Shown piece after piece: positions 1 through 64,000 of a DNA stretch of 64,000 bases. The translations under genes and the position numbers were made by a program. Position 1 is the first letter of the stretch. Every line of letters begins with the position of its first letter. The notes under the pieces are model-generated. The model did not search any database and was not told the origin of the DNA. It worked only from the letters and a program-made list of their open reading frames with translations. The stretch is from an uncultured Pseudomonadota bacterium (lineage in GTDB: Bacteria > Myxococcota_A > Polyangia > Fen-1088), in contig CAWKBC010000030.1 of assembly GCA_963847705.1 (NCBI GenBank), positions 64,001-128,000 on the forward strand, given 5' to 3'.

Positions 1-1069
1 CGATAGCCCGGCAACCAGCAGCGGTGGAACGATGATCCTTCCGCTGCAATCGCTGGGAACCGATCACCGGGTCATCACCTATCCGCAGGAGGCGACCAGC
101 GACGTCCAGGCGACCGCGGGCAGCCGCGGCGGAAGCGCGCGCGTGATGGTCGTCGCCACGCAGGACGGAACGACGGTCAGGTTCACCCCGGTCGGCGCGG
201 TGACCGGCGATCCGAGCAGCGACCCGCCCGCGCCCGCCATCGACGCCGGAGCCACCTACACGGTCATGCTCGACGCGGGCGACGTGTTTCAGATCTACAG
301 CGGCGCCATGGGCGAGGATCTGACGGGCGCCGAGGTCTGGGCCAGCGCGCGGGTGGCTGTCTTCTCGGGGAACATCTCCACCACTTACGGTTTCAATGTC
401 ACCGGGATCAACTCAGCCGACATGGCGCACGAGCAGATGCCGCCGCTTTCGAGCTGGAGCAAGACCTATGTCGCGGCGGCCATGACGCCGCAGGCGAGCA
501 TCGGCTGCACGTCGTTCTTTGGGATGAACGGGGCGTCGATCTGGAAGGTGCTCGCTTCGCACGACGGCACGACGGTGACCGTGGCGGGGCCGGGAATCCC
601 CAGCGCGAACTATCCGCTCGACGCTGGCGGGGTCCTGACGCTCGTGGAGACCAGCAGCTTCACCGTCACGACCAAGACTTACCCGATTCTGGTGACCCAG
701 GGGATCGACTGCGAGCCGAGCCTCTCGCTGGCGGTGGCGGTCGGCGCGACGACCCTCCTCACCAACCTCCCTTTCGCGGTACCGCCCAGCTTCGATCTCT
801 TGCTGGACATCGTTCGCCCGGCGGGCGCGGAGATCCTTCTCGACACCAAGGCCGTCAGCGGGGCCATGTTCCACGCGGTGGGGCCCTACGAGGTCGCCTC
901 CATTCCGCTCGATCCCTGCGTCCCCACCGACGGGAGCGGCGTCTGCACCCACCTGCTCGTCTCGACCTCGATGAACGGCGGGTTCGGAATGAGCCTGCGC
1001 GGGATGGACGTCGGGTCGAGCTTCGCGTTCACCACGCCCTTGGTCGGCTGCGACCTCTGCGTCAACTAG
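1..1069 (+). CDS. IgGFc-binding-protein N-terminal-domain-like secreted protein (5' truncated by window edge)
   Basis: Frame is open from the window start. Motifs 'LPLQSLGTDHRV', 'VVATQDGTTV', 'LDAGDVFQI', 'VAVFSG' and 'HEQMPP...W' are typical of IgGFc_binding domains in myxobacterial lipoproteins. Confidence 0.7.
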   Translation, partial: DSPATSSGGTMILPLQSLGTDHRVITYPQEATSDVQATAGSRGGSARVMVVATQDGTTVRFTPVGAVTGDPSSDPPAPAIDAGATYTVMLDAGDVFQIYSGAMGEDLTGAEVWASARVAVFSGNISTTYGFNVTGINSADMAHEQMPPLSSWSKTYVAAAMTPQASIGCTSFFGMNGASIWKVLASHDGTTVTVAGPGIPSANYPLDAGGVLTLVETSSFTVTTKTYPILVTQGIDCEPSLSLAVAVGATTLLTNLPFAVPPSFDLLLDIVRPAGAEILLDTKAVSGAMFHAVGPYEVASIPLDPCVPTDGSGVCTHLLVSTSMNGGFGMSLRGMDVGSSFAFTTPLVGCDLCVN

Positions 1070-1140
1070 TTCGGGACCGGAGAGGTCCCGCTCCCCCGCG
1101 AAGGGCTCGGGCCGGCGAAGCCGTCCCTCCCCCACGCGAT

Positions 1141-1995
1141 CTACGGGGGCTCCGCGAAGCCGGTGGTCAGGCGATTCTTGAGGGCCTCGAGGTCGGCGCG
1201 GAGGTTGTCGTTGGTGAAGTTGTCGCGCTTGCGGCGGACGTCGAAGTAGAGGAGCACCGTCCCCAGCACCGGGATCGGCAGCATCACCATGGTGAAGAGG
1301 TCGCTCAAGAGCGAGCCGACGAAGATGGCGGAGGGGGCGACGAAGATGCTCGCCACCAGCTGCGCCACGAAGCGGACGATGGCGAAGGTCATCAGCAGCA
1401 GCGCGACCCGCAGCCAGTCCGAGCGGACCAGCGTGGTGCTCCGTTCGAGGGCGGCCCGGCCGCCCAGCCCCTCGATCAGCACCACCGGTGAGACGAAGGT
1501 GAAGAAGAGCGCCAGCACCAAGCCGGGGATCACGAAGAAGAGGCAGCCGAGGGTGATCACGATGGCCGCGGGGATGACGGCGGAGAGCAGCTTGCCGAGC
1601 CGCCGGAAGAGGAGCATCCAGACCTCGCGCCACTCCGCCTGCCCGCCCAGGATGCGATCGGCGGCGGCGATGGTGAGGGCCCCATTGGTCAATGGCACGA
1701 TGATCCCGTAGAGAAAGAACGCCGTCACCAGCGTCCCCAGGAGCCCGAGCATGTAGACGCTCAGGCTGCCGGCCAGCGCCGCCGCCGGATCGGACGACGC
1801 GGCGATGGCCAGCGTCGGACCGAGGATCGCCGCGCGCGCCATGGAATTGATGATGGCGGCGGGCACGAACAGCAACGCGCAGGTGAGGAGCAGCGGCTTG
1901 GCGTGCGCGCGGCAGAGCCGGAAGGCCTCGCCCAGGATGTCCGCCACGCCCTTCTCGGGAGCGGGTGAACCTTCGGGAATCAGCGTCTCGTCCAT
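1141..1995 (-). CDS. Integral membrane protein (GPDPase membrane-domain/DUF975-like)
   Basis: About 6 hydrophobic segments; 'PVVLIEGLGGRAALERSTTLV' and 'LLYFDVRRK' match this membrane family. Confidence 0.6.
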   Translation of the reverse strand: MDETLIPEGSPAPEKGVADILGEAFRLCRAHAKPLLLTCALLFVPAAIINSMARAAILGPTLAIAASSDPAAALAGSLSVYMLGLLGTLVTAFFLYGIIVPLTNGALTIAAADRILGGQAEWREVWMLLFRRLGKLLSAVIPAAIVITLGCLFFVIPGLVLALFFTFVSPVVLIEGLGGRAALERSTTLVRSDWLRVALLLMTFAIVRFVAQLVASIFVAPSAIFVGSLLSDLFTMVMLPIPVLGTVLLYFDVRRKRDNFTNDNLRADLEALKNRLTTGFAEPP

Positions 1996-2066
1996 GGGCG
2001 GTCCTCCTTCTCGAATCCGGGCGGAAGCATATATCGAAGGGGCGCGCGCGTGTTAGAAGTCGGCGG

Positions 2067-2945
2067 ATGGGCCGGCGCCCCGCATACGGTCTGGCTGGGC
2101 TGCCGTTGGCACTGGCGGTGTTGGCCCTCGCCCCGGCCGCGCGGGCCGAGGAGCAACCGCAGGTCGTGCCATCGGTCGAGGCGGCGCCAGTCCCGGCGCC
2201 CGCGCAGCCGCCGGTCGAGACGCCGTCAGTCCCGGCGCCCGCGCCGCCGCTCGAGACGCCGCCAGTCCCGGCGCCCGCGCCGCCGCTCGAGGCGCCGCCA
2301 GCTCAGGCGCCCGCGCCGCCTCCGGTGGAGACGCCCCTGGTCGCCCGGCCGCCCGAGCAGCCGTCCGAGGTGGTCGAAGCTGAGCTGCTCTCCCTCGCGC
2401 CGCCACCACGCCCCCGCCTGTCGCTGGCGGTGGGAATGGGCGCCACCCTCGACCCCACCGGGTTCGCCAACGGTGGACACTTCATCCCGGCGTTCTTCGG
2501 CGTCGGTGACATCGGCGACGGGTTGCTTGGGTTCAGCATGGGCGCGTTCTCGTCGGCGGCGTTGGGCCGGTTTCCCACCGCGGACAGCCCGGTCGATCGG
2601 CTGGCGCTCGACGCCTTCGGCGTGTTTCGGCCGGCGGCCCGCCTGCGCCCGGGGGATCAGCGCTACCGCATGCGTGTCCTGCGGACCCTGGGCGCCGAGC
2701 TCGGCCTGGGGTTCGAGCGCGATGGCCAGGTGGTGGTCTCCGGCACCCGCTGGGTGATTCACACCGGCGCGCGGATCGAGTTTCCGTTGACCTCGGGCCA
2801 GGCCAGCGAGCTCCGGCTGCGTCTGGCCGTGCGCCGGGCCTTCGGCCTCTACACCCCGGAGCTCTCGACGAATTCGGGGTCGAACGGGACCATCTCGGTC
2901 GGCGACTCGACCGAGCTCTACGCCGCGCTCGCCGTGGTCTTCTAG
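2067..2945 (+). CDS. Secreted Pro-rich protein with beta-strand-rich C-terminus ending in Phe (possible outer-membrane protein)
   Basis: ATG at 2067 gives a signal peptide ending 'APAARA-EE', then a Pro/Ala linker and a C-terminal 'ELYAALAVVF'. Confidence 0.6.
   Translation: MGRRPAYGLAGLPLALAVLALAPAARAEEQPQVVPSVEAAPVPAPAQPPVETPSVPAPAPPLETPPVPAPAPPLEAPPAQAPAPPPVETPLVARPPEQPSEVVEAELLSLAPPPRPRLSLAVGMGATLDPTGFANGGHFIPAFFGVGDIGDGLLGFSMGAFSSAALGRFPTADSPVDRLALDAFGVFRPAARLRPGDQRYRMRVLRTLGAELGLGFERDGQVVVSGTRWVIHTGARIEFPLTSGQASELRLRLAVRRAFGLYTPELSTNSGSNGTISVGDSTELYAALAVVF
2175..2336 (+). repeat. Intragenic imperfect tandem repeat, 36-39 bp, about 4 copies, encoding (V/L)E(A/T)PPVPAPAPP
   Basis: Repeated 'gagacgccgccagtcccggcgcccgcgccgccg'-like units read directly. 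Confidence 0.85.
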
Positions 2946-3007
2946 CCCGGCTAGAGTTTGGCGCTGGGGCTCAGGGCCCGACCCCAGAAAGCCGATGAAG
3001 AGAGTCG

Positions 3008-3934
3008 ATGTGGTTTCGGATCACAGGTAGACCCTTGGCGTTCGCCTTCGCCGGGCTGGCGGTCGCCTGCGCAGCCGGATGCACGTCGACCGTCGAGGTG
3101 CGCCCTGCGGCCGAATCGCTGGCGCCGACCGTCGCCAGCGTGGTCGGTCTGCCGCTCTCGATCGGCTGGGGGGGCGACCCCGAGCTGCGCCGGATCCAGC
3201 GCCGCGCCAGCGACAGCCTGATCGCCGCGAGCGGCGGACACGCCGTGATCGCCGAGGAGCTCGTCACCGGCGAGGACGATGCGGCGGTCGCGGCGGCGCT
3301 CAAATCCCTGGGCGAGGACCCGAAGCGCGCGCTGACCTTCACCATCAACATCGGCATGGGCGGGCGTCTGGAGAACGGCGTGGCGGCGATCCCGGGGTTC
3401 ATCGTGGGGAAGCGGCTGGTGGTCGACTACCACGCCCACGTCGACGTCCGGCAGCTCGGCAACCGGGAGCTCATCGGGAGCGTCGAGACCGTCGCCAGCG
3501 GCGCGCCCAACGAGCCGGAGGTCGGCCCCGACGGGGAGAAGCACGCGGTGATGGAGGCGATCGACGCCGCGCTGGAGAAGGCCATCGCCACCTTCGCGCC
3601 GCGCCTCGCCTCGAACGCCTCCGGGTCGACCATCGTCGAGGTGCCGGCCGAGGCAGCCGCCAGCGTGACCCGGCGGCTGACGGCGCTCGGCACCCTCTAC
3701 CCCGAGCTCTCGCTGGATGAGATGCAGGCGCTGGCGCAGAGCCCCGAGCGGTTCCTGGTCCTCGCTCCCGGCCCGCTGGCCGCCCTGGGGATCGCGCGCG
3801 GCGATCTGCTGGGAGTCCCCGGCGGTGTGACCGCGGCCAGCCGCGCGGCACTGGCCCGCGCGGTCGCCCACGGTCTGAAGCCGGCGCTGGCCGTCGAGCG
3901 CGGCGGGCAGCGGTACGTGCTGGCGGCGCGGTAG
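3008..3934 (+). CDS. Hypothetical lipoprotein
   Basis: Signal peptide with lipobox-like 'AAGC'; GC3-rich codon pattern. Confidence 0.65.
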   Translation: MWFRITGRPLAFAFAGLAVACAAGCTSTVEVRPAAESLAPTVASVVGLPLSIGWGGDPELRRIQRRASDSLIAASGGHAVIAEELVTGEDDAAVAAALKSLGEDPKRALTFTINIGMGGRLENGVAAIPGFIVGKRLVVDYHAHVDVRQLGNRELIGSVETVASGAPNEPEVGPDGEKHAVMEAIDAALEKAIATFAPRLASNASGSTIVEVPAEAAASVTRRLTALGTLYPELSLDEMQALAQSPERFLVLAPGPLAALGIARGDLLGVPGGVTAASRAALARAVAHGLKPALAVERGGQRYVLAAR

Positions 3935-3984
3935 TCGCGGCGGGGGCGTCGGGCTCTGCCCGGTGACGCTCGCCGTGGGGGTGC

Positions 3985-4007
3985 AAAGGACCCTTCGAGG
4001 GCCCTTT
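3985..4007. terminator. Possible stem-loop/terminator
   Basis: AAAGGACCC-TTCGA-GGGCCCTTT, one mismatch, intergenic. Confidence 0.3.
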
Positions 4008-4025
4008 CGTGAGTAGACTCGCCGG

Positions 4026-5994
4026 GTGTTGCGGACCGCCGCGCGCTTCCTGCCGCTCGCGGCGCTCTTGCTGTTCATCGCCGGGCTCTCGCTCTGCCCG
4101 ATGGCGGAGTCGGATTCTGTTTTTCCACCTCAAGGCGGGGCAGGAGATCCTGGCGCGGCACGGCCTCCCCGGGCGCAACCTCTATTCGTTCACCGCCCCC
4201 GACTACCCGGACCTGGACACCTCCTGGCTCGCCGAGGTCGGCGCCGCGGCGCTCTTCGCGCGCGGTGGCTTTCCCGCCATCGTCGTGGCCAAGACGCTGG
4301 TCCTGCTGAGCGCCTTCGCGGGCGCCTACGCGCTTTGCCGGCGGCGGGGCGCCGGTGCGGTGGCGAGCGCGCTGGCGCTGGCGGCCGCGGCGTTCGTGGG
4401 GCGCGACCGCTTCGTCGAGCGACCGCATCTCTTCTCTCTGGCCGGTGCGGTGGCGACGCTGGCGGCGATCGACGCCCTGCTGGAACGACGGTGCGAAGCG
4501 GCGGCGGCCGCGCGCGCGGCGGCCTGGTTTCTGGGTGCCGTCGTGGTGTGGGCCAACTTGCACGCCGGGGTGTTCGTGGCGCCGGTCCTCGTCGGAGCAG
4601 CGGCGGTGGCGACCGCGACCGTCGGGCGCGACCGCCTGGGGGCGCGGCGGCTCGCCCTCTTGGCCGCGGGCGCGGCGCTGGCGGCGCTGGTCACGCCGGT
4701 GGGGTGGGGTCTCATCCGATACCTGCGCCTGCATCTGGTGCTCCCGGCGCTTCATCCGGTCGACGAGTTCCGTGCGCCGACCTGGCTCTCCGACGGGGCG
4801 CTGGTGGTCTACGCGGGCGCCTTCGTCGTTGCCGCCACGTTCCTGGTGGCGATCGGCAGGGGCCCCGCGCGCGCGCGGACCTTCGTGCTGCTCGCGCCCG
4901 TCCTGCCGCTCGGGATTCTGGCCGCCCATTCGGTCCGTTTCGGCGCCGACTTCGCGCTGGTGGCGGCGCCGGTCCTGGCGATCGCCGGGACCGTGGCCGC
5001 GGATCGCCTGGCGCTGCGGTTCCCCGGGGTCGCGCCCAGCTTGCGGTCCCCGCTGCCGGCTGTTGCGACGGCCGCGCTGCTGATCGGCTTTGCGGTCGCG
5101 CCGCGGCTGGCGGCCGGGTCGACGTCCGGGATCGGCCTCGACACGCGCGAGCTGCCGCTCGCGGCGATCGCCTTCGCCAACGACAATGGCCTCCGCGCGC
5201 GGATGTACAACGACTTCGAGCTCGGCTCGTACCTGTTGTTCGAACCGGTGGGCGGCTACCCCCGGCACAGGGTCTTCGTCGATCCCCGGCTGCCGGCCTA
5301 CCCGCCGGAGATGCACCGGTTGCTGGGGCGGAGCGATCTGACACGCGACGAATGGCAGGCCGCGATGGATCGCTATGGCGTCGACAGCGCGCTCCTCGCC
5401 TACGCGGGGATCAACCGGCGGGTCGCCTGGTGGGACCCGGCGCGCTGGGCGCTCATCTTCAGCGGAGGTGACGCGCGCATCTTCGTGCGACGGCTGCCGC
5501 GCTTCGCCGCGCTCATCGCCACGCACGAGATCCCGGCCACGTTCGGCTTTTCGGTCGAGGAGGGGACGACGACGCTGCCGCTCGAGGCCCGACCGCCGGC
5601 GTCCCCGGTCAGCGAGTGCGAGTGGAGCCGGCGGCTCGGCGATCTGATGTTCGAGCTGGACGGCGCGCTCAGCGAGCGGGCGCGCGCGGCCTACGCGCGT
5701 GCGCTGGCGTCGCCGGTCGGCTGCCTGGCACCCGCGGACGAGTCGCGGCTCGGCGCCTGGCTGGGCGCGGTCGCGCTCGGCACACAACGACCGGCCGAGG
5801 CGCTCGCCTTCCTCGAGCGCGCGCTCGGCGCCGGAAATCGCGAGCTCTCCACCTTCACCGATCGCGCGGCGGCGCTGGAGGCGCTGGGACGACGCGCCGA
5901 AGCGGCCGCCGCCTGGAGCGACGTCGCCAGGCGCGCCGGTGATTCCCCCCTCGCTGTCCGCGCCCGCGGCCGCGCGGCGCGGCTCGGGAACTAG
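4026..5994 (+). CDS. Multi-pass membrane protein ('DLFFHL..G' family, GT-C-like) with C-terminal TPR-like helices; +1 frameshift at ~4115
   Basis: The N-terminal TM is in the 4026 frame and the rest is in the 4009 frame. Removing one T from GGATTCTG gives ESDLFFHLKAGQ. Also has 'ERPHLFS', 'WANLHAG' and 'VFVDPR'. Confidence 0.7.
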
Positions 5995-6147
5995 CCCCCA
6001 GCTCCCAAGATTCGTCACATCGCCGGCGCCGAGCTGGCGTTCCGCGCCCGCATTCCGGCCGATTGTTACGTCACGACCGGACAGCCGCCGACTCGATGAA
6101 GTGGCTGGCTCCGATCGCGACGAACCGCGGGAGCCCCGAACTGGCCC

Positions 6148-8011
6148 CTAGTTTCTCCGGCCCTCGAAGGTGGCCGTGACCTGCGAGCTCCCCAGGCTGG
6201 TCCGGAGGGTGACCGACCAGGTGGCGGCCGGGGAGGTTCCGGTGCCGTCGGAGCCGAGGCGGTCGGCCAGTCCGCCGCCGGACTTTTCAATCAGCGGCGC
6301 CGTCCCGGAGAGCGAGAGATCGAGGCCGGTTCCGTCGGCGGCGGCGAACGCGCCGTCGAGCTTCGCGGCGAGCGCCCCCAGGCCGCTCGAGCAGGCGCTC
6401 ATCAGGCAGCCGGCGGGGCGGGCCGCGGCGGGACAGACGACGCCGTCGAGCGCGCCGCAGCCGGTGGCGGTGCCGCCCGGCGTCTGGGCCAGCGAGAACA
6501 GCACCGCGAGGAATGACGGGACGTCGGCCGGCAGCCCGCGGGGGACGAGCGCCAGCGGTCCGAAGGCGGCGTGCGCCGCGGTGCCCAGCCGGAGCGTGAA
6601 GCCGTGGTTCCCGATCACCAGAGCGTCGTCGCTCACGGTGGCCGAGGTATAGGCCTGCAAGATCGGCAGGGCCAGCGAGGCCAGCGTCACGGGGACCTGC
6701 GAGGTGGGGCCGAACTCGGCGCCCGTCAGGAGGTGCGTGACGGCGTAGCTGCCGGCGGTCCCGCTCGGCGCGACGGTCAGCTGCGAGACGAGCTGCACGC
6801 TGTCGAGGATGGAGGCGGCGTCGTCGGCGATCTCCGGCAGCGCCAGGAGCGTCGGCGGCGTCGGGCTGCCGAAGAGGCTGAGCGCCAGCGCGTCGAGGCT
6901 CTCGTTCCCGGCCGCGTCCTGCGCGCCTCGACAACGAGAGGGGCCCCCGGCGCCGTCGGCCAGCAGGACACCGCGCAGCGCCGCGATCGCGTCACCGAGG
7001 GGGCCCTCTGCGCCGGGCGCCGTCGCCGGGACGCAGTCGAGCGGGTCGGCGCTGGTGGCTGGCGAGAGGGCGTCGGCCGTGCAGTCGAGCCAGAGCTGGG
7101 CCGGATTCGAGCGGGCAGTCCGAGAGATCCGTCCAGGGCGCGGCGACGGCCGCGGCCGCCGCCAGCGGTGGCGCAAACTTCAGCGTCGACGTCACCGTGT
7201 AGGTGCCGACCGGGTCGGGGAACCAGTCGGTGAGCGGCAGCGCGACCTCGACGGTTTCGTTCGGCAGCAGGATCGACCCGGGAATGTCGACGCAGCCGGT
7301 GGCGACCAGCGTCCCTCCCGAGTAGGCCCGCCCGACGGCGGCGCTGACCACCGTCGTGCTCACCACGTCGAAACGAGCGGGGGTGGCGAGCCCGGTCAAG
7401 GTGACCTCGGGACGCACGGGCGTGGGCGGCGCGTCGAGATCGAGATCGGCGCAGGAGACAGGGTCGTAGATGAGGACGTCGATCGTCGCGTCGGGCGGCA
7501 GCGGGCTGCTCGACGGTGCCACGAACGGCGCCACCAGGACCGTCCCCGTGGGCCCCGTGGCGACGATGATGGTGACGTCGGCGGTGGCGGCGCCGATCTG
7601 CGCCTCGACGCGGAAGTCGGCCAGCCCGGCGCGCACGATGACGGAGACGCTTCCGTCGGCGCCGGTGATGCCCGACGGCGCGGCGACGGTGGCCCCCTGG
7701 ACGCCGGCGGTGGACGAACCGATGGTGGTGAACGAGACGGTCTGGCCGGGGACCGGGTGGCCGCCGTCGGTCAGGATGAAGGTCAGGGTCGCCTGCGCGT
7801 TGGGACTGAGCTCGAGCGGCTGCGTGGTCGCGGTGGCGGTGAGAATGAAGTCTCCCGTTCCGACCCCGCTGCTGCCTCCAGAGCAGCCGTCGCCTGCCGT
7901 TGCCGCGACGAGCAGGGCCACCGCGCAGGCGACGCGCCCGCTTGTGGACAGGCTGTGGATTCTTTTGCGCTGGATTGCCCGCGCCGGCAGGGCCAAGCTC
8001 GATCGCCGCAT
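6148..8011 (-). CDS. Secreted/lipoprotein with Ig-like (Big-1-like) N-terminal domain and Cys-rich body; frameshift at ~7106; start uncertain
   Basis: The tail of ORF 6992..10288 ('GDGCSGG...PVPGQTVSF...GITGADGSVSV') joins ORF 6148..7176 as WTDLSDCPL-DPAQLWLDC if one base of GGATTC is removed. Confidence 0.65.
7943..7962 (-). promoter_or_regulatory. Two tandem DnaA-box-like motifs upstream of dnaE
   Basis: Reverse complements CTGTCCACA (7943-7951) and GAATCCACA (7954-7962) versus TT(A/G)TCCACA; 50-70 bp before the dnaE ATG. Confidence 0.35.
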
Positions 8012-11677
<3,666 letters not shown>

Positions 11678-11686
11678 GCGGCGGCG

Positions 11687-12424
11687 CTACTCGCAGGTGA
11701 GCGTCGTCGCGTTGCAGGCGAGCGGCGGCAGGCAGTCGTCGGTCGTGTTGCAGGCGCCGCCCATCCCCTGGAACGGGAAGCAGGTCCCCAGGGTTCCGCT
11801 GCCGCCGATCGAGGTGACGTTCTGGCCGGTCCCCTGCGACAGACAGTAGGCGCCGCTGACGCACTCCTCGGTCATGTCACAGCGCTCGCCGACGGGGATA
11901 TAGCCCGTGAAGAGGTTGGCGCAGGCCGGGTTGTCGAGCGCCACCTGGACGTCGGGCTCGGTCTGACCGGCCAGGGCCGCGCAGCTGGTGCTGGCGTAGG
12001 CGCTGACGCAGGTCGTGGCGATCGTCGGGTCGATCGTCAGCAGCCCTTCACCGACCGCGGTCGTCACCAGCGCGAGCTGCTGGTCCGCCGAGAGCGTCGC
12101 GCGATCGATGCAGCTGGAAACCCCGCCATCGGTGGCCGCGGCGTCGCTGTCGCCGCTGCACGTGCCGGGGGCCGCCGTTGCACCACCATCCCGGTTGGTC
12201 GAACCGTCCGGGAGCGTGGTGCCCGCGGGCGAGCCGCAGCAGGCGGCCTGCGCGGTGCAGAAGGCCTGCGCCAGCAGGGAGGCCAGCGTGGTGGTCGAGC
12301 CGGGGACGGGCGTCGCCGAGCCGGAGCCCGAGGTGCAGCCGACCAGGGCCGCCAAGAGCAGCGTCAGGAATGTGGCGCTTCCACGACCGCAAAGACGGTT
12401 TCGCATGGGCGCCATCAATAACAT
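11687..12424 (-). CDS. Cys-rich lipoprotein (myxobacterial type)
   Basis: Lipobox 'LVGC', 'CTAQAACC' and Dickkopf-like 'GGACNTTDDCLPPLAC'. True start may be 12406. Confidence 0.7.
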   Translation of the reverse strand: MLLMAPMRNRLCGRGSATFLTLLLAALVGCTSGSGSATPVPGSTTTLASLLAQAFCTAQAACCGSPAGTTLPDGSTNRDGGATAAPGTCSGDSDAAATDGGVSSCIDRATLSADQQLALVTTAVGEGLLTIDPTIATTCVSAYASTSCAALAGQTEPDVQVALDNPACANLFTGYIPVGERCDMTEECVSGAYCLSQGTGQNVTSIGGSGTLGTCFPFQGMGGACNTTDDCLPPLACNATTLTCE

Positions 12425-12549
12425 GAGGACCCGGGCTCCCGCGCGTGATACGCGTCGCGCCGCCGCGCGTCGCGCCGCGTCGGATTCAGGCGATGGATGG
12501 CCTCTAGGGGCTGGTTTGAAAGAAGCTCAGACACTATGCTCGGAGCATC

Positions 12550-12864
12550 TTGTCGCGGGAAACGACCCGTCCGAGACCTAAGACTAAGACTAAGGCTGTG
12601 CCGGTGATGACCGTTCGTCTGCTCTTGCAGGATGTTGCCGAAGGAATTCGCGTGCTTCAAACGCGCGACGGCGTCGATCTGACCGACGAGCAGATCCTCG
12701 AGCGGGCGCGCAACATCGTGACCGGCCTGCTCGGGAACTATCGGATCCGTTCGATCGATCCGCGCGAGCCCCGTGAGCCGGAAGAGGTTCACCAGATGGA
12801 CCTGCTCGACCAGATCGAAGCGCGCGCCGAAGCGCGCAACAACGGCCGTCCAGGCCGCGCCTAG
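12550..12864 (+). CDS. Small hypothetical protein
   Basis: 104-aa ORF with a helical core 'DLTDEQILERARNIVTGLLGNY'; fills the intergenic space. Confidence 0.55.
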   Translation: MSRETTRPRPKTKTKAVPVMTVRLLLQDVAEGIRVLQTRDGVDLTDEQILERARNIVTGLLGNYRIRSIDPREPREPEEVHQMDLLDQIEARAEARNNGRPGRA

Positions 12865-13011
12865 CTTCGTTCCTTTCGGCGCGGCACCGGCGCCCGAGGT
12901 GGCGTCGGTGTTGGTCTGGAGGTGTTTGGCTTCCTTGCCGCGCCGGCTCAAGGTCTGTTCGGACTGGCCGATCCTTGAGGGGAACGAACGGGCCGAGATC
13001 TCTTAGTTTTC

Positions 13012-16000
13012 ATGCGCGCAAAGACCTGGGGCCTTGCTGTTGGTTTGCTGGCCACCGTGCTGAGCGGCGGCGTCGCCCGCGCCGCCGTGTGTGCCTGGCA
13101 GGGCGCCTCGGGTGGTTCGTTCAGCCCCGGCGCCAACTGGTCGTGCGGCGGCACGCCGGGCTCGGGGGACGACGTCTACTTCGATCCCACGATGACGGGC
13201 GCGACCAACAACAGCTGCTTCCTCGACGTCGCCGTCAACGTCAAGTCGATCACCTTTCAGAACGGCTACACCGCGACCGTGACCGCAGGCGCGAACACCG
13301 TGACCGTCACGAACGGCTGGAGCATGTCGACCGGGACGTTCTCGGGCGCCAGCGGCAACATCACGATCGGCGGCAACCTGTCGCTGACGGGCGGCGCCTT
13401 CACCGCCAGCGTCAACACCACTCAGCTCGGCGGGGCTTTCAACAAAGCGGGGGGGGCCTTCAACGCCAACGGCGGCACCATCTTCTTCAGTGGCAGCTCG
13501 GCCCTCTCCCACACCTTCGGCGGGTCGACGCTGGCCAACGTCCAGCTGGGGTTCGGCACCAGCGGCCTGGTCGGGTACTGGAAGCTCGACGAGACGTCGG
13601 GGACCACCGCCGTCGACAGCTCGGGCAGCGGCAACGACGGGACCTGGAGCGCCAGCGGCGTTTCACGGACGGCGTCGGTCCCCGGGACGATCAGCTTCGG
13701 CGATCCCGAGGCGCTCACCCTCGATGGCTCATCCGGCTATGTCACCCTCGGCGTGACCAACCTGCCGGCCAACAACGCCCCGCAGAGCATCAGCCTCTGG
13801 TTTCAGGGGACGCCCAACGCCAACAACCAGAACATGCTGGCGATGAGCAACGTCGGCGCCGGCAGCGCGGTGCAGCTCGGCTTTCGGGGGAGCAGCCTCA
13901 TCGCCTGGAACTACGGGGGTGGCACGCTGGTGAGCACGGCAGCCCCCACCGACAGCGCCTGGCACCAGGTCATCTACACCTACGATGGGGCGACCGACCG
14001 CCTCTATCTCGACGGCGCGCTGGCCGCGACCTCGACCACCGGCACGCACCAGAGCGGGAACCCCACCTCCGCCTACCTCGGGACTTATAGCCCGTCGATG
14101 GAGATGTTCGGGGGCTCGCTCGACGACGTGCGCGTTTACAGCCGGGCGCTCAGCACGGCCGAGGTCACCATCCTGGCCGCGGGGTCGTCTCCGTCGTCGG
14201 TGGCTGCCACCAACACCTTCAACGACGCGTTCGCCTGCACCGGGAGCTTCAACATTCTGGCCGGTGCGGTGACCGGGACGAGCACGCTCACCGTGGGCGG
14301 CAACTGGTTCAACGCGGGCACGTACAGCGGCACCGGCGGGGTGACGCTGAACGGGACCTCGGCTGGCGGAACGCTCACCTCGGGAGGGGCAAGCTTCGGC
14401 GCGCTGACCATCAACGGCAGCGGCGGGATCTACAGCTTGAAGGACCCGCTCTCCGTCACCGGCAACCTCACGATCGCCAGCGGGGCAGGGCTCACCGGCG
14501 CGCAGGCGATCACCGTCGGCGGGAGCTGGTCCAATGCCGGTGCGTTCAGCGACGTCGGGGTCGTCACGCTGACCAGCGCGTCGCCGGCAGCGACGATCAG
14601 CTCGGGGGGCGGTCGCTTCAGCGCGCTGACGATCAACGGCACCGGGACCTACACCCTCCTGGATCGCCTCTGGGTGCCGGGCGGCACGATCACGCTCACC
14701 AACGGGACGCTCAACGGCGGCTCGGCGGTGATCCACGTGGGCGCCTTCTCGATGGGGGCCGGGAGCTTCGCCGTCGGATCCAGCACCGTCGTGTTCGACG
14801 GGCTCGCCTCCCAGTCGCTGCCGTTCTCCAACTTCGCGGGCCTGCGGCTCGAGGCGCCCGCGGAGAACAATCTGGTCGGCTACTGGAAGCTCGACGAAGG
14901 GCAGGGGACGACGCTGCAGGATGTCTCCGGCAACGGGAACACGGGCGCGGCCTCCTCTGCCGGTGTCGCCTGGGGGACGGTCCCGGCGTCGATCCCCTCC
15001 CCGATCGGCTTCGACGACTACGCGTCGCTGACGTTCGACGGCAGCAGCGGCTACGCCCAGCTGGGCGCCAACAACATCCCGGGGACCAGCGCGGCGGTGA
15101 CGATCAGCGCCTGGGTCTACTTCACGAGCGTCGGGGGAAACCAGAACATGGTCGTCCTGGCGGGCGCAGGAAACTACCTCCAGTTCGGCCTTCGCAACGG
15201 TGCCTTCACCGCCTGGCCTTCCGGCGCCGGCACCATGGTGACCGGGCCGGCCGCGGTCACGGGGGGCTGGCACCATGCGGCTTATACCTACGACGGTTCA
15301 TCGGTCGACACGATCTACGTCGACGGCGTCCCGTACACTGGCTCGTTCACCCACCAGGGCGGGGCGACCACCGCCGTCTATCTGGGGACCTTCTCTCCCC
15401 CGCAAGAGCTTCTCTCCGGTGCGCTCGACGACGTGCGCATCTACAACGTGGCGCTGACGGCCAGCCAGGTCGCCCAGCTGGCGGCCGGGCGCTACGCGGG
15501 CACGGGCGGCTACCCCACCACCACGCTCAGCGCCAACACCACCGTCTCCGGCCTGCTGGCGCTCGACGCGGGCGTGCTCAGTGCCAACGGGCGGACCATG
15601 ACGGCCAGCTCGGCCACCGCGGCCGCTCGAGTGAGCTCCGGGACCTACACCGTCGGCGCCGCGGCGCAGAGCTTCGCGGGCGGGCTGACCGTCCAGCCGG
15701 GCGGCGTGCTCACGCTGGCCTCCAGCGGCGGGAGCGTTCAGATCGGCTCGGGCAAGACGCTGACGGTCGACGGGACGCTCAACGCCTCCAACAGCGGCGC
15801 GACGATCGAGGGGATCTCCGGCGCGGGGTACACGTTCCAGGTCGGATCGACCTCGAGCGTGACGCCGGTGCTGAACATCAGCGGCCTGGCGATCCAGAAC
15901 ACCAGTGGCGGCATGCAGATCGGCGCCAGCACCAGCGCGACCACGACCTTCACCAGGTTCGACAACATCGCCTTCAGCGGCGGCACGGGGGCGCAATACC

Positions 16001-17471
16001 TTCTGATCAACGCCAAGTCGCTGTTTCTCTCTTCGAGCGGCTGCAGCTTCGACAGCGGCAGCGCCACCGGCACCACGACCACGGCGGTGACGGCCGTGGG
16101 GGACGGCACCGGCGACGGCGAGACGCGCGCCATCTTCGGCGGCACCAGCTGCGCCACCAACTGGGCGCTGAGCGCGAGCGACAGCGTCTGTGGCGCAGCC
16201 GCCAAGTCGGACGACGACAGCGACGGGAACGGAATCGCCGACAGCGGAACCGCCAGCACCAACGGCGCGATCGTTCAGTTCACGCGTGCCGCGGAGGACG
16301 ACACCGCCGGATCGGTGGTCGGCTTCCCGACCGCCGCCTTCGACTGGAGCACGTTCACCTACTATTCAACCTACGTGGCGCTTCACAACGCCGCCTCGGG
16401 GAGCAACGACGTCATCTACGTCCGCGACGAGCTGGGCAATCCGCTCTATTCCTGGACCGTCCCGGCGGCGGGCGAAGCGATCACCGGAACGCCCCAGTGG
16501 ACCACGATCGGCTCCACACACTACCTGTTCGTGGCCACCAGCGCGGGGCACGTCTACAAGCTGATCGACACGGCGACCGGCACCACCTCCGGGACGCTCT
16601 CCCTCGACGGCACCAGCTGGGCGACCAATCCGTACGACTGCGCCTGCACGATCAGCACGCCCCTGGCCCAGGACGCCAGCAACCTCTATTTCGGCAGCAC
16701 CACCAGCAACCGGAGCTTCTTCACCGTCGGGCAGGCCAGCGAGTCCATCCCCTCGGGCTCGCCCATCACCATCGGCCAGGCGGTGACCAACAACGCCCCC
16801 AGCATCGCGACGATCGGCTCGACCGCCTACGCCTTCCTGGGGCTGGCGGGCGCCGTCATCAAGATCAGCGCGCTCTCCCAGACGACGACCTTCATCAACA
16901 GCTCGCCCGGTGTGCAGTCGATCTTCGGGCGGATCGTGCTCGGGACCAACGGCAGCACCACCCGCGTCTACGCCGGCGACGACGGCGGGACGATGTGGGC
17001 CCTCGACGCTGCCGGCAACTTCACCACCAGCGGCGGCCTCTGGAAGTACGCCATCGCCGGCGACCAGATCAAGAGCTCGCCGTACTACGATCAGGGGACC
17101 GACACCATCCAGTACGGGACGCAGAACGGGGCCATCAACGTCCTCGGGGGCAGTGGCGCCGTGCTGAACGCCGGCTATCCGTACACACCCTCGGCCGGTG
17201 ACGCGATCACGGCTGCGCCGCTCTACTACAACGGCGTCCTGGTGGTCGGCTCGACGGGGGGAAGCTCTACTTCCTCGACCGCAACACCGGGACCACCGCT
17301 GCCGTCTCGATCATGCGCGAGTACAACTTCGGCGCATCGGAGTCCGTCTCCGGCGTCGGGTTCGACCCGACCGCGAACCGCTACATGGTCACCACCGCCA
17401 ACTCGGCCAGCAACGACGGGCGCCTCTACTATTTCGATCTCCTCACCGACCCGACACCGGGCTCCCTTTGA
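13012..17471 (+). CDS. Large secreted protein with Gly/Thr beta-helix-like repeats, two LamG-like domains and a C-terminal beta-propeller-like region; frameshift in G-run at ~17256-17261
   Basis: Signal peptide and two 'LVGYWKLDE...DxSGxGN...WH...TYDG...LDDVR(V/I)Y' modules. Adding one G restores 'GSTGGKLYFLDRN...DPTPGSL*', ending at 17471 just before the next ATG. Confidence 0.8.
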
Positions 17472-17473
17472 CC

Positions 17474-20044
17474 ATGCGCCACAGCCTCCACGGATTCTGC
17501 CGCTTCGTCCCCGCCGCGCTGGCCGGGGCGATGGCGATCGCCGCGCCGACCGCCGCCCGCGCCGACGACTGGGCGACGCCTGGCCTCGACGCCGCGCGCA
17601 GCCGGCTGTCGGCCGAGCGCTCGGGGGCCGGATTCACCGACGGGCACTGGTCGTTCACGCCGCGGACGGCGGCGCGCGCGCTGGCGAGCCCGGTGGTGGC
17701 CGAAGGGTTCGCCGTCAGCGCCGACCTCGACGGGACGGTGAACGTGGTGCAGGCCGACAGCGGCAAGCTGGTCTGGGCCGCGTCGGCCGGGGCGCCCGTA
17801 CAGGGAACGCCGGCCATCGCGCACGGACGGCTGTTCGTGCCGACGCTCGGCAACAAGGTGGTGGCCTTCGGTCTCGCGGACGGGGCGCTGCTCTGGAGCA
17901 CGAACGTCGGGGGGATGACCATGTCGTCGCCGGCGCCGGTGGGGAGCGACATCGTCTTCGCGGCCGGATTCCCGCAGCACCGCGTGCTTCGCCTGGACGG
18001 TGCGACGGGGGCGCTGCTCTGGCAGAGCCCCGCTGTCATCGATCAGCCGGCGAACAGCTCGCCCGCGGTGTCGGCGGGGCTGGTGGTGGTGGGGAGCAAT
18101 GGCGGGCACTACTACGCGTTCGACGCGGCCACCGGTGCCGCCCGCTGGGACTACCAGGCCGACGGCGTGGTGCACCTGGCCTCACCGCTGATCGCGGGCG
18201 GACGCGTCTACATGGCGGGGGGGGACGACAGCGATCGGGTGCACGCCGTGGATGTGGCGACGGGGACCGCCGTCCCGGGCTGGCCGGTGAGCCTCCCTGC
18301 CCCGGATCCGGATGTGGCCGGGACTCGGCTCGATCGGCACCGGGCCGTGTCGTCCTTCGCCGCGGCGGGGGGGAACGTGGTGCTCGAGACCCGGCTCGAC
18401 GACATGATCGACAGCGACGGTGACGGGGCGCCGGATCAATACCTGTCGCGCGAGATGGTGGTGGCGCTGGGGGCGGGCACCGGCAACGTCGTGTGGCAAA
18501 GATCGCTCGGCCGGGTGCTGTTCACCGATCCGAACGACGTTCCGAAGTTCTTCGTCTGCCCGACGCCGGCGGCGTTCGGAAGCGACAGCGGGACGCCGTT
18601 CTTGGCGGTGGCCTCCTCCCTGGCCGCCCGGGTGAGCATCCTCGACGCGTCGACGGGTGCTGACGACGGCGACCTGACGGTGGCGGGACGCGCGCTGGCG
18701 TCGCCGGTGATGGCGAACGGGCGGGTCGTCACCGCGGCGGAGAACGGTACGGTCGAAGCGCAGCTGTCGAGCGTGAACCACCCGCCCACGGCGCCGGTGC
18801 TGGCGGCGAACCCGCGCCCGCTCGACGCGGCGGACGTGAGCCTGCACTGGTCGGCGGCGATGGATCTCGACGGCGAGCAGCCGACATACGAGCTGCGGAT
18901 CGATTCCGACGGGGAGGTGCTGGAGAGCTACGCGCAGCAGATCTTCCCGGGGCAAGGGGTGACGTCACTGGTCGTGACGGCGCCGCTCGCGCCAGGCGTG
19001 ACCTACACCTTCGCAGTGCGGGCGCGGGATCCGCACGGGGCCCTCTCCCCCTGGTCGGCGCCGGAGACGTTCACCGTGGTGACGGCCGGGACCGTCACGG
19101 TCAACGGGACGCCGGCCGCAAATCTGCGGAGCGCGGTGGCTGCGGCGCAGGCCGGAGATCTGATCGCGCTCGGCGCCGGGACCTATCCCGTGTCGGACAC
19201 CTTGCAGGTGGCGGGGGGGGTCAGCGTGCGCGGCGCGGGCGCCGGCCGGACCACCATCGACGCCACGGGGCTGGCGGTCGGGGTGCGCTTTGCTGGAACG
19301 GATCCGAAATCGCCCACGGTGCTGGACCGGGTGACGGTGACGGGCGCCGCCACCTGTGTCGCGGTGGACAGCGGCGCGACCGGCCTCCAGCTGACGCACC
19401 TCGTGGTGCGCGATTGCGCGACCGCGGGAATCGCGGTGGCGGCCGGTGGCGGCGCCGAGATCGCCAACGCCACGGTGGCGACGAACGGGCTGGGGGTCGA
19501 CGCGACGGGGATCGCGACGATCAAGAACAGCCTGGTGACCGGCAATGACGTCGGCTTGAAGAGCGAGGGGACGGGCGATCTGGTCAGCAGCTACGACGAT
19601 CTGTTCGGCAACACCACCGCGTACGAAGGCCTGGTGGCCGGAACCGGCGACCTGGCAGCGGCGGTGACGTTCCTCGATCTGGCGGGGCACAACCTGATGC
19701 TCTCGGGACCGCAGCCGTCGACCGACCAGGGAGACCCGACGGACGCGGTGGGCGAGGAGCCGACGCCCAACGGCGGGCGCATCAACCTGGGCGCGTTCGG
19801 CGGAACGGCCGACGCCGAGTTGAGCAGACCGGCCGCCGTCGACGGCGATGCGGGCACCTCGACGCCGACCCCCTCGACCCCGGCGGGGCTCCCTCCGGGG
19901 GAGACCCCACCGCACCAGATTGGCGAGGCCGCGGATGGCTGTGCGCTCGGCGGCCCTGCCCGCGACGCTGCGGCCGAGACTTCCTTGATCTTGGTCCTGG
20001 CGGCGCTGGCGATCGCGCGCCGACGGACCGGCGCGCGATCGTAG
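17474..20044 (+). CDS. PQQ-like beta-propeller + FN3 + right-handed beta-helix surface protein with MYXO-CTERM-like tail
   Basis: Signal peptide 'ARA-DDW'; BamB/PQQ repeats ('SSPAV...AFDAATGAARW'); FN3 'TYTFAVRARD'; C-terminal 'GCALGG...LILVLAALAIARRR'. Confidence 0.8.
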   Translation: MRHSLHGFCRFVPAALAGAMAIAAPTAARADDWATPGLDAARSRLSAERSGAGFTDGHWSFTPRTAARALASPVVAEGFAVSADLDGTVNVVQADSGKLVWAASAGAPVQGTPAIAHGRLFVPTLGNKVVAFGLADGALLWSTNVGGMTMSSPAPVGSDIVFAAGFPQHRVLRLDGATGALLWQSPAVIDQPANSSPAVSAGLVVVGSNGGHYYAFDAATGAARWDYQADGVVHLASPLIAGGRVYMAGGDDSDRVHAVDVATGTAVPGWPVSLPAPDPDVAGTRLDRHRAVSSFAAAGGNVVLETRLDDMIDSDGDGAPDQYLSREMVVALGAGTGNVVWQRSLGRVLFTDPNDVPKFFVCPTPAAFGSDSGTPFLAVASSLAARVSILDASTGADDGDLTVAGRALASPVMANGRVVTAAENGTVEAQLSSVNHPPTAPVLAANPRPLDAADVSLHWSAAMDLDGEQPTYELRIDSDGEVLESYAQQIFPGQGVTSLVVTAPLAPGVTYTFAVRARDPHGALSPWSAPETFTVVTAGTVTVNGTPAANLRSAVAAAQAGDLIALGAGTYPVSDTLQVAGGVSVRGAGAGRTTIDATGLAVGVRFAGTDPKSPTVLDRVTVTGAATCVAVDSGATGLQLTHLVVRDCATAGIAVAAGGGAEIANATVATNGLGVDATGIATIKNSLVTGNDVGLKSEGTGDLVSSYDDLFGNTTAYEGLVAGTGDLAAAVTFLDLAGHNLMLSGPQPSTDQGDPTDAVGEEPTPNGGRINLGAFGGTADAELSRPAAVDGDAGTSTPTPSTPAGLPPGETPPHQIGEAADGCALGGPARDAAAETSLILVLAALAIARRRTGARS

Positions 20045-20110
20045 CAGGGCGCCCGAGGTTCGCGGCGTGTTACCTTTCGTCGAGGGGCGGCGAAGCTTGC
20101 CGTTGCGCGA

Positions 20111-22006
20111 ATGAGCGCTGGACGAACAACGGCCGAGTTGGAAGAGCGAAGCGAACCCCCCGAAGAGGCTCAGCGGCGTTCGCGGTTTCTGATCTCGGCC
20201 AGCGCCACGCTCTCCGAGTCGCTCGACTACGAACGGACGCTGCAGCGGGTGGCCGAGCTCTCCGTTCCCGACATCGCCGATTGGTGCACGGTCACCATCG
20301 TCGACGAGGTGGGTGAGGCCCGCCGGCTGGCGGTGGTGCACGCCGATCCCGCCAAGCGGGAGCTGGCCGCCGAGTACAAGATGAAGTTCCCCCCCACCGA
20401 GCACCGCAGCGGCCAGCTGGCCGGCGTGCTCAAGGGGGGAGCCGCCGCGCTCAGCGTGCGCGTCACCGACGAGGATCTCGTGCGCGCCGCCCAGACCGGG
20501 GATCACCTGCGCATCATGCGCGGGCTCGGGTGCGCGTCGTGCGTGATGGTTCCCATGGTGGTGCGGGGCGAGATCCTGGGCGTGATCTCGCTGATGCGCG
20601 GCGAAGGGCGCCTCCCCTACGGCAAGGGCGACGTCGAGACGGCCGGGGAGCTGGCCCACCGCGCGGCGCTGGCCATCGACAACGCGCGGCTTTACCGGGA
20701 AGCGCGGCGGCGCGAGGGGACGATGCGGTTCTTCGCCGAGGCGAGCACGCTCCTCTCGAGCTCCCTCGACCACGTCTCGATCTGCGAACGGCTGGCGCAT
20801 CTGGTGGTGCCGTCGTTCGCCGACTGGTGCGGCGTCGAGCTGGCCGAGGCGGGGGAGCTGCGTTCGATCGCCATCGCCCACGTCGACAGCGCCAAGGTGG
20901 AGACGGCCCGGCAGATGCGCCTGCGCTATCCCCCCGATGCGGCGGCGGCGCACGGTCCCCACGCGGTGCTCCGGACGGGACGTGCCGAGCTGGTGGCCGA
21001 GGTCACCGAGGCGATGGCGGTGCGCGGCGCGCGCAACGAAGAGCACCTCGAGTTCATCCGCGACCTCGGGCTGCGGTCGGTGCTGATCGTCCCGCTGGTG
21101 GCGGGCGGCCGCCCGATCGGCGTTCTCAACCTGGTCTGGGCGGAGTCAAACCGTCGCTACGGACCGGAGGATCTCGAGACGATGCGCGAGCTCGGCCGCC
21201 GGGCCGGGCTGGCCGTGGAGAACGCGCGGCTCTACAACGAGGCGCGGGCGGCGGTGAAGCTGCGCGATGAGTTTCTCTCGATCGCCAGCCACGAGCTCAA
21301 GACGCCCCTCACCAGCCTGCGGCTGAAGGTGGATGGGATCCTGCGCATCACCGCCAAACCCGAGAAGGCACCTGCCGATCTGGCCAAGCTCGCCTCCCGG
21401 GTTCAGGGGGTCGACAAGCAACTCGGGCGTCTCACCGAGCTGGTCGATGCGCTGCTCGATGTCAGCCGCGCCGCGGCCGGACAGCTGCAGCTCCGCCTGG
21501 AGGATGTCGATCTGGCCGCGGCGGCTCAGGCAGTGGCCGAACGGTTCAAGGACGATCTCGCCTCCGCCGGCTGCTCGCTGTCGGTGGTCGTGACGGGCCC
21601 GGCGGGAACCAAGACCGCGATTCACGGGCGCTGGGATCGCCTGCGCCTCGACGAGGTGCTCACCAATTTTCTCTCCAACGCCATCAAGTACGGCGCCGGG
21701 AAACCGATCCAGATTCGGGTTTCGGCGACCGAGAGCGTGGCCACGCTGGAGATCGAGGATCAGGGGATCGGCATCTCGCCCGACGATCAGCAGCGGCTCT
21801 TCGAGCGCTTCGCGCGCGTCGTCTCGCCGGAGCACTACGGCGGTTTCGGCCTCGGTCTCTGGATCGTCAAGCTGCTGGTCGAGGCGATGGGGGGGAAGGT
21901 CGCCGTCCGCAGCGCCGTCGGCACGGGCTCTGTCTTCAGTGCGGAGCTGCCGCGCCGGGCGCCAGCGAACGGGCAAGCCAAGCGCAAAGGACACCCCGGC
22001 GCGTGA
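20111..22006 (+). CDS. GAF-GAF sensor histidine kinase
   Basis: Two GAF modules ('ADWC...AIDNARLY'), H-box 'ASHELKTPL', N-box 'NAIKY', 'DQGIG', 'GFGLGL'. Confidence 0.92.
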   Translation: MSAGRTTAELEERSEPPEEAQRRSRFLISASATLSESLDYERTLQRVAELSVPDIADWCTVTIVDEVGEARRLAVVHADPAKRELAAEYKMKFPPTEHRSGQLAGVLKGGAAALSVRVTDEDLVRAAQTGDHLRIMRGLGCASCVMVPMVVRGEILGVISLMRGEGRLPYGKGDVETAGELAHRAALAIDNARLYREARRREGTMRFFAEASTLLSSSLDHVSICERLAHLVVPSFADWCGVELAEAGELRSIAIAHVDSAKVETARQMRLRYPPDAAAAHGPHAVLRTGRAELVAEVTEAMAVRGARNEEHLEFIRDLGLRSVLIVPLVAGGRPIGVLNLVWAESNRRYGPEDLETMRELGRRAGLAVENARLYNEARAAVKLRDEFLSIASHELKTPLTSLRLKVDGILRITAKPEKAPADLAKLASRVQGVDKQLGRLTELVDALLDVSRAAAGQLQLRLEDVDLAAAAQAVAERFKDDLASAGCSLSVVVTGPAGTKTAIHGRWDRLRLDEVLTNFLSNAIKYGAGKPIQIRVSATESVATLEIEDQGIGISPDDQQRLFERFARVVSPEHYGGFGLGLWIVKLLVEAMGGKVAVRSAVGTGSVFSAELPRRAPANGQAKRKGHPGA

Positions 22007-22389
22007 CCGCGCTCAGCCCCGACTGCCAGCGGCTGGTCCTGGTCGTCGACGACGACGAGTCGATTCGCGAATCGCTGGCCGATCTGCTGGGCGACGAGGG
22101 GTACCGGGTGCAGACCGCCAACAACGGTGCCGAAGCGTTGAGCCTGCTGCGCCCGCCCGCTCAGCTCCGACCCTGCGTGATCCTGCTCGACCTGATGATG
22201 CCGGTCATGAACGGCCAGGAGTTCTACGTCCAGCAGCAGCGCGACCCAGCCCTCGCCACGATCCCCGTCGTCGTCATCTCCGCCGACAAGAACCTGGCGA
22301 TGAAGGCCTCTGGCATCAACGGCGAGTTTCTCCCCAAGCCGGTTCGCCTGGACACCGTGCTCGGCGTCCTCGGCCGTCACTGTCCCTGA
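22003..22389 (+). CDS. Single-domain response regulator
   Basis: 'VLVVDDD', 'LLDLMMPVMNG', 'ISA', 'KP'; GTGA overlap with the kinase stop. Confidence 0.92.
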   Translation: MTALSPDCQRLVLVVDDDESIRESLADLLGDEGYRVQTANNGAEALSLLRPPAQLRPCVILLDLMMPVMNGQEFYVQQQRDPALATIPVVVISADKNLAMKASGINGEFLPKPVRLDTVLGVLGRHCP

Positions 22390-22408
22390 CCGCGCCCGCC
22401 GCCGTTCG

Positions 22409-22451
22409 AAAAAGTGGCCGGCCGCGCCCCCAGAAAAGAGCGCGGCCGGCC
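22409..22451 (-). terminator. Intrinsic terminator (probably bidirectional)
   Basis: Perfect 12-bp stem GGCCGGCCGCGC/GCGCGGCCGGCC with an A5 tract giving a U-tract on the minus strand. Confidence 0.65.
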
Positions 22452-22468
22452 GGTCGGGTCAGGCTAAG

Positions 22469-23008
22469 TTAAGGGCAGGCAAGGCCGGCGGTGCAGGTCC
22501 ACTTGCCCCCGCCGCCGCCATGGGGGGCGCAGAGACAGTGCATCCGCGTTTCGGCGGTGCAGGTGGCCTGGGGAGGGAAACGGTCAGGCAAGAGCTCCGG
22601 GTCATTCGTCTCCCTCTCATGAAGTGGTCAATCCTTGGTGCCGGCCGGCGGCCGGGCGGTTGAAGCGCCAGAACTGCCCGAGCGAGATGGGCGGCTCGCA
22701 GAATCCGCCGATGCAGAAGGTGGAGCAGCAGTCGGTGTCCGTGGTGCAGGCGCCGCTGACCGGCTGGCAGCTGCTGGCAGGGGGGCGCAGCTTCCAGTCG
22801 CGCAGCTGTTGCTGCAGCAGGCCGCGTTGCCGGTACAGGCCGCTCCGTTGGCGGTGCAGGGGGTCTTGCAGACATGGCCGGCGGGGTCGCAGGCGCCGCG
22901 GCAGCACTGCGCGTCCGCGGTGCAAGCGGCCCCTTCGGCGAAGCTTTTCGTGCATGGCGCTATCGTGCCGACGCGCGCCCGCACGGTTGAAATCGTCGGC
23001 GCCTTCAT
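22469..23008 (-). pseudogene. Fragmented Cys-rich gene(s) with three C-C-CC-C-C modules
   Basis: Modules lie in two frames joined at a G6 run (~22780). A separate Cys-rich tail 'TCTAETRMHCLC...KWTCTAGLACP*' ends at 22469. No signal peptide is visible. Confidence 0.45.
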
Positions 23009-23041
23009 CCGCGCGGCGCCTTCGCGCTACTCTGAAGGCGC

Positions 23042-24169
23042 GTGGCCGCGTTTCATTCCATGGCGATGGTGATGGCGACCGCTCTGCTCGGTGCCGCGGC
23101 GCCCCCCACGCCGGCGAGCGATCCGGTCGTGCTGTGGCTCGGCCCCTTCGACGGCAGCGCGCTCGACGGGGCGGCGCTGCTCGAAGCGGTCTCGGTTTAC
23201 ACCCGCGACCTCAGCCTGGAGACCCGGACCGCCACCGACGTTCCACCGCCCACGCTCGCCGCGCGTGACGCGGGGGTCGACGCGGCGGCGGGGGCGGCAA
23301 TTCGCGCGCACGGAGCCCGCCTCGGGTTCTGGTGCGAGCCGGCGCCGGACGCCCGGACGACGGCGCTCATCATCGTCGACGGTGAGGGGCGGCTCGAGGT
23401 TCGCGTCGTCGACAGCGCGGGGCTCGACGGGCCCGAGCTCCATCGCGCGATCGCGCTCAAGCTCCGCGCGGTGCTGGCGGCGACGATCGGACCGGAGGCG
23501 GCGGCGAGCTCCGGCGAGGCCCCGCGCGCGGCATCGTCGTCGGAAACGCCGGCGGTCATCGTGCCGCCGTCGCCCAGCACCACGGCACCGGCCGCTGCGG
23601 GGGCCCGCGGCGGCGCGGGCGTCGTGGCGCTGGCGGCGACGCCGCCGGAGGCGCGTGGGCCTGGTCGATTCTTCGCCGCGCTCGGCTACCGCCTCTCGAC
23701 CTCGCTCGGCTCCGGGGCGGTTCAGCAAGGCGCCGCCGCCGAGGTGGGCGCGCACCTCGGGCGCGCCGTCGAGCTGGCGCTCGCCGCGGCGCTCGAAACG
23801 CGGGCCCGCGGCGGCGCCAGCGCGGGGACGGTCTCGCTGTTCGATCTCCCGATCGACGTCGAGGCGCGCTGGGTTCGCCGCGGCCCCGGTCGCCTCTCCT
23901 GGGGCGGCGGCGCCTTTGCGACGGTCCATCTCGCCCGGGCCACGGCGACCGCCCCGACGGGCGCCCAACAGACGTCCTTCGACGTGGCGGGCGGTGTCGG
24001 CCTGGCGGCGCTGGTGCGCGGCGCGCTCGGCCGGGGCATCGCGGGCGAAGCGCGCCTTTACACCGAGCTGCCGCTCCCGAGCACGACCTACTGGGTGCAG
24101 GGGACGCCGGTGCTCGATCGCGGTGCCCGCGTCGGCCTCGCGCTGGCGCTGGTTTTTCCGTCCCTGTGA
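23042..24169 (+). CDS. Secreted hypothetical protein with beta-strand-rich C-terminal half
   Basis: Hydrophobic N-terminus, Pro/Ala linker and alternating beta-strand pattern; first gene of the ECF cluster. Confidence 0.6.
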   Translation: MAAFHSMAMVMATALLGAAAPPTPASDPVVLWLGPFDGSALDGAALLEAVSVYTRDLSLETRTATDVPPPTLAARDAGVDAAAGAAIRAHGARLGFWCEPAPDARTTALIIVDGEGRLEVRVVDSAGLDGPELHRAIALKLRAVLAATIGPEAAASSGEAPRAASSSETPAVIVPPSPSTTAPAAAGARGGAGVVALAATPPEARGPGRFFAALGYRLSTSLGSGAVQQGAAAEVGAHLGRAVELALAAALETRARGGASAGTVSLFDLPIDVEARWVRRGPGRLSWGGGAFATVHLARATATAPTGAQQTSFDVAGGVGLAALVRGALGRGIAGEARLYTELPLPSTTYWVQGTPVLDRGARVGLALALVFPSL

Positions 24170-24242
24170 CGCGGTGCGACCGCCGTTGCGACTTCGGGGG
24201 CGACCTTTCAACCAAAACCCGCCCCTGGGGTACGATCCGGGT

Positions 24243-33562: not shown

Positions 33563-34302
33563 GCCAAGAGGAGCTTCGAGGAGTGGTGCTGGCGGGCGGT
33601 ACGGGGTCGCGCCTCTTCCCGCTCACCAAGGTGACGAACAAGCACCTCCTGCCGATCGGGCGGGAGCCGATGATCTTCTATCCCGTCAAGAAGCTGGTCG
33701 AGGCGGGCATCCGCGAGATCCTGATCGTCACCGGCACCGAGCACATGGGCGACGTGGTGAGCCTGCTCGGCAGCGGCAAGGAGTTTGGCTGCGAGTTCAC
33801 CTACCGCGTGCAGGACGAAGCGGGCGGGATCGCGCAGGCGCTCGGGTTGGCGCGGCGCTTCGGTCGCGGCGGGCGACTGGCGGTGATCCTGGGCGACAAC
33901 ATCTTCGAGAGCTCCATCGCGCCGTTCGCGGAGGCTTATCGCCGGCAACCCGGCGGCGCCAAGGTGTTGCTGCAGGAGGTGCACGATCCGGGACGCTACG
34001 GCGTGGCGGTCACCGAGGCCGGCAAGGTGGTGCGGATCATCGAGAAGCCCAAGGATCCACCGACCAACCTGGCGGTGACCGGGATCTACTTCTACGACAC
34101 CGCGCTCCACGAGATCATCGCGGAGCTCAAGCCGTCCAAGCGCGGCGAGCTGGAGATCACCGACGTCAACAACGCCTACATCGCGCGCGGCGAGCTGACG
34201 TTCGACGTCCTGCCCGGATGGTGGACCGACGCCGGCACGTTCGAATCGCTGAAGCACGCGACCGACCTGGTCGAGAGCGCGCTCCGCGAAAAGACCCGCT
34301 AG
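33559..34302 (+). CDS. rfbA: Glucose-1-phosphate thymidylyltransferase (short form)
   Basis: 'LAGGTGSRLFPLT', 'LGDNIF', 'EKP', 'RGELEITD', 'WTDAGT'. Confidence 0.93.
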   Translation: MSQEELRGVVLAGGTGSRLFPLTKVTNKHLLPIGREPMIFYPVKKLVEAGIREILIVTGTEHMGDVVSLLGSGKEFGCEFTYRVQDEAGGIAQALGLARRFGRGGRLAVILGDNIFESSIAPFAEAYRRQPGGAKVLLQEVHDPGRYGVAVTEAGKVVRIIEKPKDPPTNLAVTGIYFYDTALHEIIAELKPSKRGELEITDVNNAYIARGELTFDVLPGWWTDAGTFESLKHATDLVESALREKTR

Positions 34303-36003
34303 AGACCGGATCAATTTAGGTCGCTGAGGGAAAAGCCTAAGCGTTTGGATCCCTTAGAAGAAAGGGGATCGACGCGGATCGCGGATTGTGATCAAACGGT
34401 TCCAGGAGGGAATCGATGGACACGATCTGGACGACCGAGACGACGCTGACGGGCCTGGAGGAGCGGATCGTCAAGCGGTGTGGAAAGCGGCGTGTCTTCG
34501 TGTTTCTGCGGGAGCTGCGGCACCGCATCTTCGACGAGGCCTTGCAGGCGAAGCTGGCCGCGGCTTACGCAGAGCTGGTGCGCGGAAAGGAGCGAATTCC
34601 GCCCGCTCAAGTGGCGATGGCACTCCTACTTCAGGCGGCGTTGGGCGTGCCCGATCACGAGGTCGTGGAGCTGACGGTCATGGACCGACGCTGGCAGATG
34701 GTGCTCGGATGCCTGGGTGCCGAGGAGCCCCTGTTTTCTCAGGGAACGCTCTTCAATTTCCGGCAGCGAATGATCGCCAAGGGCCTCGACCAGGAGCTGT
34801 TCGACAAAACGGTGGCTCTGGCGCGCGAAACCGGCGGTTTCAGTGCGACGCATCTACGAGCGGCGTTCGATGCGAGCCCGCTGTGGGGCGCTGGGCGAGT
34901 GGAGGACACCTTCAATCTCATCGGTCGTGCTGCGATGCACGTCGTTCGCACGGCCGCCGAGCGACTGGGGCGACCATTCGCCGAGGTCGCCGCCGAAGCA
35001 GGAATCCCGGTGGTGGCCGCGACAAGCATCAAGACCGGGCTGGACATCGACTGGGACGACCCGGACGCCAGGAAAATGGGCCTGACGAAGCTCCTGGCGC
35101 AGGTGCAGTCGCTGGAACGCTGGCTTGATCGGGAGCTCAAGGAGCAGCTGAAACAGCCACCGTTGAAGGAGCAGTGGACACTCGTACAGAAGCTGATTGC
35201 TCAAGACACGGAGCCAGATCCGGAAGGTGGGGGAGGACGAAGAATCACCGACGGCGTCGCCAAGGACAGGCGCATCAGCGTCAGCGACGCGGACATGCGC
35301 CACGGCCGCAAGAGCAAGCGGAAGCGCATCGACGGCTACAAGCGGCACATCGCCCTCGACGTCGACACACCCGGCTTGATCTGCGGCGTAGCCGTCACAC
35401 CAGCTAACCAGCCAGAGCGAACCGCGAGCGCGACGCTCCTCGCCGACTTGGACCGGCAGAGATTGAAGCTCAGCGAGCTCTTCATCGACCGCGGATACCT
35501 CGGCGACGAATCAATCGAAGAGCGGCGACAGGAAGGGCTGCAGGTGCACTGCAAGCCTTTCCCGCAGCGAAACGGTGACCTCTTCGACAAGGGTGATTTT
35601 CAGATCGATCTCGTCGAGAAGACCATCCGCTGCCCGGAGGGCATCATCGTGCCGCTACGCCTTGGCACCAACGCCCATTTTCCGGCCGCCAAGTGCGACC
35701 CCTGCTCCAAGCGCGACGCCTGCACTCGCGCCAAACCCGGCAGAGGCCGCAGTCTCAGCATTCACCCAAACGAGCCCTTCATGCTCGATCTCAGGAGCAA
35801 GGCCAAGTCCCCCGAAGGCCGCGCCAACCTCAGAACTCGAGTGAAGGTCGAGCACGGCCTCGCAACCATCCACTCACGCCAGGGCGACAAGGCCCGCTAC
35901 CGTGGCCTTCGAAAAAACCTCTTCGACGTCCGCCGGCACGCCGCCGTCGAAAACCTCTTCGTGATCGATCGCTTACAGCTGGCCGCCTAATTTGGTCGGC
36001 TCT
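34303..36003 (+). mobile_element. IS1182-family insertion sequence, 1701 bp, CTAG target duplication
   Basis: Left end AGACCGGATCAATTTAGG versus right-end reverse complement AGAGCCGACCAAATTAGG (14/18). CTAG at 34299-34302 and 36004-36007. Confidence 0.88.
34416..35990 (+). CDS. IS1182-family DDE transposase
   Basis: DUF772-like N-terminus, 'FDASP', 'DADMRHGRKS...GYK', 'DRGY', zinc-ribbon cysteines, 'RVKVEH', 'RYRG'. Confidence 0.92.
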   Translation: MDTIWTTETTLTGLEERIVKRCGKRRVFVFLRELRHRIFDEALQAKLAAAYAELVRGKERIPPAQVAMALLLQAALGVPDHEVVELTVMDRRWQMVLGCLGAEEPLFSQGTLFNFRQRMIAKGLDQELFDKTVALARETGGFSATHLRAAFDASPLWGAGRVEDTFNLIGRAAMHVVRTAAERLGRPFAEVAAEAGIPVVAATSIKTGLDIDWDDPDARKMGLTKLLAQVQSLERWLDRELKEQLKQPPLKEQWTLVQKLIAQDTEPDPEGGGGRRITDGVAKDRRISVSDADMRHGRKSKRKRIDGYKRHIALDVDTPGLICGVAVTPANQPERTASATLLADLDRQRLKLSELFIDRGYLGDESIEERRQEGLQVHCKPFPQRNGDLFDKGDFQIDLVEKTIRCPEGIIVPLRLGTNAHFPAAKCDPCSKRDACTRAKPGRGRSLSIHPNEPFMLDLRSKAKSPEGRANLRTRVKVEHGLATIHSRQGDKARYRGLRKNLFDVRRHAAVENLFVIDRLQLAA

Positions 36004-36050
36004 CTAGCTCGCCCGGAGGTCGACCACGGCGGTCGACCACGGATGGTTGA

Positions 36051-36599
36051 CTACGGGGGGAGCAAGCCGGCCGGAATGTCGGCCAGCAGCGGGTTCTCGC
36101 GATCCCGGTCCGAGACGATGGGATTCTCGACGCCCCAGGAGATCCCGAGCGTCGGATCGTCCCAGCGCACCCCGCGCTCGTCGCTGTTGTCGTAGAGCTC
36201 GTCGACCAGGTAGGTCATGAACGAGTCGACCAGGGCGCAGAAACCGTGGGCGACACCCTTGGGGATGTAGAGGCCGAACCGGGAGTCCGTGCCCAGCTCG
36301 ATCACCTCGCTCGCACCGCGGGTCGGTGAGGAGACCCGCATGTCGTAGAGCGCGGCGCGGACCCGACCCGACGGAACAATCCAAAAATCGGCCTGCTTGA
36401 GGTGATAGTGCAGGCCCCGCAGGACGGTGGCCTTGGAGAACGACACGTTTCCCTGCACCATGTCGCGCACGCCCGGGACCCACTGCCGCCGGTAGCTCTC
36501 GAAGAAGTAGCCGCGGCTGTCCTGGAAGGACTTCAGCGCCACGATGTAGACGCCTTTGATGCGGTCAGATTCGCGCGACGGCGTCGTGGTCGAGGACAT
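36051..36599 (-). CDS. rfbC: dTDP-4-dehydrorhamnose 3,5-epimerase
   Basis: 'DSRGYFFE', 'VLRGLHY', 'IPKGVAHGF', 'RWDDP', 'SDRD'. Confidence 0.95.
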   Translation of the reverse strand: MSSTTTPSRESDRIKGVYIVALKSFQDSRGYFFESYRRQWVPGVRDMVQGNVSFSKATVLRGLHYHLKQADFWIVPSGRVRAALYDMRVSSPTRGASEVIELGTDSRFGLYIPKGVAHGFCALVDSFMTYLVDELYDNSDERGVRWDDPTLGISWGVENPIVSDRDRENPLLADIPAGLLPP

Positions 36600-36604
36600 G
36601 ATGG

Positions 36605-37474
36605 CTACTCTAGCCGCATCTCTTCGGCCGCGAAAGCCCGGAGGGCCTCTTGCCAGGTCGACAGGGTGTCGAAACCGGTCTCACGGAGCATCCGGTTGTC
36701 GAGGATCGCGCGCCGGGGCCGGGGGGCCTTCATCGGCAGGGAGGCGGTCGGCACCCCCTCGACCTTTGTCGCCGGAAGACCGAGGATCTCGGCGGCGAAG
36801 CTGGCGAAGGCCGCCCAGGTCGTCTCGCCGTGCGAGGTGCAGTGGTAAAGGCCGTAGTGGTCGGTCGCCGCCAGTGCGGCCGAGACCCGGGCGACCTCCC
36901 GGACCCAGGTCGGCGAGCCGAGCCGCTCGCGGTCGGCGCGAACGGTTTCGCCCTTTCTCAGGCGGCGCACGATGGTCGAGGGAAAGTTTCGGCCGCTCCG
37001 TCCGTACAGGCACCCGACCCGCAGAATGAAGTGCCGCGCCGCCGCGTCCGCCACCGCCGCGTCGCCGGCCACCTTCGAGCGGGCGTAGCTCCCCTGGGGC
37101 GTGGGCGGATCCTTTTCGTCGTAAGGGCGGGCCTGCTCGCCGTCGAAGACGAAGTCGGTCGAGTAGTGGACCACGGCGGCGCCTGCGGCTGCGGACGCGC
37201 GCGCGACCGCGCGGGCCCCCGCCTCGTTCACGGCAAACGCGACCTCCGGTTCGAGCTCCGCCCGATCGACGTCCGTGTAGGCGGCCGCGTTGAAGACGGC
37301 CGTGGGCCGCGTCTCGGCGAACAGCGCCCGCAGGGCCGCCTCGTCCCGAATGTCGCACTCGCTGCGGGCGACGGCGGCGGCGACCGACCAACCGGCCAGC
37401 GGCAGTTGCTCACAGAGCGCCAGCCCCAGCGTCCCTCTCGCCCCCAGCACGATCGCTCTTCGTTCGTCGGCCAT
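36605..37474 (-). CDS. rfbD: dTDP-4-dehydrorhamnose reductase
   Basis: 'GARGTLG', 'NAAAYTDVD', 'STDFVFDG', 'YARSK', 'GSPT'; GAGGTG RBS before ATG 37474. Confidence 0.95.
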   Translation of the reverse strand: MADERRAIVLGARGTLGLALCEQLPLAGWSVAAAVARSECDIRDEAALRALFAETRPTAVFNAAAYTDVDRAELEPEVAFAVNEAGARAVARASAAAGAAVVHYSTDFVFDGEQARPYDEKDPPTPQGSYARSKVAGDAAVADAAARHFILRVGCLYGRSGRNFPSTIVRRLRKGETVRADRERLGSPTWVREVARVSAALAATDHYGLYHCTSHGETTWAAFASFAAEILGLPATKVEGVPTASLPMKAPRPRRAILDNRMLRETGFDTLSTWQEALRAFAAEEMRLE

Positions 37475-37479
37475 GTTGT

Positions 37480-38115
37480 TCACCTCGATCTGGTTCCGAT
37501 GCGAGCGGGACGCGCCGTCACCACCAGGCGCTTGTTGAGCTTCAGCAGGTTGGGCCGCCCCGCCCGATACGACATGTCCATGAACGACTGCATGATGTGC
37601 AGCCCCATGCCGGACTCGGGCAGCGCCTCGATGGCCGGGGGCTGCACCCGCGACGGATCGAACCCTGGTCCCCAGTCACGAAGCTCGATCTGGATGCGAC
37701 CGGGGCTCGTCTTGATTCGCAGATCGACCTCGGCGTCGCCGCTGCGGCGCGGGGCGCTCCCGACGTTCCCGTGCAGGACGATGTTGTTGAATCCCTCGCC
37801 GACGGCGGAGAGCACCTGATGGCGAAACTCGTCCCAGGCCGCGCCGCGCGGGCGCTCGGTCACCATTTTGCACGCCGTGGCCACCGCGCGAAGCGCAACG
37901 TCACGGTGCTCGAGGATGCCCCGAAGCTTCAGCCGCACCGTGCTCGGCGGAGAGACCGAGGCCCGCGTCCGAGAGGCGGCGGTCGTCGGGCTCCGTCGAA
38001 CCTTTCGGCGTTTGGGTGGGCTCAATGTGACTTTAGCTAACTCAAATCCAGAGTTCCGCGCCACCTCAAACTGGCGGCCGCCGCGGGACAGAAAGTAGTA
38101 AATCGATTTCCACAA
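37480..38115 (-). CDS. RsbW/SpoIIAB-like anti-sigma Ser kinase (HATPase_c_2); start uncertain
   Basis: N-box 'AVGEGFNNIVLHG', 'RDWGPGFD', 'ESGMGLHIM', 'NLLKLNK'. Confidence 0.85.
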   Translation of the reverse strand: MWKSIYYFLSRGGRQFEVARNSGFELAKVTLSPPKRRKVRRSPTTAASRTRASVSPPSTVRLKLRGILEHRDVALRAVATACKMVTERPRGAAWDEFRHQVLSAVGEGFNNIVLHGNVGSAPRRSGDAEVDLRIKTSPGRIQIELRDWGPGFDPSRVQPPAIEALPESGMGLHIMQSFMDMSYRAGRPNLLKLNKRLVVTARPARIGTRSR

Positions 38116-38297
38116 AGGATACGCGTAGGTAGACCCCCTACCTCTCCCGCCGCCCCGCGCCTGGCGGGCGAATTCGGGACCGGTCGGGCGGGGGGAGCCA
38201 CCTCGTCCGAACCGCGACGGCGACCTGGGGCACGTTCGTCCAATTCCCGAGCGTCGAGAAAGCCGATCTCTTAATATCCGGGTGGCTCGGGTCCAAC

Positions 38298-39689
38298 TTG
38301 CTTCGCCAACACGAAAACGTCGTCCACCGCATTCAGCGCCTGGCCGACATCCTGTGGGTCGTCGTCGCGCACATCGCGACCACCTTCGCCTATCGTCAGA
38401 CCTGGCGGAGCGAGTCGAGCAACGCGACGCTGGCGGCGGTGGTGGTCTTCATCGTCGCCGCGGAGCTGTGCAGCGTCTACCGCCCCTGGCGGGTCGAGCG
38501 GTTCCACGTCGAGCTGAGGATGGTCACCCTGGCCTGGCTGGGGACCGTGGCCACCCTGATGACCTTCGCGTTCGCCACGAAGACCTCCCTGGCGTACTCG
38601 CGGGTGGTGATCTTCGGTTGGTTCGTGCTGACGCCGGTGATTCTCTGTGGTTGGCGGATCGTGGTGCGGCTGGCGCTGCGGACGATGCGGCAGCAAGGGC
38701 GCAACATCCGCAACGTGGTGATCCTTGGCGCGACCGCCAACGCACGTGCGCTCTGCAAGGAGATCGCAGAGCGGCCCTGGTTCGGCCTGCGCGTCATGGG
38801 CGTCTACGACGACCGCAGCCCCGATCGGCGCGAAGACCTGAGTGACGTTTCCTGCGCCTTCGCCGGCAGCTCGAACGATCTGCTGGAGGTCTGCCGTTCC
38901 AACAAGGTCGACTCGGTCTACATCGCCTTGCCGATGCGGGCCGAGCCGCGCATCGCGCAGCTGCTCCAGGATCTCTCGAACACCACCGCGACGGTCTATC
39001 TGGTGGCCGACTTCTTCATGTTCAACCTGCTGAGCGCGCACTGGAGCACGATCGGCGAGATCGCGATCGTCAGCGCCCACGACACGCCCTTCAAGGGCGT
39101 GGACGGGGTCCTCAAGCGCTTCGAGGACATCGTGGTCGGCAGCATGATCCTCCTGGTCATCGCCATCCCGATGCTGCTCATCGCGATCGGCATCAAGCTG
39201 ACCTCGCCCGGGCCGGTCCTCTTTCGCCAGCGCCGCTACGGCCTGAACGGCAAGGAGATCCGTATCCTCAAGTTCAGGAGCATGACGGTCCTGGAGGACG
39301 GGCCCCAGGTCGTGCAGGCCAAACGCGGCGACGCCCGGATCACCAAGTTTGGTGCGTTCCTGCGCCGGACCTCCATGGATGAGCTCCCTCAGTTCCTGCA
39401 GGTGATCACCGGGAAGATCTCGATCGTCGGCCCGCGACCGCATGCGGTCGCGCACAACGAGACCTACCGCGCGCTGATCCGCGGCTACATGCTGCGCCAC
39501 AAGGTCAAGCCCGGCATCACCGGCTGGGCGCAGGTGAATGGATGGCGCGGCGAGACCCCGGACGTCTCCTGGATGGAGAAGAGAGTGAAGTACGATCTGC
39601 AATACATCCAGCGCTGGACGCTGCTGTGGGACTTGAAGATCATCTTGCTGACCATCTTCGGACGCAAGAAGAGCAACAACGCGTTCTAG
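38298..39689 (+). CDS. wcaJ: Undecaprenyl-phosphate glucose phosphotransferase (priming PHPT)
   Basis: 4 TM + CoA-binding-like region + 'KRFEDI', 'KFRSM', 'DELPQF', 'VGPRP', 'KPGITGWAQVNG'. Confidence 0.93.
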   Translation: MLRQHENVVHRIQRLADILWVVVAHIATTFAYRQTWRSESSNATLAAVVVFIVAAELCSVYRPWRVERFHVELRMVTLAWLGTVATLMTFAFATKTSLAYSRVVIFGWFVLTPVILCGWRIVVRLALRTMRQQGRNIRNVVILGATANARALCKEIAERPWFGLRVMGVYDDRSPDRREDLSDVSCAFAGSSNDLLEVCRSNKVDSVYIALPMRAEPRIAQLLQDLSNTTATVYLVADFFMFNLLSAHWSTIGEIAIVSAHDTPFKGVDGVLKRFEDIVVGSMILLVIAIPMLLIAIGIKLTSPGPVLFRQRRYGLNGKEIRILKFRSMTVLEDGPQVVQAKRGDARITKFGAFLRRTSMDELPQFLQVITGKISIVGPRPHAVAHNETYRALIRGYMLRHKVKPGITGWAQVNGWRGETPDVSWMEKRVKYDLQYIQRWTLLWDLKIILLTIFGRKKSNNAF

Positions 39690-39694
39690 CCGTC

Positions 39695-41065
39695 TCACTC
39701 TTTCGGCAAGCCCGGCCGCGGAATCGGTCGGGTGGTCGCGGTGAGGGAGAGGTAGGCCCAGATCTGGCGCTGATCAAACCGAAAGTTGGGCGTGTCCAGC
39801 GTCGGTCCCCGATTTGCCCACAAGCCTCCCAGCTCGGCGTAGAAGTTCTCCGTCACCCGTCGGCGAACCCGCAGGGAGAAGGAAAAGGCGGTCTCGTCGG
39901 GAGGGGTTTGAGTGGGGAGGACCGACACGTCCTCGAGGACGGTGGCGAAGTCTCCCCGCAGGGTGACCGTCCAGCTTGGAACTGACACGGCGGTCAGCTC
40001 GGCGGCCACCGAGCCACGTGGCAGGGCATTTCCGACGACGGGGTCGAGGAAGTAATCGACCCCCGCGAAGGCCCGGCCCAGGAACACGATCTCGTCCCGT
40101 CGCGCGAGGTGCAAGATCAGCTCGGCGGATCCAATCGGCGACACGGATTGCGTCTTCCCCTCGGGAAGCAACGGCTGGGCCTCGGGCGGCGGAGAACCAA
40201 CCAGGTGGAGGTAGGTCAAGCCGAGCCGCAGGTTGAGATCGGCGCCCCTGTCGAGGCGCCTCTTCCAGGTGCCATTCGGAGTCACACTGAGGGCTCCGGC
40301 GTCATACGAGTACTCGGCGAATCCGACGGCCGTGCCCAACCCCAGCGCGTCACGCGCAGTCAGGAGAAACGAGGCCGCAGGTTCGCCGCTCACCCACGTC
40401 TGGCTGGTGACGGTCCCGGGGGGGACGACCCCGATGTCCAACCACTGCCAGTGCGAGACCAGCCCGGCGAAGCTCACCCCCCAGCGCTGGGTGAGCTTGT
40501 CCACGACCTTGGCCTGTCCGCTCACGGATGCCAAATCGACGACCTTTGGCAGCGTCGGCTGGTCGCTCCCCAACACTTGAGGCAGGGCCGTGTAATCAGG
40601 TTCGCCGATCGAGCCGACGGCAGCGGCCGTCACCGTGACGCTTCGCGATGTCCGGGCGTCGAGGGTGAGCGCGAACGTGTGCAAGATGAGCGGTTCGGAC
40701 ACCGAGGACGGATTGGTTGGCTGGCCGGCCTGAGCAGGAGCTTGCTCCAACTCCGAGGAGGGATTGGGATACTCCCAAAAGATCCGAGGCGAGTACCAGG
40801 CCGAGAAGATGATCCCGGGATTGCGAAGCTCGAGAGCCAGGCGCGGGATCAGGATCTCCGCCACGAACGAGCGGGGGTCGCTTCCGGGCACGAGCGGAGC
40901 TTCTCCAGCTCGCGACTCGCTGGAGACACTTGCTTGCAGAGCGAGGATTCCAGGGACGAAACCGAGCCCCGCCGGCGAGTCCTGGGCACCGGCCTCGCCG
41001 GCGAGGCTGGCCTGGGCGCCCAGATCTCCCGACAGGAGGCAGAACGCAACCAGCGCCGCGCCCAC
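39695..41065 (-). CDS. Putative outer-membrane beta-barrel for polysaccharide export (EpsX/ExoB-like)
   Basis: Signal peptide, long run of amphipathic beta-strands, located directly after a short OPX gene. Confidence 0.65.
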   Translation of the reverse strand: MGAALVAFCLLSGDLGAQASLAGEAGAQDSPAGLGFVPGILALQASVSSESRAGEAPLVPGSDPRSFVAEILIPRLALELRNPGIIFSAWYSPRIFWEYPNPSSELEQAPAQAGQPTNPSSVSEPLILHTFALTLDARTSRSVTVTAAAVGSIGEPDYTALPQVLGSDQPTLPKVVDLASVSGQAKVVDKLTQRWGVSFAGLVSHWQWLDIGVVPPGTVTSQTWVSGEPAASFLLTARDALGLGTAVGFAEYSYDAGALSVTPNGTWKRRLDRGADLNLRLGLTYLHLVGSPPPEAQPLLPEGKTQSVSPIGSAELILHLARRDEIVFLGRAFAGVDYFLDPVVGNALPRGSVAAELTAVSVPSWTVTLRGDFATVLEDVSVLPTQTPPDETAFSFSLRVRRRVTENFYAELGGLWANRGPTLDTPNFRFDQRQIWAYLSLTATTRPIPRPGLPKE

Positions 41066-41074
41066 GGATGGTGC

Positions 41075-41683
41075 CTATTCTACGACCACGACGTCTCCGT
41101 CCTGCAGACGGAAACCTATCGCGTGCGGCTCGGCGGCCGTCAGATCGGCGGCGCGGAAACGGATCCGTTGGACCGTCGTTCCCTCGGTCCGGATCACGAA
41201 GATCCGGTCCTTGTTGGCGAACTCGCTCAACCAACCCGCCGTCGCCAGCGCCGCCATCACCCCGCGGCTTCGCGTCAGCTCGTACGCGCCGGGGACCTTG
41301 ACCTCACCGACGACGTGCACCCGAACCGCTGCGATCTTGAGGATGGCAACCGTCACCTCCGGTTTCACCAGCACGCCGGTGAGGCTGGTTTCGAGCTCGG
41401 CAACCACCGTCCCGGTGGTCTTGCCACCGACGCTGACGGCCCCCACGGTCGGCTGGGGATAGTCGCCGCGATCGCCCACCAGGAACTCGCCCGAGAGCGC
41501 TGGCTGATTCTTCACGGTGACCAGAATCGTGTCGCGGGGCTCGATCGTCGAGCTGTCGGTCGGAGCGACCGGCAGATCTTGGACCCAGCGGAACGCGTGC
41601 TCCGTGACGCACCCGAGCGCCGCGGAGCCCAACGTCAAGGTGACGACCAACGCGATCCTGACGGCGGATCTCTCGCCCATCAA
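41075..41683 (-). CDS. wza: Short OPX polysaccharide export lipoprotein (Poly_export + one SLBB, no OM helix)
   Basis: Lipobox 'ALGC', 'IEPRDTILV...PTVGAVSVGGKT', 'VVGEVKVPGAY'; ends 'LQDGDVVVVE'. Confidence 0.9.
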   Translation of the reverse strand: MMGERSAVRIALVVTLTLGSAALGCVTEHAFRWVQDLPVAPTDSSTIEPRDTILVTVKNQPALSGEFLVGDRGDYPQPTVGAVSVGGKTTGTVVAELETSLTGVLVKPEVTVAILKIAAVRVHVVGEVKVPGAYELTRSRGVMAALATAGWLSEFANKDRIFVIRTEGTTVQRIRFRAADLTAAEPHAIGFRLQDGDVVVVE

Positions 41684-43611
41684 AACTTTCGACCGACCGG
41701 GCGCTTGCGACGGGTCCGGGCCCCGGGGACGAAAATGGCCTCAGCAGCCAAGGTCTTGGCGATGATCCGCTCGGCCTCCCGGCCTGCAATTCCCAGGGCA
41801 GCGGCCAGGATTCCCAGAAAGAGGCCCAGTCCCCCTCGCATGGCGAGGGTGCTCCTGTTGCGCGAGCGCTCCAAACGGATGGGCGAGACATCGAAGCGGG
41901 ACTCTGCAGAGACCTTCTCGAGGTTCAGCTGAATCTCGGCCTGCTTGAGCTTCGCAAACAGATCGGTGTGAAACTGCATCGTCGCTTCTTGCCGGTGGTC
42001 CAGGTCTGACAGGTGTTGCTCGACCCGCGGCAGGTCGCGCACCACCCGCTGAACCTGGCCCAGGTTCTTCTCGACGTCAGAAAGGTTGGCGCGCGTCGCG
42101 GCGACCTGGGTCCGCAGCTTCTCTGCGTTCGAGCGCGCCAGCTGATAGTTGGGGTCGGACTCGCGACTCAAGGGGGAGGTCGGTGATTGAAGCTCGTCCT
42201 TGATCAGCGTCTCCAGGCGTTGCTTTTGGTCCTTGAGAGCCAGGACTTCCGGATGACCTTCCCCGAGCCCGCGGCCGTAGGCCTCGGTCAGCTTGCGATT
42301 CACCTCGGTCAGCGACTGCCGGTAAGACTCCGAATACTGAAACTTCCGCTGGGCTTCGGGTCTATTGGTCTTCAGCTGATCCTCCGCCGCCGCCAGCTCG
42401 CCCTCGAGTTGGTGAAGCTGAGACGACAGCTCGGTCCGGCGGGTCTCCAGATCGAATCGGCTGGAGTGCGTCTGCTGAGAGTCTTCCGGGAGCCGATCCG
42501 CGTTCTCTTCTCGATAGCTCGCCCTCTCGTTGCTGACCCGGTCGACGTCGCCTTCCACCGTCTTCAACTGGTCGCGAAGGAAGTCCGCCTTGGCGCTGAG
42601 CTCCCGGACCGACCGCGCGATCTCTGCCTGCACGTAGTCCCTGATGTGGAGCGCCAGGAACTCCTGGGGCGAAGGCTGCGCCGAGGCCCTGTCTTTGTAC
42701 GTGACCCGGAACGTGTGATCGCCGATCTCATCCACCTTGAAGCGGCTGGCCATCGAGGTGACGTGGGCATCCGTCAGATCCTGGACGTTGAGCTTCTTGA
42801 GGGTGGTTCGAAGCAGATCGGCCTGGGTCATGGCGCGCTCTGCACCCTTCGCAAACAGGGTCGAGTCGCGCTCACTGTTCTGCCACGGGTCCTCGTTCGG
42901 GCTGGCGGAGAGCGTCATGTGCGGCATCAGCTTGACCTCGGACACCGCAGCGACGCCCGGAGGAACCACGAAGAGCGACATGATTCCCAGCAGGGCGCCG
43001 GCGAGAGCGAAAGCGCCTATGAAGAGGCTGCGTTCGCGGACGAAATGGTAGGCGGCGACCGCCTTGCGCAGCATGTCGGCCAGCGACGGACCGTCCGCAT
43101 CATCCTCTCCCCGCTCGCGAGGGCGAACGGGCTCGCCCGCCAGAGGGGGGACGATGGTCGGGACCAGCATCGCGCCCTTCATGGGGGCTCGCATGATCCG
43201 ATCGGGGAGCCGAACGGTCGCGCTGGTCGGTCGATCGAGGAGAAACATGAACTCGACGTTCCCGACCGTCACCTGGTCACCGTTGCGCAGCTGCGATCGA
43301 GAGGTGCGCTTTCCAGCGACGAAGGTCCCGTTCGTGGAGTCCAGGTCGACGATCTCGAAGCCCTGGCTGTTCTGCATGATCCGGGCGTGGTGCGAAGAGA
43401 CGGAAGCATCGGCGATGCTCACCTCCGCCTCGTCCGCCCTTCCCAGCAGCACGGAGCTGGTCTTGATCGCGTAGATCCGTTGCGGGTGCTCGCCCACGAA
43501 GAGCACCACGTACGCCAGCGCCTTCTCGGAGCGGACCGCCTGTCCCAACTCGGAATCGAGACCACCGCCCATCCCCGGCTCGCTGCTATCTGACGCCCTC
43601 TCCCCGGCCAT
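41680..43611 (-). CDS. FHA-domain / polysaccharide co-polymerase (Wzc/GumC-like) fusion lacking a tyrosine-kinase domain
   Basis: FHA 'LLGR...VSSHHA...DLDSTNGT...LRNGD'; TM1; coiled-coil with 'GEGHPEVLAL'; TM2; ~30-aa tail with no Walker A and no Tyr cluster. Confidence 0.85.
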   Translation of the reverse strand: MAGERASDSSEPGMGGGLDSELGQAVRSEKALAYVVLFVGEHPQRIYAIKTSSVLLGRADEAEVSIADASVSSHHARIMQNSQGFEIVDLDSTNGTFVAGKRTSRSQLRNGDQVTVGNVEFMFLLDRPTSATVRLPDRIMRAPMKGAMLVPTIVPPLAGEPVRPRERGEDDADGPSLADMLRKAVAAYHFVRERSLFIGAFALAGALLGIMSLFVVPPGVAAVSEVKLMPHMTLSASPNEDPWQNSERDSTLFAKGAERAMTQADLLRTTLKKLNVQDLTDAHVTSMASRFKVDEIGDHTFRVTYKDRASAQPSPQEFLALHIRDYVQAEIARSVRELSAKADFLRDQLKTVEGDVDRVSNERASYREENADRLPEDSQQTHSSRFDLETRRTELSSQLHQLEGELAAAEDQLKTNRPEAQRKFQYSESYRQSLTEVNRKLTEAYGRGLGEGHPEVLALKDQKQRLETLIKDELQSPTSPLSRESDPNYQLARSNAEKLRTQVAATRANLSDVEKNLGQVQRVVRDLPRVEQHLSDLDHRQEATMQFHTDLFAKLKQAEIQLNLEKVSAESRFDVSPIRLERSRNRSTLAMRGGLGLFLGILAAALGIAGREAERIIAKTLAAEAIFVPGARTRRKRPVGRKF

Positions 43612-43709
43612 TGTTTGGACAACCGCGTTCCAGTGAAGGACGAGTTTTAGCACATCCGCCGGCCGATCTCAAAGGCACCACGCCGCGTCAGGCGGGCGTG
43701 CAGGGCGGG

Positions 43710-45275
43710 TCAGCCGCCCGGCGTCGACGATACGGCATGCCGGTGAGATGCCTTCACCGCGTGCCGAGCGATCCCGACGGTGAGCAGCGCCGCAAGAACT
43801 CCCAGCGCCACCGACAGCGAGATGATGAGCGTTCGGCGCCTGTCGAATCGGCTCGTCGGCTCCGAGCTGATGCTGCGCCCGGGGATGACCATCGTCTGGG
43901 CGAAATTCTTTCCGCTGGGCGTCGGCTGGGGCTCCGGCACCGACAGAGGCATCGCGACCGTGGGTGGCAACCCCGTGGCGGCCTGCTGCGCCAGGTCCAC
44001 ACGGCGTCGAACGACCTCGTCTGTCCCCGAGAGCTCGCGGCGGACAAACGCCCCCACCGCCGTCGATGGCGCGATCAGGTCGTTGTTGAATCCGACCTTG
44101 AGGAGGGCCTGGGCCATCTCTTCGGCGCTGGCGTAGCGACCTTCTCGGGGACGACTGAGCGCCCGCAGACAGATCTCGTCGAAACAGGCCGGGGCCCCGT
44201 GGACGCTGGGAGGCGTGATCTCCTTGCGCAAGACGTTCGCGATGATCTGTTCGTAGCTGTCGGCCGAAAACAGCGCCTGGCCGGTGAGCGCCGTCCACAT
44301 CACCACACCGACGGCGAAGATGTCGGTGCGGGCGTCCAGCGGTTCCACGTACAGCTGCTCGGGGGCCATGAAGGCGGGTTTGCCGAGGTTCGTGGGATCG
44401 GCCTGCCCGGTCTCCCCGAGCGCGGTGAAGCGGGCGCTGCCGAAATCCGTCAGTCGGGCCACCCCGTCCGTCCCGACCAGGATGTTGGGCGGGGAGACGT
44501 CGCCGTGGACGAGCCCGAGCCACTTCCCCTCCTCGTCCGAGAGCTCGTGGGCGCTCTGGAGGCCGCGCAGCAGATCGAGGAGCACGCTCACCAGGATGTC
44601 CGGCGGGACGGGGCGGCCGAATGAGAGCTCCTCCAGGTTGGTCCCCTCGACGAACTGCAGCACGAGGTAGGGCTGGTTCTTGTAGGTGCCCACGTCGACC
44701 ACCGATTGGGTGTTGGGGTGATCGAGCCAGCTTCCCACCTGAACTTCCCGGATGAAGGATCTCTCGGCCGCCTGCTCCTGCCCCGAGTCCTGACGGACGA
44801 CCTTGATGGCAAACAGGCGCCGAAAGCCCACCGCGCCGGTGCGGCGCCCCGCGTACACCGACCCCATTCCCCCCTGGCCGAGCCGCGCCGAGACCTCATA
44901 GGGTCCGAGCTGGAAGAGAGCCTCTGCGCCCTTGCCACGGATGGTGACTTCCTTTGCCTCGACCGGAACCAACACCCGACGGCTGCAGAGCCTCCGCAGG
45001 GATCGGATCGTCGCCTCTTCCGAGAGGCCAGAGAGTCCCGCCAGGCGGGCGACCGATAATCGGCCATCGACCAGGCCCAGCAGGAGGCGCTCCTCGGCCC
45101 GGAGGCTCGGCAAGACGACGGATCCACCCGCCACGGCGAGCCCGGACGACAACTCACGCTCGCCGTCCGCGGTCGGCCGGTCCGCCCTGGCAATGACCCG
45201 CTGAGAGACCGTGAGGACCGTGGTGCGCCGGAGAACCGGACCACCTGGGTCGTCTTCTCTCACTGGTTGCGGCAC
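43710..45275 (-). CDS. Membrane-anchored Hanks-type Ser/Thr protein kinase
   Basis: 'LGQGGMGSVY', 'AIK', 'FIRE', 'HGDVSPPNILV', 'DFG', 'FMAPE', 'DIFAVG'; C-terminal TM. Confidence 0.93.
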   Translation of the reverse strand: MPQPVREDDPGGPVLRRTTVLTVSQRVIARADRPTADGERELSSGLAVAGGSVVLPSLRAEERLLLGLVDGRLSVARLAGLSGLSEEATIRSLRRLCSRRVLVPVEAKEVTIRGKGAEALFQLGPYEVSARLGQGGMGSVYAGRRTGAVGFRRLFAIKVVRQDSGQEQAAERSFIREVQVGSWLDHPNTQSVVDVGTYKNQPYLVLQFVEGTNLEELSFGRPVPPDILVSVLLDLLRGLQSAHELSDEEGKWLGLVHGDVSPPNILVGTDGVARLTDFGSARFTALGETGQADPTNLGKPAFMAPEQLYVEPLDARTDIFAVGVVMWTALTGQALFSADSYEQIIANVLRKEITPPSVHGAPACFDEICLRALSRPREGRYASAEEMAQALLKVGFNNDLIAPSTAVGAFVRRELSGTDEVVRRRVDLAQQAATGLPPTVAMPLSVPEPQPTPSGKNFAQTMVIPGRSISSEPTSRFDRRRTLIISLSVALGVLAALLTVGIARHAVKASHRHAVSSTPGG

Positions 45276-45417
45276 TCCGTAGCCCCCCCTCTTCGCCGGA
45301 GCGATCGAATGTCTTGCTCAGCGGCTTCTATCATATGTTATGAAATCCTGCGACAGCGAGACAAACCCAGACCGTTACGTTTCATCCCCGAGAGCTCGAC
45401 TTTTCGAAAGTGGCGCA

Positions 45418-46437
45418 ATGATTGACGTGGCAACGATCGTCGTGAACTACCGCACCCCAGCGGCGACGATCGACGCGGTCGCGGCGCTCGGCAAGGACCT
45501 CGACCGGCTGGAGAATCCGCTGGTGGTCGTGGTCGACAACGACTCCGGCGACGGTTCTGCAGAGCTGCTCGAAAAGGCGTTTTCCGAAACGAAATGGGCT
45601 GGTCGCGTGGTTGTCGTTCCCTCCGGGCACAATGGTGGATTTGGAAGCGGCGTCAACGTAGGCGTTCAACATGTTCTGAAATCGTTCGGCGCAGCTCGCT
45701 ATTTTTACATTCTAAATCCAGATGCAACGATCGATCCGGGTGCCCTCAACGCGCTTGTTTCATTCATGGCCGATCACCCCGACGCCGGGCTGGTGGGAAA
45801 CCTGGTGCGCAACACGGAGGGCGCGGGCGAGATCAGAGCCTTCCGGTTCCCTTCGATCTGGGGCGACCTGGAGGCAAGCGCAAACCTCGGTCTGCTCTCC
45901 CGGCTGCTTCACAACCACCGGGTGTCCATCAACCCCAGCGCCTCCTGCGAGGTGGATTGGGTGTCCGGTGTCAGCATGTTGTTCCGAGGCGAAGTGTTTT
46001 CGACCGTGGGCTTCTTCGATGAAGCCTACTTTCTCTACTTCGAGGAGATCGACTTCGCCAAACGAACGCGACAGGCGGGCTGGAAGACGTATTTCGTCGC
46101 CGACGTCGGGGTCGACCACATCGGAGCGCTCTCCACCGGCCTGAAGGACGAGTCCCGGCCCATGCCCCGGTATTGGTTCGAGTCGCGTCGTCGATACTTC
46201 GTGAAACATCACGGGCGTTTCTACGCCGCCGCCTGTGATGCAGCCTGGCTCTTCGGGCACGCGATCCTCAGGCTCAAGGGGAGCTTGCCGCGCCACCGCG
46301 AGACCTTCCGGCCAAACATTGGTCGTGACTTTCTCCGCTTCAGTCTGGCCAATGTCTTCAAGCCGGCGCCTGAAGCAGAGCAGTCAAAGGGGAGGGGCCC
46401 GTCTCATCGCGCGGCCCCCGACCAGGTCTCCGGCTAA
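45418..46437 (+). CDS. GT2 glycosyltransferase (WbbL/rhamnosyltransferase-like)
   Basis: 'IVVNY', 'VDNDS', 'NGGFGSG', 'LNPD', 'DWVSG', 'FLYFEEID'. Confidence 0.9.
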   Translation: MIDVATIVVNYRTPAATIDAVAALGKDLDRLENPLVVVVDNDSGDGSAELLEKAFSETKWAGRVVVVPSGHNGGFGSGVNVGVQHVLKSFGAARYFYILNPDATIDPGALNALVSFMADHPDAGLVGNLVRNTEGAGEIRAFRFPSIWGDLEASANLGLLSRLLHNHRVSINPSASCEVDWVSGVSMLFRGEVFSTVGFFDEAYFLYFEEIDFAKRTRQAGWKTYFVADVGVDHIGALSTGLKDESRPMPRYWFESRRRYFVKHHGRFYAAACDAAWLFGHAILRLKGSLPRHRETFRPNIGRDFLRFSLANVFKPAPEAEQSKGRGPSHRAAPDQVSG

Positions 46438-46453
46438 CCGGGCTGTTTCGAGG

Positions 46454-47476
46454 TCACCGGTCGGTCACCGTTCCGGTGGTGGCGGGTCCCTTGTATTCGA
46501 TCAGATTCGATTGGCGGCCGCCGACCCGGCGAATCCAGTAGAGCGCCTGTCCGAGCATCTGGGGGACCTTCCCGATCGTGCAGAAGAGAGCGTAAAGGGC
46601 CGAATCCCGAGGGGAGAGACCGCGCAACCGCGAGGAGCGATAGATGCGAGCGGCGAGAACCCCGTAGGCGGCGAGGAGACCAAGCCCGAGCCCGCCGGTC
46701 GGTACCGCCAGCCCCAGCGCGAGGCCGGGAAGGACCAGCCCCCAGAGCCAGTTGCTTCGGACCTCCCGCACCCAGTGGTGCTCGGGTTCATGCCCGTGAC
46801 GGGCGGCGCCTTCCGCGTAGGCGTGACCGGCCCGGACCCCGCGCTTCCACCATTGCCGGAATTGCGTCATCGCCACGTCGTGAAGCGTCATCCCGGCGTC
46901 GATCCGCCAGATCTTCCAACCGAGACGCCGCAACCGGAGGCAGAGATCCGGCTCCTCGCCCGCGATGAGCGAGGGATCGAAGCCGCCGACGGCGCGCAAC
47001 GCGTCGACCCGCATGAGCGCGTCGCCGCCGCACGCGCTCACCAACCCGAACGGGGAGACGTTCCACTCGAGATCGCACAGGCGGTTGTAGATCGATCGGT
47101 CGGGGTAGCGCTCTTGCCGCCGGCCGCAGACGACGCCGAAGTGGGCATCGGCTGCAAACTCGCGCTCGGCCCGCTCCAGCCACCCGGCGGCCACCTCGCA
47201 GTCACCATCCACGAACTGGACGAGCTCCAGCGTGGGAACGGCTTCCAGGAGGCTCGCCAGCCCGGCGTTTCGGGCGCGCGCCGCCGTGAAGGGCACCGCG
47301 CGATCGAGCTCGACCACCCCCACCCCCATCGCCCGGGCCAGCTCCACGCTGCCGTCGGTCGAGCCGGAGTCGACGTAGATGACCGCCGCCACCCGACCGA
47401 CCAGCGAGGAGAGGCAGGTCCGCAGCCGTTCGCCCTCGTTTCGCCCGATCGCGACGGCCCCGACCTGGGGAGTCAC
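46454..47476 (-). CDS. GT2 glycosyltransferase
   Basis: 'IGRNEGERL', 'VDSGSTD', 'ARARNAG', 'VDGD', 'GEEPDLC'; GTGA overlap with the upstream stop. Confidence 0.9.
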   Translation of the reverse strand: MTPQVGAVAIGRNEGERLRTCLSSLVGRVAAVIYVDSGSTDGSVELARAMGVGVVELDRAVPFTAARARNAGLASLLEAVPTLELVQFVDGDCEVAAGWLERAEREFAADAHFGVVCGRRQERYPDRSIYNRLCDLEWNVSPFGLVSACGGDALMRVDALRAVGGFDPSLIAGEEPDLCLRLRRLGWKIWRIDAGMTLHDVAMTQFRQWWKRGVRAGHAYAEGAARHGHEPEHHWVREVRSNWLWGLVLPGLALGLAVPTGGLGLGLLAAYGVLAARIYRSSRLRGLSPRDSALYALFCTIGKVPQMLGQALYWIRRVGGRQSNLIEYKGPATTGTVTDR

Positions 47477-48018
47477 GACGCCTTGTCCGCGGTCGTTCCG
47501 CCCCGCACCACCCGCGCCGGGACGCCCAGGGCCACCGCACCGGCCGGGATGTCGTCGCAAACCACGGCGTTCGCGCCGATCGTCGCCCCATCGCCGATGT
47601 GAACCGACCCCAGCACCTTGGCGCCCGCGCCGACCGACACCCGGCTCCCCAGGCGGGGGGCCTCGAGAGGTCGGTCGGAACGGCGGTTCCCCAGCGTGAC
47701 GTCTTGTCGGATGATGCAGTCGTCGCCGATCTCGGCGTGGCCGTGGATGACGATTCCGCTCTGGTGCTCGATGATGACCCGCCGACCGACGCGCGCCGTG
47801 TACGGCAGCTCGATCCCGTAGAGATTGCGAACGCTTCGGAAGAGCACGCGATAAAGTACACTGAGGGGCGCCCGGAGAACCTTGGGGCCGATCCCCATCC
47901 GCCAAGTGCCGAACCGATGGACAGCCAATGCCTGGAAACCGGGACGTGTGACGTCACGATCGTGCGCTTCCCAGTCCTCGACGATCTGGGTGATCAGGCT
48001 GAGTCCCATGAAATTCAC
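47473..48018 (-). CDS. Serine-O-acetyltransferase-like hexapeptide acetyltransferase (WcaB-like)
   Basis: Hexapeptide repeats 'IGDDCIIRQDVTLG', 'VGAGAKVLG', 'IGANAVV', 'GVPAR'. Confidence 0.88.
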   Translation of the reverse strand: MNFMGLSLITQIVEDWEAHDRDVTRPGFQALAVHRFGTWRMGIGPKVLRAPLSVLYRVLFRSVRNLYGIELPYTARVGRRVIIEHQSGIVIHGHAEIGDDCIIRQDVTLGNRRSDRPLEAPRLGSRVSVGAGAKVLGSVHIGDGATIGANAVVCDDIPAGAVALGVPARVVRGGTTADKAS

Positions 48019-48071
48019 ACCTCGTTTCTCCGTTCATAACATGGCTGGACCCGAAGCCTGATGGGCACATT

Positions 48072-49268
48072 TTGCTAGAGGCGTTCCTCTCCGCGCTGGG
48101 CGTGGCGCTGCTGTTGCCGGCTGTCGTGCTGCTCATGGAGACGGCGGCGGCCTTCCTGCCGGCGCGCCGCCGGATCCAGCACGATGCCACCGTCACTCCG
48201 CGCGTCGTCGTCCTCGTGCCTGCGCACAACGAAGCGGCGCAGATCGCGGAGACGGTGGGCGCGCTGGTCCAGGACCTGCCGGCTCAGGGGACCGTCCTCG
48301 TCGTCGCCGACAACTGCGCGGACGAGACCGCGGCCCTGGCGAGAGGCGCCGGGGCGACGGTCATCGAGCGCCAGGATCTGTCGCGCGTGGGCAAGGGATT
48401 CGCGATCTCGAAGGGGCTCGAGCATCTTGCCGAGTTGCCTCCCGACGTGGTGGTCATCTTCGACGCCGACTGCCGGATCTCGGAGGGCGGCGTCGCCACT
48501 CTCGCCCGGGCGGCGGCGCGATTCCGGCGACCGGTTCAGGCCGAGTATCTGCTGGGCGCTCCGGGGATCCAGGACCCGATGGTGGTGGTGAGCGCCATGG
48601 CCGTCCTGCTCCGCAACCGAATTCGGCCGCGCGGTTTGGACCGACTGGGGTTGCCCTGCACCCTCACGGGGAGCGGCATGGCCTTCACCTGGGACGTTTT
48701 GCGCGCGGCACCGGAGACGGGCGCCAACCTGGTCGAGGATCTGGTCATGGGGATCGACCTCGCGCTGCGGGGGCACCCGGCCAAGCTGTGCTCGGAGGTC
48801 AAGGTGAACAGCGTCCTGCCGTCGAGCGGCGCCGCCAGTGTGCGGCAACGGCGTCGCTGGGAGCACGGGCATCTTCACACCCTGATGACCTACGCGCCCC
48901 GGCTGCTGGTCGCCGGGATTGTGCGCCGGCGACTGTCACTCATCGCGCTGGGCCTGGACCTGATCATCCCGCCGCTCGCCCTTCTGGTCCTGCTTCAGAC
49001 GGTCCTGCTGGGGGTGACGCTCCTCTCTTACGCGCTGAAGGCGACCTCGCTGATCCCGGTGACCCTCGTCGCGGCGGGCCTCGGTCAGGTCGTTCTGGCG
49101 GTGGCGGCCGCCTGGATCGGGTTCGGCAGACAGACGATTCGTTTTCGCCAGCTCGCCTTGATGCCGCTCTATCTGGCCCGGAAAGCTCCTTTCTATCTGG
49201 CCTTGATCCTCCGGGGCCGGCAACGGAAATGGGAGCGCACCACCCGCAAGGGTGAGCCGCCGGGCTAA
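48072..49268 (+). CDS. GT2 membrane glycosyltransferase (QxxRW type)
   Basis: 'VPAHNE', 'ADNCAD', 'GKG', 'DAD', 'VED', 'QRRRW'; C-terminal TMs. Confidence 0.9.
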   Translation: MLEAFLSALGVALLLPAVVLLMETAAAFLPARRRIQHDATVTPRVVVLVPAHNEAAQIAETVGALVQDLPAQGTVLVVADNCADETAALARGAGATVIERQDLSRVGKGFAISKGLEHLAELPPDVVVIFDADCRISEGGVATLARAAARFRRPVQAEYLLGAPGIQDPMVVVSAMAVLLRNRIRPRGLDRLGLPCTLTGSGMAFTWDVLRAAPETGANLVEDLVMGIDLALRGHPAKLCSEVKVNSVLPSSGAASVRQRRRWEHGHLHTLMTYAPRLLVAGIVRRRLSLIALGLDLIIPPLALLVLLQTVLLGVTLLSYALKATSLIPVTLVAAGLGQVVLAVAAAWIGFGRQTIRFRQLALMPLYLARKAPFYLALILRGRQRKWERTTRKGEPPG

Positions 49269-49367
49269 GGACGAGACTGGTACCGCTCGTCGCGCTCCCT
49301 CAGGTCCGCCGGACTCCTTTTGATAAGGGCGCTCCCTTCGGATATTCTCGCCACGGTTCAGGCGGAG

Positions 49368-50120
49368 ATGATCGAACGCATTCAGATCGGCCAGGTTCCG
49401 ATCGACAAGGTGGATCTGCCGGGGACGTTGGCGGCCATCGGCGCGATGATCGATTCCCGCACGGGGGGAATGATCTTCACGCCGAACGTCGACCACATCG
49501 TGCTGGCGGAGGACGACGAGCGCTTTCGGCGGGCCTACCAGCGGGTCAGCCTTTCGCTGGTCGATGGAACACCGGTGCTCTGGGCGGCGCGTCTCCTCGG
49601 CCAACCGCTGCCAGAAAAGGTCTCGGGTTCCGATCTCGTCATTCCTCTCATGGAGCGAGCGGCCGCCAAGGGCTGGCGCGTGTTTCTCCTCGGTGGTGAG
49701 CCTCGTTCCGGGGAGGTCGCGACGATGCGGCTCAAGGAACGATTTCCGGAGCTGAAGCTCGTGGGCACGGCCGGGCCCCGGATCGATCTCCAAAGCGAAG
49801 TTGGTGAGAGGCTGGCGGTCGCCAGGCAGGTCGCCGCGACGGCGCCGGACCTGGTGCTGGTGGCGTTCGGCGCTCCCAAGCAGGAGATTTTCTGCGACGA
49901 AGCGCTCGATGTCCTCAAGCCTGCCGTCCTGGTCTGCGTCGGCGCGGGGATCGACTTCATCTCCGGCGTGGCGCGCCGGGCTCCGGCCTGGATGTCGCGT
50001 TGCGGAATCGAATGGCTGTACCGATTGGCCCACGAGCCGCGCCGGCTCGCCGGCCGCTACCTCCTGCGCGATCCGAAATTCATCCCAATCCTGCTGCGTC
50101 AGATGCGCGAGCGTCGGTAA
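49368..50120 (+). CDS. WecB/TagA/CpsF family glycosyltransferase (GT26)
   Basis: 'TPNVDH', 'DG', 'VSGSDL', 'GAPKQE', 'RAPAW', 'EPRRLAGRY'. Confidence 0.92.
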   Translation: MIERIQIGQVPIDKVDLPGTLAAIGAMIDSRTGGMIFTPNVDHIVLAEDDERFRRAYQRVSLSLVDGTPVLWAARLLGQPLPEKVSGSDLVIPLMERAAAKGWRVFLLGGEPRSGEVATMRLKERFPELKLVGTAGPRIDLQSEVGERLAVARQVAATAPDLVLVAFGAPKQEIFCDEALDVLKPAVLVCVGAGIDFISGVARRAPAWMSRCGIEWLYRLAHEPRRLAGRYLLRDPKFIPILLRQMRERR

Positions 50121-50193
50121 CGTGGGCGATGTCCGGGAAGCATCGTCATCGAGATTCGCTCGGGCATCGGATATCATCGGCTAGAAACAGGTC

Positions 50194-51393
50194 GTGCGAG
50201 TCGGATACCTCATCCCGGAATTTCCAGGACAGACCCACGTCTTCTTCTGGCGTGAGATCGTGGCGTTACGTGCCCAGGGGGTCTCCGTTCGGCTTCTCTC
50301 GACCCGCCGGCCCGCAGCGAGCTGTCGGCACGAGTTTGCGGCCGCCGCGACCGCAGAGACTCACTATCTGTTCCCTCCCCGAATCTCCGCGCTCCGGCGG
50401 TGGGTCGTACGGGGCGCGCCCGGCCTCCAGGGCGCCCTTCGGTACCTGAACAGCCTCTCTCCGCGGGGACTCAAGGCGCGCTCGCGCAGCCTCGCCATTC
50501 TGGCGTCCGCGATCGATCTCCTGGAGTACGCGCGGGAAGAGAGACTCGACCACATCCACGCCCACTCGTGCGCCGACGCGGCGCACGTCGTCGCTCTTTG
50601 CCGCAAGCTCGGGGGCCCACCGTACAGTCTCACCCTGCATGGAGATCTGGGCGTCTACGGGACGGATCACCGGCTGAAGATGGAGGGGGCCGCGTTCATC
50701 GCGGCGGTCGGTAGCCACTTGGTGCGCCAGATCGTGAGCGAGGTGGGTCTTCCGCAGGACCGCCTCCTCGCCACCTGCATGGGCGTCGACACCAGCCGCC
50801 TCGCGGGGCTCGACGTGAAACCCTCGGCGCGGGTCGGTCAGCTGCGGATCGCCACGGTCGCCCGTCTCAATCCGATGAAAGGCCACCTGCACGCGCTCGC
50901 CGCCGTCCGGCGGGCAGTGGATGAAGGAGCGGACATCGAGTACACGATCGCGGGGGAGGGCGAGTACCGCCCGGAGATCGAAAAATGCGTCCAGGCGCTG
51001 GCGCTCGAGGATCGCGTGCGCCTCGTCGGGACGCTGTCTGAATCCGAGGTGCTGTCGCTCCTGTCACGCACCGATGCCTTCGTGTTGGCAAGCGTGGGTG
51101 CGGGCGAAGCTTGGCCCGTCTCGGTGATGGAAGCCATGGGGGCAGGGGTGCCGGTGATCTCTTCGGTGATAGGTGCCACGCCCGAGATGATCACCTCCGG
51201 CGTGGACGGGATCCTGGTCGAGCAGCGCGACGAGGCGGGTCTGGCAGCAGCGATGCTGCACCTCGCCCGGGATCCCCAGGCGCGAATCCGCATGGGCGAC
51301 AATGCCCGTGCGACCGCCCAACGTCGCTTCGAGGTGAGCGTGACGGCCGGACGCCTGATCGAGGCGCTCGGTGGCGCGTCGTCGCCTCTCTAG
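50194..51393 (+). CDS. GT4 glycosyltransferase
   Basis: 'PEFPGQTHVFFWRE', 'HIHAH', 'ARL...KG', 'EAWPVSVMEAM'. Confidence 0.9.
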   Translation: MRVGYLIPEFPGQTHVFFWREIVALRAQGVSVRLLSTRRPAASCRHEFAAAATAETHYLFPPRISALRRWVVRGAPGLQGALRYLNSLSPRGLKARSRSLAILASAIDLLEYAREERLDHIHAHSCADAAHVVALCRKLGGPPYSLTLHGDLGVYGTDHRLKMEGAAFIAAVGSHLVRQIVSEVGLPQDRLLATCMGVDTSRLAGLDVKPSARVGQLRIATVARLNPMKGHLHALAAVRRAVDEGADIEYTIAGEGEYRPEIEKCVQALALEDRVRLVGTLSESEVLSLLSRTDAFVLASVGAGEAWPVSVMEAMGAGVPVISSVIGATPEMITSGVDGILVEQRDEAGLAAAMLHLARDPQARIRMGDNARATAQRRFEVSVTAGRLIEALGGASSPL

Positions 51394-51473
51394 CGCCAGC
51401 CCCACCACGAGTTGCTGGACGCAGGCATCCGATGCAACATGCGGGCTCGATGACCGTGCTCCGATGAGGCGAG

Positions 51474-52784
51474 ATGCCATCGTCAAATAAACGACCACGG
51501 GTCCTGCTGATCGCCGAGGCGGCGCACCCTGATTGGACGAGTGTGCCGCTCGTGGGGTGGTCTCACAGCAGGGCCATTGCCAGTCTCACGGACGCTCATG
51601 TCGTCACCCAGATCCGAAACCGGGAGGCGTTCCAGCGGGCAGGCCTTCGCGACGACGTGGATTTCACGGCCATCGATTCTGAGCCGGTGGCGCGACCGCT
51701 CTGGGCCGTCGATCGGGTCCTTCGGTCGGTCGGCCTCGGTTGGACTGCGTCGACGGCCCTGGGCGCTCTTCCGTATTACTACTTCGAACATCTCGTCTGG
51801 AAGCGCTTCGGCGCTCGGATCCGCGGCGGCGAGTTCTCGGTGGTCCACCGTCTCACGCCCCTTTCGCCCACCACGCCCAGCCTCCTCGCCGCACGCTGCC
51901 ACGCGGCCGACATTCCATTCGTGTGGGGCCCGCTCAACGGCGGTGTCCCCTGGCCGAAACAGTTCGGCGACGTTCGCCGTGCGGAGGGGGAGTGGCTCTC
52001 TTACGTTCGCGACGCCTACCGGCTCCTGCCCGGGTATCGCTCGACGCGCGCCCAGGCCGCGGCCATCATCGTCGGGTCGCTCGCCACCCGGGATCAGATG
52101 CCTGCGGCTGTCCGGGACAAGTGCGTTTACATCCCGGAAAATGCCATCGACCCGGCCCGGTTCAACTCGCGCGTCGATCGGCCCCCGACCAGACCGCTGC
52201 GGGTCGCCTTCGTCGGGCGCCTGGTCCCGTACAAAGGAGCCGACATGCTGATCGAGGCCTGTGCCCCGCTCGCGCGCGCCGGTCTGGTCGAGCTCGACAT
52301 CATCGGCGACGGTCCCGAGATGCCGCACCTTCGGGGGCTGGTCCAGAAGCTGGAGATCGGCCCCTGGGTCAAGCTCGACGGGCAGATCAGCAACGCCGTT
52401 CTGCAGGATCGCCTGGTGGGCTCCGACGTCTTTGGATTCCCCAGCATTCGTGAGTTTGGCGGAGGGGTCGTGCTCGAAGCGATGGCCCTCGGGCTCGCGC
52501 CCATCGTCGTCGACTACGCCGGTCCCGCCGAGCTGGTGAGCGACGCTACCGCCTTTCGGGTCCCGCTCGGCTCTCGCGCCGAGATCATCGCGGGCTTCGC
52601 GGCCATCCTGGGCAGAGTGGCGGCGGAACCCGAGCTGGCCCGAGCCATGGGGGAGCGGGCGCGAAAGCGGGTGTTTTCGCTCTTCACGTGGGCTCACAAG
52701 GCGGAGCAGACCTTGGAGGTCTACCGCTGGGTGTCCGGCGAGCGATCCAAGCCGGACTTCGGGGCGCCCTTTCCCGATCCGTAG
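51474..52784 (+). CDS. GT4 glycosyltransferase
   Basis: 'SVPLVGW', 'FVGRLVPYKG', 'EFGGGVVLEAM'. Confidence 0.9.
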   Translation: MPSSNKRPRVLLIAEAAHPDWTSVPLVGWSHSRAIASLTDAHVVTQIRNREAFQRAGLRDDVDFTAIDSEPVARPLWAVDRVLRSVGLGWTASTALGALPYYYFEHLVWKRFGARIRGGEFSVVHRLTPLSPTTPSLLAARCHAADIPFVWGPLNGGVPWPKQFGDVRRAEGEWLSYVRDAYRLLPGYRSTRAQAAAIIVGSLATRDQMPAAVRDKCVYIPENAIDPARFNSRVDRPPTRPLRVAFVGRLVPYKGADMLIEACAPLARAGLVELDIIGDGPEMPHLRGLVQKLEIGPWVKLDGQISNAVLQDRLVGSDVFGFPSIREFGGGVVLEAMALGLAPIVVDYAGPAELVSDATAFRVPLGSRAEIIAGFAAILGRVAAEPELARAMGERARKRVFSLFTWAHKAEQTLEVYRWVSGERSKPDFGAPFPDP

Positions 52785-52840
52785 CGCCGGACGGGTCCAG
52801 GACGCCGGACGGGGTCAGACCAGGCGGGTCGAGCGTTGTG

Positions 52841-53650
52841 TCAGCGAGAGCGAATCATCGCCTTGACGTCGCCGATCGTCTTCTGGACCCGCCGCCAGAG
52901 CCGCTCGGCGGGCATATAGACGAGCCCCCGGAGCCGCTCATTCGGGCGCGCCTTGAAGATCGTCGAGTGGCTGGCGGTCATACCGGGTGGCGGCTCGCGG
53001 GTGTAATAATACGCTGCGAACGACTGGCGAACGTGGGGCGCCGAAGCAGAGACGGGGGCCACGCCGTGGTAGCTGACGTCGCTCGTCTCGAAAATGAGAC
53101 AACGATTCAGCTTCGGAGAGCTTCGAAAGTGGCAGGTCTTGACCTCTTTGTCCCAAAGCTCGATGTGACCGCCCCAGTCCTCCTGCCAGACGGGGTTGAG
53201 ATAGAGGAGGATGTTGAGCCGGCGGAAGAGCTTTCGGTCGTTGAGTTTGTTGAAGTCGACGTGAACATCGAGGCGGCCGCCAGGGCCCGTGAGGTGCATC
53301 CCGCCCCCCGAATACGCCTCGTCCGAGAGCAGGTTTGGAATCCCGGTAATGAACTCGAGATCCGCCAAGAACTCCGGCGACATGATCGCCTTCCCGAGCA
53401 TCGCGACGCGTTCCGGGAACTTGGACTGATCGGTCACCTGAATTTTCTTCTGTTCGTTGACGAAGTTGAACTGGAAGCCCTGCTGACCCGCCTGCTCCAA
53501 CGTCGGGTAGGCCGCCGCAATCTCCTCTGCGATTCCGGGCACGAGAAAGTCTTCGATCGCCATGTACGGAAAGGGCTGCGCGTTTCGAAACTGCTCTCGT
53601 AGACGCTCGCGATCCAGTGGCCGGATAAGGTCGTACGCTCTCGACGTCAT
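52841..53650 (-). CDS. 2OG-Fe(II) oxygenase
   Basis: 'PFPY...DF', 'GGGMH', HxD 'VHVDFN', 'RRLNILLYLN', 'SYHG', 'RQSFAAYYY'. Confidence 0.88.
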   Translation of the reverse strand: MTSRAYDLIRPLDRERLREQFRNAQPFPYMAIEDFLVPGIAEEIAAAYPTLEQAGQQGFQFNFVNEQKKIQVTDQSKFPERVAMLGKAIMSPEFLADLEFITGIPNLLSDEAYSGGGMHLTGPGGRLDVHVDFNKLNDRKLFRRLNILLYLNPVWQEDWGGHIELWDKEVKTCHFRSSPKLNRCLIFETSDVSYHGVAPVSASAPHVRQSFAAYYYTREPPPGMTASHSTIFKARPNERLRGLVYMPAERLWRRVQKTIGDVKAMIRSR

Positions 53651-53718
53651 GGCTCAACAAATAGCACGGATCTCGGCGATCTGCACCCGCTCGGGCGCGT
53701 CGCTGCGTGCGCTGCCGG

Positions 53719-54915
53719 TCAGGCTCGAGCCCGGATTGACGACAGGACGTGACGACTCAACTCCAGCCGGCGATCCGGCCGGGAATCGAGCCAGCGATCG
53801 ATGAGATCGCTGCGCGTGAGCGACACCTGGATCGAGAGCCAGGCCTCGACCGATCGCTGCGAGGATTCTTGATACCGCTGCTGGTCGTTGCCCACGGAGA
53901 GCACCGCCCGGGCCAGAGCGTCCGGGGACGACGCCGGGAACACCGTCACGCCAGGCTGACTGCCCAGGGCACGCACCATCATCGGATGGTCGGAGATCAG
54001 CAAGGGCGTCCGGGAGGCGAGCGCCTCGTAGGTCGTCATCGGTAGGCCCTCGGGATATTCGTGGCGACTCGGGACCACCACCAGGTGGTGGGTGCGCATC
54101 TGGTGAAACACCTCGCGTTGCGGAATCCGACCGAGGAACCGGGTCTCCGCCCGCACGCCCAGAGCGCGAGCCATTTCTTCCATCGTCCCGTTTTCGCCGT
54201 CACCCGCGATGGTCACCTCGATGGCGCGCCCGGAAGCGCGAAGGAGGGGGATGGCCCTGATCAGATCACCAACCCCCTTCGCCTCGGAGACTGCCCCGGC
54301 GAAAAAGATCTTCAGCGGCCCCTCCCGATCCGGAAACGTCTTGGCGGGCCAGTCCTGGGGGCGGTTCTGTGGGGGCCAGTCCCAGGGGAGGATCTTTTCG
54401 GGGGCGACGCCGATCCTCGCCAGATCCGTGGAGGCGGGGATGTTGTGGTTCGCCACAAAGTCGATGGCCGGCGAGTTGAGCAATCGAACCAGAGCAGCCC
54501 GCTCCCACCGTCCCTTGATCGATAGCCTTTGCCCGAAGCTGTCGGCGAACAGCGGCAGGACGCGGGCCCCTCGGGCCAGGCCCAAGGCAATCGCCGGGAG
54601 ATGGGGGGTGAGCACCAGAAGGTGGGTTGGACGCAGCCTCTCCAGGTACGCGCAGAGCACAAAGCTCTGCGAGCGTCTGTACCGACCGAGCCCGATCGCG
54701 CGGACACCGTTGGGGAGAACCTCGTCGCCCGGGGGCGCCGGGAGACAGATCACCGTCACATCCCCGCCCGCGAGCAGCGATGCGGCGTGCTCGACGGAGT
54801 GGCGTTGACTGTTGTAGGTCTCCTCGCCCCCCGCCGCAAAGCGAAGCACCGTTTCCCGGTAGTCGCCGTACTGCACGAAAACGACGTGCCGTCTCCGGGC
54901 AGCCCCCCAGCTCAT
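53719..54915 (-). CDS. GT4 glycosyltransferase
   Basis: 'FAG...KG', 'VVPSRHEYPEGLPMTTYEAL'. Confidence 0.88.
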   Translation of the reverse strand: MSWGAARRRHVVFVQYGDYRETVLRFAAGGEETYNSQRHSVEHAASLLAGGDVTVICLPAPPGDEVLPNGVRAIGLGRYRRSQSFVLCAYLERLRPTHLLVLTPHLPAIALGLARGARVLPLFADSFGQRLSIKGRWERAALVRLLNSPAIDFVANHNIPASTDLARIGVAPEKILPWDWPPQNRPQDWPAKTFPDREGPLKIFFAGAVSEAKGVGDLIRAIPLLRASGRAIEVTIAGDGENGTMEEMARALGVRAETRFLGRIPQREVFHQMRTHHLVVVPSRHEYPEGLPMTTYEALASRTPLLISDHPMMVRALGSQPGVTVFPASSPDALARAVLSVGNDQQRYQESSQRSVEAWLSIQVSLTRSDLIDRWLDSRPDRRLELSRHVLSSIRARA

Positions 54916-55002
54916 GAATGGACGGTACCATCTCGACGCACCTCGAGGTAGTCGGGACGGTCGTTCGGCCGCCGCTCTGGGCGCTGTCGGCGTCTGATCG
55001 GG

Positions 55003-56373
55003 CTAACGGAGATGGATGTTGGGCAGCACGCGCTTGACGAGGATCCCGGCGACCATTGCGGCCCCGAAGATCGCGAATGCTCGGAACTCGTCTCTCAGCC
55101 TGAGGATGCCGAGACTCCAGCACTTCGGCCAGACCGCGAAGAACGTGGAGAGCTCGACGAGCACGGTCCCCCAGATGACACCTTTGACACCCGCCAGGTA
55201 CCACCCGAGCGGCATGCAGATCAGGGACGCCACCAGTCGCGTCACGCTCCGCAGAAAGCCATAGCGGGTGTGCCCGAGCGAGAACAAGCAGGTCTCGCTG
55301 GGGCTCACGATCAGGCTGATCGCAGAGCGGATGCAGAGGATCTGCAAAATCCAGGCGGCGTTCGCATAGCGGCTGTCCCAGAGCAGGTGGACGACCCACC
55401 CGCCGACGCCAGCCAGAAACCCGGTCGAGCCCATCGAGACGAGGTCGAGCCGCTTGCGCAGCCGGTAGTAGAACGTCGAGATGCTCTCGGGATTCTTTCG
55501 ACCCGCTTCGCTGAGGACAGGGTACATGACCCCGTTCACGAGTCGGAGAATCAGCGCGCCGATCGCCTCACTCAGGCTCATGGCGACCGAGTAGACCCCG
55601 AGCCAGGCAACACCCAGGAAGCGCCCCAGGAGGATGCGATCGCTCTGCCCGCCGAAGAAGGTGGCGGCGCTGCTGCCGAAGACCCAACGGCCAAACCGCC
55701 TGAGCTCCTCGAGCGCCTCTCGCTCCCACCGGAAGCGGTTGCGGTACGGCACCGGCAGGAAGTGCGAAGCGATGGTGTAAAAGATCGACCCTATCGCGCC
55801 GCCGATCACCAGAGCCCAGGGGCTGGGATACAGGCGCGCCAGGATGATGGTGGCGGGGACGGTGATCAGAGTCTGCGCGAGCTCGAGGCCATTGATCCAG
55901 CCGAGGCGCAGCTTGCGCCGCAGCGAAAACACAGATGTCGAATGCAGCCCGGAGAAGGCCACCTGCGCGGCCGCCACGCAGAGGAGAGGCGTGAGCTGCG
56001 GCTCCCGATAGAACCAGGAGATCGGTTTGGCGAGCGCAATCATCACCAGCGCCAGGACCGGACCGCGCACCGCCTGGACCGTGAACGCGGTGTTGAGGAA
56101 GCTCTCGTCATCACCGCGCTTGCTCTGGATGATGCACGGGCTGACCGCGACGTCGGAGAGCATGAACAGGCCGGTCATGAACAGGGAGACGATCGAGGAG
56201 ATTCCGAAGGCCGCCGGGAACAGCAGCCGGGTCAGCACCAGGTTGCTGCCGAGGCGGAGCACCTGCTGCGCGCCGTAGCCGGCGACCTCGAACAGGGAGC
56301 CGCGCAGCAGACGAGGCCGAAGGTCCGAGACAACCGCCGGGGCTGGCTCTTCAGCCGACGCCGTCTCGATCAC
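55003..56373 (-). CDS. wzx: Oligosaccharide flippase
   Basis: 'LTRLLFPAAFG', 'SD...IIQ', 'DRILLG', 'GVYSVA'; about 12 TMs. Confidence 0.9.
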   Translation of the reverse strand: MIETASAEEPAPAVVSDLRPRLLRGSLFEVAGYGAQQVLRLGSNLVLTRLLFPAAFGISSIVSLFMTGLFMLSDVAVSPCIIQSKRGDDESFLNTAFTVQAVRGPVLALVMIALAKPISWFYREPQLTPLLCVAAAQVAFSGLHSTSVFSLRRKLRLGWINGLELAQTLITVPATIILARLYPSPWALVIGGAIGSIFYTIASHFLPVPYRNRFRWEREALEELRRFGRWVFGSSAATFFGGQSDRILLGRFLGVAWLGVYSVAMSLSEAIGALILRLVNGVMYPVLSEAGRKNPESISTFYYRLRKRLDLVSMGSTGFLAGVGGWVVHLLWDSRYANAAWILQILCIRSAISLIVSPSETCLFSLGHTRYGFLRSVTRLVASLICMPLGWYLAGVKGVIWGTVLVELSTFFAVWPKCWSLGILRLRDEFRAFAIFGAAMVAGILVKRVLPNIHLR

Positions 56374-56606
56374 GGGCGCGTCTCGAACCTGATCGCCGTC
56401 CTGACGACATCGCGCAGGGGCAAGCGAAAGTTCAGGAGCGAACGGCAGCTCGGGATGAGATAGCTGCCACGGAAGGTCAAGTTCATCTGGTGTTGCGAGT
56501 CAGTGCGAGCATCACTATAGCTGGCGGCGCGCCAGATAGGAAGCGCGGTGGCAGCGAGCCGGCGATCTGCCGTCGCTGTCCGGGAGACGCCACCACCGCT
56601 CGAGAA

Positions 56607-58031
56607 TCAAGCGGGTTCCGCGCCGCGCGACCGCCAGTTCAGCCTCAGACCGTCAATCGCATCGGGGCGCTGCTCCCCCTCCAGGCCTCGCGTCACGATT
56701 CGGGAGAGCGCGGCGACCATGAAGGTGACGTACGGGTCGATGCTCGAGTTCGGAATCAGCTCGACCATGTAGACCGCTCCCATCAGTGCGAGGCAAGCGA
56801 CCAAGGTTCGATCCTCGGGGTCGGTCAGCCGGGCCACCGCTCTTCGACTGCGCCAGACGGGATAAAGCAACATCCCGAAGATGCTCACGAAGCCGACCAC
56901 TCCGTGGATGCCCAGCTCGATGGCCCACAAACCGTCGGTGGTGGACCGGTTGGCGCCGGTGACGGGATCCAGCCGAAAGGAACGGGCGCCCCCTCCCCAG
57001 CCAAAGACCGGACGCTGAAGCGCCCGGTTCATGACGTAAGCCTCCTCCTGAAGGCGCAGACCGAGCGAGCCCGCTCGATCCTGACCAAATTTGTCCACGA
57101 CGAACGCGTTGATGTCATCGACAGGAACCAGATCGAAGGCGCGCGCCACCGGATAGCTGAAGGCGAGGAATGCGACGATCGTGGCGATCTTGGTTTGGGC
57201 CTTGACGCTCGCAAACCAGATCAGCGGAACCACCAAGACCGCGTACATCAGCGCGCCCAGCGAGTGGCAGAGGATCAGGATCACGACCAGATAGATCGCG
57301 ACGGCGCGCCCCTTGAAGCCGAGCACCCGCGCTCCCGTCTGGCCGAGCGCGGCCGCGGCCATGCTGCTGAGGGAGAGGAAAAACGCCAGGATGAGGCCGT
57401 GGTTCATGAAGACCATGGGCCGATAGTGGTTGCCCCTGATGGCCTGTATGAAGTTGGTTGGGTAGTACCCGTAGAACCACATGTTCAACTGGGGACTGAA
57501 GATCATTTCAACGATGGCGAGGATGGTATAGATCATCGCGCCGCTCACCAGGATGACGAAGACGGTCCTGAGATCCTTTGAAGTCTTGATCAACGTCCGG
57601 CCCATGAATATCGACGGCCACCAATAGAGGATCATGCCCATGGTGCCGCTCATGAATGTAAAGAAGGAAAGCCCGGGTACGAACCCTCGCGGGAAAATGA
57701 GCGGATCGCGATTGGTCAAACAAGAACCCAGATAGCCCAAGATTCTGAGCACAATGAACAGATCCAGGCCCCTCCCTGGCTTCGCACGAGCAAAGCTCCC
57801 CCGCCAAAATATCAGACAGCCGATGAGCGCAGTCCATTGCGGAATGATGCTCTTGTCAATCGAGGGGAGCCCGGGCACGTCGAATCCGAACCCGGACGGA
57901 ATGAACATCTGACTCCCGATGAGCACGATCGGCACCGACACCGCGGGCCGCCAGCGAGACACGATCAGAAGCGAGATGGGCAGGGAGAGGACGAGCGCCG
58001 CCCAGGCCAATAAATTGGGCGTGCCCTCCAC
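56607..58031 (-). CDS. wzy: Wzy-like polymerase / O-antigen-ligase-family membrane protein
   Basis: About 12 TMs, 'YRPMVF..H', 'RAGSL..R', 'RPVFGWG', 'TDGLW...GVVG' Wzy_C-like loop. Confidence 0.7.
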   Translation of the reverse strand: MEGTPNLLAWAALVLSLPISLLIVSRWRPAVSVPIVLIGSQMFIPSGFGFDVPGLPSIDKSIIPQWTALIGCLIFWRGSFARAKPGRGLDLFIVLRILGYLGSCLTNRDPLIFPRGFVPGLSFFTFMSGTMGMILYWWPSIFMGRTLIKTSKDLRTVFVILVSGAMIYTILAIVEMIFSPQLNMWFYGYYPTNFIQAIRGNHYRPMVFMNHGLILAFFLSLSSMAAAALGQTGARVLGFKGRAVAIYLVVILILCHSLGALMYAVLVVPLIWFASVKAQTKIATIVAFLAFSYPVARAFDLVPVDDINAFVVDKFGQDRAGSLGLRLQEEAYVMNRALQRPVFGWGGGARSFRLDPVTGANRSTTDGLWAIELGIHGVVGFVSIFGMLLYPVWRSRRAVARLTDPEDRTLVACLALMGAVYMVELIPNSSIDPYVTFMVAALSRIVTRGLEGEQRPDAIDGLRLNWRSRGAEPA

Positions 58032-58169
58032 CGAACTAGCCTCCCGCCGCCTCGTCGACTGGCCCGTCCGACGAGCGGAGCAGCAGGATCGCGGGTCCGG
58101 TGCGCGTCGGAGCTTCGTCGCGGGCGTTTGACCGAACGCCCCGGCGCAGGATGTCCGGCGACCGTCGGT

Positions 58170-59432
58170 TCAACGGCCGTCCCCTGCGTCGCCCTCCAGA
58201 AGGACCGCCCCGAACAGCTCGCGGAGCTTGCCCGCCTCGACCGTGGCATCGTGGAAGGTGCGGGTCCTCGTCTGCCCGTTCCGGCCCAGGGCCAGCAGAT
58301 CGGCCGGTGCCGACGTCAACGCCTGCTGCATGGCATCAGCCAGGCCCTCGACGTCCCCGGCCGAGATCAACCAGCCGTTGGCGCCGTTCTGGACCAGCTC
58401 GGGGATGCCGGCGATGCAGGTCGAGATCACCGGCCGGTTCAGCGCGAAGGCCTCCATGATGACCACGGGGAGTCCCTCGGCGAAGCTCGCCACCACCAGG
58501 GCCCTGGAATCGAGCAGCAGCTCGCGAACCCGCGGGTTGTCGACCCAGCCGAGGATCCGCACCGTGTCCTGCAGTCCTCTCTCGCGGATCTCTGCTTCGA
58601 TGGGGGCGCGCAGGGGGCCGTCGCCCGCCAGGAGGACCTCGAAGGTCACCCCGCGCTGAGCGAGGATCTGGGCAGCGCGAACGACGAGGATCTGCCCCTT
58701 CTCTTCGCTGAGGCGCCCGATGCAGAGCAGACGGGGGCGCTCGGTGATCGGTTGAGCGGTTCCCTCGAAGTAGCCGCGATCGAGCGCGCAGCGAACGATC
58801 TGTATCTTCGACCAATCGGAAAACCGAGACCATCGAAAGAGCTGGCTGCGGCAAAATGAGGAAATCGCCACCACGAATCGAGCGTCGTGAATCTTCTCTC
58901 GAAGTGCCAAACGGGTCGGACTGTCGAATTCTTCAGGTCCGTGAACGGTGAAGCTGTACGTCGTGCCGCCCAGCTGGCCCGAAAGCATCGCGACCGTCGT
59001 CGCGTTGGTGCCGAAATGAGCATGCACGTGCTGGAGCCCCTGCTGTTGGAGCCATCTGGCCAGGAGACAGGCCTCGACGAAATAGGCGACGTGCTTCCAC
59101 ACGCCGGCGTCCGATCGGCGGCCCAGCCTGATCGCCCGAGCGAACGCGCCGACGAATTTCCGGGGGCGCCCGAACGCACGCCCCAGACAGGCCAGCGCGA
59201 TCTCACCGGGGCGCGCGCGGATGAGGTAGCGGGTGCGAGCGACCTCCTCGGCGTCCTGGGGGTCGACCGACTTGGTGTCGTCGGCCCGGATCGCGATCCG
59301 GACGACCTCCACCCCGGCCGCCTCCAGCGCGAGGATCTCGCGCCGGATGAAGCTGTGACTCAGCTTCGGATACTGGTTGATGAAATAGGCGATCCGGATC
59401 TTCGTGGGCTGCCCGGAGGACGCGCCACTCAT
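58170..59432 (-). CDS. GT4 glycosyltransferase (WcaL-like)
   Basis: 'YPKLSHSFIRRE', 'HVHAHFG', 'TVHGPEEFD', 'GRLSEEKG', 'EGLPVVIMEA'. Confidence 0.9.
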   Translation of the reverse strand: MSGASSGQPTKIRIAYFINQYPKLSHSFIRREILALEAAGVEVVRIAIRADDTKSVDPQDAEEVARTRYLIRARPGEIALACLGRAFGRPRKFVGAFARAIRLGRRSDAGVWKHVAYFVEACLLARWLQQQGLQHVHAHFGTNATTVAMLSGQLGGTTYSFTVHGPEEFDSPTRLALREKIHDARFVVAISSFCRSQLFRWSRFSDWSKIQIVRCALDRGYFEGTAQPITERPRLLCIGRLSEEKGQILVVRAAQILAQRGVTFEVLLAGDGPLRAPIEAEIRERGLQDTVRILGWVDNPRVRELLLDSRALVVASFAEGLPVVIMEAFALNRPVISTCIAGIPELVQNGANGWLISAGDVEGLADAMQQALTSAPADLLALGRNGQTRTRTFHDATVEAGKLRELFGAVLLEGDAGDGR

Positions 59433-59866
59433 CACGCGGTGACCAGTCGAACCAGACGGTCACTGCCGCAGGTGACGTTGATGATTGCGTCGAACGAGGC
59501 AGAAATCGCCTCCAAGAAAACGTCGCCGCAGGATTTCGTTCGTTGAACGAGGGACGTGCAGAAAGGCCTCGCTGCCCGATTCGATGAAAAAGCCGCTCCG
59601 CGAAGCGGACGCGAGCGAGTTGTGACTTGCAAGAAGTCGACCGCCGCGCAATCCGGGCTCCGGTAACGGGCCGTCTCGAGGCGCGACTGGATGTAGTCCA
59701 GATCACCGGCGGCGACCCAGCAGTTCAGGTTCGGAAGTCTCGCTGGACCGCGGGCCACGTTTTCCGGACTATATGCGCTGCCACCCCGGTCCACAAGGCG
59801 CCGCGCCTTCTCCGACAATCGGAAACAATGATTCATCCGCCTGTGCGCCTCGTATCCAGGCGATCT

Positions 59867-60859
59867 ATGCTCCCGTTGGTGTCTCGCCGCTACCTTCTCG
59901 TGTCCCCCTGCCGCGACGAAGCAGAGTACTTGCAGATCACGCTCGACACCGTGGCGGCCCAGAGCGTGCGTCCGACGAAGTGGATCATCGTCGATGACGG
60001 CTCGTCCGATGCGACCCCCGAGATCCTGTCGCGCGCGGTGGCCCAGCACTCCTTCATCCAGGTCGTCCGCCGAGAGAATCGCGGTCATCGATCGGTCGGC
60101 CCTGGCGTCATCGACGCCTTTTACCACGGCCTCTCGACGGTGAACCTCGACGACTTCGACTACGTTTGCAAGTTCGATTGCGATCTGGAGATGCCTCCGC
60201 GGTATTTCGAGCGGTCGATGCAGCTCTTCGAAGAGGACCCCTGGTTGGGAACTCTGTCGGGGAAGCTGCACCTCCGCATCGGAGGTCGCGAGATCATCGA
60301 GCGAACCGGGGACGAAAACTCGGTCGGCCCCGTGAAGCTCTATCGGGTCGATTGTTTCAAGGCCATCGGAGGGTTTGTTCGGGAAGTCTGTTGGGACGGC
60401 ATCGACGGACACATGTGTCGCCTGATGGGCTGGGTTGCCCGGTCGGTCGACGATCCACTGCTCCGAATCATCCATCTTCGACAGATGGGATCGAGTCACA
60501 TCAGCCTGTGGAACGGACGGAAGCGTTGGGGACGCGGGAAATACTTCATGGGGTCGAGCCCCCTGTACATGGCTGCGGCGGGCGTCTACCGAATGGCCGA
60601 GCGTCCCTATGTGTTGAGTGGCCTCGGGATTCTCTGGGGGTATCTTCGAGCTCGACTCGAGGGGGCCGCGCGCATGGACGACATCGGATACCTGGAATTC
60701 CTGCGGCGCTACGAGCTGGAGTCACTGTTCCTCGGGAAGCGACGCACGGCCGATCGCTATCACGCCAGGATTCGGAGCCGGCCGCCGGGAAGCGCGGGTT
60801 CGCCACGTCGCCCGATCCCTGTGAAGATCGGCAGCAGCGACCGGTCGCCCGAGCACTGA
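59867..60859 (+). CDS. GT2 glycosyltransferase
   Basis: 'SPCRDE', 'WIIVDDGSSD', 'KFDCD', 'WDGID'. Start could be 59828. Confidence 0.88.
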   Translation: MLPLVSRRYLLVSPCRDEAEYLQITLDTVAAQSVRPTKWIIVDDGSSDATPEILSRAVAQHSFIQVVRRENRGHRSVGPGVIDAFYHGLSTVNLDDFDYVCKFDCDLEMPPRYFERSMQLFEEDPWLGTLSGKLHLRIGGREIIERTGDENSVGPVKLYRVDCFKAIGGFVREVCWDGIDGHMCRLMGWVARSVDDPLLRIIHLRQMGSSHISLWNGRKRWGRGKYFMGSSPLYMAAAGVYRMAERPYVLSGLGILWGYLRARLEGAARMDDIGYLEFLRRYELESLFLGKRRTADRYHARIRSRPPGSAGSPRRPIPVKIGSSDRSPEH

Positions 60860-60943
60860 CCCCGGGCACTGAGCGATCGACCTGGCGTTCGCCCTCAGGC
60901 CAATCGACCCAGGGACGGGGGCGCCTGGAACCGTCGACTCGGC

Positions 60944-62182
60944 TTGTACGCTCCGAACACTGGTAGTAGTGTTTTAGCTGTCACCGCAAGAGGTTGCAGT
61001 CTGTATACGATCACCCTCCCGATTCCCGTCCACCAGTCGCGCGAGGGGGCGATCCGGATCTTTTCGCCGCTGGCCCGTGATGTGTTGGCGCACGTTCGGT
61101 ATGTTCCGGCGCTCCGGATCATCTGTCCGACGGCCGGAAGCGCTGATGAGATCTCGGATTCTCAAGAGATCAATCTGAACGAATACCCCGGTCTGTCGTT
61201 TCGTCTCCTCCCCTGGAACGGCGGCCGAAAGAGCTGGCTCCTCAAGGCACCCGCGATCTGGTCCATTCTCGCCGAGGAGGCACGCCGAGCGGATGTGTGG
61301 CACACCGCCTGCGGTTGCAATCTATGGGACCTGACGACGATGAGCTACCAGGCAGGCGTGAGGTATGCCAAAGGGCTCAAAATCCTCTGCCTGGACAGCG
61401 ATCCGGCGTCGATGTTGGAGCAGAGCGGCTTGCGCGGGGCCTGGAAGGGAAAGTTGGTGCGGACACGATACGAACGTTGGGCCGCCCAGGCAGACGCGAC
61501 GATCTTTGTCGGCAGTGGCGTGTCGGAGAGCTACGGTCGTTTTGCGCGACGCTCGATTACGACGAATGCGGTCTGGCTCCAGAAGGGCGAGCTCGCCGAT
61601 GAGGCCGCAACGGCGGCAAAGTACGAAGATCCGCAGGAAACGGTTCGAATGGCAATTCCTTCTCGTCTCACCGCCTGGAAGGGCGTGGATGACGTGATCC
61701 TCGCCCTACCAGAGATTGCCGGCCAATTGGGGCCCGTTCAACTCGATGTGATCGGTGAAGGCCCCGAGAAGCCTCGACTCGTCTCGTTGGCGAAAGAATC
61801 GAAGCACATGATACGGTTTCTGCCTTCCGTGCCATACGGGCAGCCGTTCTTCACGTTGTTGCGTTCGTATCACGTGATTTTGGCCCCGACCAGAGCCCTT
61901 GAAGAAGCGAGGATCGTCTATGACGCGGCGGCCTCGGGTTGCGTGCTGATTCACTCCGCGACGAAAACGCTGGGCTCCGCGTTGCAGGGGATTACGCGGC
62001 GGTGGACCTTTCAGCCCGCGAGTCAACAATCCATTCAGAGCGCAATCCTCGCCGCATTCAGGGCCCGTTCACAATGGGGCGCGGCTGCACTGGAGGGCAT
62101 CGCGTATATGAAAGAGCGCACCATCGACGAGATGCATGCAATCCGCTCTCGTTTCGTGAACAACATCGTCGCCTCGATCTGA
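60944..62182 (+). CDS. Divergent GT4-like glycosyltransferase; start uncertain
   Basis: 'SRL..WKG', 'IGEGPE', 'EEARIVYDAAASG' as a variant of EX7E. Confidence 0.75.
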   Translation: MYAPNTGSSVLAVTARGCSLYTITLPIPVHQSREGAIRIFSPLARDVLAHVRYVPALRIICPTAGSADEISDSQEINLNEYPGLSFRLLPWNGGRKSWLLKAPAIWSILAEEARRADVWHTACGCNLWDLTTMSYQAGVRYAKGLKILCLDSDPASMLEQSGLRGAWKGKLVRTRYERWAAQADATIFVGSGVSESYGRFARRSITTNAVWLQKGELADEAATAAKYEDPQETVRMAIPSRLTAWKGVDDVILALPEIAGQLGPVQLDVIGEGPEKPRLVSLAKESKHMIRFLPSVPYGQPFFTLLRSYHVILAPTRALEEARIVYDAAASGCVLIHSATKTLGSALQGITRRWTFQPASQQSIQSAILAAFRARSQWGAAALEGIAYMKERTIDEMHAIRSRFVNNIVASI

Positions 62183-62317
62183 CCGCCTGGCGAGAAGCTG
62201 ACGCCGTCGGCCGCCGGGGACAGGGGCACCGCCCGCCGCTCGCCGCAAGAATCTCCCCGGGTGGCAGGACAGGACGGGCGGGCGACGGGCAGCTGTTTGC
62301 CAGGCGCCGCGGCGCGC

Positions 62318-63955
62318 TCAGGGGCAGACGGGGGCCTGGGAACTGGGAGCGAGAGCGGACAGATCGATTGCGGAACCAAAGTCGGTGCCCCGAATCGCAC
62401 AGATAATGGCCTTGCTGTCCTCGAAGTCGCTGCGGACATAGTACCACATGGCGTTGTTGACCGATTCGCCGAAGCAGCCAGCCAGCTTGTAAGAATGAGC
62501 CCGAACGTATCCCTTGAGTGTCCTCACCATGCGCTCCCAGCCGGGAATGCCTATTGGTAAATCATTGTCCGCCAACGGTGACGAATAGGCATGAAACATG
62601 ACGACTTCTGGGTTGCGCCGCTCCAGGTACTGGGTGTCGATCTGACCGGCGTGGTGGGAGATCCAGGCGTCGTTGAGCCCCCACGAATCCACCGCGGTCC
62701 ATTCCGACAAGAAAGGCAGCAAGCCGGCCTCGGAGGCGACGATGGTGTAGCCCTTGGCGCGATATGGCCTGAGCTTCGTGGCGACTTCTCGGTGGGCGAA
62801 GTCGGCGCCCTGCTCGACGGGGAAGTCCTTCCGAAGAACGTACAGCAGGATGAAACCACAGAACCCCACGCCGATCCGAAGGAGCAGGCGGCTCACGGTG
62901 GACTGACGGGGCAACCGGAAGTCGAAGCCCAGGATCCCGGCCAGCTCGGTCACCAGCTCCGGCCACCCGAAGAGGAGAATGGGCAAGGCCGCATATTGGA
63001 ACCTTCCCTTTTGATTCATTTCGTCAGAAAGCAAAATCCAAATGAGCGTGAATCCACAGACGGGCAAAAACGTGAGGAGAGCCTTCTTCCGGAGAGGGCT
63101 GGAAAGCATGGCCAGGCCAACAGTGACCAGGAAGAGCCATCCGAAACGGATGATGTTTCGTACGGATTGAACGAGAGGCCAGATATGGAGGTGGCCTCCC
63201 CCCTTCTTGTAATAGGGGTTCGGAAGGGGATAGCCAAAGTAAGACCAGTGCCAGACGAAATAGGCGCCGCCGAACACGAGCATGACGATGAGGTAGCGCG
63301 CCACCAGGTGTCTGGCCCGGCCGGGGTCCATCGAGAGGATCAGCGAAATGGTGATGAACGCCCCGAGGAAAATGCCCTCCGGTCGGATGAGGCCGAGGAT
63401 CAGGCAGCTGAAGGCGTAGCCCGTATCAGCCCAGTCGCCCAGCCGATCGTCCACTCTGGCGCGGCCAATGACCAAGGTGACCAGCGAGAAGAGCGCGAAG
63501 GATGGCGTCCCGAAGTAGGCCGCGGTGAGAGCGAGTCCCGGCCCCAAGGCGAAAAAGAGCGCCACGAACACCGCCAGCGACACCCGCGCCGTCCCCTGGA
63601 GCCATCTGATCGAGAGGTAGAGGAGCGCAACAGTCAAAACATGGCAAAAGGCAGAGAGCCCCCAGGCCACCGCCGCAACGTCGAATCCCAGCCTTGCGAT
63701 CGAGCCCACGGCGAACATGTACAGAAAGTCGGTGGCGCCATCGACGGGCCGTTCGCCGAGGTTCCAGACGATCCCGTGGCCGTCGGCCAGATGTTTTGCA
63801 TAGCGCAACAACATCGCGGCGTCCTCATAGGGCAGGCCTGACGGACGGGCCCAGGTGTGGAGCAGCCAGGTCGTGAGTGCAGCCAGGGCTACGGCGATGC
63901 CGCAGTCCCTCCAGGTTATTCCGTTCGCGCGATCCGCTCTTGCCGCATTGCCCAT
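62318..63955 (-). CDS. Multi-pass GT-C-like membrane protein (AftB/arabinofuranosyltransferase-like N-terminus)
   Basis: 'EDAAMLLRYA...GHGIVWN.GERPVDG.T', 'RPEG', 'YFGYPLPNPYYKK', 'EAG', 'DSWGLND'. Confidence 0.7.
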   Translation of the reverse strand: MGNAARADRANGITWRDCGIAVALAALTTWLLHTWARPSGLPYEDAAMLLRYAKHLADGHGIVWNLGERPVDGATDFLYMFAVGSIARLGFDVAAVAWGLSAFCHVLTVALLYLSIRWLQGTARVSLAVFVALFFALGPGLALTAAYFGTPSFALFSLVTLVIGRARVDDRLGDWADTGYAFSCLILGLIRPEGIFLGAFITISLILSMDPGRARHLVARYLIVMLVFGGAYFVWHWSYFGYPLPNPYYKKGGGHLHIWPLVQSVRNIIRFGWLFLVTVGLAMLSSPLRKKALLTFLPVCGFTLIWILLSDEMNQKGRFQYAALPILLFGWPELVTELAGILGFDFRLPRQSTVSRLLLRIGVGFCGFILLYVLRKDFPVEQGADFAHREVATKLRPYRAKGYTIVASEAGLLPFLSEWTAVDSWGLNDAWISHHAGQIDTQYLERRNPEVVMFHAYSSPLADNDLPIGIPGWERMVRTLKGYVRAHSYKLAGCFGESVNNAMWYYVRSDFEDSKAIICAIRGTDFGSAIDLSALAPSSQAPVCP

Positions 63956-64000
63956 GGCTTATACGAGCCGGGAAGGTAACACACCTCAGGTGGAGGACGT

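Follow-up and report, generated by a model that had tools for sequence, protein, structure and literature searches.

Wzc, a polysaccharide co-polymerase (PCP), undergoes a cycle of assembly and disassembly driven by trans-phosphorylation of its tyrosine tail. In the EPS pathway of Myxococcus xanthus, the PCP EpsV has no BY-kinase (BYK) domain and is accompanied by the pseudokinase EcpK and by EpsY and EpsX (PMC12004946, PMC9601211). The ecpK gene lies far from epsV and EcpK escapes Walker-motif searches, and the same work left open how PCPs without an active BY-kinase function and whether phosphorylation cycling is needed (PMC12004946). Here we analysed a locus in which such a PCP carried its own FHA domain and was encoded beside a Hanks-type kinase. 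We consider it probable that this BYK-free Wzx/Wzy co-polymerase is switched by the dedicated membrane Ser/Thr-type kinase through the FHA domain of the PCP.

The window, that is the whole 64-kb stretch of DNA under analysis, contained the four co-oriented genes reported in a first-pass annotation, all confirmed as minus-strand open reading frames (Table 1). The 9-bp gap between the OPX and barrel genes was correct, and the PCP and OPX genes did overlap, but through a TGATG junction (1 nt) rather than the ATGA originally given. The assignment to a Wzx/Wzy locus stood with respect to the flippase, the initiating transferase and the OPX, while Wzy was only weakly matched; homologues of the Wzy candidate recurred in related loci, and the WcaJ-type transferase was found in most of them. 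The OPX (201 aa, lipobox Cys24) matched the EpsY model NF041843 over its full length (E 4e-34, below cut-off) and had the short form with two periplasmic domains that is characteristic of D1D2-OPX/beta-barrel translocons. The adjacent gene had no Pfam or NCBIfam match and no EpsX HMM match at E 0.1. Its AF2 model (pLDDT 84, pTM 0.80) formed the 18-stranded barrel expected next to such an OPX, in line with the initial beta-barrel-like description, and its best PDB match in Foldseek was the polysaccharide outer-membrane barrel 4y25, with AlgE (3rbh) also among the matches listed.

Table 1. Features of the export locus (positions within the window)
Feature	Position	Strand	Evidence or remark
WcaJ-type initiating phosphoglycosyl transferase	38298-39689	+	TIGR03023 over cut-off
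Predicted 18-stranded outer-membrane beta-barrel; putative EpsX/AlgE-like role	39695-41065	-	AF2, Foldseek
Short D1D2-type OPX lipoprotein, EpsY-like	41075-41680	-	Poly_export + SLBB
FHA-fused polysaccharide co-polymerase (PCP)	41680-43653	-	Pfam/TIGRFAM matches, AF2 model, alignment
Short basic cytoplasmic tail after TM2 of PCP	41683-41781	-	kinase domain, Tyr cluster and EpsV-type docking strand all absent
Thr146 motif (T-x-x-hydrophobic) in linker directly following FHA; candidate phospho-acceptor	43207-43218	-	
FHA domain with G71, R72, S86, H89, N108	43237-43515	-	invariant in 26 homologues, 42-85% identity
N-terminal L-D-x-x-L segment; candidate kinase-docking/pseudo-ligand element	43546-43560	-	
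Membrane Hanks-type kinase	43710-45275	-	Pfam; locus-specific clade member
Juxtamembrane Thr461 motif (T-x-x-hydrophobic); candidate docking site for FHA, predicted to be autophosphorylated	43881-43901	-	
Glycosyltransferases (GT2, GT4, WecG), acetyltransferase, 2OG-Fe oxygenase of same locus	45340-54915		Pfam-type matches
Wzx flippase	55003-56373	-	Polysacc_synt_3, E 2e-51
Probable Wzy polymerase, weak assignment	56607-58031	-	Wzy_C E 0.003, below cut-off

The PCP likely starts at ATG 43611 (643 aa), where its homologues begin. By hydropathy, two TM helices (TM1 ~209-229, TM2 ~602-624) enclosed a large, mostly helical periplasmic domain, and the gene shared its Wzx/Wzy locus with an OPX and an initiating transferase, as is typical of a PCP. 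The profile search suggested earlier for the fusion recovered the FHA domain (residues 69-131, E 1.5e-16) and the TIGR03007 chain-length determinant (294-587, E 1e-18, far below the model's cut-off) but no Pfam Wzz or GNVR match at E 0.01. In Foldseek, the AF2 model (pLDDT 73.5) matched the Wzc structures 9r68, 9r64 and 7nhr with E 6e-9 to 1e-6 and TM scores of 0.19-0.25. A misassembled FHA-PCP junction, raised as a concern at first, was refuted by 208 homologous clusters, with the FHA in 113 of the 120 listed. Orthology to EpsV was rejected, as there was no match to the EpsV model at E 0.01. The chain ended 33 aa after TM2 (~30 aa in the first reading) without Walker A and with no Tyr in its last 60 residues. 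Tails were short across the homologues (~17 aa in Nannocystaceae-type PCPs), so the fused C-terminal BY-kinase, Walker motifs and Tyr tail of a PCP-2a were lacking.

FHA domains that bind phosphothreonine share five conserved residues, G, R, S, H and N (PMC4238996). All five were present ahead of TM1, as the intact FHA first described would require, and the fold was close to GarA/OdhI (Z 19.5, rmsd 1.0 over 94 residues), in a structural alignment that listed FHA domains only and thus bears on the FHA and not on the PCP body. By residues and fold, the domain fits the phosphothreonine-binding class, and such binding is predicted. Among database homologues, R, S and N were present in 221 of 230, gapped in 9 and altered in none.

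The neighbouring gene was confirmed to encode a TM-anchored Hanks kinase, with a Pkinase domain at 126-351 (E 3e-32) and one C-terminal TM (~482-504). From the N-terminus, it comprised an HTH-like region, a non-RD kinase domain, a juxtamembrane linker, the TM and a 17-aa periplasmic stub. Since this stub is so short, the input to the kinase is likely cytoplasmic, via the N-terminal HTH-like/DUF4388 region. K158, E177, H257-G-D259, N264 and D277 were invariant in alignment A4, and invariance of the catalytic Lys, Glu, Asp, Asn and DFG-Asp in 19 domains predicted an active enzyme. The catalytic loop DLKPEN is a signature of Ser/Thr kinases (PMC2887360). Because the window kinase has DVSPPN instead, its threonine specificity is only presumed. 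The family loop was H-[G/C/A/S]-D-V-S-P-x-N, with an invariant Lys in a GKP motif instead, and Ser at that position was also found in 19 of the 76 other kinases of the genome. Among the TM-bearing locus kinases, 23 of 24 had the juxtamembrane Thr motif; among the genome's other TM kinases 11 of 43 had it, and so did two of four sister RD kinases.

The FHA-PCP fusion was found in 49 of 301 genomes of the class, distributed over four families. When 251 genomes of the phylum outside the class were scanned, with four candidates scored in each, no additional full-length fusion turned up and there was one FHA-only match; a locus search seeded with a single protein returned one locus. All source names seen were metagenome-assembled genomes and no cultured organism was among the homologues listed, so there is no cultured host yet in hand. 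Of 53 fetched regions, 24 had the kinase no further than 3.2 kb from the PCP, with several arrangements of the genes. The co-occurrence proposed from the window alone was borne out: at a score of at least 400 bits, the kinase was detected in 33 of the 301 genomes, all among the 49 fusion carriers, and the best score in the other 252 was 373 bits. This threshold, like all motif patterns, was chosen after the data were seen, and 19 of the 33 detected kinases had been in the training alignment of the profile. In a hold-out set of 44 more family genomes, 9 of the 19 fusion carriers had the kinase, and one additional carrier had a divergent kinase beside an OPX gene; of the 25 genomes without the fusion, 1 had the kinase. 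Moreover, the window kinase and 24 locus kinases were separated from the genome's 76 other kinases by one branch (SH-aLRT 100). After addition of sister kinases, 33 cognate kinases and one paralogue still formed a clade (SH-aLRT 92), non-RD inside and with four RD sisters. These comparisons supported the view that the kinase is a dedicated partner of the fusion PCP. With about 0.10 kinase expected per 8 kb in the window's kinase-rich genome, and more in Nannocystaceae-type genomes, coincidental adjacency was rejected mainly on the strength of the single kinase clade.

The FHA residues followed the presence of the kinase. Each of the 42 PCP rows whose genome carries the kinase had intact R, S and N, whereas 26 of the 28 rows from genomes lacking it showed them altered or lost; the two exceptions were G174, where 150 of 795 candidates were scored, and G514, which was 70% complete. 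On the PCP tree, these patterns amounted to only 4 FHA changes and 6 kinase changes, and independent pairs gave three changes in the same direction, none opposite and two without difference (sign test p 0.25). Of the 44 PCPs whose FHA was intact, 43 had the L-D-x-x-L segment, a pattern defined after inspecting the data; none of the 25 with an altered FHA had it. The linker Thr motif was found in 194 of 221 homologues, within a linker that was disordered in the AF2 model; the 28-aa window that follows had such a motif in 55 of 214. Seven of 42 kinase-positive rows lacked the linker motif, and 14 of 26 kinase-negative rows had it. The FHA of the largest clade without the kinase retained R, S and H with a fixed N-to-E change, and an N-terminal Thr motif was gained in 17 of 17 copies. 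This FHA looks rewired rather than decayed, which shows that the domain can serve without the locus kinase.

A predicted kinase-FHA complex scored 0.56 (best control 0.00), with runs agreeing in at least 69% of contacts and partner pLDDT of at least 76. The pass mark was reached by 116 of 157 solved pairs and 2 of 215 mismatched pairs, and passes at or below 0.60 comprised only 18 solved pairs and both mismatches. Because the like complex PknB-GarA (6i2p) has been solved, the pass may stem from memorisation by the predictor, and the model weakly backs the pairing. With 77 kinases and 32 FHA matches in the genome, other pairings are conceivable as well.

Based on these features, we propose the following order of events. 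The non-RD kinase, needing no activation-loop phosphorylation, would autophosphorylate T461 in its juxtamembrane region, and the FHA of the PCP would dock on this phosphothreonine in the plane of the inner membrane. The kinase could then phosphorylate T146 just after the FHA, and FHA-pThr contacts, within a protomer or between neighbours, would set the assembly state of the PCP ring. That state might in turn govern how the PCP couples with Wzy and with the OPX/barrel translocon.

It seems to us very unlikely that this PCP is still served by a BY-kinase or BY-pseudokinase from another locus, in the way that EpsV is served by EcpK, with the FHA/kinase pair as an added layer or a co-inherited passenger. 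As first noted, there was no match to a BY-kinase or to the LMW-PTP/Wzb family within 64 kb; a PP2C match was likewise lacking there, and no phosphatase was linked to the locus. The stand-alone and usually adjacent BY-kinase of a PCP-2b (CapAB/CpsCD/ExoCD) was not found in the window's genome, which is 84.7% complete and to that extent leaves room for a distant partner, as does the remote position of ecpK. The sole BYK over cut-off in the genome (C23) was rejected as such a partner, since it continued the N-half of a separate Wzc across an apparent frameshift after TM2, at another locus and with its own Tyr tail. A BYK match was present somewhere in 53 of 67 fusion-bearing genomes and absent from the other 14, seven of them kinase-positive; two kinase-less genomes had a stand-alone BY-pseudokinase in another polysaccharide locus. 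No BYK was seen at fusion loci in 53 + 20 fetched regions, many of which ended at contig ends, and a ~260-aa gene upstream of some PCPs, suspected to be a hidden BYK, was a phosphopantetheinyl transferase. In the EpsV/EcpK and HfsA/HfsB subfamily, the PCP is bound at its C-terminal tail by a stand-alone BY-pseudokinase. A five-sequence EcpK-like profile found nothing in the genome (best E 0.13) or at fusion loci; its label was assigned from locus and features with M. xanthus EcpK not included, so divergent pseudokinases could escape it. The PCP tail also lacked the helix-strand docking motif of EpsV-like proteins.

Alternatively, the whole cassette might be gained and lost as a block while the FHA reads another of the cell's many kinases. 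The genus of the window showed the predicted pattern, with both genes in the same 9 of 25 genomes, the correlation between kinase and PCP identities (r 0.91) would also follow from shared descent, and the N-to-E clade gained its GarA/DgcB-like tail without a locus kinase. However, the kinase stayed near the PCP through inversions and reshuffling, no altered FHA occurred in kinase-bearing genomes, and the FHA remained intact in four genomes whose kinase sits in another cluster, so cassette linkage alone is insufficient and we give this account little credence. It is somewhat less improbable, but still unlikely, that the FHA is a tether drawing the phosphorylated kinase, or some other phosphoprotein, to the export apparatus, so that other enzymes such as WcaJ would be regulated or the apparatus localised, with the PCP ring unswitched. 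WcaJ was the gene most often beside kinase and PCP, the juxtamembrane Thr motif (23/24) was better conserved than the linker Thr (35/42), and capsule synthesis in S. aureus is reported to be under the control of the Ser/Thr kinase PknB (PMC6441080). On the other hand, T146 was invariant in the 26 homologues of the window's subgroup (alignment A1), and the PCP's own L-D-x-x-L segment co-varied with the kinase.

The switch on the PCP itself thus remained our preferred explanation, in a form that departs from the original claim that kinase and FHA replace the BY-kinase. At least four lineages kept PCP, OPX and barrel without the locus kinase or a canonical FHA. The PCP core therefore seems workable without the kinase. 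Judging from these sequences, the kinase probably serves as a switch regulating a PCP that is independent of BYKs, and not as an obligatory replacement. Our literature search found no description of an FHA-PCP/dedicated kinase system, and the pair likely represents an undescribed on/off control of polysaccharide secretion in a myxobacterial group. If so, Ser/Thr signalling encoded in the locus itself would reach a co-polymerase directly, with K158, T461, R72/S86/N108 and T146 as key residues. The PCP family offers a natural series on one scaffold, from members with an FHA and dedicated Hanks kinase to those whose FHA is rewired, those that have lost it, and those fused to the OPX. A bolder reading, possible but on balance doubtful, is a fourth class of co-polymerase control, in which FHA domains would form a ring in the cytoplasm, with each one holding the phospho-Thr linker of the adjacent protomer, and so drive an assembly/disassembly cycle like that of Wzc; Hanks kinases would have convergently replaced BY-kinases, and descendants without the kinase would either have redirected the FHA to a GarA-like tail or have locked the machine through a fusion of PCP and OPX.

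Among known systems, the M. xanthus EPS pathway shared with this locus a PCP without a BYK domain, a short D1D2 OPX with an 18-stranded barrel, and a myxobacterial Wzx/Wzy setting. In contrast, the window PCP had neither an EpsV match nor an EpsV-type docking tail, no EcpK-like gene was found, and the locus had an N-terminal FHA on the PCP together with a cognate Hanks kinase whose catalytic residues are intact. As in E. coli Wzc/Wzb/Wza (PCP-2a) and S. aureus CapAB (PCP-2b), two TMs flank a periplasmic alpha/beta base with long coiled coils, but the window PCP lacks a fused or adjacent BY-kinase, a Tyr tail and a Tyr phosphatase, and its cytoplasmic module precedes TM1 instead of following TM2. 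Rv1747 is a self-reading FHA protein that regulates an ABC transporter. GarA/OdhI and Bdellovibrio DgcB are self-reading too (PMC6733907); they had the closest FHA folds and likewise carry a same-chain candidate Thr with a hydrophobic residue at +3. This Thr follows the FHA in the window PCP and precedes it in the kinase-less N-to-E clade. Unlike GarA/OdhI, DgcB and Rv1747, whose targets are a dehydrogenase, a diguanylate cyclase and an ABC transporter, the protein described here is a co-polymerase. T6SS PpkA/Fha is reported to combine, similarly, a membrane kinase with an FHA reader (PMC3953482) to control a trans-envelope machine, there for protein secretion and with a separate Fha protein. 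Finally, Hanks kinases influence Wzx/Wzy polymer output in S. aureus (PknB, PMC6441080) and in S. suis (Stk1-CcpS-CpsB, PMC10148854). Those are global kinases atop an intact BYK system, whereas the window kinase, with no BYK linked, is dedicated to its locus and has its reader fused to the PCP.

All four genes of the export module claimed in the first-pass annotation were found, on the minus strand, at the positions it gave, and its sole error was the overlap between the co-polymerase (PCP) and OPX genes, which is TGATG and not ATGA. The FHA-PCP fusion had the described order of FHA, TM1, periplasmic body, TM2 and a short tail (33 aa, basic) with neither Walker A nor Tyr. Its periplasmic body matched TIGR03007 below the cut-off (E 1e-18). 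When the AF2 model (pLDDT 73.5) was compared with known structures, the FHA part matched GarA, OdhI and DgcB, and the body matched Wzc with low global TM-scores (0.19-0.25). The OPX best matched the EpsY model, and the last gene had the predicted fold of an 18-stranded barrel, with a polysaccharide outer-membrane barrel as top PDB match. Judged from these models, the two are the composite translocon described in PMC9601211. The module was flanked by WcaJ, Wzx, a weakly assigned Wzy and many glycosyltransferases.

Features of the window and of fetched genomic regions (L numbers)
Feature	Sequence	Position	Strand	Remarks
Hanks kinase	window	43710-45275	-	HTH-like N-terminal region, Pkinase domain, linker, one TM, 17-aa periplasmic stub
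FHA-PCP fusion	window	41680-43653	-	likely start 43611
DDE transposase	window	34416-35990		lodged between rmlA and rmlC; matching locus of close relative L017 lacks the insertion
RsbW-like anti-sigma/HATPase gene	window	37480-38115		between wcaJ and rmlD; also in L049 and L129
2OG-Fe(II) oxygenase	window	52841-53650		amid glycosyltransferases; possible polymer-modifying enzyme
N-to-E PCP	L059	8840-11407		with 16 relatives, kinase-less clade; N-to-E fixed in FHA, new N-terminal Thr motif
Classical Wzc	L015 (G000:C23, window's genome)	9916-13139		frameshifted directly past TM2
Stand-alone BY-pseudokinase	L173	5070-6164		adjoins wcaJ, different locus; no Walker A Lys or Tyr tail; long N-terminus with Thr motif
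Stand-alone BY-pseudokinase	L174	5849-6949		as L173
EcpK-like small gene	L143	1644-2138		immediately past epsX in an eps locus of another family
EcpK-like small gene	L147	1533-2078		as L143
Single-frame PCP-OPX fusions	L059, L060, L062, L065, L066, L068, L069, L090, L093, L131-L133, L135			

A genome search for proteins joining FHA and PCP, as the first-pass annotation had proposed, showed that the fusion was recurrent. Namely, a profile search found it in 49 of 301 genomes of the class, in four families, which is a floor because the first profile look was strict. It was present in 44 of the 89 genomes of the window's family, and a sample of 251 phylum genomes gave no full-length fusion outside the class. 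The window's fusion had 208 homologous clusters (8000 candidates scored) and a Nannocystaceae-type query had 111; the sources were Polyangia, Nannocystaceae or Myxococcota MAGs and one MAG labelled Bacteroidota. Some of the loci carried additional genes: a phosphopantetheinyl transferase gene directly upstream of the PCP (L052, L054, L059, L062, L065, L066, L090), an NRPS-like gene upstream of it (L058, L089), or a recurrent stand-alone PilZ gene close to the export genes (L070, L072, L076, L078, L096), which suggests c-di-GMP input.

The expected co-occurrence with a nearby Hanks kinase was borne out in 24 of 53 fetched regions, many of them ending at contig ends, where the kinase lay within 3.2 kb of the fusion (upstream, downstream or beyond wcaJ); a BY-kinase was found in none of the 53. 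In a quick tree, these 24 kinases and the window's own were separated from 76 other kinases of the genome (SH-aLRT 100), and 33 cognate kinases plus one paralogue still grouped after the nearest outside kinases were added (SH-aLRT 92). All 25 locus kinases were non-RD, compared with 8 of the 76 others, and the four sister kinases were all RD. The catalytic residues were invariant in the 19 domains compared. Non-RD catalytic loops are tied to the mode of kinase activation. Since the loop lacks the DLKPEN Lys (PMC2887360), the Thr specificity of the kinase is putative. With a threshold of at least 400 bits, chosen afterwards, the kinase profile identified 33 of the 301 genomes, all within the 49 fusion-bearing ones, and the best score in the remaining 252 was 373; 19 of the 33 kinases had been in the profile's alignment, and 8 to 35 candidates were scored per genome. 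In another 44 genomes of the family, 9 of the 19 that carry the fusion had a kinase scoring at least 390 bits, as did 1 of the 25 that lack it. The latter kinase adjoins wzx on a contig of 20 kb, and a tenth fusion genome had a divergent clade member (318 bits) adjoining an OPX gene. Thus, as far as sequences can tell, the locus kinase is a dedicated partner of the FHA-PCP. The Nannocystaceae-type clade members of L074-L087 were 900-1300 aa long and carried a DUF4388 at the N-terminus; their periplasmic tail was long and rich in Pro and Lys, in contrast to the 17-aa stub of the window's kinase.

FHA ligands carry a Thr with a hydrophobic residue at +3 (PMC6733907). Of 24 locus kinases, 23 had a candidate Thr motif no more than 60 residues ahead of the TM, as did 11 of 43 other kinases with a TM and 2 of 4 sister kinases. 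The 28 residues that follow the FHA contained such a motif in 194 of 221 homologues, and the next 28 residues in 55 of 214. These patterns, like the N-terminal segment below, were set after inspection and count related, not independent, sequences. The linker motif occurred in 35 of 42 kinase-positive and 14 of 26 kinase-negative PCPs and is therefore less specific. An L-D-x-x-L segment N-terminal to the FHA was found in 43 of the 44 proteins whose FHA is intact and in none of the 25 with an altered one; a Thr motif took its place in all 17 N-to-E proteins. The predicted kinase-FHA complex scored 0.56 (best control 0.00), with contact agreement of at least 69% and partner pLDDT of at least 76. 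Of 157 solved pairs, 116 reached this mark, as did 2 of 215 mismatched ones; within the range up to 0.60, however, lay just 18 of these solved pairs together with both mismatched ones. Because the PknB-GarA complex is solved, the pass may stem from memorisation by the predictor; the prediction thus gives weak support to the pairing.

The reading we favour, and hold to be probable, has four steps that we infer: the kinase would autophosphorylate its own juxtamembrane Thr, the FHA would dock, the PCP linker would be phosphorylated, and FHA-pThr contacts would set the PCP assembly state. The phosphothreonine-binding residues R72, S86 and N108 were kept in all 42 PCP rows from kinase-bearing genomes and altered, or the FHA lost, in 26 of 28 rows from kinase-lacking ones (tree of 70 rows, leaving out G523 with a short core and N-to-E, G220 with a split gene and N-to-E, and G118, whose contig ends within the FHA). 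Different lineages had different changes: R-to-S together with S-to-E/D; R-to-S, S-to-A and N-to-S/P; S-to-A; N-to-E; or whole loss. The two exceptions were G514 (70% complete, 3.5-kb contig) and one G174 copy (150 of 795 kinase candidates scored). The tree required only 4 changes of the FHA and 6 of the kinase, and its independent pairs gave three in the same direction, none opposite and two without difference (p 0.25), so that the tracking is consistent but not statistically secured. We consider it improbable that kinase and FHA occur together through co-inheritance as a cassette; the kinase of four genomes now lies in a different cluster, and their FHA is still intact. Somewhat less improbable, though still unlikely, is that the FHA serves to tether, so that other enzymes are regulated or the machine is localised. 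The new N-terminal Thr motif of the N-to-E clade resembles the self-binding tail of GarA and DgcB, and this clade was possibly rewired to another kinase.

A hidden BY-kinase or pseudokinase could also serve the PCP, and BY-kinase matches were indeed found in 53 of 67 fusion-bearing genomes, mostly in frames of at least 660 aa; 7 of the 14 genomes without a match were kinase-positive. Ten short-frame cases were inspected: five had N-terminal Wzc sequence within that frame or the following one, one was cut by a contig end, one was ambiguous, one looked ParA-like, and two were stand-alone pseudokinases at another locus of kinase-less genomes. Short or split Wzc frames recurred in several relatives and are possibly long-read indels. 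The only BY-kinase above cut-off in the window's genome belonged to a Wzc at a different locus, of which it forms the C-half; a frameshift parts the two halves, and the BY-kinase ends in a Tyr cluster of its own. An EcpK-like profile (five sequences, the label inferred from an epsZ/Y/X/V locus) had no match in this genome or in the fusion loci. EpsV binds EcpK through a helix-strand motif in its tail (PMC12004946), whereas the FHA-PCP tail lacks such a motif. Thus, no BY-kinase partner is evident from the sequence of this genome (84.7% complete), and we give the hidden partner about as little weight as the cassette.

The proposal that the Hanks kinase replaces the BY-kinase was partly supported, as regards the lack of a BY-kinase partner in the sequences searched, but the word 'replaces' was not. 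Kinase-less lineages retained wcaJ, PCP, OPX and barrel, and therefore neither kinase seems to be needed for the PCP core to work; this speaks for a role as a switch and against one as an obligatory motor. Thirteen PCPs, all from kinase-less genomes, were fused in frame to OPX, and the third hydrophobic segment that joins the two parts retained the lipobox Cys. Such fusions may be polyproteins that are later processed, or a trans-periplasmic machine locked covalently.

No description of the FHA-PCP or its cognate kinase was found in the literature searched, which covered few subscription papers; such loci might be listed in the gene-cluster tables that accompany PMC12004946, PMC9601211 and PMC12819527. 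The FHA-PCP with its kinase is a real, conserved and apparently so far undescribed variant of Wzx/Wzy co-polymerase control. Among known FHA proteins, Rv1747 is one with which the FHA-PCP can be compared.
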